Sequence record: FN582354
Origin: Enterobacteria phage phi80
Direction: 5' to 3' (one strand)
Length of the DNA stretch: 23,229 nucleotides
Shown: one piece after another, positions 1-23,229 of the stretch
How positions within the stretch are numbered: position 1 is the first letter of the stretch
How the letters are laid out: every line of letters starts with the position of its first letter
Translations under genes and position numbers: made by a program
Notes under the pieces: generated by a model
What the model was told of the DNA's origin: nothing
Databases searched by the model: none
What the model saw: only the letters and a program-made list of their open reading frames with translations

Positions 1-190
1 GGGGCGGCGACCTCGCAGATTCTCGCTATTTATGAAAATTTTCAGGCATTTGCCGTTTCCGTTCTTCTTCTCGCTAATTCATTGTTTTAACTGTAAACAC
101 CCCCTGAAAAGAAAGGAAATGATAAGCCTTAAAAACGGCTAAATAGCCAGAGGGCGTTTCCTTTCTCTGTTTTTGTGTATGGAGTGAGCT
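1..190 (+). other. cos: cos packaging region: left cohesive end (cosN half) followed by cosB with Nu1-binding R sites and an AT-rich IHF-like site
   Basis: Window begins GGGGCGGCGACCT, matching the lambda 12-nt cohesive end GGGCGGCGACCT with one extra G. CGTTTCC-type R motifs at 54-60 and 155-161 and an inverted GGAAA motif near 114-120 match the R3/R2/R1 layout of lambda cosB. Lies immediately upstream of Nu1. Comparison to lambda is from memory. Confidence 0.8.
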
Positions 191-736
191 ATGGAGGTCA
201 ACAAAAAGCGTCTTTCTGAAATATTTGGGGTCAGCGTGCGAACCATTCAGAACTGGCAGGATCAGGGAATGCCTGTAGCACGTGGCGGTGGAAAAGGTAA
301 TGAGGTCCTCTATGAATCTTCCGCGGCTATCGAATGGTATTCCGCACGCGACGCGGCGATTGAGAATGAGAAATTACGGAAGGAGGTGGAAGACCTTCGT
401 CTTGCATCGGAATCCGACCTTCAGCCTGGTACGATTGACTATGAGCGTCACCGCCTCACCCGAGCGCAGGCAGATGCCCAGGAACTAAAAAATGCAAAAG
501 ATTCCGCTGAGGTGGTGGAAACCGCATTCTGCACGTTCGTGCTGTCGCGGATGGCCGGAGAAGTAGCCAGCATTCTTGATGGAGTTCCTCTGTCGGTTCA
601 GCGGCGCTTCCCGGAGCTGGAAAACCGACATATTGATTTCCTCAAGAAGGACATCATTAAAGCCATGAACAAAGCAGCTGCGCTGGATGAAATAATACCG
701 GGGTTGCTGAGTGAATATATCGAACAGTCAGGTTAA
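191..736 (+). CDS. nu1: terminase small subunit Nu1
   Basis: 181 aa, same length as lambda gpNu1. N-terminus MEVNKKRLSEIFGVSVRTIQNWQDQGMP and C-terminus [11 protein letters not shown] are near-identical to lambda Nu1 (recalled). ATG at 191. Confidence 0.97.
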   Translation: MEVNKKRLSEIFGVSVRTIQNWQDQGMPVARGGGKGNEVLYESSAAIEWYSARDAAIENEKLRKEVEDLRLASESDLQPGTIDYERHRLTRAQADAQELKNAKDSAEVVETAFCTFVLSRMAGEVASILDGVPLSVQRRFPELENRHIDFLKKDIIKAMNKAAALDEIIPGLLSEYIEQSG

Positions 737-2633
737 GGGGCTGCAGCACTCTGCGCGCGCGGGTCTACTTTCGCTGTACCGACCTGAGCCGCAAACGGCG
801 GTTGAATGGGCAGACGATAATTACTATCTCCCCAAAGAGTCGGCCTACCAGGAAGGGCGCTGGGAAACGTTGCCGTTTCAACGCGCGATCATGAATGCGA
901 TGGGTAACGATTACATACGTGAGGTCAACGTTGTTAAGTCTGCCCGTGTTGGCTATTCAAAAATGTTGCTGGGTGTTTATGCGTATTTTATTCAGCACAA
1001 GCAGCGAAATTCCCTTATCTGGCTGCCTACTGATGGTGACGCCGAAAACTTTATGAAGTCGCATGTTGAGCCGACGATTCGCGATATTCCGTCACTTCTG
1101 GCGCTGGCCCCCTGGTATGGAAAAAAGCACCGGGACAATACGCTCAGTATGAAACGCTTCTCCAACGGTCGCGGGTTCTGGTGTCTGGGTGGTAAAGCGG
1201 CGAAAAACTATCGTGAGAAATCGGTCGATGTCGCCGGTTACGATGAACTGGCGGCATTCGATGAAGATATTGAGAAAGAGGGATCCCCGACGTTCCTGGG
1301 TGATAAACGTATTGAGGGGTCTGTCTGGCCCAAATCTATTCGCGGCTCAACGCCAAAAACAAAGGGGACCTGCCAGATTGAGCGTGCTGCCAGCGAGTCC
1401 GGGCATTTCATGCGTTTTCATGTTGCCTGTCCGCACTGTGGTGAAGAGCAGTACCTTAAATTCGGCGACAAAGAGACCCCGTTCGGGCTGAAATGGACAC
1501 CGGGCGAACCCTCCAGCGTCTTTTACCTGTGTGAACATAATGCCTGCGTCATTAAGCAGCAGGAGCTGGATTTCACTGAAGCTCGTTACATCTGCGACAC
1601 CACCGGGATCTGGACGCGCGACGGTTTATCCTGGTTTTCATCAACAGGCACCGAAATCGACCCGCCAGACAGCGTGACGTTTCACATCTGGACGGCATAC
1701 AGCCCGTTTACCACCTGGGTTCAGATCGTTAAAGACTGGCTAAAAACGAAAGGGGATACAGGAAAGCGTAAAACCTTCGTGAACACCACTCTGGGCGAAA
1801 CATGGGAGCCTAAAATTGGTGAACGGCCTGACGCGGAGCTCATGGCCGAACGCAAAGAGTTCTTCGGGGCATCCGTACCGGAGCGTGTTGCTTATCTGAC
1901 AGCCGGGATCGACTCCCAACTGGATCGATATGAAATGCGCGTCTGGGGATGGGGGCCCGGTGAGGAAAGCTGGCTGATTGACCGGCAGATCATTATGGGC
2001 CGTCATGATGATGAAGCGACCCTCGTCAGGGTGGACGAGGCGATTAACAAAACCTATCTCCGAAAGAATGGCGTGGAAATGTCGGTATCCCGTATCTGCT
2101 GGGATATCGGCGGTATTGACCCCACCATCGTCTACAACCGCTCAAAAAAACACGGTCTGTTTCGTGTGATCCCTATAAAGGGGGCGTCGGTTTATGGAAA
2201 GCCGGTGGCGAACATGCCACGCAAGCGTAACAAGAATGGTGTTTACCTCACAGAGGTAGGAACAGACACCGCAAAAGAGCAGATTTATAACCGTTTCACG
2301 CTGGTGGCGCAAAGAGACGAGCCGCTGGCGGGAGCGGTTCATTTCCCGAATAACCCAGAAATCTACGATCTAACAGAGGCCCAACAACTAACAGCTGAAG
2401 AGCAGGTGGAAAAATGGGTAGACGGAAAGAAAAAGATCGTCTGGGACAGCAAAAAACGACGAAATGAGGCGCTCGATTGCTTTGTTTATGCACTGGCGGC
2501 GCTGCGTATAAGCATATCCCGCTGGCAGCTTAACCTTGATTCACTTCTTGCCAGCCTGCTGGAGGAAGAAGGCACCCGTAACAATAACAAGACCCTGGCG
2601 GATTACGCGCGGGCATTGTCTGGAGAGGAATAA
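711..2633 (+). CDS. A: terminase large subunit A (ATPase/nuclease)
   Basis: 640 aa, GTG start at 711 overlapping the Nu1 3' end as in lambda. Sequence MNISNSQV...[12 protein letters not shown] is co-linear and highly similar to lambda gpA (recalled). Confidence 0.97.
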
Positions 2634-2839
2634 TGGCAACACAGACTGAACTGGATGCCGCGCGCGCTGCGTTACATGACCTGATGATGGGAAAGCGCGT
2701 GGCGACGGTACAGAAAGACGGTCGAAGAGTGGAATTTACAGCTACCTCAGTCACCGATCTCAAAAAGTATATTGCTGACCTTGAATCTCAGGTTGGTACC
2801 ACATCACGACGCCAGGGGCCTGCAAGGTTTTACGTATGA
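2633..2839 (+). CDS. W: head-tail joining protein W
   Basis: 68 aa, same length as lambda gpW. TAATG overlap with the A stop. Expected position between A and the portal gene. Confidence 0.93.
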
Positions 2840-4428
2840 AAATACCATCTTTAGTGGGTCCTGACGGGAAAACATCCCTCCGGGAATACGCGGGGTATCA
2901 TGGCGGCGGCGGAGGGTTTGGTGGTCAGTTGCGGGGCTGGAATCCACCAAGCGAAAGTGCTGATGCGGCTCTTCTGCCTAACTTCTCGCGCGGAAATGCC
3001 CGTGCTGACGATCTGGTCAGAAATAATGGCTATGCGGCAAACGCCGTGCAGCTCCACCAGGACCACATCGTCGGGTCATTTTTCAGACTCAGCTATCGAC
3101 CGAGCTGGCGCTATCTTGGCATCAATGAGGAGGATTCACGCGCATTTTCGCGGGATGTAGAAGCCGCCTGGAACGAGTATGCCGAGGACGACTTTTGCGG
3201 GATTGATGCCGAGCGTAAGCGAACGTTTACGATGATGATCCGAGAAGGTGTGGCCATGCACGCGTTTAACGGTGAATTATGCACGCAGGCGACCTGGGAC
3301 AGCGATTCAACGCGTCTTTTCCGTACTCAGTTCAAAATGGTCAGTCCGAAGCGCGTCAGCAATCCGAATAATATCGGTGATACCCGGAACTGTCGCGCCG
3401 GTGTGAAAATAAATGATAGCGGTGCTGCGCTGGGATATTACGTCAGCGACGATGGTTATCCCGGCTGGATGGCGCAGAACTGGACCTACATTCCTCGCGA
3501 ACTACCCGGCGGTCGACCTTCATTTATCCATGTATTCGAACCGATGGAGGATGGACAGACCCGTGGGGCCAATGCGTTTTACAGCGTGATGGAGCAGATG
3601 AAAATGCTCGATACCCTGCAAAATACCCAGCTCCAGAGCGCGATAGTGAAGGCTATGTATGCCGCTACCATCGAGAGTGAACTGGATACCCAATCGGCGA
3701 TGGACTTTATTCTCGGCGCGGATAATAAAGAGCAGCAGAGCAAACTTACGGGCTGGCTCGGTGAAATGGCGTCCTATTACTCAGCTGCGCCTGTTCGCCT
3801 GGGTGGGGCAAGGGTTCCACACCTGTTGCCGGGTGATTCTCTCAACCTTCAGTCGGCGCAGGATACCGATAACGGCTACTCGACTTTTGAACAGTCCCTG
3901 CTGCGTTATATTGCCGCTGGGCTTGGTGTGTCGTATGAGCAGCTTTCGCGAAACTATTCGCAGATGAGCTACTCGACCGCACGCGCAAGTGCTAACGAGT
4001 CCTGGGCGTACTTTATGGGGCGTCGCAAGTTTGTGGCATCCCGACAGGCCTGTCAGATGTTTCTTTGCTGGCTTGAAGAGGCGATTGTCCGCCGCGTGGT
4101 CACGCTTCCTTCGAAAGCCCGGTTCAGTTTCCAGGAGGCGAGAACAGCCTGGGGGAATGCCAACTGGATTGGCTCTGGTCGAATGGCAATTGACGGGCTG
4201 AAAGAGGTACAGGAGGCCGTCATGCTCATTGAGGCAGGTCTCAGCACGTATGAAAAAGAGTGCGCCAAACGCGGTGATGATTATCAGGAGATTTTTGCCC
4301 AGCAGGTCCGGGAAACCATGGAGCGTCGTGCTGCGGGTCTGAAACCACCGGCATGGGCCGCTGCAGCTTTTGAGGCCGGAGTGAAAAAATCAAACGAGGA
4401 GGAGCAAGATGGCGCACGAGCTGCGTAA
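2836..4428 (+). CDS. B: portal protein B
   Basis: 530 aa. ATGA start/stop overlap with W. Long stretches ([105 protein letters not shown]) match lambda gpB (recalled). Confidence 0.97.
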
Positions 4429-5752
4429 TCTTCCGCATATTGCCAGTATGGCCTTTAATGAGCCGCTGATGCTTGAACCCGCCTATGCGCGGGTTTTCTT
4501 TTGCGCGCTGGCTGGCCAGTTGGGCATCACCCGGCTGACAGATACCGTCTCTGGCATCACGCTTGATGCCGGACAAATAGCCGAACCGCTGGCGCTGTTT
4601 GGTGAGGATGATGACATGGATCCCCGTCCATCACGCAGCTATCAGGTGGCAAATGGTATCGCGGTCTTGCCGGTTTCCGGCACGCTGGTCAGTAAAACCC
4701 GTGCGCTTCAGCCTTATTCCGGGATGACGGGTTACAACGGGATCATTGCTCGCCTGCAGCAGGCAATCAGTGACCCCGGCGTTGACGGCATTCTTCTGGA
4801 TATGGATACGCCGGGTGGAATGGTGTCCGGGGCGTTTGACTGCGCCGACATTATTGCCCGTATGCGCGATATCAAACCCATCTGGGCGCTGGCCAATGAC
4901 ATGAACTGCAGTGCAGGTCAGCTTATTGCCAGTTCGGCATCGCGACGGCTGGTCACACAAACGGCCAGAACCGGCTCCATTGGGGTCATGATGGCGCACA
5001 GTAACTATGGCGCTGCGCTCAAAACTAACGGCGTTGAGGTCACGCTGATTTACAGCGGCGATCGCAAGGTCGACGGCAACCCTTACGAAAAGCTTCCGAA
5101 AGATGTGCGTGCTGATTTCCAGACGCGTATCGATGCCACTCGTCAGATGTTTGCCGAAAAGGTTTCCGCTTATACCGGCATGTCTGTTCAGGACGTGCTG
5201 GACACCGAAGCGGCAGTATTCTCCGGCCAGGAATCTTTGGATAACGGGCTGGCGGATGAACTTGTTAACAATACCGATGCGCTCGGCGTGATGCGCGAAG
5301 CACTCGACAGACGCAAAAAAACAACCCTTGGAGGAACTATGCCATCACCTTCTGCATCAGCTGTGACCACTAAGCCAGTTGACCAGGCAGCAACTCAGAC
5401 AACTGCATCAGCTGAACAGGCCACTACCGTTGACACGACAATTGCTTCCGTAGCAGCCCCTGTAGATGTCAGTGCGCAGGTTACTGCAGCAGTAGCTGCA
5501 GAGAATAGTCGCATCATGGGCATCCTGAACTGCGACGAGGCTAAAGGGCGTGAGTCACAGGCGCGAGCACTGGCCGAAACGCCGGGTATGACGGTAGAGA
5601 GCGCACAGCGCATTCTGGCTGCTGCACCGCAAAGTGCCCAGATGCGTACCGATACGGCGCTGGATCGTTTGATGGAAACAGCACCCGGTGCACTCCAAGC
5701 AGGTAGCGCATCTTCTGATGCCGCTGACGATTTGTTAAACACCCCCGTTTAA
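4409..5752 (+). CDS. C: prohead protease / minor capsid protein C (ClpP/S49-like)
   Basis: 447 aa. RBS GAGGAGG at 4397-4403. N-terminus [37 protein letters not shown] and C-terminus AAENSRIMGILNCDEA...DLLNTPV match lambda gpC (recalled). Confidence 0.95.
   Translation: MAHELRNLPHIASMAFNEPLMLEPAYARVFFCALAGQLGITRLTDTVSGITLDAGQIAEPLALFGEDDDMDPRPSRSYQVANGIAVLPVSGTLVSKTRALQPYSGMTGYNGIIARLQQAISDPGVDGILLDMDTPGGMVSGAFDCADIIARMRDIKPIWALANDMNCSAGQLIASSASRRLVTQTARTGSIGVMMAHSNYGAALKTNGVEVTLIYSGDRKVDGNPYEKLPKDVRADFQTRIDATRQMFAEKVSAYTGMSVQDVLDTEAAVFSGQESLDNGLADELVNNTDALGVMREALDRRKKTTLGGTMPSPSASAVTTKPVDQAATQTTASAEQATTVDTTIASVAAPVDVSAQVTAAVAAENSRIMGILNCDEAKGRESQARALAETPGMTVESAQRILAAAPQSAQMRTDTALDRLMETAPGALQAGSASSDAADDLLNTPV
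5147..5752 (+). CDS. nu3: possible nested scaffolding protein Nu3, in frame within the 3' part of C
   Basis: In lambda, Nu3 is translated from an internal in-frame start in C. Here the first in-frame ATG in the corresponding region is at 5147 (MFAEKVSAYTG...). No clear SD sequence, so the start is uncertain. Confidence 0.35.
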   Translation: MFAEKVSAYTGMSVQDVLDTEAAVFSGQESLDNGLADELVNNTDALGVMREALDRRKKTTLGGTMPSPSASAVTTKPVDQAATQTTASAEQATTVDTTIASVAAPVDVSAQVTAAVAAENSRIMGILNCDEAKGRESQARALAETPGMTVESAQRILAAAPQSAQMRTDTALDRLMETAPGALQAGSASSDAADDLLNTPV

Positions 5753-5761
5753 GAGGCTATC

Positions 5762-6094
5762 ATGGCAATTACTGAAGTTTTCACACATAACCAGCCGCTC
5801 GGTAACAGCGACCCGGCGCACACTGCGTATGGTCCTGGCGAACTGACGGCTTCCACTCCAGCCATGACGCCGCTCATGCTGGATGCCACTTCTGGCAAGC
5901 TGACCGTCTGGGATGGTGCTCATGCTGGCGCGGCAATGGGCATCCTGGCTGTAACCGCAGACCAGAACAGCGCGGAACTGGCATATTACAAATCTGGCTC
6001 TTTCCGTATTGAAGATGTCCTCTGGCCATCTGCCGTCACCGACGACAACATTAAACGTAACGCGTTCGCCGGTACTGCAATCAGCATCGTTTAA
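5762..6094 (+). CDS. D: head decoration protein D
   Basis: 110 aa, same length as lambda gpD. RBS AAGAGG at 5751-5756. Motifs [26 protein letters not shown] match lambda D (recalled). Confidence 0.96.
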
Positions 6095-6123
6095 TCCGCA
6101 TTTCTACAACCATCATCATTCAT

Positions 6124-6148
6124 AAAAGCCGCTTGCGCGGCTTTTTTT
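6124..6148 (+). terminator. intrinsic-terminator-like hairpin between D and E (GC stem, 4-nt loop, flanked by an A-run and a T7 run)
   Basis: Stem AGCCGC (6127-6132) pairs with GCGGCT (6137-6142), loop TTGC, followed by TTTTTTT (6142-6148). A near-identical hairpin is present at the same place in lambda (recalled). Confidence 0.5.
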
Positions 6149-6161
6149 ACGGGAAAAATCT

Positions 6162-7187
6162 ATGTCCGTTTACACCACTGCCCAACTGCTGGCGGTCAAT
6201 GAGAAGAAATTCAAATTCGATCCGCTTTTCCTGCGTATCTTTTTCCGCGAAACCTATCCCTTCAGTACAGAGAAGGTTTACCTGTCGCAAATTCCTGGCC
6301 TGGTCAATATGGCGCTTTACGTCTCGCCGATTGTCTCCGGCAAAGTGATCCGCTCCCGTGGCGGCAGCACGTCTGAATTCACGCCGGGTTATGTGAAGCC
6401 GAAACACGAAGTTAACCCACTGATGATGACTCTCCGCCTGCCGGATGAGGATCCGCAGAATGTCGCTGACCCGGTCTATCGCCGTCGCCGCATTATCCTT
6501 CAGAACATGAAGGATGAAGAGCTGGCGATTGCTCAGGTCGAAGAGAAACAGGCTGTTTCGGCGGTGCTCAGCGGTAAATACACCATGACCGGGGAAGCGT
6601 TCGAGCCTGTTGAAGTCGATATGGGCCGCAGCGCTGGTAACAACATTGTCCAGGCCGGTGCGGCTGCATGGTCAACCCGCGACAAAGAAACGTATGACCC
6701 GACCGATGACATTGAAGCCTACGCGCTCAACGCCAGAGGTGTGGTCAACATCATTGTGTTCGATCCGAAAGGCTGGGCGCTGTTCCGTTCCTTCAAGGCT
6801 GTTGAGAAGAAGCTGGATACGCGTCGTGGTTCTAACTCTGAGCTGGAAACTGCCGTGAAAGACCTGGGTATGGCTGTTTCATACAAGGGGATGTTTGGCG
6901 ATGTGGCAATCGTGGTGTACTCCGGCCAGTACGTCGAAAACGACGTCAAAAAGAATTATCTGCCGGACCTGACAATGGTGCTGGGGAATACCCAGGCTCG
7001 TGGCCTGCGTACCTATGGCTGCATTCTTGATGCTGATGCCCAGCGCGAAGGTATCAATGCCTCGACACGCTACCCGAAAAACTGGGTGCAGTCGGGGGAT
7101 CCGGCGCGCGAATCCACCATGATTCAGTCAGCTCCGCTGATGCTGCTGCCAGACCCTGACGCATTCGTCTCCGTCAAACTGGCATAA
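6162..7187 (+). CDS. E: major capsid protein E
   Basis: 341 aa, same length as lambda gpE. Near-identity over long stretches (YTTAQLLA, KVYLSQIPGLVNMALYVSPIVSG, NIIVFDPKGWALFRSFKAV, MVLGNTQARGLRTYGCI) recalled from lambda E. Confidence 0.97.
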   Translation: MSVYTTAQLLAVNEKKFKFDPLFLRIFFRETYPFSTEKVYLSQIPGLVNMALYVSPIVSGKVIRSRGGSTSEFTPGYVKPKHEVNPLMMTLRLPDEDPQNVADPVYRRRRIILQNMKDEELAIAQVEEKQAVSAVLSGKYTMTGEAFEPVEVDMGRSAGNNIVQAGAAAWSTRDKETYDPTDDIEAYALNARGVVNIIVFDPKGWALFRSFKAVEKKLDTRRGSNSELETAVKDLGMAVSYKGMFGDVAIVVYSGQYVENDVKKNYLPDLTMVLGNTQARGLRTYGCILDADAQREGINASTRYPKNWVQSGDPARESTMIQSAPLMLLPDPDAFVSVKLA

Positions 7188-7212
7188 ATTCGTCTCCGTC
7201 AAACTGGCATAA
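7163..7212 (+). repeat. perfect 25-bp tandem direct duplication (2 copies) spanning the E stop codon
   Basis: ATTCGTCTCCGTCAAACTGGCATAA occurs at 7163-7187 (last 7 codons of E plus TAA) and again, exactly, at 7188-7212. Confidence 0.9.
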
Positions 7213-7257
7213 CTTCCCCCAGTGGCCCTGTCGGGCCACCTTTCTGGAGTATTTCCC

Positions 7258-7674
7258 ATGACAGAGAAAGAAAAGCTGATCGCTCGCCTGAATGACCTTG
7301 GCACTCAGCTTAACCGCGAGGTCAGCACCAGCGGCACGATTCAGGAACTTACGATGCGTATTGCTGAGCTGGAAGAGGAGCTGGATGGTGATGCCAGTTC
7401 GATTGACGGTGAAAACGGAGAGAAGAATGCTCCCGACAGCACCGACAGCACCGACAGCACCGACAGCGATGTAGATGGCACGGAAAAAGTAAAAACCGAA
7501 GCGGTCACAACGGATGACCGGGTATCAGTAGAAACGCTGGTGACCTTGCACATAAACGCGCTTCACGCCACGCGTAACGAGTCTGTGTCTATTGTCGAGC
7601 CTGGTGTCGTTATCCGCGTGACTGACGTAGAGGCTAACGACCTGATATCTCGGGCGCTGGCCCGGGAAATCTGA
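7258..7674 (+). CDS. FI: DNA-packaging / head assembly protein FI
   Basis: ATG at 7258 with GGAG 8 nt upstream. N-terminus MTEKEKLIARLNDLGTQLNREVS and the ...LVTLHINALHATRNE... region resemble lambda gpFI (recalled). The track ORF starts at an upstream GTG (7222), which I consider less likely. Confidence 0.85.
   Translation: MTEKEKLIARLNDLGTQLNREVSTSGTIQELTMRIAELEEELDGDASSIDGENGEKNAPDSTDSTDSTDSDVDGTEKVKTEAVTTDDRVSVETLVTLHINALHATRNESVSIVEPGVVIRVTDVEANDLISRALAREI
7435..7467 (+). repeat. 9-bp tandem repeat (GACAGCACC, about 3.7 copies) encoding a (DST)n linker inside FI
   Basis: GACAGCACC at 7435-7443, 7444-7452 and 7453-7461, then a partial copy GACAGC at 7462-7467. Translates to DSTDSTDSTDS. 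Confidence 0.85.
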
Positions 7675-7685
7675 CAGGGGGCCTA

Positions 7686-8039
7686 ATGGCTGATTTCGAC
7701 AATCTTTTTGATGAATCGATGGCGCGCGCGGATACCACTATACGTGGATTGATGGGCGCAGAGGCAAGGATAACCTCAGGATCTTTATCCGGCGTCACGC
7801 TCCGGGGGGTCTTTGACGATCCAGAGAACATTGGTTACGCCGAAGTGGGGATCCGAATTGATGGAACCAGGCCGACGTTGTTTGTGAACACATCGGATGT
7901 TAGCGGGCTGGAAAGGCTGGATACGCTGAAGGTTAACGGGCGTGAATTTTGGGTTGATCGCGTTGGTCCGGATGATTGCGGGTCCTGCCATGTTTGGCTG
8001 GGTAGTGGATCACCTCCCGGCGGTTCGCGGCGTCGTTAA
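7686..8039 (+). CDS. FII: head completion protein FII
   Basis: 117 aa, same length as lambda gpFII. N-terminus MADFDNLFD and motif VFDDPENI..., C-terminal RRR match lambda FII (recalled). Confidence 0.95.
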   Translation: MADFDNLFDESMARADTTIRGLMGAEARITSGSLSGVTLRGVFDDPENIGYAEVGIRIDGTRPTLFVNTSDVSGLERLDTLKVNGREFWVDRVGPDDCGSCHVWLGSGSPPGGSRRR

Positions 8040-8048
8040 GGAGCATTC

Positions 8049-8630
8049 ATGTCGATAAAAGGTCTTGAGCAGGCGATCGCTAACCTGGATAGCCTGGACA
8101 GAAAGGTTCCCAATGCCAGCGCATGGGCTGTGAACCGGGTTGCTGCTAATGGCGTCTCGGTTGCCGTCCGAAGGGTGGCGAAAGAAACGGTAGCCGGTGA
8201 TAACCGCGTTTCGGGGATACCCGTAAAGCTGGTACGACAAAGGGTGCGAATCAACAAAGCCTCGGCGTCAGGGCACTCAGCGGCCCGAATTAAGGTTAAC
8301 CGGGGCAATCTTCCCGCCATCAAACTCGGTGCCGCGCAGGTCAGGGTGACGAATCGAAAGGGCCCGCTGGTTCGAAAAAGTAGCGTGTTAAGAATTGGCC
8401 GTTATGTTTTTCGCGACGCCTTTATCCAGCGCCTGGCGAACGGCCGCTGGCACGTCATGAAGCGAATTGCAGGAAAAAGTCGTTATCCCATCGACGTGGT
8501 CAAAATTCCATTGTCCGCGCCCCTCACAATTGCTTTCGAAGCAGAAAAGAAACGCATGCTTGAAGAGGAAATGCCAAAACAACTTGGCTATGCCCTCAGG
8601 CAACAACTGAGGTTGCATCTGACACGATGA
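8049..8630 (+). CDS. Z: tail completion protein Z
   Basis: 193 aa. Position between FII and U. Motifs IKGLEQA, ARIKVNRG, NGRWHVMKRIAGK.RYPIDVVKIP, LGYAL..QLR resemble lambda gpZ (recalled). Confidence 0.9.
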   Translation: MSIKGLEQAIANLDSLDRKVPNASAWAVNRVAANGVSVAVRRVAKETVAGDNRVSGIPVKLVRQRVRINKASASGHSAARIKVNRGNLPAIKLGAAQVRVTNRKGPLVRKSSVLRIGRYVFRDAFIQRLANGRWHVMKRIAGKSRYPIDVVKIPLSAPLTIAFEAEKKRMLEEEMPKQLGYALRQQLRLHLTR

Positions 8631-9025
8631 AACACACTCTCATTCGCCAGAAAATTATTGATGTGCTTGAAGAGGCCATCGGGAACGACGTCATGTTTTT
8701 TGACGGGCGTCCTGCTGTCATTGAGGAGGAGGATTTTCCTGCCGTTGCGGTCTATCTGACCGATGCGGAGTATACCGGGGAAGAACTTGATGCCGATATG
8801 TGGGCGGCAACGTTACATATTGAGGTCTTCCTGTCCTCGCAGGTACCAGATTCCGAACTGGATGAATGGATGGAAAGCCATATTTATCCTGCCCTCGCTG
8901 ACGTACCCGGTCTCGATTCACTGTTAACGCTCATGGTTCCACAAGGCTTCGATTATCAGCGCGATGATGCGATGGGGTTGTGGACTTCCGCCGATATGAA
9001 ATATTCAATCACTTACGAAATGTGA
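8627..9025 (+). CDS. U: tail terminator protein U
   Basis: 132 aa. ATGA overlap with Z. Motifs [50 protein letters not shown] match lambda gpU (recalled). Confidence 0.95.
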
Positions 9026-9032
9026 GGAAAAC

Positions 9033-9776
9033 ATGCCAACACCTAATCCACTCGCTCCTGTAAAAGGTGCCGGTACCACGCTCTGGCTGTACACCGGAAC
9101 GGGTAACGCTTTCGCCAACCCACTCTCTGATATCGACTGGAATCGCCTGGCGAAAATCAAAGAACTCACGCCGGGCGAAATGACCGCAGAATCGTATGAC
9201 GACACCTACCTCGACGACGAGGACGCCGACTGGAACGCGACCGCTCAGGGGGCAAAATTTGCTGGCGACACCTCTTTCACCCTCGCCTGGAAGCCGGGAG
9301 AAGAAGGGCAAAAAGACCTGGTCGCATGGTTTATTGATGGCTCAGTACGCTATTACAAAATCAAATATCCGAATGGTACCGTCGACGTTTTCCGCGGTTG
9401 GTGCAGCAGCCTGGGTAAAGCCATCCCGGCAAAAGAGGTTATTACCCGCACAGCGAAAATCACCAACACCGGCAAGCCGGAGCTGGCTGAAGAAAGCGGG
9501 AGCCCGAATATCCCCGTCACCGGCGTCACGCTCGATAAAGCCACGGCAAGCGTGGCCGTCGGTGCAACCACAACGCTCAATGTGACGGTTAACCCTGCCA
9601 GTGCCTCAGATAAATCCTTCCGCGTATCGTCAGCTGACCGGGCCAAAGCCACAGTTACGGCTAACGGTAACACACTGACGGTCACCGGCGTGGCGGCAGG
9701 CACCGCTGACATTATTGTAATGACCAGCGACGGTAATTTCGTTGCGGTCTGCAAAGTCACCGTAACTGCAGCGTAA
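9033..9776 (+). CDS. V: major tail tube protein V with C-terminal Ig-like (Big_2-type) domain
   Basis: 247 aa. RBS GAGGA upstream. N-terminal region [46 protein letters not shown] matches lambda gpV. The C-terminal about 90 aa ([15 protein letters not shown]...VTVTAA) has the character of the non-essential Ig-like domain. Confidence 0.95.
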
Positions 9777-9786
9777 GGAAGGACGC

Positions 9787-10218
9787 ATGTTTTCGAAAAA
9801 AGAGAAGTTCACCTGGCAAACAGAATCCCTGACCATCTTCGAACTGTCGGCGCTTCAGCGTATTGAGTTCCTGACGTTTATGGCCGCAGAGGAAAGGGCC
9901 GTCAGTGCTGACAGCGAGGGCATCAGCGATCAGGAAATGACGGCCAGGCTGATTGGCTCAAATATTCGCTGCGGTGCGCGTTTGATCGCGATGTCTTTGT
10001 GGCATAACGATCCGGCCGGCACGGATGTGGAAACGTTATATCAGCAGGTGCTGAGCGGCTGGCCGCCGGAGGCGATCGGTAAAGCAGAAATGGAAATAAA
10101 GCTGCTCTCCGGCATGCTCGTTCCGGTTGATGAAGACAACGCTGCCGATCCAGATGGCTCAACGGAGGCCGAAAGCGCAGAAACCGTTACGGCGGAAAAG
10201 CCCTTGCCAGCGAGCTGA
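9787..10218 (+). CDS. G: tail assembly chaperone G (zero-frame product)
   Basis: 143 aa, between V and H. Motif [10 protein letters not shown] matches lambda gpG (AMSLWHN). Ends just past a slippery heptamer. Confidence 0.9.
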   Translation: MFSKKEKFTWQTESLTIFELSALQRIEFLTFMAAEERAVSADSEGISDQEMTARLIGSNIRCGARLIAMSLWHNDPAGTDVETLYQQVLSGWPPEAIGKAEMEIKLLSGMLVPVDEDNAADPDGSTEAESAETVTAEKPLPAS

Positions 10219-10541
10219 AGTTTGTCCTGAATCTGGCGCGCGAGTTCGGGCGACCCGACTGGCGCGCCATGCTGGCTGGAATGACCTCCAGTGAGCTGGG
10301 CGACTGGCACCAGTTCTACCGGGATCATTATTTTCAGGACGCGCAGCTCGATGCGCATTTCTCAGAGCTGCTTTATTCCATCTCCACTCTTTTCTTCCGC
10401 GATCCGGAACTTACCCCCGCACATTTCAGCCTGCTTTCTCCTTCGGATAGCGTCATCAGCGATGATGAGCCGGATGATGACACGCTGATGACCGCCGCCG
10501 AGGGGATCACAGGAGGTATCCGATATGGCCCAGCAGATTAG
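9787..10541 (+). CDS. GT: tail assembly chaperone G-T fusion made by programmed -1 ribosomal frameshift near 10194-10200
   Basis: The -1 frame is open from 10134 (stop TGA at 10131-10133) to the stop at 10539-10541. After the shift it encodes ...[21 protein letters not shown]...GGIRYGP, matching the lambda gpT part of G-T (recalled). G is in frame 1 and T in frame 0, consistent with a -1 shift. Confidence 0.75.
10194..10200 (+). other. candidate -1 frameshift slippery heptamer G GAA AAG (lambda uses G GGA AAG)
   Basis: Only X-XXY-YYZ-like site inside the 85-nt window where both the G frame and the T frame are open (10134-10218). The AAG Lys codon re-pairs to AAA. The P-site GAA to GGA re-pairing needs a G:U pair, so the heptamer is non-canonical. 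Confidence 0.55.
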
Positions 10542-13500
10542 CGATCTGGTTATTAAGCTGGATGTTGACCGCGCCACCTTCAGCGAGCAGGTCGCCCGAA
10601 TCAAAGGGCAACTGACAGGAATGGCGGATGAGTCTGATAAAGTTCAGGCGCGAATGCAGCGTGCAGCGGACCGTCAGAGCGCGGCATTAAAGAGCGTGGG
10701 CGACGCTGGCGCGGCGGCTGCCGCAGATATGAAAGCCCGACAGTCTGCTGCAACGGAAGGGCTGGCCAAAGACTGGCAGAACGTTTCTAAGTCCGTTGAT
10801 GAAACTCACCGCCGCGTGACCGAGCTTAATCAGCGTATGCGGGAAAATGACGGACAGGCCGCAGCGCTTGCCCGCCGTCAGGATGAACTGGCGGCATCCT
10901 TTTTCCGCCAGATTGACGGCGTTCGCCAGCTCAATGGTGAAACGCAGTCGCTTGCGAACGTGCAGGCGCGCTTTCGTGCGGCAAGGGCACAGGGCAATAT
11001 CACCCAGCAGGATTATCTCGCCCTGATTTCCCGCACCACGGCCAGGCAAAAAGAGCTGCAGATCATAGAGGAAAAATCGGCCGCCGCGCGTACCCGATTC
11101 CTCAGTCAGCTGAAGCAACAGGTCGCAGAGCAAAAACTCTCCGGTACCGAGTTGCTGCGCATGAAGGCGGCGCAGGTTGGTGCAAGCGATGCGGCTGAGG
11201 TCTATATCCGCAAGCTCGAGGCTGCCAAAGTGGCCACGCACGGTCTGGGCCTGAAAAGTGCCGCAGCGCGGCAGGAACTGGGGATACTGATCGGCGAGGT
11301 CATGCGCGGTAACTTCGGTGCACTGCGCGGCTCCGGGATCACGCTGGCGAACCGGGCAGGATGGATAGACCAGCTGCTGTCGCTGCGCGGGCTTGGGATC
11401 GCCGGCATGGTTGGTGGTATTGCCGCGGCGGTTTACGGGCTGGGTAAAGCCTGGTATGACGGCAGCAAAGAGTCCGAGGAATTTAACAGGCAGCTGATCC
11501 TGACCGGGAATTACGCCGGGAAAACGTCCGGACAGCTACAGGCACTGGCGCGCTCACTGGCAGGTAATGGCATCACACAGCATGCTGCTGCAGGTGTGCT
11601 GGCGCAGGTTGTCGGAAGTGGTGCGTTTAGCGGTAATGATGTCAGCATGGTGAGCAATGTTGCTGCCAGGCTGCAGCAGGCAACCGGGCAGGCCGTCGAC
11701 GAAACCATCAACCAGTTTAAACGCCTGAAGGATGATCCGGTTAATGCAGTCACAACGCTCAACGATTCGCTGCATTTTCTGACGGCCACGCAGTATGAAC
11801 AGATTGCCTCTGCTCAGGCGATGGGAGATACGCAGAAAGCATCAGAGCTTGCCATGCGCGCATATTCTGATGCGGTCATTCAGCGGGCCGGGGCGGTTGA
11901 GGAAAATCTTGGCTCCCTCGAAAAAGCCTGGAACTGGGTGAAGAATGCGGCCTCAGGCGCGTGGGATGCGATGCTGGGCATAGGGCGTAATCCTGACACC
12001 GCGATGAAGCGCCAGGACTCTTTTGCTGAATGGCAGGCAGCAGAGAAAGAGTACCGTGCTCTGTCCGGCAATCTCAAGGTTGATCCGGACTATGCCGGTA
12101 ACAACGTTCTGCAAAAGGCAGATGCGGAAAGGCTGAGAAACGCGCGCCAGCAGGTAGAGCTTAAGAAGCAGGCTTACGATCTTGCCGATAAGCAATATGC
12201 CCAGGAAGGGCTGGCAGCTGCCAGGGAAAAAATGCGGACGGAACAGCAGACACAGGCAGTCCGGACCCAGCAGCAATTTAATCAGATGGTTGAATCCGGG
12301 GCGACGGCGGCAGAAAAACGTGCCCTTGCGGAGAAAAAACTCAATCAGCTTATCGCTAAAAACCGCCAGGATGCGAAAGACGGCATCGCCACGTTGTGGA
12401 CTGAAAAGGACATAGCGGCAGCACGCGCCGGTATTAAAAAGAAGTGGAAGGATCCCAAAACGCCGAAAGGCAAAAGCTATTCAACGCCAGCCGGGGATAA
12501 AGCTGAAGAAAAAGCGCAGGCTGAACTTCTCACCCTTCAGGCCCAGCTTAAAACGCTCGAGCAGCATACCAGCGTAAACGACGTCATAAGCAAACAGCGT
12601 CAGGATCTCTGGCAGACTGAAAATCAGTTCACCGTTCTGCAGGAGGCCGCTGGGCGTCGTCAGCTTACGGCGCAGGAAAAATCCCTGCTGGCGCACAAGG
12701 AAGAAACGCTCGAGTACAAGCGGCAGCTGGCCGACCTGGGCGATAAGGTTGCCAGGCAGCAAAAGCTCAACCAGCTGACCGACCAGGCCGTGAAGTTTGA
12801 GCAGCAGCAAAAAGCCGCCAGGGCGGGCCTGCAGGCTCAGTCTGAGGGGCTATCCACCCGCGAGGCCGGGCGACAAACCACCCTGCAACGTCTCAGCGAG
12901 AGCTATTCATATAATCCTCAGGCGCAGCAAAAGGTTCTGGAAGAGCAAAGGGCGACGTTCGAGGCTGAAGATGCCCTGCGCGCAAACTGGCTGGCCGGTG
13001 CGAAACAGGGCTGGGCCGAATATCAGGATTCAGCGACAAACGTTTTCAGCTCCGTTCAGCAGATTTCGCAGGCAACGTTCAGCGGGCTGGCTGGCCAGCT
13101 TACCAGCCTGACGACAACCGGGAAGGCGAGCTTCCGGGACTTCACCAGCTCAATCCTCAAAATGATTGTGTCCGTTATCAACCAGCTGCTGGTGGCTTAC
13201 ACCATCCAGAGCGCAATGGGCTGGGTGAGCGGCGGGGCGAAAGCCTCCTCTGCAGGTCAGTCATTCGCGGTCCAGTCATACCGGCCACAGGGTTTTGACG
13301 TGGGCGGTTTTACCGGGCACGGCGGCAAGTACGAGCCAGCCGGTATCGTTCACCGCGGGGAATTCGTCTTCACCAAAGAATCAACCAGCCGCATCGGCGT
13401 GGCTAATCTCTATCGCCTGATGCGCGGGTATGCCTCGGGTGGTCTGGTCGGCGGCGGGAACGCAGCCGGTGCTGGCATGGGCGGGATTAGTGTTTATGCC

Positions 13501-13662
13501 CCAGTCAGCATCAGCCAGCAGGGGAGTGACGGAAGCATAAATCAGGCGAACGCCACGGGGACGGCGAAACAGCTGCAGGCGATTGTTCAGCAGACAATCA
13601 CCGAGCGACTGAAAAAAGAAATGTCCGCGGGCGGCGTGCTTTATTCGAGGAGGACACAGTGA
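10525..13662 (+). CDS. H: tail tape measure protein H
   Basis: 1045 aa. RBS AGGAGG at 10511-10516. Long alanine/glutamine-rich, coiled-coil-like sequence with a glycine-rich C-terminus ([22 protein letters not shown]...), typical of lambdoid tape measure proteins. Position between G-T and M. Confidence 0.95.
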
Positions 13663-13997
13663 CGGACACGTTTACCTGGCGCACGCGAAAAACAGCGCAG
13701 GGCACTGAAACAGCCCGAACGCTGCAGGCCCAGTTCGGGGATGGCTACAAACAGATAGCGGGGATGGGGATCAACGACAAACAGGAAACGTGGAACCTGG
13801 ACTGGACGGGCACCAGACAGGAGGCGGCTGCGCTGCGCGCTTTCCTGATGTCTCACGTTACTAAATCGTTCTGGTGGACCACTCCATGGGGTGAAAAAAA
13901 GCTGTTCAGAATGAAGGCCGATTCGTTCAGCGTTTCTTTCCCTACCGGGAAAAAAGCCACTGTGGCCTTCACTTTTGAACAGGCGTTCGCGCCCTGA
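13659..13997 (+). CDS. M: minor tail protein M
   Basis: 112 aa. GTG start overlapping the H stop (GTGA), RBS GAGGAGG upstream. Motifs FGDGY, WNLDW and WWTTPWGEK parallel lambda gpM (recalled). Confidence 0.92.
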
Positions 13998-14016
13998 TTT
14001 TCTCGAAAAACACTGA

Positions 14017-14042
14017 AAGCTGCCTCCGGGCGGCTTTTTTTT
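14017..14042 (+). terminator. intrinsic-terminator-like hairpin with T8 tract in the M-L intergenic gap
   Basis: 7-bp stem AGCTGCC (14018-14024) pairs with GGCGGCT (14029-14035) with one G:U, loop TCCG, followed by eight T (14035-14042). L starts at 14054. Confidence 0.5.
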
Positions 14043-14053
14043 ATGGGGGGAGT

Positions 14054-14791
14054 ATGAGTTTTACGGCAGACATACAACAGCTTGAGCCCGGCAGCGTTAT
14101 TCAGCTGATTGAGATCGACGGCACTGAATTCGGTATGGATCAGGTGCTGCGTTTTCATGCGCACAATATTCAGGAAGAGGGGTGGGCAGCCTTCGCCGCA
14201 GAAAATCTGCCCGCCATTATCTGGCAGGGAAACCAGTACGATCCCCATCCCTACGAACTTAAGGGGATGGAGTTATCGAGTACAGGTTCCCAGCCAACGC
14301 CCACGCTGTCCGTCGGGAACGTCGGAAACTATGTCACCGCGCTGTGTCTTGAATATGACGATATGGTCAGGGCTAAGGTCAAAATCCATACCACGCTTTC
14401 GAAGTATCTCGATGCCGCCAACTGGAAAAACGGTAATCCGGGTGCCAGCCCGGCCGATGAGCGCGTACAGCTCTTTTACGTCAATGCCAAAACCGCAGAG
14501 ACGCGTGTACAGGTTGATTTCGAGCTGTGCTCTCCTTTCGATATTCAGAGCCTGCAGCTGCCGACACGGCAGATTACGCCTGTCTGCACCTGGTGTATGC
14601 GGGGCTGGTACCGAAGCGGGACTGGATGCGATTACAACGGCACGAAATACTTTACCAAAGACGGTACACCGACCGATGACCCGTCGAAAGATGTATGTGG
14701 CGGCCCGCCGCAGGATTGTCAGGATCGTCACGGCCCGGACGCGCCGCTGCCGTTCGGCGGTTTCCCGGCTGCAAACCTGCAGGGGAAATAA
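14054..14791 (+). CDS. L: minor tail protein L (tail tip complex)
   Basis: 245 aa. RBS GGGGGAG upstream. Cysteine-rich C-terminal region (CTWCMRGWYRSGTGCDYNG...CGGPPQDCQDRHG) and overall pattern resemble lambda gpL (recalled). Confidence 0.92.
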   Translation: MSFTADIQQLEPGSVIQLIEIDGTEFGMDQVLRFHAHNIQEEGWAAFAAENLPAIIWQGNQYDPHPYELKGMELSSTGSQPTPTLSVGNVGNYVTALCLEYDDMVRAKVKIHTTLSKYLDAANWKNGNPGASPADERVQLFYVNAKTAETRVQVDFELCSPFDIQSLQLPTRQITPVCTWCMRGWYRSGTGCDYNGTKYFTKDGTPTDDPSKDVCGGPPQDCQDRHGPDAPLPFGGFPAANLQGK

Positions 14792-14792
14792 A

Positions 14793-15512
14793 ATGCGTGA
14801 AAAATTGCTGGATGCTATCCGTCAGCACGTCGCTGCTGAATACCCCAAAGAAGCCTGCGGCCTGATTGTTCAGTCAGGCCCAGCAACAAATCTTTATTCC
14901 TGCCGCAACATTGCCGATAAGCCCGAGGAGACATTCACGCTCTCCCCGGAAGACCAGCTCGCTGCCCGCGCGCGCGGTGAGATCATCATGCTCATTCATT
15001 CCCATCCGGATGTGGTTCGGCTGGTGCCCTCGGAGCTGGACCGGATCCAGTGCGACTGGTCGGGGATTGAGTGGGGGATCATGTCCTGGCCGGACGGGGA
15101 TTTTTGTACGATTTCCCCGCGTGAAGACCGGGATTATGCCGGGCGGCAGTGGGTGCTGGGTTACGCCGACTGCTGGTCGCTTATCCGTGAATTTTATCTG
15201 CGCGAATACGGCATTGTTCTCGGCAATTATTCAGTACCTTACGAATGGTGGGAGAGCGGCAAAGAGCGGCTCTACGATGACAACTGGGAGCGTGAGGGGT
15301 TCGTTGAGATTGACGCCGGTGCTATGCAGCCCGGGGACATCATCATGATGAGTGTGCAGGCATCGGTGACCAATCACGCCGCTGTATATCTGGGTGATAA
15401 CATCATTCTCCATCATCTTTTCGGGCACCTTTCTTCGCGAACGCCTTATGGAAAATATTATCGCGACAGAACGGTCCGGGTGGTCAGGCATAAGGACAGA
15501 ATGCATGGTTAA
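14793..15512 (+). CDS. K: tail tip assembly protein K (JAB/MPN plus NlpC/P60-like domains)
   Basis: ATG at 14793, 1 nt after the L stop. JAMM-like motif E...HSHPD...S..D (IIMLIHSHPDVVRLVPSELD) followed by a Cys/His region (ADCWSLIREFY ... NHAAVYLG) as in lambda gpK. The 467-aa track ORF 14109..15512 is an out-of-frame extension through L. Confidence 0.92.
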   Translation: MREKLLDAIRQHVAAEYPKEACGLIVQSGPATNLYSCRNIADKPEETFTLSPEDQLAARARGEIIMLIHSHPDVVRLVPSELDRIQCDWSGIEWGIMSWPDGDFCTISPREDRDYAGRQWVLGYADCWSLIREFYLREYGIVLGNYSVPYEWWESGKERLYDDNWEREGFVEIDAGAMQPGDIIMMSVQASVTNHAAVYLGDNIILHHLFGHLSSRTPYGKYYRDRTVRVVRHKDRMHG

Positions 15513-16122
15513 GACGCTTATTCTCGAAGGTAAAATGGCAAAAAAATTCGGTAAACGCGTTCAGTTTGATGTTGCCGACCTGCGCGAGATGCTCAGGGCC
15601 ATGTGTTCACAGGTTCCCGGATTCAAAAAATATATGTCTGAAGCTCATATGAAGGGGATCCGTTTCGCCTTTTTTAACGGTGGCAACATTATCGGGCTGG
15701 TTGAGTTTGATATGACCCGCGGTGGAAGCGTGTACCGGATCGTGCCCGTTTATGAGGGGGCCAAAAGTTCGGGCGTCCTGCAGATAGTTGTCGGGGCTGT
15801 TGCGCTGGTCGCTGCATTCTTTACCGCTGGTGCGAGCATGGCAGCCTGGGGCGCGGCGATGAGTGCAACAGCTATCAGCGCCACGTCAATTCTGACAGGG
15901 GTCGGAGTGTCGATGATGCTGGGGGGCGTTGTCCAGATGCTCACGCCCCAGCCATCCTTCGGCGCGGGTAAATCTTCCAGCACGGACAACACGCCTAACT
16001 ATGCCTTCGGGGCGCCGGTCAATACCGTCGCTATGGGGCATCCTGTCCCCCTGGCCTACGGTCTGATCGAGGCTGGGGGAGCGATAGTCAGCGCCGGTAT
16101 GTACTCGAGCGATCAGCAATAG
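15505..16122 (+). CDS. I: tail tip assembly protein I
   Basis: ATG at 15505 overlapping the K 3' end, AAGGA about 8 nt upstream. Has a hydrophobic Gly/Ala-rich segment (VVGAVALVAAFFTAGASMAAWGAAMSATAIS), typical of lambdoid gpI. Position between K and J. An alternative start is the ATG of MAKKFGK about 30 nt downstream. Confidence 0.8.
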   Translation: MVKTLILEGKMAKKFGKRVQFDVADLREMLRAMCSQVPGFKKYMSEAHMKGIRFAFFNGGNIIGLVEFDMTRGGSVYRIVPVYEGAKSSGVLQIVVGAVALVAAFFTAGASMAAWGAAMSATAISATSILTGVGVSMMLGGVVQMLTPQPSFGAGKSSSTDNTPNYAFGAPVNTVAMGHPVPLAYGLIEAGGAIVSAGMYSSDQQ

Positions 16123-16150
16123 TGAAAATGCAACATAATAAGGATGAACG

Positions 16151-16178
16151 TTACATTGCAATCACCCTTGGTTATCAT
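16151..16178 (+). promoter_or_regulatory. candidate sigma70-type promoter for the I-J moron (-35 TTACAT, 16-bp spacer, -10 TATCAT)
   Basis: Hexamers read by eye in the AT-rich segment just downstream of the I stop. Not statistically scored. Confidence 0.3.
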
Positions 16179-16203
16179 GTCCAAAACGATGCCGATCAAG
16201 GAG

Positions 16204-16662
16204 ATGAAAGTGAAAAAATACGGTTTGGTCTTATTAGGTGTGCTCTTTATTTCAGGTTGTGCCCCACAAAATCAGAATAACAATTTACAAAAGCAATACG
16301 CTGATTTGGCAAATTGTCAAGAGGATAACATTACTATGCCAAAACAAATGCCGCATAGTAAAAAAGAGTTTGCTGAATTTTTATCTAAGGAAGCTCTTAA
16401 TGCCTCAGCAGATCAGTTCGTTACCCAGAAGCGTATAGAGATTCTGCAATTAGTTGGGTGGGATAATTCGGTTGCTGATGCAATAACGACATGTGGCGCT
16501 ACCAGAAAGAGCAAGCTGAAAGAAATTGGGTCTAATGTGTTTGAAACCATGAAAGCCAATACTAAAGACACAGAGGAACGTCGTGCTCTTGTTGAGGCTT
16601 ATAGTTCGTGGGAAGCTTATGTAACCAGTCAAACGCCACTCGCAAAACAGGACTTTGACTAA
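16204..16662 (+). CDS. moron-encoded lipoprotein of unknown function, inserted between tail genes I and J
   Basis: Signal peptide with lipobox: MKVKKYGLVLLGVLFISGC followed by APQ. AAGGAG at 16198-16203. Start is either ATG 16204 or GTG 16210; the track ORF begins further upstream at 16144. Mature part is about 135 aa, hydrophilic and helical-looking, with 2 Cys. Region is visibly AT-richer than the flanking tail genes. Confidence 0.7.
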   Translation: MKVKKYGLVLLGVLFISGCAPQNQNNNLQKQYADLANCQEDNITMPKQMPHSKKEFAEFLSKEALNASADQFVTQKRIEILQLVGWDNSVADAITTCGATRKSKLKEIGSNVFETMKANTKDTEERRALVEAYSSWEAYVTSQTPLAKQDFD

Positions 16663-16717
16663 AAAGTTAGTTATTACAAAAACATGTAATAAGACGCCAT
16701 CATTAATATTAACTAAT

Positions 16718-16741
16718 AACCCAGCTCAGGCTGGGTTTTTT
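16718..16741 (+). terminator. intrinsic terminator downstream of the moron lipoprotein gene
   Basis: Stem CCCAGC (16720-16725) pairs with GCTGGG (16730-16735), loop TCAG, followed by TTTTTT (16736-16741). Lies 13 nt upstream of the J start. Confidence 0.6.
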
Positions 16742-16753
16742 AATGGGGTAAAA

Positions 16754-19700
16754 ATGCAACTTCTCCATGGTGAAACCATCATACAGGGTGCAAAAGGGGG
16801 CGGTGGAAGCGCGCATACTCCGGTTGAGCAACCTGACGATCTGCTGTCGGTCGCAAAATTAAAAATGCTCATTGCCGTTTCTGAGGGAGAAATACAGGGC
16901 GACCTGACCGCTCAGAATATTTTCCTCAACGATACGCCGCTGGCAAACGACAGCGGGGAATACAACTTCAGCGGCGTGAAATGGGAGTTCCGTAAGGGCA
17001 CACAGGACCAGACCTATATTGCCGGGATGCCCCAGGTCGATAACGAACTGGCGGTTGGCACAACTGTCACCACCACCGCGCCCTGGACACGCCAGTTTAC
17101 CAATCTTTCCCTGGATGCTATCCGCATCAAGCTCAGCCTTCCGGTCCAGTATCTCTATAAAGATAACGGCGATATGGTGGGCACGGTCACCGAGTATGCG
17201 ATCGATTTATCAACGGACGGCGGCGCCTGGAAAACGGTTGTAAACGGCAAATTTGACGGAAAGACCACGACGGAATATCAGCGTGACCACCGTATCGATC
17301 TGCCAAAATCCACGTCCGGCTGGTCTGTCAGGGTCAGGCGTATTACGGCTGATGCCAGCGGATCAAATTCGAAACTGGTTAACGCCTTCAAGGTGTTTTC
17401 CTATGCGGAAGTCATCGACAGCAAGCTTCGTTATCCTTTAACCGCGCTCCTGTATGTCGAAGTGGACAGCAGCCAGTTCAACGGCAGCGCGCCGAAAGTG
17501 ACCTGTAAGATAAAAGGCAAGCTGATTAAGGTTCCGGATAATTACGATCCGATAACCCGAACCTATTCTGGCTCATGGTCCGGCGGGTTCAAAATGGCCT
17601 GGTCCAATAACCCCGCCTGGATATTTTACGATCTGGTTCTGGATGAAATTTACGGCATGGGCACGCGCGTGGATGCGTCCATGGTGGATAAGTGGGCTCT
17701 GTATTCAATCGCCCAGTACTGTGACGAAATGGTTTCCGACGGGGCCGGTGGCACCGAACCGCGTTTCACCTGCAACGTTTTCATTCAGAGCCAGGAGGAC
17801 GCCTGGCAGGTACTTAACGATCTCGCCGCGGTATTTCGTGGAATAACGTTCTGGGGCAACGATCAGATTTATGTCCAGGCAGACGTCCCGCAGGACGATG
17901 TTGACTGGGTTTATAACGCCTCAAATGTGATCGATGGGCTGTTTACTTATGCGGGCGGCTCATACAAGAATCGCTACAGCTCCTGCCTGGTGTCCTGGTC
18001 CGATCCGCAGAACCATTACAGCGATACCGTTGAGGGGGTTTACGATTCGGCGCTTGTAGAACGTTACGACGTCCGGCAGACGTCCCTGACCGCAATCGGC
18101 TGCACCTCGCAAAGTGAAGCGCACCGACGCGGTCGATGGGTATTGCTCTCCAATGCCAAAGACGGGACCGTATCGTTTGGCGTGGGGCTGGACGGTTATA
18201 TCCCTTTGCCCGCTGAAATTATCGGTGTCGCCGATCCTTTCCGTTCCGGCAAGGAGAACGGGGGACGCATCAGGGCGGTCAATGGCCGCCAGATTACGCT
18301 GGATCGAGAAATAGACTACGCGGCGAAAGACCGGCTGGTGGTTAACCTGCCTGACGGAAAAGCCCAGACGCGCACAATCAGCGCGGTGAGCGCAGATAAA
18401 AAAACGGTGACGGTGGCCACCGCATTTAGTCAGGCACCTGTGGCGGGTGCTGTCTGGGCGATAGACAGTGATAACCTCGCAATACAGTATTTCCGGGTCA
18501 CTTCAATTGCAGCTAACGACGACAGCACAGGCGGTTTCACTATTACGGCCGTTCAGCACGATCCAAACAAATACCGTTACATCGATGACGGCGTTCGGGT
18601 CGAGTCGCCCCCGATCACCGTCACGCCGATAAGCGTCCTGTCAGCGCCGAAGAATATCGTGGTGACTGAGAGCGATCATGTTTCACAGGGGCTGACGGTA
18701 GCAAGCCTGGACGTGTCATGGGATAAGGTAGAGGGCGCAATCCGGTACGTTGCCCAGTGGCGTAAGGACAACGGGGACTGGATAAACGTTCCGGTTACCA
18801 GCGCGCAGGGTTTCTCGGTTCAGGGCATTTATTCGGGCAGCTATGACGTGCGCGTCCGGGCGCTGAATGCGCAGGATACGTCGTCACCATGGGGGTACGG
18901 TGAAACAACTTATCTCTCCGGTAAAACGGGAAAACCGGGTACTCCGCTCAACTTTCTGGCGACCGAAGATGTGGTCTGGCATATCGACCTGACCTGGAAA
19001 TTTCCGGATGGCTCTGGCGACACGGCCTATACAGAGATTCAGCGCGCCACAACTGCCGACTACGCCAATCCTGAACTGCTGGTCCTGGTGCCGTACCCGG
19101 CTGCAGATTATCAGCATGGCCCCATGCCGGCCGGCGTTCGCCAGTGGTACCGCGCACGCCTGATTGACCGTATCGGTAACGCCGGGGACTGGACCGACTG
19201 GATCATGGGCACGTCCTCGATAGATGTCAGCGAAATAACTAATGACATTCTGGAGGATATGAAAGAGTCGGAAACGTTCAAAGACCTGATCGAGAACGCG
19301 GTGGACAGCAACGAAAAAATTGCTGGCATGGCTGACGAAATCAAAAACCATGCCGACGAGCTGGAGCAGCAGGCGAAAGATATACAGGAAAACGCTGACG
19401 GGCTGGCGCAGGCGGCGGTAAAAATCGATGAGATTTCCGTTTCAATGGACGGTATGACAGGAGGCGTGAAGAATTCGGCAATTGCGATAATCCAGAATGG
19501 GCTGGCGCAGGTTGTCAGTCGTCGTTCCCAGACAGCAACAAACGCCGGGAACAGTGCCAGTATAGACAGAGTGGATACTACGATTGCCGATACCAGCCAG
19601 GCGGTTGCTCGCGCGCTGGTGACGCTGGATGCTTCAGCTGGTGGGAATATCTCCAACTCTACCGATCTCACTGAAACTCTGGCCGATTTCACGCAGGCAT

Positions 19701-20233
19701 CGGCGACAAAAATTAACACCCTGACTGTTAAATCTGGCGAAAACAGTGCCGCGATAAATGTCAACGCACAGGATATCGCAGATGTAAACGGTAACCTAAG
19801 TGCGATGTACAACATCAAGGTTGGTGTCTCCAGCAATGGACAGTATTACGCCGCGGGGATGGGTATCGGCGTGGAGAATACGCCATCCGGCATGCAGTCG
19901 CAGGTTAGCTTCCTGGCTGACCGCTTCGCCGTCACCACGGCAGCCGGAAATAGCGTAGCTTTGCCGTTCGTGATCCAGAACGGGCAGACATTCATCCGGG
20001 CCAGCTTCATCCAGGACGGCACTATCAGCAACGCAAAGATTGGTAATTTTATCCAGTCGAACAATTATGTTGCTGGTTCTGCTGGCTGGAAGCTTGATAA
20101 AGGGGGGACGTTTGAGAACTACGGTTCGACTGCTGGTGAGGGAGCCATGAAACTGACAAATCAGACGATCAGCGTCAAAGATGGCAGTAATGTTCTTAGG
20201 GTGCAGGTTGGCCGATTAACGGGAGTATTCTGA
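16754..20233 (+). CDS. J: tail tip / central tail fibre protein J (host specificity protein)
   Basis: 1159 aa from ATG 16754 (the track ORF starts upstream at 16655, inside the moron terminator region). N-terminal two thirds are co-linear with lambda gpJ (recalled). Examples: KGGGGSAHTP versus lambda KGSSKGHTP, YDPITRTYSG, NNPAWIFYDL, KWALYSIAQYCDEMVSDGAGGTEPRFTCNV, FRVTSIAANDDSTGGFTITAVQHDP. C-terminal third is an expanded coiled-coil-like region. The protein ends without an obvious lambda-type receptor-binding domain. Confidence 0.93.
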   Translation: MQLLHGETIIQGAKGGGGSAHTPVEQPDDLLSVAKLKMLIAVSEGEIQGDLTAQNIFLNDTPLANDSGEYNFSGVKWEFRKGTQDQTYIAGMPQVDNELAVGTTVTTTAPWTRQFTNLSLDAIRIKLSLPVQYLYKDNGDMVGTVTEYAIDLSTDGGAWKTVVNGKFDGKTTTEYQRDHRIDLPKSTSGWSVRVRRITADASGSNSKLVNAFKVFSYAEVIDSKLRYPLTALLYVEVDSSQFNGSAPKVTCKIKGKLIKVPDNYDPITRTYSGSWSGGFKMAWSNNPAWIFYDLVLDEIYGMGTRVDASMVDKWALYSIAQYCDEMVSDGAGGTEPRFTCNVFIQSQEDAWQVLNDLAAVFRGITFWGNDQIYVQADVPQDDVDWVYNASNVIDGLFTYAGGSYKNRYSSCLVSWSDPQNHYSDTVEGVYDSALVERYDVRQTSLTAIGCTSQSEAHRRGRWVLLSNAKDGTVSFGVGLDGYIPLPAEIIGVADPFRSGKENGGRIRAVNGRQITLDREIDYAAKDRLVVNLPDGKAQTRTISAVSADKKTVTVATAFSQAPVAGAVWAIDSDNLAIQYFRVTSIAANDDSTGGFTITAVQHDPNKYRYIDDGVRVESPPITVTPISVLSAPKNIVVTESDHVSQGLTVASLDVSWDKVEGAIRYVAQWRKDNGDWINVPVTSAQGFSVQGIYSGSYDVRVRALNAQDTSSPWGYGETTYLSGKTGKPGTPLNFLATEDVVWHIDLTWKFPDGSGDTAYTEIQRATTADYANPELLVLVPYPAADYQHGPMPAGVRQWYRARLIDRIGNAGDWTDWIMGTSSIDVSEITNDILEDMKESETFKDLIENAVDSNEKIAGMADEIKNHADELEQQAKDIQENADGLAQAAVKIDEISVSMDGMTGGVKNSAIAIIQNGLAQVVSRRSQTATNAGNSASIDRVDTTIADTSQAVARALVTLDASAGGNISNSTDLTETLADFTQASATKINTLTVKSGENSAAINVNAQDIADVNGNLSAMYNIKVGVSSNGQYYAAGMGIGVENTPSGMQSQVSFLADRFAVTTAAGNSVALPFVIQNGQTFIRASFIQDGTISNAKIGNFIQSNNYVAGSAGWKLDKGGTFENYGSTAGEGAMKLTNQTISVKDGSNVLRVQVGRLTGVF

Positions 20234-20234
20234 A

Positions 20235-20537
20235 ATGGCTTATGGAATACAGACCTGGGATGCTTCAGGAAAACCCAACAACTATGGCATCAAACCCGTT
20301 TCCGTCGTTGGGCGAATACAGCTGGCTGCCGGGCAAACCTCCGGCAGCTGGTCTTTTACGGTGCCCTCAGGAATGAAAGTTGGTTTTGTTCTTTCACTTG
20401 ATGAAGGAGGTAACAGCGTAGGGCGGCGCATTGTCGCGTCAGGGAGCACAATAACCGTAAGCGCTGCATCTTCTGTAGGTCTGGGTAATTATCCGGCCTC
20501 AAAGTGTGAAGTGGTCGTTTTCATGGAGAAAGCATAA
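20235..20537 (+). CDS. hypothetical protein (100 aa), first of two coupled ORFs after J
   Basis: ATG 2 nt after the J stop, GGGAG about 9 nt upstream. Composition is rich in Gly/Ser/Val/Thr, suggesting a beta-rich fold. I recognise no family. Confidence 0.6.
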   Translation: MAYGIQTWDASGKPNNYGIKPVSVVGRIQLAAGQTSGSWSFTVPSGMKVGFVLSLDEGGNSVGRRIVASGSTITVSAASSVGLGNYPASKCEVVVFMEKA

Positions 20538-21211
20538 TGGCCGAATTTGGCGCGATGATATTAATGGACAACGGGAACCCATTTGTAACGCCCCAGTCAA
20601 CGCCTTTTTGTCTTTACGGCAAGTACACTTTCAACTCCTCTGCTAATGGCAGTTCGCAGCAGGTTGCTCAGAATATTCGATTAAATGCTGACTACCCTGT
20701 GATGGTATTTATCAGGACCACAAATACCGCCCAGCCCACGCCAGTAATATCTTACCGGAATGGAGGAAATGTATATGTCGCGGGGGTTAATCCCTATAAG
20801 TTGAGCTTCACGTTAACCGCATATATATTTGCCATATTTCCCCAGACGTTACCGAAATGGGGGATGGCCATCTGGGATGCGGCAGGAAAGCTGGTGCTCA
20901 CTAATGAGTCCCGGGTGTTGTCCGACCTACAGACAATTGGAACGCCTGGCGCAAACGGAGGGATAAATATCGATCAGACACAAAACGGGCCATGGGCTGT
21001 TGCACCTGCACAGCTTGGCCAAAGCATCGTTGTGAATAACTCAACCCGGCCTCCGACAATCTACACCATTAATGCTTATTCGGCGTGCAGGTTTGACGGG
21101 GCCAATACGAGGATAAACGCAGGGGGGACCTCCACTGGCACAGGCTCTCCGGGAGGGGTAACGAATACTGGAATTTCCTTAACCGCGATAAATACAGCGG
21201 CCTATGACTGA
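20537..21211 (+). CDS. hypothetical protein (224 aa), translationally coupled to the upstream 100-aa ORF
   Basis: TAATG stop/start overlap at 20534-20539, GGAG 8 nt upstream. Composition is rich in Thr/Asn/Gly/Ser, resembling beta-rich receptor-binding or fibre-like domains. No recognised motif. Confidence 0.65.
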   Translation: MAEFGAMILMDNGNPFVTPQSTPFCLYGKYTFNSSANGSSQQVAQNIRLNADYPVMVFIRTTNTAQPTPVISYRNGGNVYVAGVNPYKLSFTLTAYIFAIFPQTLPKWGMAIWDAAGKLVLTNESRVLSDLQTIGTPGANGGINIDQTQNGPWAVAPAQLGQSIVVNNSTRPPTIYTINAYSACRFDGANTRINAGGTSTGTGSPGGVTNTGISLTAINTAAYD

Positions 21212-21232
21212 TTGATCGTTTTGGGCGATCAA
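21212..21232 (+). other. 7-bp inverted repeat hairpin immediately after the stop of the 224-aa ORF
   Basis: TTGATCG (21212-21218) and CGATCAA (21226-21232) are reverse complements with a 7-nt loop. No T-tract follows. Three GATC sites are clustered within about 40 bp. Confidence 0.4.
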
Positions 21233-21322
21233 TAACTGATAATTGATCTATCAAACCAATTATACCCACCTCTTTCATGTTGGTATTGTCTAAGTTCATG
21301 AATACCTCTGGATACTATCAAA

Positions 21323-21556
21323 ATGAGAAAACTGATTATCTGCATGGCAGGCGCTGTCATGCTTACAGGATGCGCTGGCGTAATTGAGAAACAGGAACCA
21401 GTTTGCAGCGGCACTGCAATCGTTGGCGGTCAGGAAACTACGGTTCAGATTTACGGTGTGCGTAAACAAAACAACCAGACGCAGTACCGGGCTGGATATC
21501 CTTTCAGCTGGCGCTGGGTAAGTGCGAATACATTTACCGAAACAACCTGCAAATAA
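21323..21556 (+). CDS. small lipoprotein (77-aa precursor), Cor/Llp-like candidate superinfection-exclusion protein
   Basis: Signal peptide with lipobox: MRKLIICMAGAVMLTGC followed by AGV. Mature part about 60 aa with 2 more Cys. Preceded by an AT-rich intergenic region and followed by its own terminator. No obvious SD. Family assignment is inferred from size, lipobox and position, not from recognised sequence identity. Confidence 0.6.
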   Translation: MRKLIICMAGAVMLTGCAGVIEKQEPVCSGTAIVGGQETTVQIYGVRKQNNQTQYRAGYPFSWRWVSANTFTETTCK

Positions 21557-21577
21557 CCCACTACGCTTAAACATAAA

Positions 21578-21600
21578 CCTCGCTCCGGCGGGGTTTTTTT
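21578..21600 (+). terminator. intrinsic terminator downstream of the small lipoprotein gene
   Basis: Stem CCTCGC (21578-21583) pairs with GCGGGG (21588-21593) with one G:U, loop TCCG, followed by seven T (21594-21600). Confidence 0.6.
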
Positions 21601-21616
21601 ATTGCCTGGAGAAAAT

Positions 21617-22873
21617 ATGCTTTATAACACCGGCACCATCGCCATTAATAGAAATACCGCCACCGGGACGGGTACAAACTGGACGGCACCGGCCAGCCAG
21701 GTTCGCGCTGGCCAGACAATTATCGTGATGTCTAACCCGGTGCAACTGTTCCAGATTTCATCCGTGAACAGCGCCACGTCAATGACGGTTACGCCTGCCG
21801 CTTCCCCGGCGCTGAGCGGCCAGAAGTACGGCATTCTGGTATCAGATAATATCTCGGTTGATGGGCTGGCGCAGGCCATGTCGCAGCTTATCAAGGAGTA
21901 TGACGAGAATATTGGTGCGTGGGAGACGTTCGCCACAACCTCAGCCAACCAGAACATTACCGTTACGATCAATGGCACCAGTTTATCAATCCCGGCTCTT
22001 GGGAAATTACTGCAGAAGGGGAGCAACGGAGCTTTGCCGGTTAATCAAGGTGGTACTGGCGCACCCTCGGCATGGGAAGCCACAAAAAATCTAAAAACAT
22101 TAAGGACGATGGAGCGAAGATTTGGACCAGGTGATGAGCCAAGAGATGGCGGCTGGTCCAATACTATTGGTTTTGTGGTGGGGCAAACGTCCACAGGGGC
22201 AAATGGAGCGTTTGTTGATTTTACAAGTTTCGATCAGTCGGCCAGGCTACAGATCATTGGTTTTTATTCTGACTCTCAAAACCACAATGGTGTCGGGTAT
22301 AATCTGTGGCATCCCAACTTACAAACATGGTATCCATTCACAACGCTCAGGGATAACAGAAACACAACCGTAGATTCGAACGGTTTCATAAAGGTTGCAT
22401 CTCCCATTGTAAAGATATTCAGGGATGGTAGCTATGAAACGAATGAAGAGTCGGAGGGAATTGATGTTACCCACATAAATACAGGTGAGTATTTGATAGC
22501 AGGTTGCACCGGCCTTAATGCAGATGCAGCATGGGGAGGGATCGATGGTGGATTTGAAATTCCGGTAGACAGGAACAAGCTCGCGCGCATCTGGCTTGAT
22601 TATGAAGTGAATGCTGATGGCTCTGTTCTGGTAAAAACATATCACCGTACACACCCGAAAGCGCCTGAGTTTGCAAGAAACGAAATCAACGGGTTAACTA
22701 ATGGCGAGCCAGTAGACATTCCTGCAGATTCTTTTGTTTCCGCACGTGTTGAAATGCCCCCAGAAAGTATCTGGAACCAGCTTTCCGTACGTGTTGAAAT
22801 GCCACCAGATAGTATCTGGAACCAGCGACAGAATGATGCTTTGGAAGCAGACGTGCAGAAACCTACCTCATAA
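21617..22873 (+). CDS. putative side tail fibre / receptor-binding protein (Stf-like position)
   Basis: 419 aa from ATG 21617, GGAG 6 nt upstream (the track ORF starts at 21602). Thr/Asn/Gly-rich, fibre-like N-terminal half (NRNTATGTGTNWTAP..., NITVTINGTSLSIPALG, NQGGTGA). C-terminal half is visibly AT-richer and contains a 45-bp tandem repeat. Assignment rests on composition and position, not recognised identity. Confidence 0.6.
   Translation: MLYNTGTIAINRNTATGTGTNWTAPASQVRAGQTIIVMSNPVQLFQISSVNSATSMTVTPAASPALSGQKYGILVSDNISVDGLAQAMSQLIKEYDENIGAWETFATTSANQNITVTINGTSLSIPALGKLLQKGSNGALPVNQGGTGAPSAWEATKNLKTLRTMERRFGPGDEPRDGGWSNTIGFVVGQTSTGANGAFVDFTSFDQSARLQIIGFYSDSQNHNGVGYNLWHPNLQTWYPFTTLRDNRNTTVDSNGFIKVASPIVKIFRDGSYETNEESEGIDVTHINTGEYLIAGCTGLNADAAWGGIDGGFEIPVDRNKLARIWLDYEVNADGSVLVKTYHRTHPKAPEFARNEINGLTNGEPVDIPADSFVSARVEMPPESIWNQLSVRVEMPPDSIWNQRQNDALEADVQKPTS
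22737..22826 (+). repeat. 45-bp tandem direct repeat (2 copies, 3 mismatches) inside the 3' end of the fibre-like gene
   Basis: TTTCCGCACGTGTTGAAATGCCCCCAGAAAGTATCTGGAACCAGC at 22737-22781 versus TTTCCGTACGTGTTGAAATGCCACCAGATAGTATCTGGAACCAGC at 22782-22826. Encodes SARVEMPPESIWNQL / SVRVEMPPDSIWNQR. Confidence 0.85.
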
Positions 22874-22879
22874 GTAAAA

Positions 22880-22912
22880 CCGCCGCAAGTCGTATGCAAG
22901 AACGTGCGGCGG
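22880..22912 (+). other. hairpin (8-bp GC-rich stem, 17-nt loop) directly after the fibre-gene stop, with no T-tract
   Basis: CCGCCGCA (22880-22887) and TGCGGCGG (22905-22912) are perfect reverse complements. Confidence 0.4.
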
Positions 22913-23080
22913 CAGGCTGGCGTTCGTTCGATAGTGCGAGTATTGAATGATTTCCAGCCGTTACCGATTTTACTATGTTTTCAGTAGAACGCTTAGACAA
23001 AACTGAGGCGCACAAAAGCTTTGCACTGGACTGCAAGGTGTTGTGCTTCTCTGGAGTGCGATATGTTTGATGACAAAAAA

Positions 23081-23115
23081 TTAGCGCAAGAGGACAACAA
23101 ATCACCTTGCGCTAA
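23081..23115 (+). repeat. perfect 10-bp inverted repeat with 15-nt spacer in the AT-rich non-coding region
   Basis: TTAGCGCAAG (23081-23090) and CTTGCGCTAA (23106-23115) are exact reverse complements. The repeat lies inside a possible 27-codon ORF (23063-23146). Confidence 0.5.
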
Positions 23116-23229
23116 TGCTCTGCTACAGGTCACTAATACTATCTAAGTAGTTGATTCATATGACTGGATATGTTGTGTTTGTCGCATTATGTAGTCTATT
23201 TTTTAGACTAAAGATATTGTAATGCATTG

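Follow-up and report, generated by a model that had tools for sequence, protein, structure and literature searches.

The second copy of a 25-bp unit that stands twice in tandem at the end of the major capsid gene E in record FN582354 is probably an unmerged overlap or primer duplication from sequence assembly, and not a feature of φ80. The duplication was private to this record, the record was error-prone, and it contained a second join-type duplication; we infer that a primer or contig overlap was the cause. An assembly artefact had been mentioned only as a caveat when the DNA was read without database searches (the sequence-only reading), and it is now the best explanation.

The window (the whole stretch of DNA analysed, 23,229 nucleotides) is the left arm of φ80. 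It aligned with the φ80 reference JX871397 from cos on with a one-base offset and 99.7% identity over 22.8 kb, and exact look-up of its E and Z proteins returned CBH95059.1 and CBH95062.1, both labelled Enterobacteria phage phi80. The former, an exact protein match to E, is entered as 'gpE; Major coat protein [Enterobacteria phage phi80]'. The record is an early partial φ80 sequence, extending from cos nearly as far as the attachment site. It was public by 2010, as a paper of January 2011 lists CBH95068.1 as a BLAST hit, and it predates the complete φ80 genome. A literature search for a paper describing the record found none, and that BLAST hit was the only mention. The 25-bp duplication is already in the deposited record and was not added later. 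The features at its site are as follows.

6162..7187, + strand: gene E, an ORF for the λ-E-type major capsid protein of 341 aa, annotated so in φ80 JX871397
7163..7187, + strand: copy 1 of the 25-bp unit, formed by the final 22 nt of E and its TAA, counterpart of the single copy of the relatives
7188..7212, + strand: copy 2 of the 25-bp unit, the extra 25 nt, untranslated, opposite a 25-nt gap in JX871397, XL10-Gold and JCL301

Identical 25-mers, each ATTCGTCTCCGTCAAACTGGCATAA, occupied window positions 7163-7187 and 7188-7212, which confirms the earlier description of an exact tandem duplication at the E/FI junction that includes the stop codon. Tandem Repeats Finder called the repeat at 7163-7216 (period 25, 2.2 copies, score 101), and no exact tandem duplication in the window exceeds it in length. 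By chance, an exact tandem copy of 25 nt would be expected ~23,229 x 4^-25 times in 23 kb, or ~2e-11, so that the copy did not arise by chance. Copy 1 consists of the final 22 nt of gene E plus its TAA (ORF 6162-7187). The repeat is broken at both edges, with C at 7162 versus A at 7187 and C at 7213 versus A at 7188; the unit therefore has one phase and ends at the last base of the stop codon, the array holds exactly 2.0 copies, and the microhomology at the junction is 0 nt. The unit (44% GC, Tm ~57 C) is of primer length and, read on the reverse strand as TTATGCCAGTTTGACGGAGACGAAT, begins at the stop codon; the k-mer spanning the two-copy junction is CTGGCATAAATTCGTCTCC. No restriction site was found at either boundary in the window sequence, and no tag, marker, recombinase scar or other foreign sequence was found between or beside the copies in the sequence or in alignment A1.

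Relatives were compared for one versus two copies, a check proposed earlier, and all of them were single-copy. The JX871397 reference and the prophages of XL10-Gold and JCL301, which are three independent φ80 sequences, carried one copy, as did ~30 related E. coli prophages, mEp237, HK225, N15, an Enterobacter phage and 17 IMG/VR contigs. The 501-nt query was matched over a span of 476 nt in 8/8 phage records and in 35/35 full-length matches from complete E. coli genomes, indicating that each matching genome or record has a single copy. Alignment A1 was single-copy in φ80, XL10-Gold, E. coli MSB1_9D, mEp237, HK225, E. coli SZQ1 and an 86%-identical Enterobacter phage, and the E 3' end was single in λ, N15 and three more distant λ-like phages. 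When the unit was matched with up to four mismatches, it occurred once in every fetched locus that contained it (26/26) and twice in the window. The 24-mer across the two-copy junction had no matches in IMG/VR, species-representative genomes or JGI metagenomes. As a control, the 24-mer across the single-copy junction was found in 17 IMG/VR contigs, so the two-copy negative in IMG/VR is informative; in the species-representative genomes the single-copy 24-mer also gave no match, and the two-copy negative there is thus uninformative. Searches of phages, genomes, IMG/VR and metagenomes yielded no second independent sequence that would speak for heritability of the two-copy state. The duplication had been considered recent. 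This stands insofar as no other φ80 sequence or relative has it, and an artefact now explains that privacy best.

The accuracy of the record was evaluated by base-by-base comparison. JX871397, XL10-Gold and JCL301 agreed with one another at 32/32 sites that differ in the window, including the 25-nt gap. About 30 differences were private to the record, C at position 7114 being the only one found in another sequence. The private differences include adjacent-base swaps (TC/CT, CG/GC), complemented bases (AA/TT, TT/AA, GTT/CAA) and pairs of 1-nt indels that compensate each other within 3-20 nt (6427-6433, 14706/14709 and 14879/14898). There were no differences in 1-6426, 9795-14705 and 16143-19772, and such clumping is as expected of patches of poor sequence. 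In gene E, the invariant ...NPLMTLRRLPDED... becomes ...NPLMMTLRLPDED..., and two further residues are changed: the differences at 6427-6433, 6462 and 6737 turn residues 89-91 from TLR to MTL, residue 101 from L to V and residue 192 from S to R. At each altered position, φ80 and 13/13 cluster relatives (from Salmonella, Klebsiella, Enterobacter, Citrobacter and E. coli) have the other residue. Judging from this comparison, the changes at residues 89-91, 101 and 192 are probably sequencing errors. A mutagenised stock was also considered as the source of the differences in the record and was rejected, because a spectrum of swaps, complements, transversions and compensated indels is not that of biological mutation.

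Only two strong tandem repeats were detected in the window, the 25-mer and a 45-bp array; the reference has neither, and it shares six weak repeats with the window. The 45-bp array is located as follows.

22737..22826, + strand: second private tandem duplication, 45 bp x 2, in the tail-fibre gene, absent from JX871397, XL10-Gold and JCL301

This duplication is in frame (15 aa). Its copy 2 is the same as the reference, and its copy 1 carries 3 mismatches in 23 nt after 1.7 kb free of differences. An error-bearing copy 1 followed by a reference-identical copy 2 points to a low-quality read end that was butted on the next read without being merged. The record demonstrably contains at least one join-type false duplication, the 45-bp array. 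A natural two-copy repeat in the tail-fibre gene was rejected, as the only two φ80 prophages that match the region are each single-copy.

The right end of the window, 22978-23229, is not φ80, the reference having dinL there. It showed 97% identity with HK106 and 88% with λ, represents the sib/attP P-arm and stops ~28 nt before the attP core. The best matches to 22978-23229 in complete E. coli genomes were at 96-97%, none higher. The switch from φ80 to HK106-like sequence lies inside a 78-nt stretch common to both phages. Taken from these identities, the sequenced phage appears to be a hybrid, or else the record a chimera.

In the preferred reading, the assembly artefact, two pieces overlapping by 25 nt at the end of E would have been concatenated end to end and not merged. 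The overlap would most simply be a primer, for PCR or sequencing, sited at the E stop codon, and TTATGCCAGTTTGACGGAGACGAAT appears to match the design of a reverse primer for amplifying gene E. The blunt junction, the ending of the unit on the stop codon and its primer-like character favour an artefact over a biological duplication; ~40 placements of a 25-nt unit at the junction would keep E intact, so that the stop-codon end is estimated to be a ~1-in-40 coincidence. False tandem duplications at contig or amplicon joins are alike in presence in a single record, a blunt junction and a length typical of a primer or short overlap, and the presence of a second such duplication and of many error-type differences is a further likeness. 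The case is unlike them in having no base-calling errors beside the join: the 25-bp copies are perfectly identical and no errors cluster there, unlike in the 45-bp array. An error-free join fits a primer overlap and a real recent duplication equally well. What weighs against an artefact is the C at 7114 shared with φ80dlac, which points to a real φ80 laboratory lineage of its own, one that could hold mutations found nowhere else. The extra 25 nt could be assigned to no biological family, and they fit the testable features of an unmerged-overlap artefact.

It is unlikely, though worth weighing, that the sequenced laboratory stock of φ80 itself carried a real, recent and spontaneous 25-bp duplication that was neutral or mildly harmful. 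The exactness of the repeat would agree with this, as would the derivation of the record from a distinct φ80 lineage. With C at 7114, residue 318 of E is Ser, whereas T (Phe) stands at this position in the φ80 reference and all relatives. The φ80dlacZΔM15 remnant of DH5α and DH10B shares this C, which indicates that the record stems from a genuine classical φ80 lineage, and the base is a real marker of classical φ80 stocks versus the 'Lula'-type reference. Such a phage would be viable, since copy 1 keeps E and its stop while the hairpin, the Shine-Dalgarno and the FI start are untouched, and a stop-containing unit would be among the few 25-bp duplications tolerable in the dense late operon. 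On the other hand, the duplication was absent from all independent φ80 sequences and all relatives examined, other parts of the record are demonstrably unreliable, the end of the unit coincides exactly with that of the stop codon (~1 in 40 by the above estimate), and the junction has no microhomology.

RecA-independent rearrangements in E. coli normally use junction microhomology. The sequence-only reading had attributed the duplication to replication slippage or illegitimate recombination, and this attribution was not borne out, as these processes normally leave microhomology and the 25-bp junction has 0 nt. A TTC...TTC repeat nearby would predict a junction of GCATAAC with TTCG; the observed junction joins GCATAA to ATTCG. 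The slipped-strand and microhomology duplications of the lacI and T4 rII hotspots are likewise exact head-to-tail copies of a short segment. Unlike them, the ancestral unit of the window is not flanked by a direct repeat, and the 25-bp duplication was found in no second isolate. The junction of φ80dlacZΔM15 (DH5α, DH10B, JM83) is likewise a rearrangement at the E 3' end, 33 nt upstream of the 25-bp unit. In 57 complete genomes, including those of DH5α, DH10B, NEB 5-alpha and HST04, φ80 sequence ends inside E at window position 7130 and is followed by cynS-cynX-lacA. This φ80dlac junction arose by illegitimate recombination across a 16-nt overlap with cynS (PMC11148124). While that junction has its 16-nt overlap, is well documented and is present in 57 genomes, the 25-bp duplication has neither an overlap nor a second occurrence.

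The consequences that a real duplication would have depend on the region between E and FI, whose features are as follows.

7222..7239, + strand: GC-rich hairpin GTGGCCC-TGTC-GGGCCAC between E and FI, with a stem invariant in alignment A1
7258..7674, + strand: gene FI, DNA-packaging chaperone, 138 aa from ATG, with Shine-Dalgarno GGAG at 7246-7249

The E-FI junction is ordinary and already annotated in relatives. In λ, N15, HK225 and φ80, a stop codon is followed by a GC hairpin and then by the ribosome-binding site of FI; hairpin, Shine-Dalgarno and FI start of the window agree with those of φ80, and the junction sequence is identical to that of φ80 apart from the extra 25 nt. The E-FI gap is 70 nt in the window versus 45 nt in φ80 and N15 (41-51 nt in the relatives, 41 nt in λ), the hairpin lies 38 nt after the E stop with the duplication versus 13 nt without it, and FI is shifted out of the E frame into the +1 frame. 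The earlier suggestion of an altered E/FI spacing thus stands as a description (45 to 70 nt), and it would be of consequence only in a genuine two-copy phage. The 45-nt spacer of φ80 and N15 contains no stop and keeps E and FI in one frame; this frame relation is probably a coincidence, given that the λ spacer is 41 nt. The hairpin is kept in other sequence with compensatory differences (ATGGCCC-TTCG-GGGCCAT in λ and GGGGGC...GCCCCC in PhiR12_1). The annotations of HK225 and N15 call it a rho-independent terminator; the hairpin tail is only CTTTCT, and a simple terminator scan called 0 terminators. JX871397 annotates FI from a GTG inside the hairpin, and the RefSeq FI starts at the ATG 36 nt later.

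RNA folding (window 7150-7270; L001 7149-7244) predicted that the last E codons (UCUC-C-GUCA..UGG..ACUUC) pair with the Shine-Dalgarno and start of FI (GGAGU..CCAUGAC-A-GAGA). In the fold predicted for two copies, it is the untranslated copy 2 that pairs in this way. The z-score of the wild-type fold was -2.1, and among λ-like phages no more than 5 bp of the pairing are conserved. In a covariation check of this pairing, the paired columns were nearly invariant and say nothing either way. The predicted fold suggests a translational coupling of E to FI that the duplication would weaken; if the coupling reading holds, wild-type ribosomes finishing E would open the FI start. It follows from a real pairing that an untranslated copy 2 would tend to lower FI expression, which argues against a real duplication. 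That the duplication is genuine in one φ80 stock, with copy 2 taking over the modelled pairing and partly uncoupling or lowering FI, is considered quite improbable. Should such a two-copy stock exist, it would offer a naturally occurring test of whether FI is coupled to E in λ-like phages; a real duplication would otherwise be a private and probably mildly deleterious mutation, whose interest would lie solely in giving access to this coupling.

A scar of engineering is highly improbable; here a constructed or hybrid φ80, made for instance to clone or replace E or the region after it, would have kept a second copy of a primer or homology arm of 25 nt that reaches to the end of the E stop. It would account for a primer-sized unit that begins exactly at the stop codon on the reverse strand, and the HK106-like or λ-like attP arm at 22978-23229 would suit hybrid DNA or a chimeric record. 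Nothing foreign, such as a restriction site, tag, marker or recombinase scar, was found between or beside the copies, however, and the switch from φ80 to HK106-like sequence within the shared 78 nt fits ordinary homologous recombination and lies 15.7 kb away.

The E reading frame and protein are untouched by the duplication. The two TAAs had been thought to be in register; they are 25 nt apart, 25 mod 3 is 1, and the second TAA lies in the +1 frame of E. Reading through the first TAA would add 35 codons (a 35-aa tail) up to a TGA without meeting the second TAA, and a +1 shift in E would end at the second TAA as ...SSPSNWHKFVSVKLA*. Both are mechanical outcomes of the sequence, with no sign that either is used. 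The last E codons (GAC GCA TTC GTC TCC GTC AAA CTG GCA TAA) contain no slippery heptamer X XXY YYZ, and no Rfam match was found at the E/FI junction. Programmed extensions of the T7 10A/10B type have a slippery heptamer or leaky stop context conserved in relatives, which the E end of the window lacks. The C-terminally extended capsid protein proposed earlier is therefore not supported: there is no slippery heptamer, the duplication is not in relatives and the E protein is unchanged.

There is next to no likelihood that the duplication is a functional element, either a programmed frameshift or read-through that extends the capsid C-terminus or a regulator of FI expression. The predicted pairing of the E 3' end with the FI Shine-Dalgarno and start codon would lend itself to the latter, and its part TTCGT/CATGA is kept across λ-like phages, but without covariation. 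A duplication found in no relative cannot be a conserved element, and the lack of an X XXY YYZ site, the out-of-frame second TAA and the lack of an Rfam match also stand against it. Judged from this distribution, the functional reading appears effectively refuted already, since none of the relatives carries the duplication. Two further origins were dropped, a restriction-site or cloning junction because neither boundary has a site, and a transposon target-site duplication or excision footprint because the copies abut (0 nt between) and the unit is 25 bp; target-site duplications are typically 2-14 bp and flank an inserted element or its remnant.

The 25-bp duplication is thus most likely not a real feature of φ80, and its significance is one of data quality. 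The record is unfit as a φ80 reference, as it contains the 25-bp and 45-bp duplications, compensated frameshifts in capsid and tail genes and a non-φ80 right end, and proteins derived from it, such as CBH95059.1, carry its errors in protein databases.

Several smaller peculiarities of the window were also recorded. A private indel at 8104 leaves a TAT codon missing in the Z-like gene, the compensated frameshifts at 14706/14709 and 14879/14898 lie in the L- and K-like tail genes, and single-base insertions at 16125 and 16142 at the start of morF result in a shorter morF ORF. Within FI, a perfect 9-nt x 3.9 repeat, CCGACAGCA, at window positions 7433-7467 encodes DSTDSTDSTDS, and the φ80 reference has this repeat too.

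Follow-up and report, generated by a model that had tools for sequence, protein, structure and literature searches.

The segment of phage phi80 DNA that lies between the genes for the tail tube and tape measure proteins raises the question of how the T reading frame, which overlaps the end of gene G in the -1 frame, comes to be translated. In phage lambda, the G and T frames are joined by a -1 frameshift at the heptamer G GGA AAG (Levin, Hendrix and Casjens 1993; Xu, Hendrix and Duda 2004, 2013 and 2014, as cited in PMC5009743), and a sequence-only reading of the phi80 DNA had proposed a corresponding event at a "variant" heptamer, GGAAAAG. The proposal is examined here in a window of 23,229 nucleotides (record FN582354), by which we mean the whole stretch of phi80 DNA that was analysed and along which all positions given below are counted, unless a record or contig is named. 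The segment from 9787 to 10541 is 99.7% identical to the phi80 records JX871397 and NC_021190, and its features are listed in Table 1. Based on the comparison of related sequences, we consider it very probable that the phi80 locus carries a G/G-T programmed -1 ribosomal frameshift of the lambda type, with the slip on GGAAAAG.

Table 1. Features of the phi80 G/T locus and its flanks, in window coordinates
Feature	Position	Strand	Basis
Major tail tube protein gene, lambda V-like, C-terminal Big_2	9033-9776	+	PF16461, E 8e-67; PF02368, E 3e-18
Gene G, tail assembly chaperone, 143 aa	9787-10218	+	ATG 9787, TGA 10216-10218
Overlap of G and the -1 frame, both open, 85 nt	10134-10218	+	TGA 10131-10133 upstream, G stop downstream
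Putative slippery heptamer GGAAAAG, G-frame reading G GAA AAG	10194-10200	+	sole A-site re-pairing heptamer of the overlap; conservation
T segment, -1 frame, 113 codons from GCC 10200	10200-10541	+	translation; stop 10539-10541
Predicted RNA hairpin inside T	10234-10269	+	outer helix 10206-10211 with 10271-10276; MFE -41.6 kcal/mol, z -3.2 against shuffles
Tape measure protein gene, lambda H-like, overlaps the end of T	10525-13662	+	PF06791, PF09718; phi80 record annotation

The product of gene G is an exact match to CBH95065.1, "minor tail protein G [phage phi80]", and contains a Pfam match to PF06894, Phage_TAC_2 (E 3.9e-27; 95 bits, with the cut-off at 27), by which the upstream ORF is recognised as a homologue of lambda gpG. 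The -1 frame matches PF06223, Phage_tail_T (Pfam, E 2.5e-13), and the order of tail tube gene, G, T frame and tape measure gene is that of the lambda tail module. The phi80 locus thus shows the features that characterise a lambda-type G/G-T pair, i.e. overlapping G and T ORFs flanked by the genes for the tail tube and the tape measure protein, a gpG homologue upstream and a homologue of lambda T in the -1 frame that has no start codon of its own before the conserved region. The sequence-only reading had placed the end of G at 10218 and the opening of the T frame at 10134, with an overlap of 85 nt and what it took to be a true G-T arrangement; the ORF list and translation return the same coordinates, and the two domain matches and the flanking tail tube and tape measure genes bear out the arrangement. 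A separate feature of the neighborhood is the inverted repeat "IR2" marked in the phi80 record (window 10452-10461 and 10483-10492; record 10429-10438 and 10460-10469), which sits in the 3' end of T, just 5' of the tape measure start codon at 10525.

When the 26 in-frame heptamers of the overlap were enumerated, only the one at 10194 was found to keep the first two bases of its A-site codon after a -1 shift (AAG to AAA), which agrees with the earlier statement that GGAAAAG is the only slippery-like site there; its P-site codon keeps two of three bases (GAA to GGA). The bare motif occurs 5 times in the window where 3.8 copies are expected, which is no significant excess, so its significance lies in its position, frame and conservation rather than its count. 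Measured against the strict X XXY YYZ rule, the A AAG of G GAA AAG fits YYZ, and the XXX portion is departed from through a G.U pair at the second position of the P-site codon; the class X_XX = G_GA is nevertheless recognised as a relaxed P-site class of slippery heptamers (PMC5009743). With two Watson-Crick pairs plus G.U for its P-site tRNA, the phi80 site lies between a hexamer and a true heptamer. The A-site step had been called canonical, and A_AAG is indeed the classic and most shift-prone tetramer in E. coli (PMC4066793; PMC5009743), where the best heptamers have the form X_XX.A_AA.G (PMC4066793).

According to the proposed mechanism, the majority of ribosomes that translate G would terminate at its TGA to yield the 143-aa gpG, and a small fraction would slip by -1 on the heptamer and go on in the T frame, reading GCC CTT GCC AGC GAG CTG AAG and onward. 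The predicted G-T fusion, whose existence we infer from the homology with lambda, would have 251 amino acids, with ...TVTAEK joined to ALASELKF... at the junction. By analogy with the lambda proteins, its G part would bind the tape measure protein and its T part would recruit the tail tube protein. In a tandem slip, tRNA-Lys would move from AAG to AAA with cognate pairing and tRNA-Glu from GAA to GGA, where the pairs at codon positions 1 and 3 would be kept and position 2 would hold G.U. No experimental datum on a phi80 G-T product was found in the literature, and a full-text search returned no phage paper with GGAAAAG, with Xu et al. 2004, Rotman et al. 2012 and Licznar et al. 2003 lying outside its coverage.

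Comparative evidence for the site comes from its relatives. These were collected as 80 viral contigs found via the G protein, 45 species-level genome loci and 80 further viral contigs, the latter two sets found with a T-domain alignment of phi80, N15 and lambda; the annotated records of phi80, LLS, N15 and lambda were added to the survey. The site is present in 208 loci, which represent 126 distinct sequences of 351 nt, and among these the heptamer is GGAAAAG in 114, GGGAAAG in 9, GGGAAAA in 2 and AGAAAAG in 1. At all loci except two, L075 and L127, in both of which the G frame is disrupted, the heptamer is in the frame of G. The prophages that carry GGAAAAG reside in Enterobacter, Citrobacter, Pseudocitrobacter, Yokenella, Pluralibacter, Superficieibacter, Trabulsiella, Kluyvera, Entomohabitans, Kosakonia, Sodalis, Klebsiella spallanzanii and Providencia, and the identity of their T domains ranges down to 42%. 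The distance from the end of the heptamer to the end of the G stop codon is most often 18 nt (97 sequences), with 6 nt (25 sequences) and 3 nt (3 sequences) also occurring.

The stretch in which both frames are open differs in length among these relatives: it reaches 100 nt at its longest, measures 37 nt in 34 sequences and 25 nt in 20, with 22 nt also seen, and is shortest, at 16 nt, in a Providencia heimbachae locus (L129, ATCACTGGAAAAGTAG). The heptamer is the sole element common to the overlaps of the relatives, and because some of these shrink to 16-25 nt around it, no other place is left for a shift. Both the 114 of 126 distinct sequences with GGAAAAG and the narrowing of the overlaps around it therefore speak for the claim that it is the shift site, for which a comparison of the heptamer across related phages had been suggested as a check.

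What did not stand is the notion that the heptamer is a novelty. It does differ by one nucleotide from the lambda site; as a G-T shift site, however, GGAAAAG is already known from two annotated phages, and it is the majority state of the family. In N15 (AF064539), a misc_feature at 10027-10033 of the record, "slippery sequence for -1 translational frameshift", is GGAAAAG, and the record for LLS (PQ299149) carries a joined CDS and the misc_feature "minus-one programmed translational frameshift site GGAAAAG". Genes 14 and 15 of N15 are homologous to G and T of phi80 (T is 73% identical), with the same heptamer and the same 18 nt to the end of G, but the G proteins are only ~36% identical and the overlap is 37 nt in N15 as against 85 nt in phi80. 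LLS is much closer, with 93% DNA identity over G-T and the same annotated heptamer, and differs in the codon before the heptamer, which is GTG (Val) in LLS and GCG (Ala) in phi80. Lambda shares with phi80 the gene family, the position between V and H, the -1 direction, the A-site step from AAG to AAA, the 18 nt from heptamer to G stop and a T that is 56% identical; it differs at the P site, where GGA (Gly) re-pairs with GGG through wobble at position 3, whereas in phi80 GAA (Glu) would re-pair with GGA through G.U at position 2. On a rough tree (neighbor-joining, midpoint-rooted, 75 T-domain residues), the lambda-type GGGAAAG forms one small nested clade and GGGAAAA has arisen twice, so that by parsimony GGAAAAG is probably the ancestral state in the G/T family and the lambda heptamer a derived, minority one. 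The two occurrences of GGGAAAA are at position 1192 of L169 and position 1489 of L128; one is in a phi80-like contig, two substitutions away from GGAAAAG, and the other is in Providencia rustigianii.

The alternative routes to T can be judged against the same comparisons. If T were an independent gene, it would have to start at 10269, the first ATG, GTG or TTG of its frame, and this is how JX871397 annotates it, as a CDS of 90 aa (window 10269-10541; record 10246-10518); RefSeq genomes with a "phage tail assembly protein T" of 90 or 104 aa are likewise compatible with such a gene. The ATG at 10269 is, however, an invariant Met from within the T domain, and the sequence before it (GACTGGCGCGCC) contains nothing that resembles a Shine-Dalgarno site. 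The 23 T-frame codons that lie between the heptamer and 10269 are conserved in phi80, N15 and lambda, the T frame of the relatives opens just 12-60 nt 5' of the heptamer, and the curated records of homologous phages annotate a fusion. With these conserved codons, no earlier start, no Shine-Dalgarno sequence and no promoter found between G and T, we conclude that T is very probably read through from G, and regard its expression as a separate gene as highly improbable. A terminator was not found between G and T either. A change of frame at a different point of the overlap, or through some other process (a +2 shift, for example, or transcriptional slippage), would be compatible with the 85-nt overlap of phi80 taken alone, and nothing specific was found in its favor. 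The overlap holds no second heptamer with A-site re-pairing, and the 16-25 nt overlaps of relatives leave the heptamer as the only candidate. Slippage of RNA polymerase is described on long homopolymer runs, and the run of four A in the heptamer falls far below these. We take such events to be the most improbable of the routes considered.

If the slip takes place on GGAAAAG, it might still involve either both tRNAs or tRNA-Lys alone, two routes that give an identical protein product. The sequence-only reading had offered slippage of a single tRNA as an alternative. On this route, tRNA-Lys would slip on the A_AAG at 10197-10200, either while it occupies the A site or, once in the P site, before the next codon, CCC, is decoded, and tRNA-Glu would not re-pair. 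The rank of A_AAG as the top tetramer for shifting in E. coli (PMC4066793; PMC5009743) is in keeping with this route. The heptamer AGAAAAG, found at position 1195 of L210, a Trabulsiella-like viral contig in which P-site re-pairing is lost, permits only this route, and implies that the first G is not absolutely required unless that contig is defective or contains a sequencing error. In 28 of 45 GGAAAAG contexts, the heptamer is followed in the zero frame by CCC, a codon rarely used in E. coli; a conserved Ala-Leu in the T frame dictates this CCC, which need not, for this reason, be under selection itself. On the other side, the first base of the heptamer closes a codon that varies (GCG, GTG, CTG, CCG, TTG or ATG, for Ala, Val, Leu, Pro, Leu or Met), and although this third position is synonymous and the amino acid drifts, G stands there in 125 of the 126 distinct sequences. 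The P-site codon of the relatives is GAA (Glu) or GGA (Gly) only, a swap that is non-conservative for the protein and conservative for re-pairing, as G is kept at heptamer position 2 and a purine at position 3. Neither restriction would be needed if only tRNA-Lys slipped. Tetramers that lack a stimulator also shift near background in E. coli (0.147% versus 0.112%; PMC4066793), which seems low for a required assembly protein. Slippage of tRNA-Lys alone is thereby weakened to an unlikely alternative, and we lean, with some reserve, towards tandem slippage in which tRNA-Glu re-pairs to GGA.

Tandem slippage on this heptamer must be reconciled with what is known of it in vitro. The re-pairing of GAA to GGA had been described as unusual, and Peng et al. 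2019 indeed call G GAA AAG unfavorable on account of its second-position mismatch; it served them as a less slippery control in reconstituted E. coli translation, where it gave mainly zero-frame product at all EF-G concentrations (PMC6924986). The G/T family, a wide clade of enterobacterial lambdoid phages, presents a natural and strongly conserved -1 site with a second-position G.U in the P site, and comparative genomics and in-vitro kinetics are at odds over it. The discrepancy might reflect a stimulator that has escaped recognition (in the RNA, the nascent peptide or the codon context) and sets the ratio of G to G-T, or a capacity of tRNA-Glu for second-position G.U re-pairing in vivo that far exceeds the in-vitro level, two explanations that we offer tentatively and consider possible but not likely. 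Imperfect re-pairing at the P site also accompanies the movement of tRNA-Lys from AAG to AAA in the G_CGA_AAG of IS1222 and the A_CGA_AAG of Bacillus cdd (PMC5009743), from which phi80 differs in that its P-site tRNA would retain two Watson-Crick pairs plus G.U. The same G_GAN to GGA step as in phi80 is found in G_GA heptamers of insect-specific flaviviruses, dianthoviruses, umbraviruses and mesoniviruses (PMC5009743), but these operate on eukaryotic ribosomes and usually with strong downstream structures.

A stimulator was sought in the RNA around the heptamer by folding the segments 10201-10290 and 10150-10330, and three tests were then applied to the resulting fold across 27 relatives, namely pair counting, RNAalifold and synonymous-site diversity. 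The predicted hairpin (GGCGCGCG...CGCGCGCC, around UCGGG-CGA-CCCGA) is largely kept in lambda and N15. Together with its outer helix, it might act with the heptamer and offset the weak P-site re-pairing, as its stability (Table 1) and the start of the outer helix at the usual 5-nt spacing after the heptamer would allow; 84% of cells are paired in the 27 relatives, versus 32-40% in slid controls. Double-sided changes, however, occur in only 7 cells, with the pairing coming mostly from conserved coding sequence, and the RNAalifold consensus (-6.2 kcal/mol) misses the fold. The synonymous diversity of the hairpin (0.39) is close to the 0.43-0.45 found elsewhere in T, the Providencia, Sodalis and Klebsiella relatives, which retain GGAAAAG, have lost an intact 3' arm, and the hairpin matches no Rfam family, a scan of 10000-10600 having given chance-level matches only. 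Selection beyond coding is thus not convincing, the hairpin is rejected as an established stimulator, and its cooperation with the heptamer appears to us quite improbable. An upstream Shine-Dalgarno-like stimulator was also rejected, the only candidate being a GGAGG at 10164-10168 that lies 25 nt 5' of the heptamer and is not conserved. The locus therefore differs from signals of the dnaX/IS3 type, as there is neither a conserved structure 5-9 nt downstream nor a Shine-Dalgarno-like element 6-17 nt upstream.

Because no dedicated stimulatory element is evident, the efficiency of frameshifting in phi80 is probably low, at or below the few percent of lambda. The ratio of G-T to G in phi80 would be drawn by analogy from its lambda homologues, and a ratio lower than that of lambda, as the sequence-only reading had predicted, is plausible. 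In some relatives, the zero-frame stop codon stands closer to the heptamer than in phi80, where five codons lie between the two. In the Providencia prophages L126, L128 and L129, a zero-frame TAG directly follows the heptamer (GGAAAAG-TAG or GGGAAAA-TAG), and in L093, L094, L096, L099, L100, L122 and L123 the stop comes one codon after it. A stop codon in or beside the A site could in itself be an aid to slippage.

The two tRNAs that would slip in phi80, for Glu and Lys, both belong to the 2-thiolated set, as against the A-site tRNA only in lambda. Loss of the 2-thiolation of the wobble uridine in the tRNAs for Lys, Glu and Gln has been found to raise lambda G-T frameshifting and lower phage yield (Maynard et al. 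2012; PMC3296357). Since both slipping tRNAs are thiolated, phages of the phi80 and N15 type should be at least as sensitive as lambda to loss of tusA or mnmA. If either explanation of the discrepancy between conservation and in-vitro behavior holds, these phages might depend on the Tus/MnmA thiolation of their hosts even more than lambda does.

The value of the site as a discovery is small, as the G-T frameshift is textbook knowledge for long-tailed phages and the exact heptamer is annotated in N15 and LLS. Its practical value lies in annotation, and it has a modest mechanistic value besides. In the phi80 GenBank record, and in the PGAP annotation of RefSeq E. coli genomes, T appears as an ORF of its own, of 90 or 104 aa, and the predicted 251-aa fusion has no exact match among 15 billion collected proteins, an absence that tells us no more than that it has never been annotated. 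The pattern suggests that the programmed frameshift is systematically under-annotated in the G/T family, and the survey indicates that the annotation could be put right by a rule that looks for an in-frame GGAAAAG or GGGAAAG at 3-18 nt from the G stop, on its 5' side. The 143-aa G falls into a 90%-identity cluster whose representative is a 104-aa "tail assembly protein T" and which has many T members of 90 or 104 aa. G and T share no sequence in any one frame and yet they cluster together; G-T fusion members may act as a bridge between them, or the clustering may be an artefact.

Several of the loci collected in the survey call for separate comment. L075, a viral contig, appeared at first sight to be an exception to the in-frame position of the heptamer and was ruled out as such: the acidic linker of G, which lies 5' of the heptamer, has lost 4 nt (~1860-1900), so that the end of G is out of frame, and the heptamer and T are intact. 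The deletion is either an assembly error or the mark of a defective prophage. A contig of 44.5 kb that carries the label of a Geobacteraceae MAG (L090, DAINBV010000046.1) contains a phi80-like G-T with a T that is 96% identical to that of phi80, and is probably a mis-binned enterobacterial phage contig. G-T sequences identical to those of lambda were found on short contigs, several of them with coverage near 1 (L105-L111, L113-L117, L120, L124, L125 and L130), in assemblies labelled Neobacillus, Oceanobacillus, Kitasatospora, Chromatium, Pseudomonas, Shewanella, Leeuwenhoekiella, Tardiphaga, Paenibacillus, Enterococcus, Pseudoxanthomonas, Psychrobacter and Marinilabiliaceae; these contigs almost certainly represent contamination of the assemblies with lambda control DNA.

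Follow-up and report, generated by a model that had tools for sequence, protein, structure and literature searches.

The window analyzed here, i.e., the whole stretch of 23,229 nucleotides taken from sequence record FN582354 of Enterobacteria phage phi80, includes two neighboring tail genes that are related to M and L of phage lambda. The region 13400-14700, which contains the junction between them, is 100% identical to the phi80 genome JX871397/NC_021190. The whole window (ca. 23 kb) matches JX871397 at 99.7% identity from the first base of that record and therefore represents a variant of phi80 (30 mismatches and 10 gap openings in a base-by-base comparison over 19.4 kb). The two genes are labeled in JX871397 as PHI80_16, "similar to lambda M" (also "N15 gp17"), and PHI80_17, "similar to lambda L." Since the M stop codon occupies 13995-13997 and L starts at 14054, the gap between them is exactly 13998-14053, 56 nt long. 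The flanking genes and the features of the gap are listed below (positions are those of the window).

13659-13997, + strand: gene PHI80_16, M-like distal tail protein (ORF list and GenBank annotation), ending in a TGA stop codon at 13995-13997
13998-14014, + strand: 5' part of the M-L spacer, variable and apparently unconstrained (10 of its 17 columns differ among 71 phi80-like gaps)
14015-14038, + strand: terminator hairpin with a 10-bp stem, GAAAGCTGCC/GGCGGCTTTT, and a C(UCCG)G tetraloop
14035-14042, + strand: T8 run (the U-tract), overlapping the stem in its first four T, which pair with the upstream AAAG
14045-14052, + strand: Shine-Dalgarno sequence of L, GGGGGGAG, ahead of the L ATG at 14054
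14054-14791, + strand: gene PHI80_17, L-like tail tip hub protein (ORF list and annotation)

The 56-bp gap, the hairpin, the eight T and a fresh ribosome-binding site for L had all been pointed out in an initial annotation of this DNA, and each of them was found in its place. The hairpin GAAAGCTGCC-TCCG-GGCGGCTTTT has a fold energy of -15.6 kcal/mol, and in its GC core the positions 14019-14024 pair with 14029-14034 (five G-C pairs and one G-U). The T8 run is located on the + strand, like M and L themselves, while on the - strand the stem is followed only by TTTCAGTG and the terminator scan gives no site there. From what is generally known of terminator design, the combination of a GC-rich stem, a C(UNCG)G tetraloop, an uninterrupted U8 and a short upstream A-tract would make an efficient intrinsic terminator. 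Between PHI80_16 and PHI80_17, JX871397 already carries a "putative rightward transcription terminator" (record positions 13996-14019, equivalent to 14019-14042 of the window). It is the same element, given in the record as a prediction only. The M-L terminator of phi80 is, as such, an ordinary and known kind of feature that was already in GenBank. Neither this annotation nor the accessory-gene slot found in relatives (see below) had been mentioned in the initial annotation. A literature search found no paper on the phi80 transcriptome.

As for other possible contents of the phi80 gap, the ORF list shows no accessory gene, only a four-codon ATG-GGG-GGA-GTA-TGA, and a consensus scan detected no sigma-70-like promoter in or near it. 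Rfam, at gathering thresholds, gave 0 matches across the whole window. Coupling of the mini-ORF (14043-14057) to the L start was considered and judged incidental; the equivalent gaps of the Pantoea type read ATTGGG, and a comparable unit of phage N15 has no in-frame stop. RNAfold also draws an outer helix between the 5' spacer (UUUUCUC) and the Shine-Dalgarno sequence of L, which would be an anti-Shine-Dalgarno switch. This candidate was rejected, since the duplex energies were no better than those obtained with shuffled 5' flanks (mean z = +0.33 versus shuffles, 62 distinct gaps).

We screened the window for terminators with a strict scan (stems of 6 bp or longer, 5 or more of the pairs being G-C, a loop of 3 to 8 nt and at least 6 T immediately after). 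Four sites were recovered in the 23 kb, against 0.05 expected from 300 first-order Markov simulations, and the three found on the + strand are each located just 5' of a gene start (L, J and PHI80_25). With a permissive scan there was no overall enrichment (28 sites, with 19 ± 5.4 expected from shuffles), and the fold energy of the 71-nt segment that contains the M-L hairpin is unremarkable alone (z = -1.85 versus shuffles). The layout of the M-L gap recurs at two other places of the window.

16210-16662: low-GC lipoprotein moron morF, 5' of the second hairpin
16718-16743 (hairpin 16718-16737), + strand: second hairpin, AACCCAGC-TCAG-GCTGGGTT plus T6, after morF, -13.1 kcal/mol
21575-21600 (hairpin 21575-21596), + strand: third hairpin, AAACCTCGC-TCCG-GCGGGGTTT plus a T run, after the cor lipoprotein gene, -13.5 kcal/mol

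Behind the morF hairpin comes AATGGGGTAAAA-ATG, with the ATG at 16754, and in IMG/VR the relatives of J begin at the corresponding ATG, preceded by a hairpin. Judging by these relatives, the ATG at 16754 is likely to be the start of J in phi80, which suggests a correction of the annotated one. The cor hairpin, annotated as a terminator in JX871397, is followed by ATTGCCTGGAGAAAAT-ATG at 21617, the beginning of PHI80_25. The initial annotation had noticed that the TCCG loop and the style of the stem recur after the Cor-like gene, and the hairpin at 21575-21596 agrees with this. A special relation between the M-L hairpin and the cor terminator was nevertheless discarded, because UNCG-type loops and similar stems are general among these terminators, pointing to a common terminator or moron-end design, of which the units at morF and in N15 are further examples.

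To place the gap among its relatives, we measured the interval from the M stop codon to the L start at every one of 135 loci with L relatives (122 after the removal of duplicates), coming from IMG/VR and from GTDB (a single genome for each species), together with some annotated records. By tblastn, a relative of L was found in 1752 phage records. A hairpin with a T run is present 5' of L in 108 of the 122 non-redundant loci, in 107 of them just before the L ribosome site; at another locus (L101) the hairpin is kept and ca. 100 nt of tandem repeat have been inserted between it and L. Most loci (ca. 96 of the 122) have a short gap of ca. 49 to 74 nt, with the hairpin and T6-9, and in 10 there are 336 to 1679 bp of extra DNA before the hairpin. 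Among ca. 98 cargo-free gaps, only two (L113 and L125) have lost the terminator. M and L overlap by four nucleotides (ATGA), without any hairpin, in 12 of the 122 loci, namely Aeromonas phage pAEv1818 and 11 prophages. The same happens with genes 17 and 18 of N15 (4-nt overlap, no gap). The initial annotation gives M and L of lambda as contiguous or overlapping, and they do overlap by 1 nt, leaving no gap (M, 13100-13429; L, 13429-14127).

In a neighbor-joining tree of L, the outgroups (L identity of 46 to 54%; Photorhabdus, Superficieibacter and Pseudescherichia) have the ATGA overlap, and the spacer is common to the entire ingroup, apart from a few nested exceptions such as Aeromonas phage pAEv1818. 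The hairpin was found in loci from Escherichia, Enterobacter, Citrobacter, Pantoea, Erwinia, Rahnella, Rosenbergiella, Serratia and Gilliamella, in which L is 67 to 99% identical to that of phi80. Over this range the stems diverge (GCTGCC/GGCGGC, CAGCTGCC/GGCAGCTG, ACCGCC/GGCGGT, AGGGCGC/GCGCCCT, AGGACGC/GCGTCCT, AACCACC/GGTGGTT and AAAGCCCGC/GCGGGCTTT). Five T columns (in 38 diverse relatives) and the GG of the L Shine-Dalgarno sequence are invariant, the T run being 6 to 9 long across loci. The distance from the end of the stem to the L ATG is 15 to 17 nt in 97 of 107 loci.

Several observations indicate that the pairing itself has been maintained. In a MAFFT alignment of the 38 diverse sequences, 86.8% of the cells of a 9-pair helix are paired, versus 34 to 68% when the 3' partners are slid by one to three columns. 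Both-sided changes are found in six of the nine pairs (37 cells), and values as high did not arise in any of 500 shuffles, although this shuffle control ignores phylogeny. RNAalifold recovered the inner helix independently. At closer range, among 71 phi80-like gaps, only three columns of the stem vary, and all of the changes preserve the pairs (A-U to G-U and U-G to U-A). Examples of pair-preserving or compensatory change within a lineage are AGGGCGC/GCGCCCT versus AGGACGC/GCGTCCT and CCGCC/GGCGG versus CCACC/GGTGG. It should be noted that not all of this variation seems to be gradual. The M proteins of loci L083 and L110 are 95% identical and the terminators that follow them have unrelated stems; the stems of L070 and L067 likewise differ. 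Part of the apparent covariation appears to reflect wholesale replacement by unrelated terminators arriving with cargo, and not stepwise compensation. The hairpin and its U-tract are nearly always present and show no decay in the cargo-free gaps, which argues for selection on a terminator-like structure. At the M/L position, it seems to be the structure rather than the sequence that is conserved. The identification as an intrinsic terminator, proposed from the phi80 sequence, is in this respect strengthened; all the sequence features are present, and they are conserved in relatives with compensatory changes.

The 10 gaps with extra DNA reveal what else can be found at this place. The inserts are located after the M stop codon and before the hairpin and have a low G+C content (0.31 to 0.44). 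Their products are unrelated to one another and include lipoproteins, a weak HEPN-like protein and unknowns. None of nine cargo proteins received a solid assignment from Pfam, and two matches, to HEPN_RiboL-PSP and to an NZF zinc finger, were weak and under the curated cut-offs. In the insert of one relative, a promoter-like TTGACA-17-TATATT is found 5' of the cargo ORF, which corresponds to the classical arrangement of a moron (PMC3594210). The same junction separates segments of different ancestry. The L proteins of L073 and L083 are 96% identical and their M proteins only 54%, and in several close relatives of phi80 the nucleotide identity to the window is 97 to 98% in H-M and ca. 90% in L, with the step at M/L. 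A mosaic junction between exchanged tail modules, one of the possibilities raised in the initial annotation, fits these data well. Within this family, the M-L gap is both an accessory-gene slot and a recombination joint for the H-M and L-K-I-J modules.

Similar units are found at a second junction and in other tail families. Between genes 20 (I) and 21 (J) of N15, an orphan stem-loop is annotated as 'putative rho-indep. transcription terminator' (NC_001901, 15307-15330), and nearly the same sequence occupies the M/L slot of loci L115 and L133. An exact 22-mer, GCCACCTCCGGGTGGCTTTTTT, was found in at least 120 stretches of IMG/VR. It is directly before L in at least 17 of them, 16 of which carry a different L family (ca. 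42% identical to lambda L), and directly before J in at least 24. These L- and J-preceding hairpins either come directly after the preceding gene or have 290 to 1374 nt of cargo in front of them. The 31 filled M/L or I/J gaps listed contain at least 25 unrelated protein clusters, including lipoproteins and a PD-(D/E)xK/NucC-like nuclease (PADLOC E = 2.7e-26), and one gene is common to the M/L slot of L133 and the I/J slot of L187. We could distinguish one cassette family with conserved ends, in which the 3' end GGGATGT-N9-ACATCC is followed by TGATATTCGATCAGT and then by the terminator. Its genes are variable and partly defense-like, and it is found in the M/L slot of two L families and in the I/J slot of N15-like phages. 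A 19-nt motif, ATCCTGATATTCGATCAGT, is directly 5' of the terminator in 4 of the 10 filled phi80-type gaps and in 12 among the 120 matches listed in the 22-mer scan. With up to four mismatches it was found in 0 of 63 distinct cargo-free gaps, the chance rate being 2 in 20,000 windows. The 5' spacer of phi80 bears a by-eye likeness to it (CCTGATTTTCTCGA); descent from the cargo-linked motif was not supported, given that none of the 63 cargo-free gaps matches. The terminator-ribosome-site units at M/L and I/J might be conserved docking and exchange points for mobile cassettes, moving between junctions and unrelated siphophage tail families. The phi80 orphan would then be an empty dock, kept because it enables the gain of cargo and the exchange of modules. 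We regard this broader view as rather unlikely.

The interpretation that we favor, and that seems probable, is that the M-L element is a genuine Rho-independent terminator under selection, which would stop unmodified polymerase and be read through by the Q-modified one, and which marks an empty moron slot and recombination joint. The initial annotation had assumed a late operon under the control of Q, and the annotation of JX871397 outside the window is in agreement; it includes PHI80_57 ('similar to lambda Q'), the -35 and -10 of pR', a gp17(Q) binding site and two downstream (tR') terminators. In lambda, Q is described as narrowing the RNA exit channel and blocking the formation of terminator hairpins, giving a termination-deficient polymerase (PMC9388147). 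Since a Q-like gene, pR' and a Q-binding site are annotated, and Q-loaded polymerase is described in this way, plain polymerase most likely stops at the M-L site and Q-loaded polymerase most likely reads through.

Under the favored interpretation, when an unmodified polymerase arrives, the GC-rich, UCCG-capped hairpin would form, and the complex would pause on the U8 and release. Such polymerases could come from moron promoters, where present, or from spurious or internal promoters of the repressed prophage, and internal promoters have been mapped within prophage late operons (PMC7067206). The tip genes L, K, I and J would in this manner be kept silent in the lysogen, insulated against transcripts that come from morons or are spurious. 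In the lytic cycle, a polymerase that has received the Q-like antiterminator of phi80 at pR' would pass the terminator, and L would be translated from its own Shine-Dalgarno sequence and not via coupling to M. In evolutionary terms, relatives have diverse morons in the stretch that follows M and precedes the hairpin, and H-M and L-K-I-J modules are swapped there. In phi80 the slot is empty, and its terminator is therefore an orphan. Some observations count against this interpretation, besides the caveats on covariation given above. The consensus scan found no sigma-70-like promoter on the + strand over 5736-15509, and a role in the translation of L or in the stability of the mRNA would agree just as well with the fixed distance to the L start and with the U-rich tract.

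Such a role is the basis of the first alternative, in which the element acts after transcription. The hairpin would block 3'-to-5' exonucleases and stabilize the Z-to-M mRNA, the U-rich tract would enhance independent initiation of L translation, or both. Stabilization of processed mRNA 3' ends had also been raised as a possibility in the initial annotation. U-rich leaders enhance translation through ribosomal protein S1. The tightly fixed distance between hairpin and L start (15 to 17 nt in 97 of 107 loci), the invariance of the T run and of the Shine-Dalgarno GG, and the strong Shine-Dalgarno sequence that L has for itself, in place of the ATGA coupling of some relatives, all go in this direction. 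However, the fixed spacing is also the shortest packing of a U-tract, a Shine-Dalgarno sequence and a spacer, and a stabilizer needs no U-tract right after its stem, yet that pairing of features is what has been conserved. The same layout is found after the morons morF and cor, where a terminator role is conventional, and an outer helix hiding the Shine-Dalgarno sequence of L had to be rejected, as described above. We consider a purely post-transcriptional element unlikely.

The main idea of the initial annotation was a partial attenuator acting in lytic growth. Even Q-modified polymerase would sometimes stop at the site, so that L, K, I and J are lowered with respect to the upstream tail genes and the stoichiometry is tuned. 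The hairpin and the U8 tract do look strong, and in lambda there are six copies of gpM against three each of gpL, gpI, gpJ and gpH (PMC10721106), numbers compatible with a step down at M/L. However, H, also with three copies, is upstream of the site, so that the partition is not clean, and the large step in copy number, which separates the tube protein V from the minor ones, is elsewhere. Besides, the same tip is assembled in lambda, N15, pAEv1818 and the outgroup prophages, where M and L overlap and there is no terminator, and Q is described as making polymerase termination-deficient. Tuning by attenuation thus seems quite improbable.

A similarly small probability corresponds to the idea that the hairpin is a neutral relic, i.e., the 3' end of a deleted moron that survives only beside the essential ribosome-binding site of L and has no function in phi80. 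The morons of relatives end in such a hairpin at the same place, and the phi80 gap has neither gene nor promoter. Cargo also seems to bring its own terminator, as in the above-mentioned case of L083 and L110, with near-identical M and different stems, and likewise in L070 and L067. Against this idea, the hairpin has been lost in only 2 of ca. 98 cargo-free gaps (L113 and L125), and the stems are intact across lineages whose L identity goes from 67 to 99%. The within-lineage changes preserve pairing or compensate, and it is the adjoining 5' spacer, not the stem, that changes freely. Finally, that the hairpin is a chance inverted repeat beside a T run, devoid of biological meaning, might be suggested by the permissive scan and by the z of the 71-nt segment, but is effectively refuted by the strict scan, with its + strand sites all at gene starts, and by the conservation of the structure, compensatory changes included, at over 100 loci, a combination that excludes an origin by chance.

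For phi80 itself, little changes; it has an annotated, ordinary-looking terminator at which read-through under Q is expected. What appears to be new is the comparative part, namely the long-term retention with compensatory change, the recurrent cargo at M/L and I/J, and the terminator units common to junctions and tail families. This retention suggests that purifying selection can act on a geneless terminator even within an operon subject to antitermination. The arrangement of hairpin, T run, Shine-Dalgarno sequence and then L or J start may also serve as a landmark for accessory or defense-like genes hidden in tail operons, and for points of tail-module exchange.

Three known systems are close to what we describe. 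The first is lambda tR' and the late-operon terminators that Q overrides. The M-L terminator is likewise intrinsic and downstream of pR' in an operon annotated with Q, and by analogy it would be read through in the same way. However, ca. 18 kb of the late transcript, including cos, separate it from pR' (record coordinates), and it is therefore not the regulatory terminator of the switch. The second is the I/J unit of N15, AGCCACC-TCCG-GGTGGCT-T6-ATGGGCGCAAT-ATG, which has the layout of the phi80 M-L gap and is also geneless and within the tail-tip operon, although it is found at I/J and not at M/L, and the sequence of its stem differs. The third are the morons, which by definition have a promoter and a terminator of their own and are expressed from the repressed prophage (PMC3594210). 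As with the morons of the HK97/HK022 type, in which a promoter, a gene and a terminator are found between adjacent late genes, the phi80 M-L gap is additional DNA separating two genes that in related phages are adjacent or overlap. It has an intrinsic terminator at its downstream edge, beside the ribosome site of the next gene, and in relatives the slot is occupied by genes of low G+C content, with a promoter-like site in one of them. The phi80 gap differs in having the terminator only, without gene or promoter, and the retention of that terminator in ca. 96 cargo-free loci is a property that the moron concept does not predict.

Judged from sequence comparison, the junction between tail genes I and J is a second terminator-marked slot for accessory genes, like the one between M and L; such a slot is filled when it holds accessory cargo before the terminator and cargo-free when it is empty. 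The unit compared with the IMG/VR loci L144-L263 was that of N15:

5308-5345 of the N15 locus (L143), I|J terminator unit.

Among the IMG/VR matches listed, the exact 22-mer GCCACCTCCGGGTGGCTTTTTT stands directly before J in 24 of 120 and before L in 17 of 120, and is spread over at least three tail-gene families. The slot before J or before L, again among the GCCACCTCCGGGTGGCTTTTTT matches listed, is either empty or occupied by 290 to 1374 nt of cargo.

The start of J itself deserves revision.

16655, + strand, TTG start of J as annotated (16630 in the deposited phi80 genome, JX871397).

With this TTG, the J ORF overlaps morF, the low-GC lipoprotein gene before J, and the terminator hairpin at 16718-16737 falls within J (region considered, window 16655-16760). 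An in-frame ATG at 16754 lies directly behind T6-AATGGGGTAAAA. Relatives of J, both those from IMG/VR and the one in E. coli HH107, begin at the equivalent position, directly 3' of a hairpin or of I. The true start is more likely to be ATG 16754 than the annotated TTG. The window is a variant of JX871397: across the 19.4 kb compared (window 3378-22977) there are 30 mismatches, two of the resulting amino-acid differences lying in the product of gene L, and 10 gap openings, and the coordinate offset rises from 1 to 23 nt. Of 5426 complete E. coli genomes, 37 contain the segment formed by M, the terminator and L; one of the prophages of strain Nissle 1917 (NZ_CP022686, 436426-436776) and of its derivatives matches it at 100% identity.

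Two other hairpins in the window resemble terminators.

18405-18422, - strand, hairpin CGGTGGCCACCGTCACCG followed by T7, antisense within J.
14745-14766, second "putative terminator" annotated in the record, 3' end of L.

The former is strong and one of only four sites in the window that pass the strict scan (stem of ≥6 bp with ≥5 G-C pairs, loop of 3-8 nt, directly followed by ≥6 T). The arms of the latter (CTGCC-GTTC-GGCGG) nearly match those of the M|L hairpin; only TTTCCC is found downstream of its stem and both the strict and the looser, permissive scan missed it, so this hairpin is probably weak or non-functional.

The short sequence between the M|L hairpin and L supplied two further features.

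14043-14057, mini-ORF of four codons (ATG GGG GGA GTA TGA), its stop overlapping the L start (ATGA).
2344-2500 of the Rahnella inusitata locus (L101), insertion between the conserved terminator and L.

The mini-ORF was judged incidental; Pantoea-type gaps, which read ATTGGG, do not conserve it. The insertion, of ca. 100 nt, holds 2.5 copies of CATAACGCGCTTTGAACCACT, and L is served there by a new Shine-Dalgarno sequence, AGGAGAG.

Linked to the cargo, directly 5' of the terminator, there is a conserved 3' module made up of GGGATGT-N9-ACATCC and then the near-palindrome TGATATTCGATCAGT.

20-45 nt before the terminator, module, in L098, L103, L115, L133, L169, L170, L179, L185, L187, L197, L212 and L213.

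Different phage families have it in their filled slots, at M|L as well as at I|J; of the 63 distinct gaps free of cargo, none contains it (rate expected by chance, 2 in 20,000). The module may act as the promoter/operator of the minus-strand cargo gene, or else as a recombination site.

One cargo gene in an M|L slot encodes a putative nuclease.

M|L gap of L197 (IMG/VR 3300011827_000043), - strand, ORF of 268 aa.

PADLOC assigned it to a PD-(D/E)xK/NucC-like nuclease (PD_DExK, E = 2.7e-26; NucC, 1e-13), and a cargo gene of L103 gave a weak HEPN match in Pfam. Part of the slot cargo therefore looks, by homology, like anti-phage defence.

What the first reader, a model, noticed from the sequence alone, without database searches (positions are those of the whole stretch)
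16123..16753. AT-rich moron between tail genes I and J encodes a lipoprotein with its own promoter-like elements and terminator
In lambda, I and J are adjacent. Here about 630 bp of visibly AT-rich DNA sits between them. It carries a self-contained cassette: a candidate -35/-10 pair, one ORF with a classical lipoprotein signal peptide (lipobox FISGC), and a clean intrinsic terminator 13 nt before J. That is the textbook moron architecture. Its position directly upstream of the host-specificity gene J echoes known receptor-masking lipoproteins encoded next to receptor-binding genes (T5 llp next to pb5; cor in phi80/N15-type phages). The mature protein (about 135 aa, 2 Cys) matches nothing I recognise. 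It may be a lysogen-expressed exclusion or envelope-modifying factor matched to this phage's receptor.
Basis: partly seen in the sequence, partly recalled or inferred. Interest (0 to 1): 0.8.

Follow-up and report, generated by a model that had tools for sequence, protein, structure and literature searches.

The report
phi80 morF lipoprotein moron, function unknown
The AT-rich DNA between tail genes I and J is a real add-on gene cassette (already named morF in the phage phi80 record) that encodes an uncharacterised lipoprotein predicted to go to the outer membrane; it moves between prophages, its function is untested, and this phage's copy is cut short.

Summary
Window 16123-16753 is a 631-bp insert with 38% GC, against 54-56% in the flanking genes. 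It lies between tail genes I and J of a phi80-type phage. Phages mEp213, mEp043 and LLS have almost the same I and J (about 95-96% nucleotide identity at the junction; mEp213 J 87% at protein level) but only a 41-nt spacer there.

The insert carries:
- a promoter-like pair, GTTACA-17-TATCAT
- a Shine-Dalgarno site and a GTG start at 16210
- a lipoprotein signal peptide with lipobox ISGC
- an 8-bp hairpin with a T-run, ending 12 nt before the J start codon

The phi80 GenBank record already names the gene morF (hypothetical protein), so the moron is not new.

New here:
- The protein belongs to a very small family: 25 representatives (clusters at 50% identity) in 1.84 billion proteins, PHROG 8179, no Pfam hit.
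- The family is under strong purifying selection. It is predicted to be a five-helix bundle with a conserved Cys pair.
- The gene sits in at least five different slots of temperate-phage genomes, sometimes beside known defence genes.
- Its position next to J is not conserved. Insert-less phages with the same J type still carry cor, so receptor matching is unsupported.
- The phi80 allele has an ochre codon that removes the conserved C-terminal helix, so it may be impaired.

Function is unknown. My best guess is a prophage-expressed factor acting at the cell envelope to exclude or defend against other phages.

The parts
15505..16122 (+). Tail assembly gene I (left flank)
   Evidence: PHROG 32 tail assembly protein at E=4.7e-64 and Pfam Lambda_tail_I. 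GenBank PHI80_19.
16123..16753 (+). Moron insert: AT-rich DNA absent from mEp213, mEp043 and LLS
   Evidence: GC 0.384 against 0.54-0.56 in the flanks. In relatives whose I and J are about 95-96% identical it is replaced by a 41-nt spacer. Homology resumes at the T-run around 16736.
16150..16178 (+). Sigma-70 promoter-like pair: GTTACA, 17 nt, TATCAT
   Evidence: Scan match of 9/12. The block CCYTGGTTATYATG and the GTTACA hexamer are conserved upstream of most homologs examined, including those in the H/M slot; the Salmonella locus keeps the first block but has GTAGTG in place of GTTACA. Activity was not tested.
16198..16203 (+). Shine-Dalgarno site AAGGAG
   Evidence: It lies 6 nt before GTG 16210. 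AGGAG or AGGGG is conserved in all homologs.
16210..16662 (+). morF coding sequence: 150-aa lipoprotein precursor (alternative in-frame start ATG 16204)
   Evidence: PHROG 8179 at E=1.6e-73. GenBank gene morF, PHI80_20. dN/dS is 0.05-0.16. The start was fixed by comparison with homologs.
16210..16260 (+). Signal peptide MKKYGLVLLGVLFISG, with lipobox I-S-G-C and the lipidated Cys codon at 16258-16260
   Evidence: The Cys is invariant and the Gly/Ala at -1 is nearly invariant across 21 divergent family members. Ala at +2, not Asp, implies outer-membrane sorting; this is an inference.
16660..16689 (+). In-frame ochre codon TAA (16660-16662), followed by the orphaned conserved codons KVSYYKNM and the ancestral stop (16687-16689)
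   Evidence: Eeyore, E. coli 1218KP, Leclercia and all other homologs have TCA (Ser) here. The lost residues belong to a confidently modelled C-terminal helix and carry family-invariant K, YY and N.
16718..16741 (+). Intrinsic-terminator-like hairpin: 8-bp stem, loop TCAG, then T6
   Evidence: Homologs in two other slots, L002 and L023, are also followed by hairpins.
16754..20233 (+). Host-specificity gene J (right flank); true start ATG 16754
   Evidence: Pfam FNIII-A_GpJ, Phage-tail_3 and Phage_Tail_Tip. Start is shared with mEp213 and LLS. The GenBank TTG start at window 16655 overlaps morF and is probably too early.
21323..21556 (+). cor: a separate, known FhuA-exclusion lipoprotein gene. 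It is context, not part of the moron.
   Evidence: GenBank cor. ORF with lipobox LTGC. Its only similarity to MorF is the signal peptide.

Best explanation
Window 16123-16753 is a horizontally acquired moron, the gene annotated morF in phage phi80.

**What it encodes.** It encodes a lipoprotein precursor. After cleavage by signal peptidase II and lipidation at the lipobox Cys, the mature domain of about 134-143 aa is predicted to be a five-helix bundle with a conserved Cys pair. It would be tethered in the periplasm. Because residue +2 is Ala, Ser or Thr rather than Asp, the tether is most likely the inner leaflet of the outer membrane.

**How it is probably expressed (inferred).**
- In a lysogen, the gene's own sigma-70 promoter (16150-16178) drives a short transcript that stops at the hairpin at 16718-16741. 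J therefore stays silent.
- During lytic growth, the Q-antiterminated late transcript reads through both the gene and the hairpin.

**Most likely role (inferred, not shown).** It is a prophage accessory factor acting at the cell envelope, either excluding superinfecting phages or contributing to anti-phage defence. It is not a tail component.

**This allele.** An ochre codon removes the conserved C-terminal helix in this phage, so this copy may be weakened or inactive.

**Confidence.** About 0.9 that it is a moron encoding a lipoprotein. About 0.35 that its function is exclusion or defence. The figure given is for the whole statement.
For: **Presence or absence among close relatives.** mEp213, mEp043 and LLS share I and J at about 95-96% nucleotide identity but lack the insert. 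mEp213 J is 87% identical at protein level.

**Composition.** The insert is 38% GC and the flanks are 54-56%.

**Regulatory elements.**
- The promoter-like block is conserved in a different genomic slot.
- A terminator hairpin follows the gene here. Hairpins also follow homologs at L002 and L023.

**The protein.**
- The lipobox Cys and one further Cys are invariant and a third Cys is nearly invariant across the family.
- dN/dS is 0.05-0.16.
- The models have mean pLDDT of 77 and 82.5 and are all-helical.

**Mobility and neighbours.**
- The gene occupies at least five slots, mostly in moron, antirepressor or defence islands.
- In Citrobacter it lies directly beside PD-Lambda-1/SNIPE (E=1e-199). 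In another locus (organism not identified) it shares the H/M island with a SocA_Panacea gene.
- In every tail-cluster context it is on the same strand as the tail genes.

**Precedents.**
- The HK97 gp15 moron in the tail operon and Cor are prophage-expressed entry blockers (PMC3594210).
- Lipoproteins encoded in the structural cluster of mEpimmI phages exclude phages experimentally (PMC11893012).

**Existing annotation.** GenBank names the gene morF.
Against: - There are no expression data and no phenotype data for this gene.
- The promoter scan alone is not above chance: 4 sites found against 2.6 expected.
- Insert-less relatives also have a hairpin plus T-run before J. The terminator is therefore not proof of an autonomous unit.
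- Fold searches return only generic helical bundles: designed proteins, spectrin and talin repeats, ribosome recycling factor.
- There is no PADLOC, Pfam or PDB match, so nothing links the protein to any known exclusion mechanism.
- phi80 already has cor.
- The phi80 allele is truncated.
- The defence inference rests on neighbouring genes only.
Confidence: 0.4

Rival explanations
1. It is a host-fitness or virulence lipoprotein of the lambda Bor/Iss type. It would be expressed from the prophage to alter envelope properties such as serum resistance, stress tolerance or adhesion, with no effect on phages.
For: It has the same architecture as bor: a lipoprotein moron in the late region (PMC3594210). 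The family is widespread in clinical Enterobacter, Citrobacter and Salmonella genomes. It is under purifying selection.
Against: There is no Pfam match at all at E<=1, which includes Bor-type families. Where neighbours are identifiable, they are anti-phage or antirepressor genes rather than virulence genes.
Confidence: 0.2
2. It works in the lytic cycle. It would be made mainly from the late transcript, because it is on the same strand as the tail genes. It might stop progeny virions being inactivated on receptor-bearing debris, as proposed for T5 Llp, or modulate envelope breakdown.
For: In all tail-cluster contexts the gene is on the same strand as the late tail genes, so late read-through is unavoidable. 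The T5 Llp precedent is a lipoprotein in the inner leaflet of the outer membrane that binds FhuA (bioRxiv 10.64898/2026.03.26.714494, abstract).
Against: A conserved promoter-like block and a terminator accompany the gene. One homolog lies outside the late operon, next to early genes. Close relatives propagate without the gene.
Confidence: 0.15
3. In this phage the gene is a decaying passenger. The ochre codon inactivates it, so no phenotype will be found with the phi80 allele, whatever the family does elsewhere.
For: TAA replaces a Ser codon that every other family member keeps. The lost segment is more than half of a helix modelled at pLDDT of about 90-97 and carries invariant K, YY and N. 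In the truncated model the C-terminus falls to pLDDT 51-65. In the members read, the truncated allele turned up in E. coli records, including the laboratory strain XL10-Gold, and in unnamed public assemblies. Full-length alleles are common in natural isolates.
Against: The other 150 codons are intact, and the regulatory elements are identical to those of intact alleles. A truncated bundle may keep its activity.
Confidence: 0.25
4. It is a structural or assembly component of the tail tip, in keeping with its position between I and J.
For: Position only.
Against: It is absent from phages with nearly identical tails. It sits in other slots and even outside tail clusters. Its composition is foreign. 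Its lipoprotein export signal does not fit cytoplasmic tail assembly.
Confidence: 0.02

Closest known systems
HK97 gene 15 moron (Juhala 2000; Cumby 2012, as reviewed in PMC3594210)
   Same: Both are single-gene inserts inside the tail operon of a temperate siphophage. Both have deviant GC and their own promoter and terminator. The HK97 product acts in the envelope of the lysogen to block entry of other phages. A MorF homolog (P0056) occupies the very same slot, between the tail chaperone and tape-measure genes.
   Different: gp15 is an inner-membrane protein, not a lipoprotein. MorF has no demonstrated phenotype. Sequence relatedness was not tested directly, but no shared family was found.
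Cor of phi80/N15/HK022 (FhuA-inactivating exclusion protein)
   Same: [quoted passage not shown]
   Different: Cor is 77 aa and is already present at 21323-21556. The profile comparison aligns only the signal peptide. MorF is twice as large and all-helical. Insert-less mEp213 still has cor.
T5 Llp (lipoprotein that binds FhuA, encoded next to the receptor-binding protein gene)
   Same: Both have, or are predicted to have, an outer-membrane inner-leaflet location. In phi80, morF is also adjacent to a receptor-binding gene.
   Different: From my own knowledge, Llp is about 60 aa when mature and is not a helical bundle. The adjacency of morF to J is not conserved across the family. Binding to FhuA is untested.
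Lpp021/Lpp010 lipoproteins of mEpimmI phages (PMC11893012)
   Same: Both are lipoprotein genes lying within the structural gene cluster of temperate coliphages. The mEpimmI proteins exclude phages when expressed from a plasmid.
   Different: They belong to different phage groups. No homolog of MorF turned up in any phage record other than phi80, Eeyore and Flotzy by tblastn. MorF has no functional data.
Lambda Bor / Iss
   Same: Both are outer-membrane lipoprotein morons expressed, or presumed to be expressed, in lysogens.
   Different: No Pfam match of any kind was found. Bor's role is serum resistance. The genomic position differs.
Helical periplasmic exclusion proteins: T4 Spackle, and Ltp of Streptococcus phage TP-J34 (from my own knowledge)
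   Same: All are small, helical, exported proteins. Ltp is lipid-anchored and Spackle has a disulfide. Both are made by a resident phage and act on the incoming phage's tail apparatus, either the tail lysozyme or the tape-measure protein.

Membership tests
Moron (as defined in PMC3594210 after Juhala et al. 2000) | Extra DNA between two genes that are adjacent in related phages | tested here: met
   mEp213, mEp043 and LLS share I and J at about 95-96% identity, with a 41-nt spacer in place of the 631-bp insert.
Moron (as defined in PMC3594210 after Juhala et al. 2000) | GC content different from the surrounding genes | tested here: met
   0.384 against 0.559 for I and 0.543 for J. In Citrobacter the homolog is 0.455 against 0.54-0.55 in its flanks.
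Moron (as defined in PMC3594210 after Juhala et al. 2000) | Own promoter | tested here: inconclusive
   GTTACA-17-TATCAT matches 9/12, which is not above chance by the scan alone. The block is conserved with the gene in most other contexts examined. There is no transcription data.
Moron (as defined in PMC3594210 after Juhala et al. 2000) | Own factor-independent terminator | tested here: met
   8-bp GC-rich hairpin plus T6. Analogous hairpins follow homologs in two other slots. Caveat: insert-less relatives also have a hairpin plus T7 before J.
Moron (as defined in PMC3594210 after Juhala et al. 2000) | Expression from the repressed prophage | not testable with these tools
   This needs lysogen RNA-seq or reporter fusions.
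Bacterial lipoprotein (signal peptidase II substrate) | Positively charged N-terminal region, hydrophobic core, and lipobox [LVI][ASTVI][GAS]C | tested here: met
   MKKYGLVLLGVLFISG|C. The Cys is invariant, and -1 is Gly or Ala in all 21 divergent members.
Bacterial lipoprotein (signal peptidase II substrate) | Residue +2 is not Asp, which implies Lol-dependent sorting to the outer membrane | tested here: met
   +2 is Ala here and Ala, Ser, Thr or Val in homologs. Localisation itself is inferred.
Bacterial lipoprotein (signal peptidase II substrate) | Actual acylation and processing | not testable with these tools
   This needs globomycin treatment, labelling or fractionation experiments.
Cor superinfection-exclusion family | Sequence homology of the mature domain to Cor | tested here: not met
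   hhalign aligns only residues 1-20, the signal peptide, at 42% probability.
Known anti-phage defence proteins (PADLOC-DB 2.0) | Match to a defence-system HMM | tested here: not met
   0 families at E<=1.
LpoB (the name one IMG record gives to a cluster member) | Match to the LpoB family models | tested here: not met
   There is no LpoB hit in Pfam or NCBIfam at E<=1. The name appears on one member only.
Lambda-type tail structural or assembly protein | Conserved presence and position in phages sharing the tail module | tested here: not met
   It is absent from mEp213, mEp043 and LLS. Its position varies elsewhere.

The most novel reading that the evidence does not exclude
The MorF family may be a new class of envelope-level anti-phage factor. 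It would be an outer-membrane-tethered, disulfide-locked helical bundle that temperate siphophages of Enterobacterales carry as a mobile cassette. It would block a periplasmic step of infection, such as TonB-dependent receptor activation or passage of the tail tip or tape-measure protein, by a mechanism unrelated to Cor, Llp or HK97 gp15.
Probability: 0.3. Interest if true: 0.6.

Novelty: new member of a known kind. Interest (0 to 1): 0.35.

Why it matters
Prophage morons are a proven source of exclusion, defence and virulence functions. This one belongs to a compact protein family with no assigned function. The family is strongly conserved, common in clinical Enterobacter, Citrobacter, Salmonella and E. 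coli prophages, and sometimes sits beside known defence genes.

If it blocks phage entry, it would add a new protein type to the small set of envelope-level exclusion factors. That would matter for choosing phages for therapy against these hosts.

There is also a practical warning. The copy in laboratory phi80 lacks the family's conserved C-terminal helix. Experiments with that allele alone could give a false negative.

Tried and rejected
**Database searches on the protein.**
- Pfam, NCBIfam and PADLOC scans gave no meaningful hit. The weak phasin and lipoprotein-signal matches fall far below the curated cut-offs.
- A PDB sequence-profile search gave nothing at E<=10.

**Fold searches.**
- The AFDB library was unavailable.

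**Other sequence checks.**
- Rfam found no RNA family anywhere in the window.
- The profile comparison with Cor aligned the signal peptide only.
- The 52-aa and 60-aa ORFs on the reverse strand inside the insert were treated as spurious, because the forward frame is under purifying selection.

**Literature.**
- The phi80 genome paper (Rotman et al. 2012, PMC3510586) is not held. What its authors wrote about morF could not be read.
- Searches for morF, or for a characterised homolog, found nothing relevant.

**Hypotheses rejected.**
- Receptor matching: J is nearly the same with or without the insert, and adjacency to J is not conserved.
- A conserved partner gene: the 195-207 aa ORFs that follow some homologs are of at least two unrelated types, have no known function and are absent here.

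Full report
**What the window is**

The region matches Enterobacteria phage phi80 (JX871397 / NC_021190) at 99.7% identity. Over window 8105-22781 there are only about 30 small differences from that record. The gene order around the finding is H, M, L, K, I, the insert, J, gp22, gp23, cor, then the side tail fibre gene. The GenBank record already annotates the ORF in the insert as gene morF (PHI80_20, "hypothetical protein"). The "mor" prefix presumably stands for moron. The phi80 genome paper (Rotman et al. 2012) is not in the held library, so I could not read what its authors said about it.

**Checking the observation**

- **Boundaries.** Gene I ends at 16122 and J begins at ATG 16754, leaving 631 bp between them.
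- **Composition.** The insert is 38.4% GC. Gene I is 55.9% and J is 54.3%.
- **Promoter-like pair.** GTTACA (16150-16155), a 17-nt spacer, TATCAT (16173-16178). It matches 9 of 12 positions. The scan found 4 such sites in 2 kb against 2.6 expected by shuffling, so the match alone is not significant.
- **Terminator.** An 8-bp stem at 16718-16737 with loop TCAG, and a T-run ending at 16741, 12 nt before J.
- **ORF.** It is listed as 16144-16662.

Comparison with homologs fixes the true start at GTG 16210, 6 nt after AAGGAG. The Leclercia homolog reads ATG-TAA-GTG at this point. The Citrobacter and Salmonella homologs start with ATG at the equivalent position. The N-terminal extension in the GenBank annotation is therefore not real. 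The signal peptide MKKYGLVLLGVLFISG|C has a textbook lipobox. The mature protein is 134 aa with two further Cys residues.

**Is it an insertion?**

Yes, and cleanly so. Phages mEp213, mEp043 and LLS match the flanking I and J sequence at about 95-96% nucleotide identity but cover only 68% of a query that spans the junction. In these phages the I stop codon is followed by a 41-nt spacer and then the J start. Homology breaks immediately after the I stop and resumes at the T-run.

The short spacer in the insert-less phages has its own hairpin (AAAGGTGC-TTCG-GCACTTT) followed by T7. A terminator-like element just before J is therefore a feature of this junction with or without the moron. Only the stem sequence is specific to the insert.

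mEp213 J is 87% identical to this J over its full length. The differences are concentrated in an internal segment (window J residues about 860-1016) and the two ends are nearly identical. mEp213 also keeps cor. The moron is thus not coupled to a particular J or receptor type.

**The protein family**

- **Database status.** The protein matches PHROG 8179, "unknown function", at E=1.6e-73. It has no hit in Pfam, PADLOC or the PDB by sequence.
- **Size of the family.** The word-indexed search found 42 clusters at 90% identity, named in Citrobacter, Enterobacter, Kluyvera, Leclercia and Salmonella records; E. coli members appear. An exhaustive profile search of 1.84 billion representatives found only 25 clusters at 50% identity. 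Of these, 24 are proteins of at most 172 aa (most 155-170 aa, a few shorter fragments); the weakest hit is a 1127-aa protein at E=6.8e-4.
- **Conserved features.** Across members down to 21% identity, four positions are invariant: the lipobox Cys, a second Cys, a Leu and a Trp. A third Cys is nearly invariant. The motifs E(K/R)xALxxAYSxWExY and C-terminal YKN(M/I) recur.
- **Selection.** Pairwise dN/dS is 0.05-0.16, so the protein is under strong purifying selection.
- **Distribution.** Alleles more than 90% identical to this one are common in Enterobacter, Citrobacter and natural E. coli genomes. Among 50,697 sequenced phage records only phi80, Eeyore and Flotzy carry it.

**Structure**

The AlphaFold2 model of the window protein has mean pLDDT 77. 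After a disordered tether it forms long antiparallel helices. The full-length Leclercia homolog (P0005) has mean pLDDT 82.5 and shows one more helix at residues 142-156, with block-mean pLDDT of about 90-97.

**The truncation**

Both the window and the GenBank phi80 record have TAA at 16660-16662. Eeyore, E. coli 1218KP, Leclercia and every other homolog have TCA (Ser) there. The next eight codons still read KVSYYKNM followed by a stop, in frame.

The phi80 allele therefore lacks nine residues. These make up more than half of the last helix and include the family-invariant K, YY and N. In the members read, the truncated allele turned up in E. coli records, including the laboratory strain XL10-Gold, and in unnamed public assemblies. 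Full-length alleles dominate elsewhere. This copy may be weakened or inactive.

**Mobility and neighbours**

The gene occupies at least five different positions.

| Slot | Where seen |
|---|---|
| Between I and J | phi80, Eeyore, Flotzy, E. coli 1218KP, Leclercia |
| Between tape-measure gene H and M | Citrobacter and Salmonella prophages with a different tail-shaft module (also locus L014-L016, organism not identified) |
| Between tail chaperone T and H, after a repressor/antirepressor island | P0056; this is the slot of the HK97 gene 15 moron |
| Upstream of I, after antirepressor genes | P0043 |
| Beside early genes (antirepressor, kil, gam) | P0052 |

In the H/M slot the gene is the constant first member of a variable island. 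The other members of that island include:

- a reverse-strand PD-Lambda-1/SNIPE gene (PADLOC E=1e-199); SNIPE is a nuclease reported to cut phage DNA during injection (bioRxiv 10.1101/2025.11.03.685801)
- a SocA_Panacea gene
- unknown ORFs of 193-207 aa

The promoter-like block travels with the gene into the H/M slot. CCYTGGTTATYATG is nearly invariant there, and GTTACA is kept in most loci. Hairpins follow the gene in the Citrobacter H/M context and, as a classical terminator, in the T/H context. In all tail-cluster contexts the gene is on the same strand as the tail genes.

The tail-cluster contexts whose sequence reached beyond J share a phi80/N15-type distal module, J followed by gp22- and gp23-sized ORFs; similarity of those ORFs was not tested. 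In the Citrobacter locus the cor homolog is 55% identical. This could reflect shared ancestry or a functional link. I could not tell which.

**Interpretation**

The sequence-level criteria for a moron are met: an insert relative to close kin, deviant GC, a promoter-like element and a terminator (definition in PMC3594210). Expression in lysogens is untested.

The expression model is inferred from established lambdoid biology. In a lysogen the gene's own promoter would make a short transcript that the hairpin terminates, keeping J silent. The Q-antiterminated late transcript would read through during lytic growth.

Outer-membrane targeting is inferred from the residue at +2, which is not Asp.

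On function, the best-supported guess is a prophage accessory protein acting at the envelope against other phages. The grounds are:

- precedent: HK97 gp15 and Cor, the mEpimmI structural-cluster lipoproteins that exclude phages experimentally (PMC11893012), and T5 Llp (abstract)
- the defence and antirepressor genes next to it

This is inference from neighbours and analogy only. I give it about 0.35. The rivals are:

- a Bor-like host-fitness factor
- a lytic-cycle role
- for this allele, functional decay

A structural tail role is excluded.

The anatomy and the moron call are correct. Three points need correcting:

- The gene is already annotated as morF.
- Its adjacency to J is incidental. 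The gene sits elsewhere in other phages, and the same J type occurs without it.
- phi80 already has cor, to which MorF is unrelated beyond the signal peptide.

**Verdict**

This is a real, cleanly delimited and already-annotated moron. It encodes a member of a small, uncharacterised lipoprotein family. Interest is moderate. It is not surprising to a specialist, but it is a well-defined and testable candidate. The useful caveat is that the laboratory allele is truncated.

Noticed in passing
window 16660-16689: An in-frame ochre codon (TAA in place of TCA, Ser) ends morF nine codons early. The orphaned codons still read KVSYYKNM plus a stop. This conserved C-terminal helix is intact in all other family members.
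   Followed up: yes
window 16655-16753: GenBank (JX871397) starts J at a TTG equivalent to window 16655, overlapping morF and running through the terminator hairpin. Alignment with mEp213 and LLS and the Pfam domain positions place the start at ATG 16754.
   Followed up: partly
L017 6655-6705 (mEp213); L018 (LLS): Insert-less relatives carry their own terminator-like hairpin (AAAGGTGC-TTCG-GCACTTT) plus a T7 run in the 41-nt I-J spacer. A hairpin and T-run before J therefore exist independently of the moron. Its role is unexplained: it could be a remnant, an RNA-stability element or an attenuator.
   Followed up: partly
window 16125 and 16142: There are two single-base insertions relative to JX871397 in the moron leader, upstream of the promoter-like pair. 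They shift the spurious upstream reading frame that the GenBank morF annotation uses.
   Followed up: partly
window 22737-22826: A 45-bp tandem duplication lies in the 3' end of the side tail fibre gene, relative to JX871397. It gives the peptide repeat RVEMPPESIWNQ / RVEMPPDSIWNQ.
   Followed up: partly
window 22978-23229: The right end of the window leaves the phi80 record. It matches the sib/attP region of HK106 (96%), HK97 (90%) and lambda (88%). The window therefore comes from a mosaic phage: phi80-type structural genes joined to a lambda/HK97-type integration region.
   Followed up: partly
L002/L019 (Citrobacter prophage) 6544-8157 in L002; L016 7523-8544: The junction between H (tape measure) and M in these prophages is a variable cargo site. 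It holds PD-Lambda-1/SNIPE (PADLOC E=1e-199), a SocA_Panacea gene and unknown ORFs, always after the MorF homolog.
   Followed up: partly
L005 10886-11251: A Citrobacter prophage carries a different, unrelated 121-aa ORF in its own I/J junction (no PHROG or PADLOC hit). The I/J slot therefore takes cargo repeatedly.
   Followed up: no
L020 3920-4330: A second, unrelated lipoprotein gene (PHROG 890, MKKLLIALCLTGLAGC...) lies immediately after the MorF homolog P0043.
   Followed up: partly
cluster members: The window's exact 172-aa ORF occurs on 399 contigs of public run assemblies (Logan). That would fit a phi80-type phage carried widely in laboratory strains. One IMG record labels a family member LpoB, which the Pfam and NCBIfam scans do not support.
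   Followed up: partly

Follow-up and report, generated by a model that had tools for sequence, protein, structure and literature searches.

The short gene between the open reading frames (ORFs) that follow J and the side-fiber gene is, by its sequence, phi80 cor, the type member and founder of the Cor family. It lies near the end of the window, i.e., the whole stretch of 23,229 nucleotides that was analyzed. Taking both parts of the reading jointly, we consider it very probable that this gene is a self-contained exclusion moron and that its product inactivates the receptor FhuA in a way similar to Llp of phage T5. To this explanation, our analysis contributes the identity of the gene, the lipoprotein features of its product, the purifying selection, the anatomy of the cassette, and the similarity in fold to Llp. 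The gene, its function, its position, and the relationship between Cor and Llp are all already known from literature and database annotation. phi80 cor is a textbook gene of lysogenic conversion and superinfection exclusion; all deposited phi80 genomes carry its annotation, and a likely kinship with T5 Llp has already been described in print. The present analysis confirms as correct a functional reading that had been made from the raw sequence, links phi80 Cor by an independent test of the predicted fold to the solved FhuA-Llp complex, and removes the sole claim to novelty in that reading, a paired or dual exclusion system. The features are listed in Table 1.

Table 1 Positions of cor, its cassette, neighboring genes, and lipoprotein genes in related phages (window positions unless a locus is named)
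Feature	Position	Strand	Description
morF, I-J moron	16204..16662	+	152-aa lipoprotein counted from MKVKKYG; lipobox ISGC; annotated as phi80 morF
J-type central tail fiber/host-specificity gene	16655..20233	+	annotated as PHI80_21; FhuA-recognizing partner
Two post-J ORFs (N15 gp22-like, 100 aa; gp23-like, 224 aa)	20235..21211	+	PHROG 557 and PHROG 425
Hairpin TTGATCG-n7-CGATCAA	21212..21232	+	at the left cassette edge, right behind the gp23 stop; predicted from the letters
Candidate extended -10 TGgTATTGT (TGnTATnnT)	21281..21289	+	about 34 nt upstream of ATG; proposed from conservation only
Minimal ribosome-binding element GGA	21310..21312	+	10 nt upstream of ATG; invariant in six aligned cor loci
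Rival candidate -10 TACTAT	21313..21318	+	annotated in the mEp213 record
cor	21323..21556	+	77-aa prolipoprotein; only sensible ORF in 21212..21600
Intrinsic terminator	21575..21600	+	9-bp G+C-rich stem (21575..21596), 4-nt loop, seven T (21594..21600)
120-aa lipoprotein gene in the cor slot of Eeyore	L012 6631..6993	-	MKRLFAAIFLLLAGC...; PHROG 25729
120-aa lipoprotein gene in the cor slot of Flotzy	L013 5814..6176	-	MKRLFAAIFLLLAGC...; PHROG 25729

Identity of the gene and distribution of the Cor family

Lipoprotein features: The interval 21212..21600 spans from the base after the stop of the 224-aa ORF (20537..21211) to the end of the T-run. The first-pass annotation had described a short gene with a clear LTGC lipobox in this interval, and such a gene is present; the full 77-aa sequence of its product is MRKLIICMAGAVMLTGCAGVIEKQEPVCSGTAIVGGQETTVQIYGVRKQNNQTQYRAGYPFSWRWVSANTFTETTCK. 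The N-terminus reads MRKLIICMAGAVMLTGC followed by AGV and has the features of a lipoprotein-type signal, with a positive start and a hydrophobic core followed by the lipobox. Residues 1-16 are the predicted signal peptide, and Cys17 is the predicted lipidation residue. The mature domain comprises 61 aa and includes Cys28 and Cys76. As a rule, a residue other than Asp at position +2 after the lipobox Cys directs a lipoprotein to the outer membrane. In Cor, the lipobox Cys is followed by a non-Asp residue at +2 (MRKLIICMAGAVMLTGC-AG), and sorting to the outer membrane is predicted. In the alignment of 29 homologs, Cys17 and Cys28 are near-invariant (at least 90%) and Cys76 is invariant, as are I43, Y44, Q52, T53, Y55, G58, P60, and F61, with the core QTQYRAGYPF (QTQY-AGYPF).

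Identity: The product is identical to phi80 Cor (AFV29164) in 77 of 77 residues (100%), and the phi80 record annotates the same ORF as "cor, phage superinfection exclusion protein Cor". The 1.5 kb around cor are 99.5% identical to phi80, and the whole window aligns with phi80 positions 1..22908 at 99.7%. FhuA is named as the receptor of phi80 (PMC10373560). Since the window, including J, shares this 99.7% identity with phi80, FhuA is assigned as the receptor of the carrier phage as well. Compared with the deposited phi80, the Cor protein, the position of the cassette, and the terminator are identical, and the differences lie outside the gene.

Family models: The NCBIfam equivalog model NF047972 ("phage exclusion lipoprotein Cor") matches with 140.9 bits (cutoff 31); residues 1-76 of Cor align with positions 1-76 of the 78-position profile. 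The match to PHROG 1119 ("Cor superinfection exclusion protein") has 7.1e-37. A Pfam search with Cor gave no significant family and only sub-threshold hits to DUF4223 and MiAMP1. Every testable defining feature of the Cor family is present in the product of 21323..21556. The earlier proposal that a lambdoid phage dependent on FhuA encodes an exclusion lipoprotein of the Cor type here is borne out by the complete identity to phi80 Cor and by the NF047972 score, and the comparison with Cor families proposed along with it succeeded for both models. The accompanying caveat, a match by architecture only, was wrong and is superseded because the sequence identity is complete.

Distribution: The gene order J, 100-aa ORF, 224-aa ORF, cor, terminator, and fiber gene is the standard layout. 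The placement of cor between J and the fiber gene is common to phi80, HK022, N15, HK140, HK225, the mEp phages (including mEp213 and mEp390), and others, and the gp22-like and gp23-like ORFs always precede cor in this cassette (phi80, HK022, N15, mEp phages). The lambdoid phages and N15 thus share the order gp22-gp23-cor-fiber with phi80. Among the 47 phage records with a match, 46 are matched over 80% or more of the 1.5-kb cassette. With tblastn, Cor homologs were found in 244 phage records; T1 is one of them, as are many T1-like phages. In the T1-like lytic phages, cor stands in another genome context than in the lambdoid phages. The Cor proteins of HK022, N15, and T1 belong to the same family and are 79%, 63%, and 37% identical to phi80 Cor, respectively. 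Together with the mEp167-type protein, they are allelic sequence variants of phi80 Cor whose published function is the same, inactivation of FhuA (PMC3594210). The HK022 record labels its cor as "moron gene product; phage exclusion".

Inactivation of FhuA and the comparison with T5 Llp

The phenotype of exclusion and FhuA inactivation is taken from the literature. Lysogens with Cor of phi80, N15, or HK022 are protected from FhuA-requiring phages via receptor inactivation, and Cor reduces the uptake of ferrichrome and protects against colicin M (PMC3594210, PMC11436027). Cloned cor alone was reported to be sufficient for exclusion (PMC11436027, PMC3594210). The mechanism of Llp is solved, and the one given below for Cor is a proposal. 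In the FhuA-Llp crystal structure, Llp is periplasmic and bound to a non-native conformation of the plug; upon Llp binding, the extracellular FhuA loops EL7 and EL8 fold inward and cover the site at which the phage binds, and the authors propose the same action for Cor proteins (PMC9586334).

We used PDB entries 8a60 (chain B) and 7qjf as reference structures, with the Llp sequence checked against PDB. The AlphaFold2 model of Cor, computed from a 29-sequence alignment, has a pLDDT >90 over the mature domain and forms a small five-stranded barrel. This predicted fold is the same as that of Llp in the FhuA-Llp crystal structure. When the Cor model was searched with Foldseek, Tudor and chromo barrels ranked above Llp. 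At the level of broad profiles, Llp matches PHROG 1119 with 1.1e-19 over its full length, which is the same PHROG that the Cor of the window matches. Llp and Cor each have the lipid Cys and two more Cys at matching positions: Cys11-Cys58 of mature Llp (PMC9586334) correspond to Cys12 and Cys60 of mature Cor. BLASTP of Cor against Llp gave no alignment, with hhalign, the Cor profile could be aligned with Llp in the signal peptide only, and Llp did not match the NCBIfam Cor model. PDB sequence searches returned nothing relevant with Cor alone or with the 29-sequence Cor profile, and the latter did not retrieve Llp. The comparison with Llp that the first-pass annotation had suggested was hence positive for the broad profile and the fold and negative for pairwise and narrow-profile similarity. 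Cor has the Llp fold but lies outside the narrowly defined Llp sequence family. In our reading, Cor is a distant Llp homolog that works like Llp, and by analogy, it would bind from the periplasm and cause loop closure.

The two genes differ in their setting. T5 llp directly adjoins the receptor-binding protein gene pb5, and Llp is made soon after lytic infection. Unlike T5 llp, phi80 cor is a conversion gene of the prophage type and lies about 1.1 kb downstream of J.

From these data, the following mechanism can be proposed. The cor gene would be a self-contained moron, with a probable promoter of its own, an ORF, and a terminator, which was inserted between the post-J genes and the side-fiber gene. 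Cor should first be exported, after which cleavage and lipidation would take place at Cys17. The small beta-barrel of 61 residues would bind the plug of FhuA from the periplasmic side, and a Cys28-Cys76 disulfide probably clamps the barrel. As in the case of T5 Llp, jamming of the plug may cause the extracellular loops to fold inward by an allosteric closure, which would lock FhuA in a state that is unable to bind the phage tail tip. Consequently, a phi80 lysogen would be resistant to phi80, T1, T5, and other FhuA-dependent phages as well as to colicin M, and the cost of this resistance would be ferrichrome uptake.

Another route, which we regard as rather unlikely, is that Cor acts via or together with other outer-membrane proteins (porins, OmpA) and alters the environment of FhuA or a step after adsorption, with no direct, Llp-like jamming. 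A participation of other outer-membrane proteins is suggested by the title of Arguijo-Hernandez et al. 2018, and according to a 2026 preprint, the way in which Cor acts at the molecular level has not been elucidated (bioRxiv 10.64898/2026.03.26.714494). The identity of only about 13% between Cor and Llp in the structural alignment also speaks for this route. We nevertheless prefer the Llp-like inactivation of FhuA.

morF and its pairing with cor

morF: A second lipoprotein cassette between I and J had been noted before, and it does exist. The product of morF starts with MKVKKYGLVLLGVLFISGC... and is a genuine lipoprotein that is predicted to reside in the outer membrane. In the alignment of its family, the lipobox Cys and two further Cys are invariant, and the structure model suggests a generic helical bundle. 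The protein belongs to PHROG 8179, a PHROG without assigned function. Searches of Pfam, NCBIfam, and PADLOC gave no match to morF, and there was no similarity to Cor, Llp, or any defense model; a full-text literature search for morF retrieved nothing relevant. Neither Cor nor morF nor the Eeyore lipoprotein is covered by a PADLOC model. Homologs of morF (about 60% identity) in prophages of Citrobacter, Enterobacter, and Salmonella lie between the tape-measure gene and M, and a place beside J is hence not characteristic of the morF family. Among 50,697 phage records, morF is found only in phi80, Eeyore, and Flotzy, and the latter two have no cor.

Possible swap points: In the cor slot, Eeyore and Flotzy carry a 120-aa lipoprotein gene on the opposite strand. 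Its product is unrelated to Cor, and PHROG 25729, to which it belongs, is without assigned function. It appears that different lipoprotein morons are exchanged at the junction between gp23 and the fiber gene. A wider proposal is that morF encodes a second envelope-directed exclusion or receptor-modifying factor and that, at both the I-J and the gp23-fiber junctions, lambdoid phages swap lipoprotein morons matched to their receptors. The unrelated lipoprotein in Eeyore and Flotzy would fit such swap points. An envelope-directed role for morF is at most conceivable, given that exclusion lipoproteins encoded in tail modules, each fitting the receptor of its own phage, are a known theme (PMC8594841, PMC11893012). 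The mEpimmI genes Lpp021/Lpp010 and the exclusion genes linked to receptor-binding proteins in Drexlerviridae are, like cor, small lipoprotein genes in a tail or host-recognition module that exclude phages with the same receptor; compared by description, they concern other receptors (OmpA, LamB, others) than Cor does. If the wider proposal were true, a phi80 lysogen would carry two independent lipoprotein barriers, but we consider it improbable.

Proposed dual exclusion: We give even less credit to the idea that cor and morF form a two-component or dual exclusion system in which each lipoprotein guards one receptor-recognition gene. Both products are predicted outer-membrane lipoproteins, a single phage carries both genes as morons in its tail region, and other phages are known to encode exclusion lipoproteins that match their receptor within tail gene clusters (PMC11893012). 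Against this, morF does not resemble known exclusion or defense proteins, its homologs in other prophages are not adjacent to J, morF and cor occur together only in phi80 among the phage records, and cloned cor suffices for exclusion according to the reports cited above (PMC11436027, PMC3594210). The pairing of morF and cor in phi80 is one mosaic combination of two independent morons and no conserved system, because morF is not tied to J, is not regularly paired with cor, and has no functional match. On present evidence, morF stands outside the cor system. The first-pass annotation had presented the paired cassettes, each beside a receptor-recognition gene, as a novel layout and a dual exclusion system. 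Its observation of two lipoprotein genes and its assignment of Cor function hold, and the paired layout has to be given up together with the restriction to architecture.

Prophage homologs: The prophage homologs of morF (8001..8483 in each of the loci L002-L006) adjoin a divergently transcribed gene for a 537-aa SNIPE/T5orf172/MUG113 protein, which resembles a defense-type moron. phi80 morF ends with ...QDFD, its stop overlapping the start of J, and all homologs run on with a conserved SKVxYYKNM tail.

Cassette signals, translation of cor, and differences from the deposited phi80 genome

Spacer: The 111 nt between gp23 (stop at 21211) and the start codon of cor have a GC content of 34-38% versus 53-58% in the flanking genes, in agreement with the AT-rich intergenic setting described before. 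We compared six cor loci in an alignment (phi80, mEp213, HK022, mEp390, ECP1, and the divergent N15), in which the hairpin at the left edge is mostly kept. Three GATC (Dam) sites are located within 35 nt (21214, 21227, 21245) versus 0.14 expected; not all of them are kept in HK022 or N15, and the cluster is not significant over the whole window.

Promoter candidates: A two-hexamer scan for sigma-70 promoters in the region upstream of cor gave no promoter. In the candidate extended -10, TG, TAT, and the last T are invariant in the six loci including N15, while the pattern TGnTAnnnT is found 7 times by chance on the plus strand of the window. TACTAT as a candidate -10 would place the transcription start at or beside the ATG, leading to a near-leaderless cor mRNA. 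A promoter for a leaderless mRNA that was picked by eye, TTGTCT-n18-GATACT-n6-ATG, matches at 8 of 12 positions; the conserved TGnTATnnT was preferred, and both are candidates. A Fur box seen by eye at GATAATTGATCTATCAA is a poor match to the consensus and was dropped.

Terminator: The predicted RNA fold of the hairpin after cor has -15.7 kcal/mol (z = -3.3 versus dinucleotide shuffles), and the hairpin is also annotated as a terminator in the phi80, mEp213, and mEp390 records. The earlier assignment of an intrinsic terminator with seven T was thus correct. The fiber gene starts at 21617 and is preceded by GGAG.

Translation: Compared with the HK022 and mEp390 alleles, dN/dS of cor is 0.07-0.16 (dS about 1.1-1.2; dN 0.09-0.13), and the cor protein is under strong purifying selection. 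Homologs form 113 clusters in a large protein database, which are mostly named Cor and come from Escherichia, Enterobacter, Salmonella, Klebsiella, Rahnella, and others. Because of this dN/dS and these clusters, we take cor, on the pattern of its conservation, to be a real and translated gene. The lack of an obvious Shine-Dalgarno sequence had been pointed out correctly and, with the promoter scan, could suggest a chance or untranslated frame, but this is hardly credible and was already ruled out by the conservation pattern in view of the low dN/dS at this dS, the 113 clusters that keep the lipobox and the cysteines, the conserved GGA, and the published exclusion phenotype (PMC3594210, PMC11436027).

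Post-J ORFs: In phage annotation, PHROG 557 is called "outer membrane protein" and PHROG 425 "membrane associated protein". Neither ORF matches a Pfam or NCBIfam family, and the first has a sub-threshold match to a tailspike C-terminal domain.

Differences from phi80: The window diverges from phi80 at about 22962..23229, where phi80 has the dinL/PHI80_26 region. With up to 98.9%, this part matches a stretch without annotation that many E. coli chromosomes contain (e.g., strains 81 and KTa005). As the end of the window matches this chromosomal stretch and not phi80, the window is, judged by its sequence, a phi80 variant or relative that differs from the deposited phi80 genome. Within the fiber gene, a 45-nt tandem duplication compared with the deposited phi80 (22737..22781) repeats VEMPPxSIWNQ... 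and lengthens the fiber protein from 403 aa in the deposited phi80 to 418 aa.

Follow-up and report, generated by a model that had tools for sequence, protein, structure and literature searches.

The window analysed here is a 23,229-nt stretch of DNA from Enterobacteria phage phi80 (sequence record FN582354). Its last 356 nt (22874-23229) follow a tail-fibre gene, with which the rightward late operon ends. The G+C content of this tail is 42%, against 53% for the whole window, consistent with an earlier note on this DNA that described the tail as AT-rich. The features of the locus, in window coordinates, are:

21602-22873, + strand: tail-fibre gene of the phi80 gp25 type (ORF list; 99.7% identity to phi80)
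22877-22975, no strand assigned: element of about 100 bp, comprising the dyad 1 hairpin, a stem GGCTGG/CCAGCC (22915-22920 / 22955-22960) and a stretch ending in GATTTTAC (homology, covariation)
22880-22912, - strand: dyad 1, GC-rich hairpin (inverted repeat; compensatory changes)
22929-22960, no strand: mosaic joint (three-way alignment: phi80-specific bases on the left, HK106-specific bases on the right)
23011-23045, + strand: long imperfect hairpin in common with lambda (27475-27508), absent from the list of the earlier note (alignment, folds)
23063-23146, + strand: 27-codon ORF, judged spurious; overlaps sib, P1 and the first bases of IHF site H1
23073-23123, - strand: putative sib retroregulatory hairpin with extended stem, presumed RNase III substrate (minus-strand fold; alignment onto HK97 and HK022 sib)
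23074-23116, - strand: putative tI intrinsic terminator, dyad 2 (stem 23080-23090 / 23106-23116) plus U6 at 23079-23074 (stem identity to lambda)
23126-23137, + strand: arm-type Int site P1, CAGGTCACTAAT, identical to lambda 27588-27599
23144-23156, - strand: core of IHF site H1, TAAGTAGTTGATT, the reverse complement of AATCAACTACTTA, identical to lambda 27606-27618
23158-23167, - strand: arm-type Int site P2 with a private 1-nt deletion, within the lambda 'int 2' site 27615-27634
23168-23202, + strand: Xis tract X1-X1.5-X2 (alignment to lambda 27631-27666)
23194-23208, no strand: Fis site F, GTCTATTTTTTAGAC, the heart of dyad 3 (23192-23210), at the same position as lambda GTCTGTTTTTTATGC (27658-27672, -74 to -60)

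The tail contains three inverted repeats. Dyad 1 (CCGCCGCA at 22880-22887 and TGCGGCGG at 22905-22912) is perfect over 8 bp with a spacer of 17 nt, and can be extended to 11 bp with one mismatch and a loop of 11 nt. Dyad 2 (ATTAGCGCAAG at 23080-23090 and CTTGCGCTAAT at 23106-23116) is perfect over 11 bp with a spacer of 15 nt. Dyad 3 consists of TAGTCTA (23192-23198) and TAGACTA (23204-23210) with TTTTT between them. Reading of the sequence, a repeat search and a separate scan place dyads 1 and 3 exactly where the earlier note had them; dyad 2 had been located correctly as well, but its arms had been given as 10 bp (23081-23090 and 23106-23115) and are actually 11 bp. Among 5000 dinucleotide-preserving shuffles of the 356 nt, with spacers of 3-20, 5 contain a perfect inverted repeat of 11 bp or more, 35 one of 10 bp or more, 464 one of 8 bp or more and 1576 one of 7 bp or more. 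Dyad 2 is far beyond chance, and the claim that a perfect 10-bp dyad is improbable in about 350 bp is right (35 of 5000 shuffles). The case of dyad 1 is marginal (9%), and dyad 3 by itself is not unusual (32%). The significance of dyads 1 and 3 comes from their conservation, not from their length.

Both 10-nt stem arms of dyad 2 are identical to lambda 27544-27553 and 27568-27577. Of 68 unique relatives, 66 have exactly this stem and two have a single-base change in it; because the stem is almost invariant, it provides no covariation evidence. On the minus strand, an upper stem of 12 bp is followed by UUUUUUG, while the + strand has no U-tract. The minus-strand fold of sib has an energy of -24.7 kcal/mol (z = -3.8), and its predicted lower stem GCAGAG/UUUUGU pairs 23118-23123 with 23073-23078, including three G·U pairs that are impossible on the + strand. 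Specifically, 23073-23123 aligns exactly with the 'sib retroregulation site' of HK97 (21042-21091), the same nucleotides constitute the 'sib transcription processing site' of HK022, and the records of phages 434 and O276 label the tI nucleotides 'terminator'. The hairpin is located directly to the left of P1, with int beyond the window; in HK106, HK97 and 434, int comes next on the minus strand. The RNA reading of dyad 2 draws on the U-tract, the strand-specific G·U pairs and lambda genetics, and it agrees with the proposal of a minus-strand terminator for transcription from the adjacent region: dyad 2 would be tI, serving int transcripts that arrive from the right.

In lambda-type phages, sib is distal to int, and the expression of int from pI differs from that from pL (PMC2951348, PMC5300877). 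By analogy, CII-activated int transcripts from pI would end at tI (dyad 2 plus U6) and remain stable, while N-antiterminated transcripts from pL would pass tI and the hairpin would gain its lower stem (GCAGAG with UUUUGU). RNase III would cut the extended sib hairpin, and the int message would decay from its 3' end, namely by retroregulation. Guarneros et al. in 1982 and Schindler and Echols in 1981 reportedly described how int mRNA from pL is cut by RNase III and decays 3'-to-5'. In the prophage, attP would be split, so sib would be parted from int.

To the right of sib, 23126-23229 matches the P arm of a lambda-type attP, as judged from sequence and site positions. We infer from relatives that it belongs to a complete attP, of which int and the att core are outside the window. 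The P1 site is kept in 67 of 68 unique relatives, and its lambda counterpart (27588-27599) falls in the annotated 'int 1' binding site of lambda (27583-27602). The sequence AATCAACTACTTA of IHF site H1 fits the IHF consensus WATCAANNNNTTR. The stem of dyad 2, P1, IHF site H1, P2 and X2 are conserved in alignments to lambda, HK97, HK106, HK022, 434 and others. X1 occupies 23168-23180, with a T-run one base shorter than in relatives, and X2 occupies 23188-23202; the layout of the arm follows PMC4880445, and the roles of the Xis sites are described in PMC7145599 and PMC4880445.

The centre of the putative Fis site (23201) is 67 bp from the predicted centre of the core. Site F is described as about 65 bp from the region of strand exchange and as overlapping X2 (PMC7145599). 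Because both the position and the overlap with X2 match, dyad 3 is best assigned, on sequence grounds, as the pseudo-palindromic site for a Fis dimer. Inspection by eye of variant right arms indicates that a G and a C 15 bp apart and an A/T-rich centre are kept, while the right arm of the palindrome varies. The earlier suggestion of a recombinase site was therefore half right: dyad 3 is in the P arm of attP, but as a site for host Fis over X2 and not as a core site for the recombinase.

In HK106, HK97 and 434, the lambda core is found 30 nt past the equivalent of the window end, and int and xis come after it, both on the minus strand. The 15-bp core GCTTTTTTATACTAA would thus be expected about 30-31 nt past the end of the window, at about 23260-23274, and beyond it would come the P' arm (GTTGGCATTATAAAAAAGC...) and then int on the minus strand. 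Junctions in E. coli 81, KTa005 and ETEC6 run from the P arm through the core GCTTTTTTATACTAA into the B' arm and ybhB-bioA; by sequence, they correspond to attR at the lambda attB site. In such a site, the P-arm sites would bend the DNA and Int would bridge arm and core; integration would use P1 with IHF, while excision would use P2 with Xis and Fis.

The P2 site departs from this pattern. It reads ATATGACTGG here and ATAGTGACTG(G/C) in every compared relative; where an inverted CAGTCACTAT-type site is expected, the window has CCAGTCATAT, without the C of CACTAT. A 25-mer spanning the deletion has no match in the viral, metagenome and genome contig collections, while the intact 26-mer is found in 72 viral contigs. 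The 269 nt around P2 differ from the closest relatives by three indels and no substitutions, the indels being an extra A at 23014, a missing G after 23160 and a missing T near 23177, and the phi80-type part of the window shows discrepancies of a swap type. Because indels without substitutions surround it and swap-type discrepancies occur elsewhere, the deletion is probably a sequencing error. If the deletion and the short X1 T-run are real, attP is damaged and excision is probably impaired; with the P2 deletion, the phage should integrate yet excise poorly.

Two other explanations have been offered for the nucleotides around dyad 2. One is that the ORF at 23063-23146 encodes a small protein and that dyad 2 is incidental coding sequence. 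The ATG at 23063, the TAA at 23144-23146, the GGAG 6 nt upstream of the ATG and the translation are all as the earlier note gave them, and some of the relatives with the same left flank have the ORF intact (for example, L134). However, an in-frame ATG is present in just 15 of 66 unique relatives; it is absent from the other 51 because conservation starts only at (G/A)ACAAAAAATTAGCGC, and lambda has ACAGG at the position of the ATG. The loop of dyad 2 is 14 nt in 22 relatives, 15 nt in 41 and 16 nt in 3, which would yield three unrelated C-terminal peptides, and the DNA of the stem, P1 and IHF site H1 stays constant despite these frame shifts. The codons coincide with the mapped sib, P1 and H1 sites, and the ORF has no match in Pfam or PHROG; the same searches gave no match for a minus-strand 80-aa ORF (22863-23105) or for a 41-aa ORF on the + strand. 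We therefore abandon the idea that the 27-codon ORF is coding, which is extremely unlikely. Equally unlikely is the proposal that the dyads are operators, namely repeated palindromic sites for a transcriptional regulator of phage or host. Dyad 2 is indeed a long perfect palindrome, and dyad 3 is a site of a dimeric DNA-binding protein (Fis). However, the three dyads share no sequence kinship, and the arms of dyad 2 have no second copy anywhere in the 23-kb window, which argues against repeated operators. A simple terminator/promoter scan detected no promoter-like site in 22500-23229, and the spacer of dyad 2, varying from 14 to 16 nt among relatives, is ill-suited to a fixed dimer site. The sequence and position of dyad 2 are those of lambda tI/sib, which remains the preferred reading.

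The long imperfect hairpin at 23011-23045 is much more stable on the + strand than on the minus strand (-23.5 vs -15.8 kcal/mol), as is its lambda counterpart (-24.3 vs -15.6 kcal/mol). It is followed by CUUCUCU, and the terminator-like match of the scan (23018-23039, + strand) is inside it. It is possibly a rightward terminator or an RNA 3' end. The simple scan takes loops of 3-8 nt only, and hence passes over tI and dyad 1.

Dyad 1 begins 6 nt past the stop codon of the fibre gene, and on the minus strand it is followed by the terminator-like UUUUAC (22879-22874). It is part of the element at 22877-22975, which is present in 5237 of 5426 complete E. coli genomes (97%) and in at least 120 viral contigs; genomes that have it carry it in as many as 8 places (median 2). 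The element has sharp boundaries, with differing flanks on either side. It adjoins a DinI gene in L026 (Pfam DinI, E=1e-19) and in phi80 (dinL, a gene under LexA control), and in most other phages it provides a DinI-like gene on the minus strand with its 3' UTR and terminator. By homology, the copy in the window is best read as an orphan remnant of the 3' UTR/terminator of a DinI-type moron cassette.

Covariation was assessed with a register-aware pair count for the dyad 1 hairpin (51 unique versions) and with a fixed-structure count for the element. In the dyad 1 hairpin, 477 of 561 cells are paired (85%), with CG to TA and AT to GC to CG exchanges in both directions at several pairs. The outer stem of the element is 96% paired, with G-C to A-U changes. 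The 6 nt upstream of the dyad 1 hairpin on the + strand are 63% A, corresponding to a minus-strand U-tract. The hairpin thus combines the GC-rich stem, the compensatory changes and the U-tract of a terminator, with an 11-nt loop that is larger than typical. Most likely, this hairpin and its minus-strand UUUU would serve as a back-stop terminator where two transcription units converge. The mean fold energy of the hairpin is the same on both strands (-17.1 vs -17.1 kcal/mol) and gives no strand signal.

We consider it unlikely, but well worth weighing, that the element instead acts on the + strand, as a structured 3' end or terminator of the late fibre mRNA or as a small RNA derived from a 3' UTR. 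The hairpin is 6 nt past the stop codons of many fibre and tail-fibre-assembly genes, but its + strand flank is (C/T)TGGCT, without a U-tract, and the U-rich GAUUUUAC comes 7 nt past the second stem. The whole element folds to -42.3 kcal/mol (z = -4.3) on the + strand and to -35.7 kcal/mol (z = -4.0) on the minus strand. The second stem has 14 G·U cells, as well as a G·U pair kept in 41 of 42 sequences, that exist on the + strand only, whereas G·U pairs in the dyad 1 hairpin are about twice as many on the minus strand, and an inner helix predicted only on the + strand shows no covariation. A search of Rfam at permissive E-values with the region and four related loci returned nothing except a match to CssrB (RF02799) on the + strand, but this match reaches 33.9 bits, where the gathering score is 76, and deletes more than 100 positions of the model, so membership was rejected; phi80, HK633 and HK106 score 29-34 bits. 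DinR of Klebsiella is an sRNA from the 3' UTR of the dinI region, though in the sense of dinI, and its seed region is described as Klebsiella-specific (PMC10907235). EcOnc27, located downstream of stx2B, was also considered and is unrelated. Very unlikely is the explanation that the element is an attP identity block for an integrase of the Sf6/HK633 type, left here as a relic. The HK633 record does label the homologous 81 bp 'attP ... similar to non-coding region between ykgJ and yagV', and the K-12 copy is located between ykgJ and ecpE. However, that copy is beside the remnant of a DinI-like pseudogene, and looks like a prophage relic and not like a pristine attB. The element is present in as many as 8 places in an E. 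coli genome (median 2), the phages that carry it encode many kinds of integrase, and the covariation of the hairpin points to selection on structure and not to an identity block. A tRNA scan of the region gave no match, which speaks against an att block derived from a tRNA. The reading as a leftover DinI-type terminator is preferred.

We regard it as doubtful, and put it forward tentatively, that the element is a structured RNA of a kind not yet described, built from the covarying GC hairpin, the covarying stem GGCUGG/CCAGCC and a 32-nt invariant core. No RNA product of the element is documented in the literature searched. By analogy, candidates may include an sRNA from the 3' UTR of the prophage DinI-like gene, as for DinR in Klebsiella, or an overlap of convergent 3' UTRs by which the expression of late operon and moron is coupled.

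The sequence type of the window changes at about 22960, from phi80 on the left to the HK106/lambda type on the right. Window 2-22977 is 99.7% identical to phi80, and the phi80 match stops at 22977; relative to phi80, the tail-fibre gene carries a 45-bp tandem duplication (22737-22826). HK106 is 96% identical over 22870-23229 and 98.4% identical over 23040-23229. In the three-way alignment, the mosaic joint is within the invariant core of the dyad 1 element. The element would have served as the homology patch for recombination of a phi80 arm with an HK106-type module, and it appears to be a preferred joint for homologous recombination between lambdoid modules. Patterns specific to this junction have no match in the viral contigs. 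A very widespread, sharply bounded, structured non-coding block at a mosaic joint merits study at the transcript level.

Taken together, the 356-nt tail is very probably the non-coding stretch where the rightward late (tail) operon of a mosaic lambdoid phage meets its leftward integration module, containing a leftover terminator, sib/tI and the P arm of attP. This reading is based on sequence homology, site positions, predicted folds, the attR junctions by bio and the covariation of the dyad 1 hairpin; termination, RNase III cleavage and protein binding across 22874-23229 we infer from lambda biology. Retroregulation by sib/tI and the P arm of attP are textbook lambda features, and the homologous nucleotides are already annotated in HK97, HK022 and 434. 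For annotation, the region should be labelled sib/tI and attP (P arm), and the small ORF should be left out of the gene calls. The cut of the window falls inside attP, which is worth flagging to users of the sequence.

Compared with known systems, the dyad 1 element resembles the 3' UTR/terminator of prophage DinI-like genes (the phi80 dinL/msgA cassette), in that phi80 and many prophages have the element 22877-22975 after the stop codon of a minus-strand DinI-family gene; however, there is no DinI ORF here. CssrB (RF02799, chromosome-encoded Shigella sRNA B) resembles dyad 1 on the + strand in its 3' terminal hairpin and a few preceding bases. The sib/tI region has the same stem (TTAGCGCAAG...CTTGCGCTAA), U6 tract and GCAGAG lower-stem partner as lambda (27537-27585 region), and the same position just outside P1, with the orientation to int equal in relatives. 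Unlike in lambda, the loop is 15 nt (GAGGACAACAAATCAC type) instead of 14 nt, and the flank to the left of the U-tract is of the HK106 type; its function here would follow by analogy. The P arm has the order and spacing of sites of the lambda attP P arm (P1-H1-P2-X1-X1.5-X2/F-H2; lambda, HK97, HK106, 434), with P1, H1 and X2/F near-identical, and over 190 nt it is 88.5% identical to lambda and 98.4% identical to HK106. The attR of E. coli 81 and KTa005 is identical to the arm in the window except for three single-base indels. In contrast to a lambda-type attP, the window stops at about -39, short of the core, the P' arm and the greater part of H2; P2 has one base less and the X1 T-run one T less. 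Finally, the lambda Fis site GTCTGTTTTTTATGC is not a perfect palindrome, whereas the site here is a perfect 7+7.

We identify the tail of the window (22874–23229) as a widespread moron 3'-UTR/terminator remnant followed by tI/sib, the int terminator/retroregulator, and the attP P arm. The window has the lambdoid gene order, starting with nu1 at 191, and is 99.7% identical to phi80 over 2–22977. Its identity to HK106 is 96% from 22870 to the window end and 98.4% over 23040–23229, a stretch of 190 nt that is 88.5% identical to lambda. Reading of 22500–23229 confirmed all coordinates of the earlier note, and the tail is AT-rich as reported, with a G+C content of 42% vs 53% in the window. The inverted repeats and the short open reading frame (ORF) are as follows.

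22880–22887 / 22905–22912, dyad 1, arms CCGCCGCA / TGCGGCGG
23080–23090 / 23106–23116, dyad 2, arms ATTAGCGCAAG / CTTGCGCTAAT, 11 bp perfect, spacer 15 nt
23192–23210, dyad 3, TAGTCTA-TTTTT-TAGACTA
23063 (ATG) to 23144–23146 (TAA), + strand, 27-codon ORF, GGAG 6 nt upstream

Dyad 2 is perfect with a 15-nt spacer, as described, but its arms are 11 bp long rather than 10 bp. In 5000 dinucleotide-preserving shuffles, perfect inverted repeats of at least 11 bp were found in 5, of at least 8 bp in 464, and of at least 7 bp in 1576. Dyad 2 is thus the sole dyad improbable by itself. The earlier note had considered repeated operators, but a second copy of the dyad 2 arms is absent from the window, where the arms are unique. 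It had also considered a minus-strand terminator, and folding in both orientations fits this reading. Specifically, on the minus strand the dyad 2 hairpin is directly followed by U6 and gains a lower stem, GCAGAG/UUUUGU, with three G.U pairs (−24.7 kcal/mol, z = −3.8), whereas on the + strand folding gives the 11-bp stem alone, without a U-tract.

In alignments of the window with lambda, HK97, HK106, HK022, 434, and six more phages, conservation sets in abruptly at (G/A)ACAAAAAATTAGCGC and continues rightward through the dyad 2 hairpin. The extended hairpin (23073–23123) has the exact span of the HK97 sib annotation transferred via the alignment. Among unique relatives, only 2 of 68 carry a single-base change in the stem, and the loop is 14, 15 or 16 nt long. 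Dyad 2 is accordingly annotated here, by homology, as the predicted tI/sib. Just before it, the window and lambda have in common a long imperfect hairpin (23011–23045; lambda 27475–27508), for which we know of no annotation. In both phages the + strand fold is favoured by ~8 kcal/mol over the minus-strand fold. The hairpin, which precedes CUUCUCU, may act as a rightward terminator or form the end of an RNA.

The ORF, with its GGAG at the reported 6-nt spacing, was rejected as a small protein gene. The in-frame ATG is present in only 15 of 66 unique relatives (lambda has ACAGG instead), the loop-length variants give three downstream frames while the DNA of the stem, P1, and the IHF site stays unchanged, and the translation has no match in Pfam or PHROG. 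Judged by this conservation, the ORF is incidental to conserved non-coding sites.

The stretch 23126–23229 is, by its alignment with lambda (core 27724–27738, centre 27732) and the arm layout of PMC4880445, the predicted attP P arm, with these sites.

23126–23137, P1, Int arm site; lambda 27588–27599, within annotated 'int 1'
23144–23156, H1 core, IHF site; lambda 27606–27618
23158–23167, P2, Int arm site; lambda 27620–27630, within annotated 'int 2'
23168–23180, X1, Xis site; lambda 27631–27644
23188–23202, X2, Xis site; lambda 27652–27666
23194–23208, F, Fis site; lambda 27658–27672

Because the HK106 core starts 30 nt past the equivalent of the window end, the core should lie at 23260–23274. 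The centre of F is 67 bp from the centre of this inferred core, in agreement with the report that F is 'about 65 bp' from the crossover region and that 'X2 overlaps F' (PMC7145599). Relatives differ in the right arm of dyad 3 (TAGACT, AAGCT, AACCA, ATGCA, AATCA), but all five forms, by eye, keep a G and a C at a distance of 15 bp with an A/T-rich centre between them. Therefore, a Fis-type site rather than a palindrome is conserved, and dyad 3 is a predicted Fis site.

In the chromosomes of E. coli 81, KTa005, and ETEC6, the P-arm sequence runs on into GCTTTTTTATACTAA and then departs from attP into CTTGAGCGAAACG..., adjoining ybhB-bioA. This junction is attR at the lambda attachment site, and such junctions are direct support for att function. 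Many E. coli chromosomes carry beside ybhB-bioA a 362-nt remnant comprising the ~100-bp element (22877–22975), sib, P arm, and core. In ETEC6 (L136, 1501–1862), the one example examined of a 91.5%-identity match that recurs in many other genomes, a diguanylate cyclase gene and not phage tail genes lies on its other side; the remnant is therefore a fossil attR at the lambda site.

Compared with the E. coli 81/KTa005 attR over 22961–23229, the window has three single-base indels and no substitution: an extra A at 23014 (23011–23014), a missing G in P2 (23158–23167), and a missing T in the X1 T-run (23177). HK106 counts with these two among the closest relatives. P2 is intact in every other sequence examined; the deleted 25-mer was found in none of three public collections of contigs (viral, metagenome, and genome), and 72 viral contigs have the intact 26-mer. 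Because P2 is occupied in the excisive complex only (PMC4880445, PMC7145599), excision should suffer if the deletion is real. Compared with JX871397, the phi80-type part shows adjacent-base swaps (TC/CT, CG/GC), paired +1/−1 indels that shift the frame locally in the K-like and morF regions, a 25-bp insertion, and a 3-bp deletion (7163, 8104, 9793–9794, 14706–14709, 14879/14898, 16125/16142, 20678–20679). They are probably discrepancies of sequencing, the window and JX871397 being two determinations of almost the same genome. Since swaps and paired indels are typical of such discrepancies, the P2 lesion is probably a sequencing error.

The ~100-bp element that contains dyad 1 (hairpin H1) is sharply bounded. 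Among 5426 complete E. coli genomes, 5237 carry it, with a median of 2 and a maximum of 8 places each; it is also present in 197 phage records and at least 120 viral contigs. On its left it adjoins the stop codons of a wide variety of fibre/assembly genes; on the right there are several alternatives, most commonly a DinI-family gene on the minus strand, whose stop codon adjoins the element (L026, 8806–9054, Pfam DinI E=1e-19; phi80 dinL). In K-12 (DH10B locus L013, 1985–2084), the copy is located between ykgJ and ecpE and borders the remnant of a DinI-like pseudogene. Two stems of the element covary and its core is invariant; Rfam gave no family at threshold, the sole match being to CssrB, below threshold. 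The label 'attP' that the homologous stretch bears in the HK633 record looks doubtful.

Pairing in dyad 1 is kept in 477 of 561 cells (51 unique versions) despite varying sequence, with CG<->TA and AT<->GC<->CG exchanges, and A makes up 63% of its 5' flank on the + strand, corresponding to a minus-strand U-tract. For these reasons, a putative minus-strand terminator is the best and a somewhat probable reading of dyad 1. However, its fold energies are equal on both strands, and G.U pairs are more numerous on the minus strand. Pairing in the second stem, GGCTGG/CCAGCC, reaches 96%; G-C to A-U changes affect 9 cells at three pairs (7 at the innermost), and 14 G.U cells are valid on the + strand only, as is the predicted inner helix.

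In a three-way alignment, phi80-type sequence gives way to HK106-type sequence inside an invariant 32-bp stretch (22929–22960). Because the switch falls within this core, the element looks like a homology patch for module exchange. The exact junction is found in no record of the phage or E. coli collections. Right of the element, phi80 has dinL and the window phage sib-attP. Near the 3' end of the tail-fibre gene, the window has a 45-bp tandem duplication (22737–22826; 2.0 copies, 93% matching) that doubles the peptide VEMPP(E/D)SIWNQ; phi80 has a single copy. LexA boxes are predicted in the phi80 record (L005) at 2672–2687, in the fibre gene 3' end and within the segment duplicated in the window, and at 3136–3151, upstream of dinL.

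The finding is real but ordinary, and this regulatory/recombination region is a known one; only the ~100-bp element has some potential for novelty. By the retroregulation mechanism (PMC5300877, PMC2951348, and original papers), pI transcripts would end at tI and remain stable. N-modified pL transcripts would pass tI and form a longer hairpin, to be cut by RNase III and decay, and Int would thus stay low while Xis is made. Integration, by splitting attP, would uncouple sib from int. Lambda 27544–27553 and 27568–27577 are identical to the two dyad 2 stem arms, respectively. The homologous 50 nt are annotated in HK97 as 'sib retroregulation site' on the minus strand, and the homologous nucleotides in HK022 as 'sib transcription processing site' and in 434 and O276 as a terminator.
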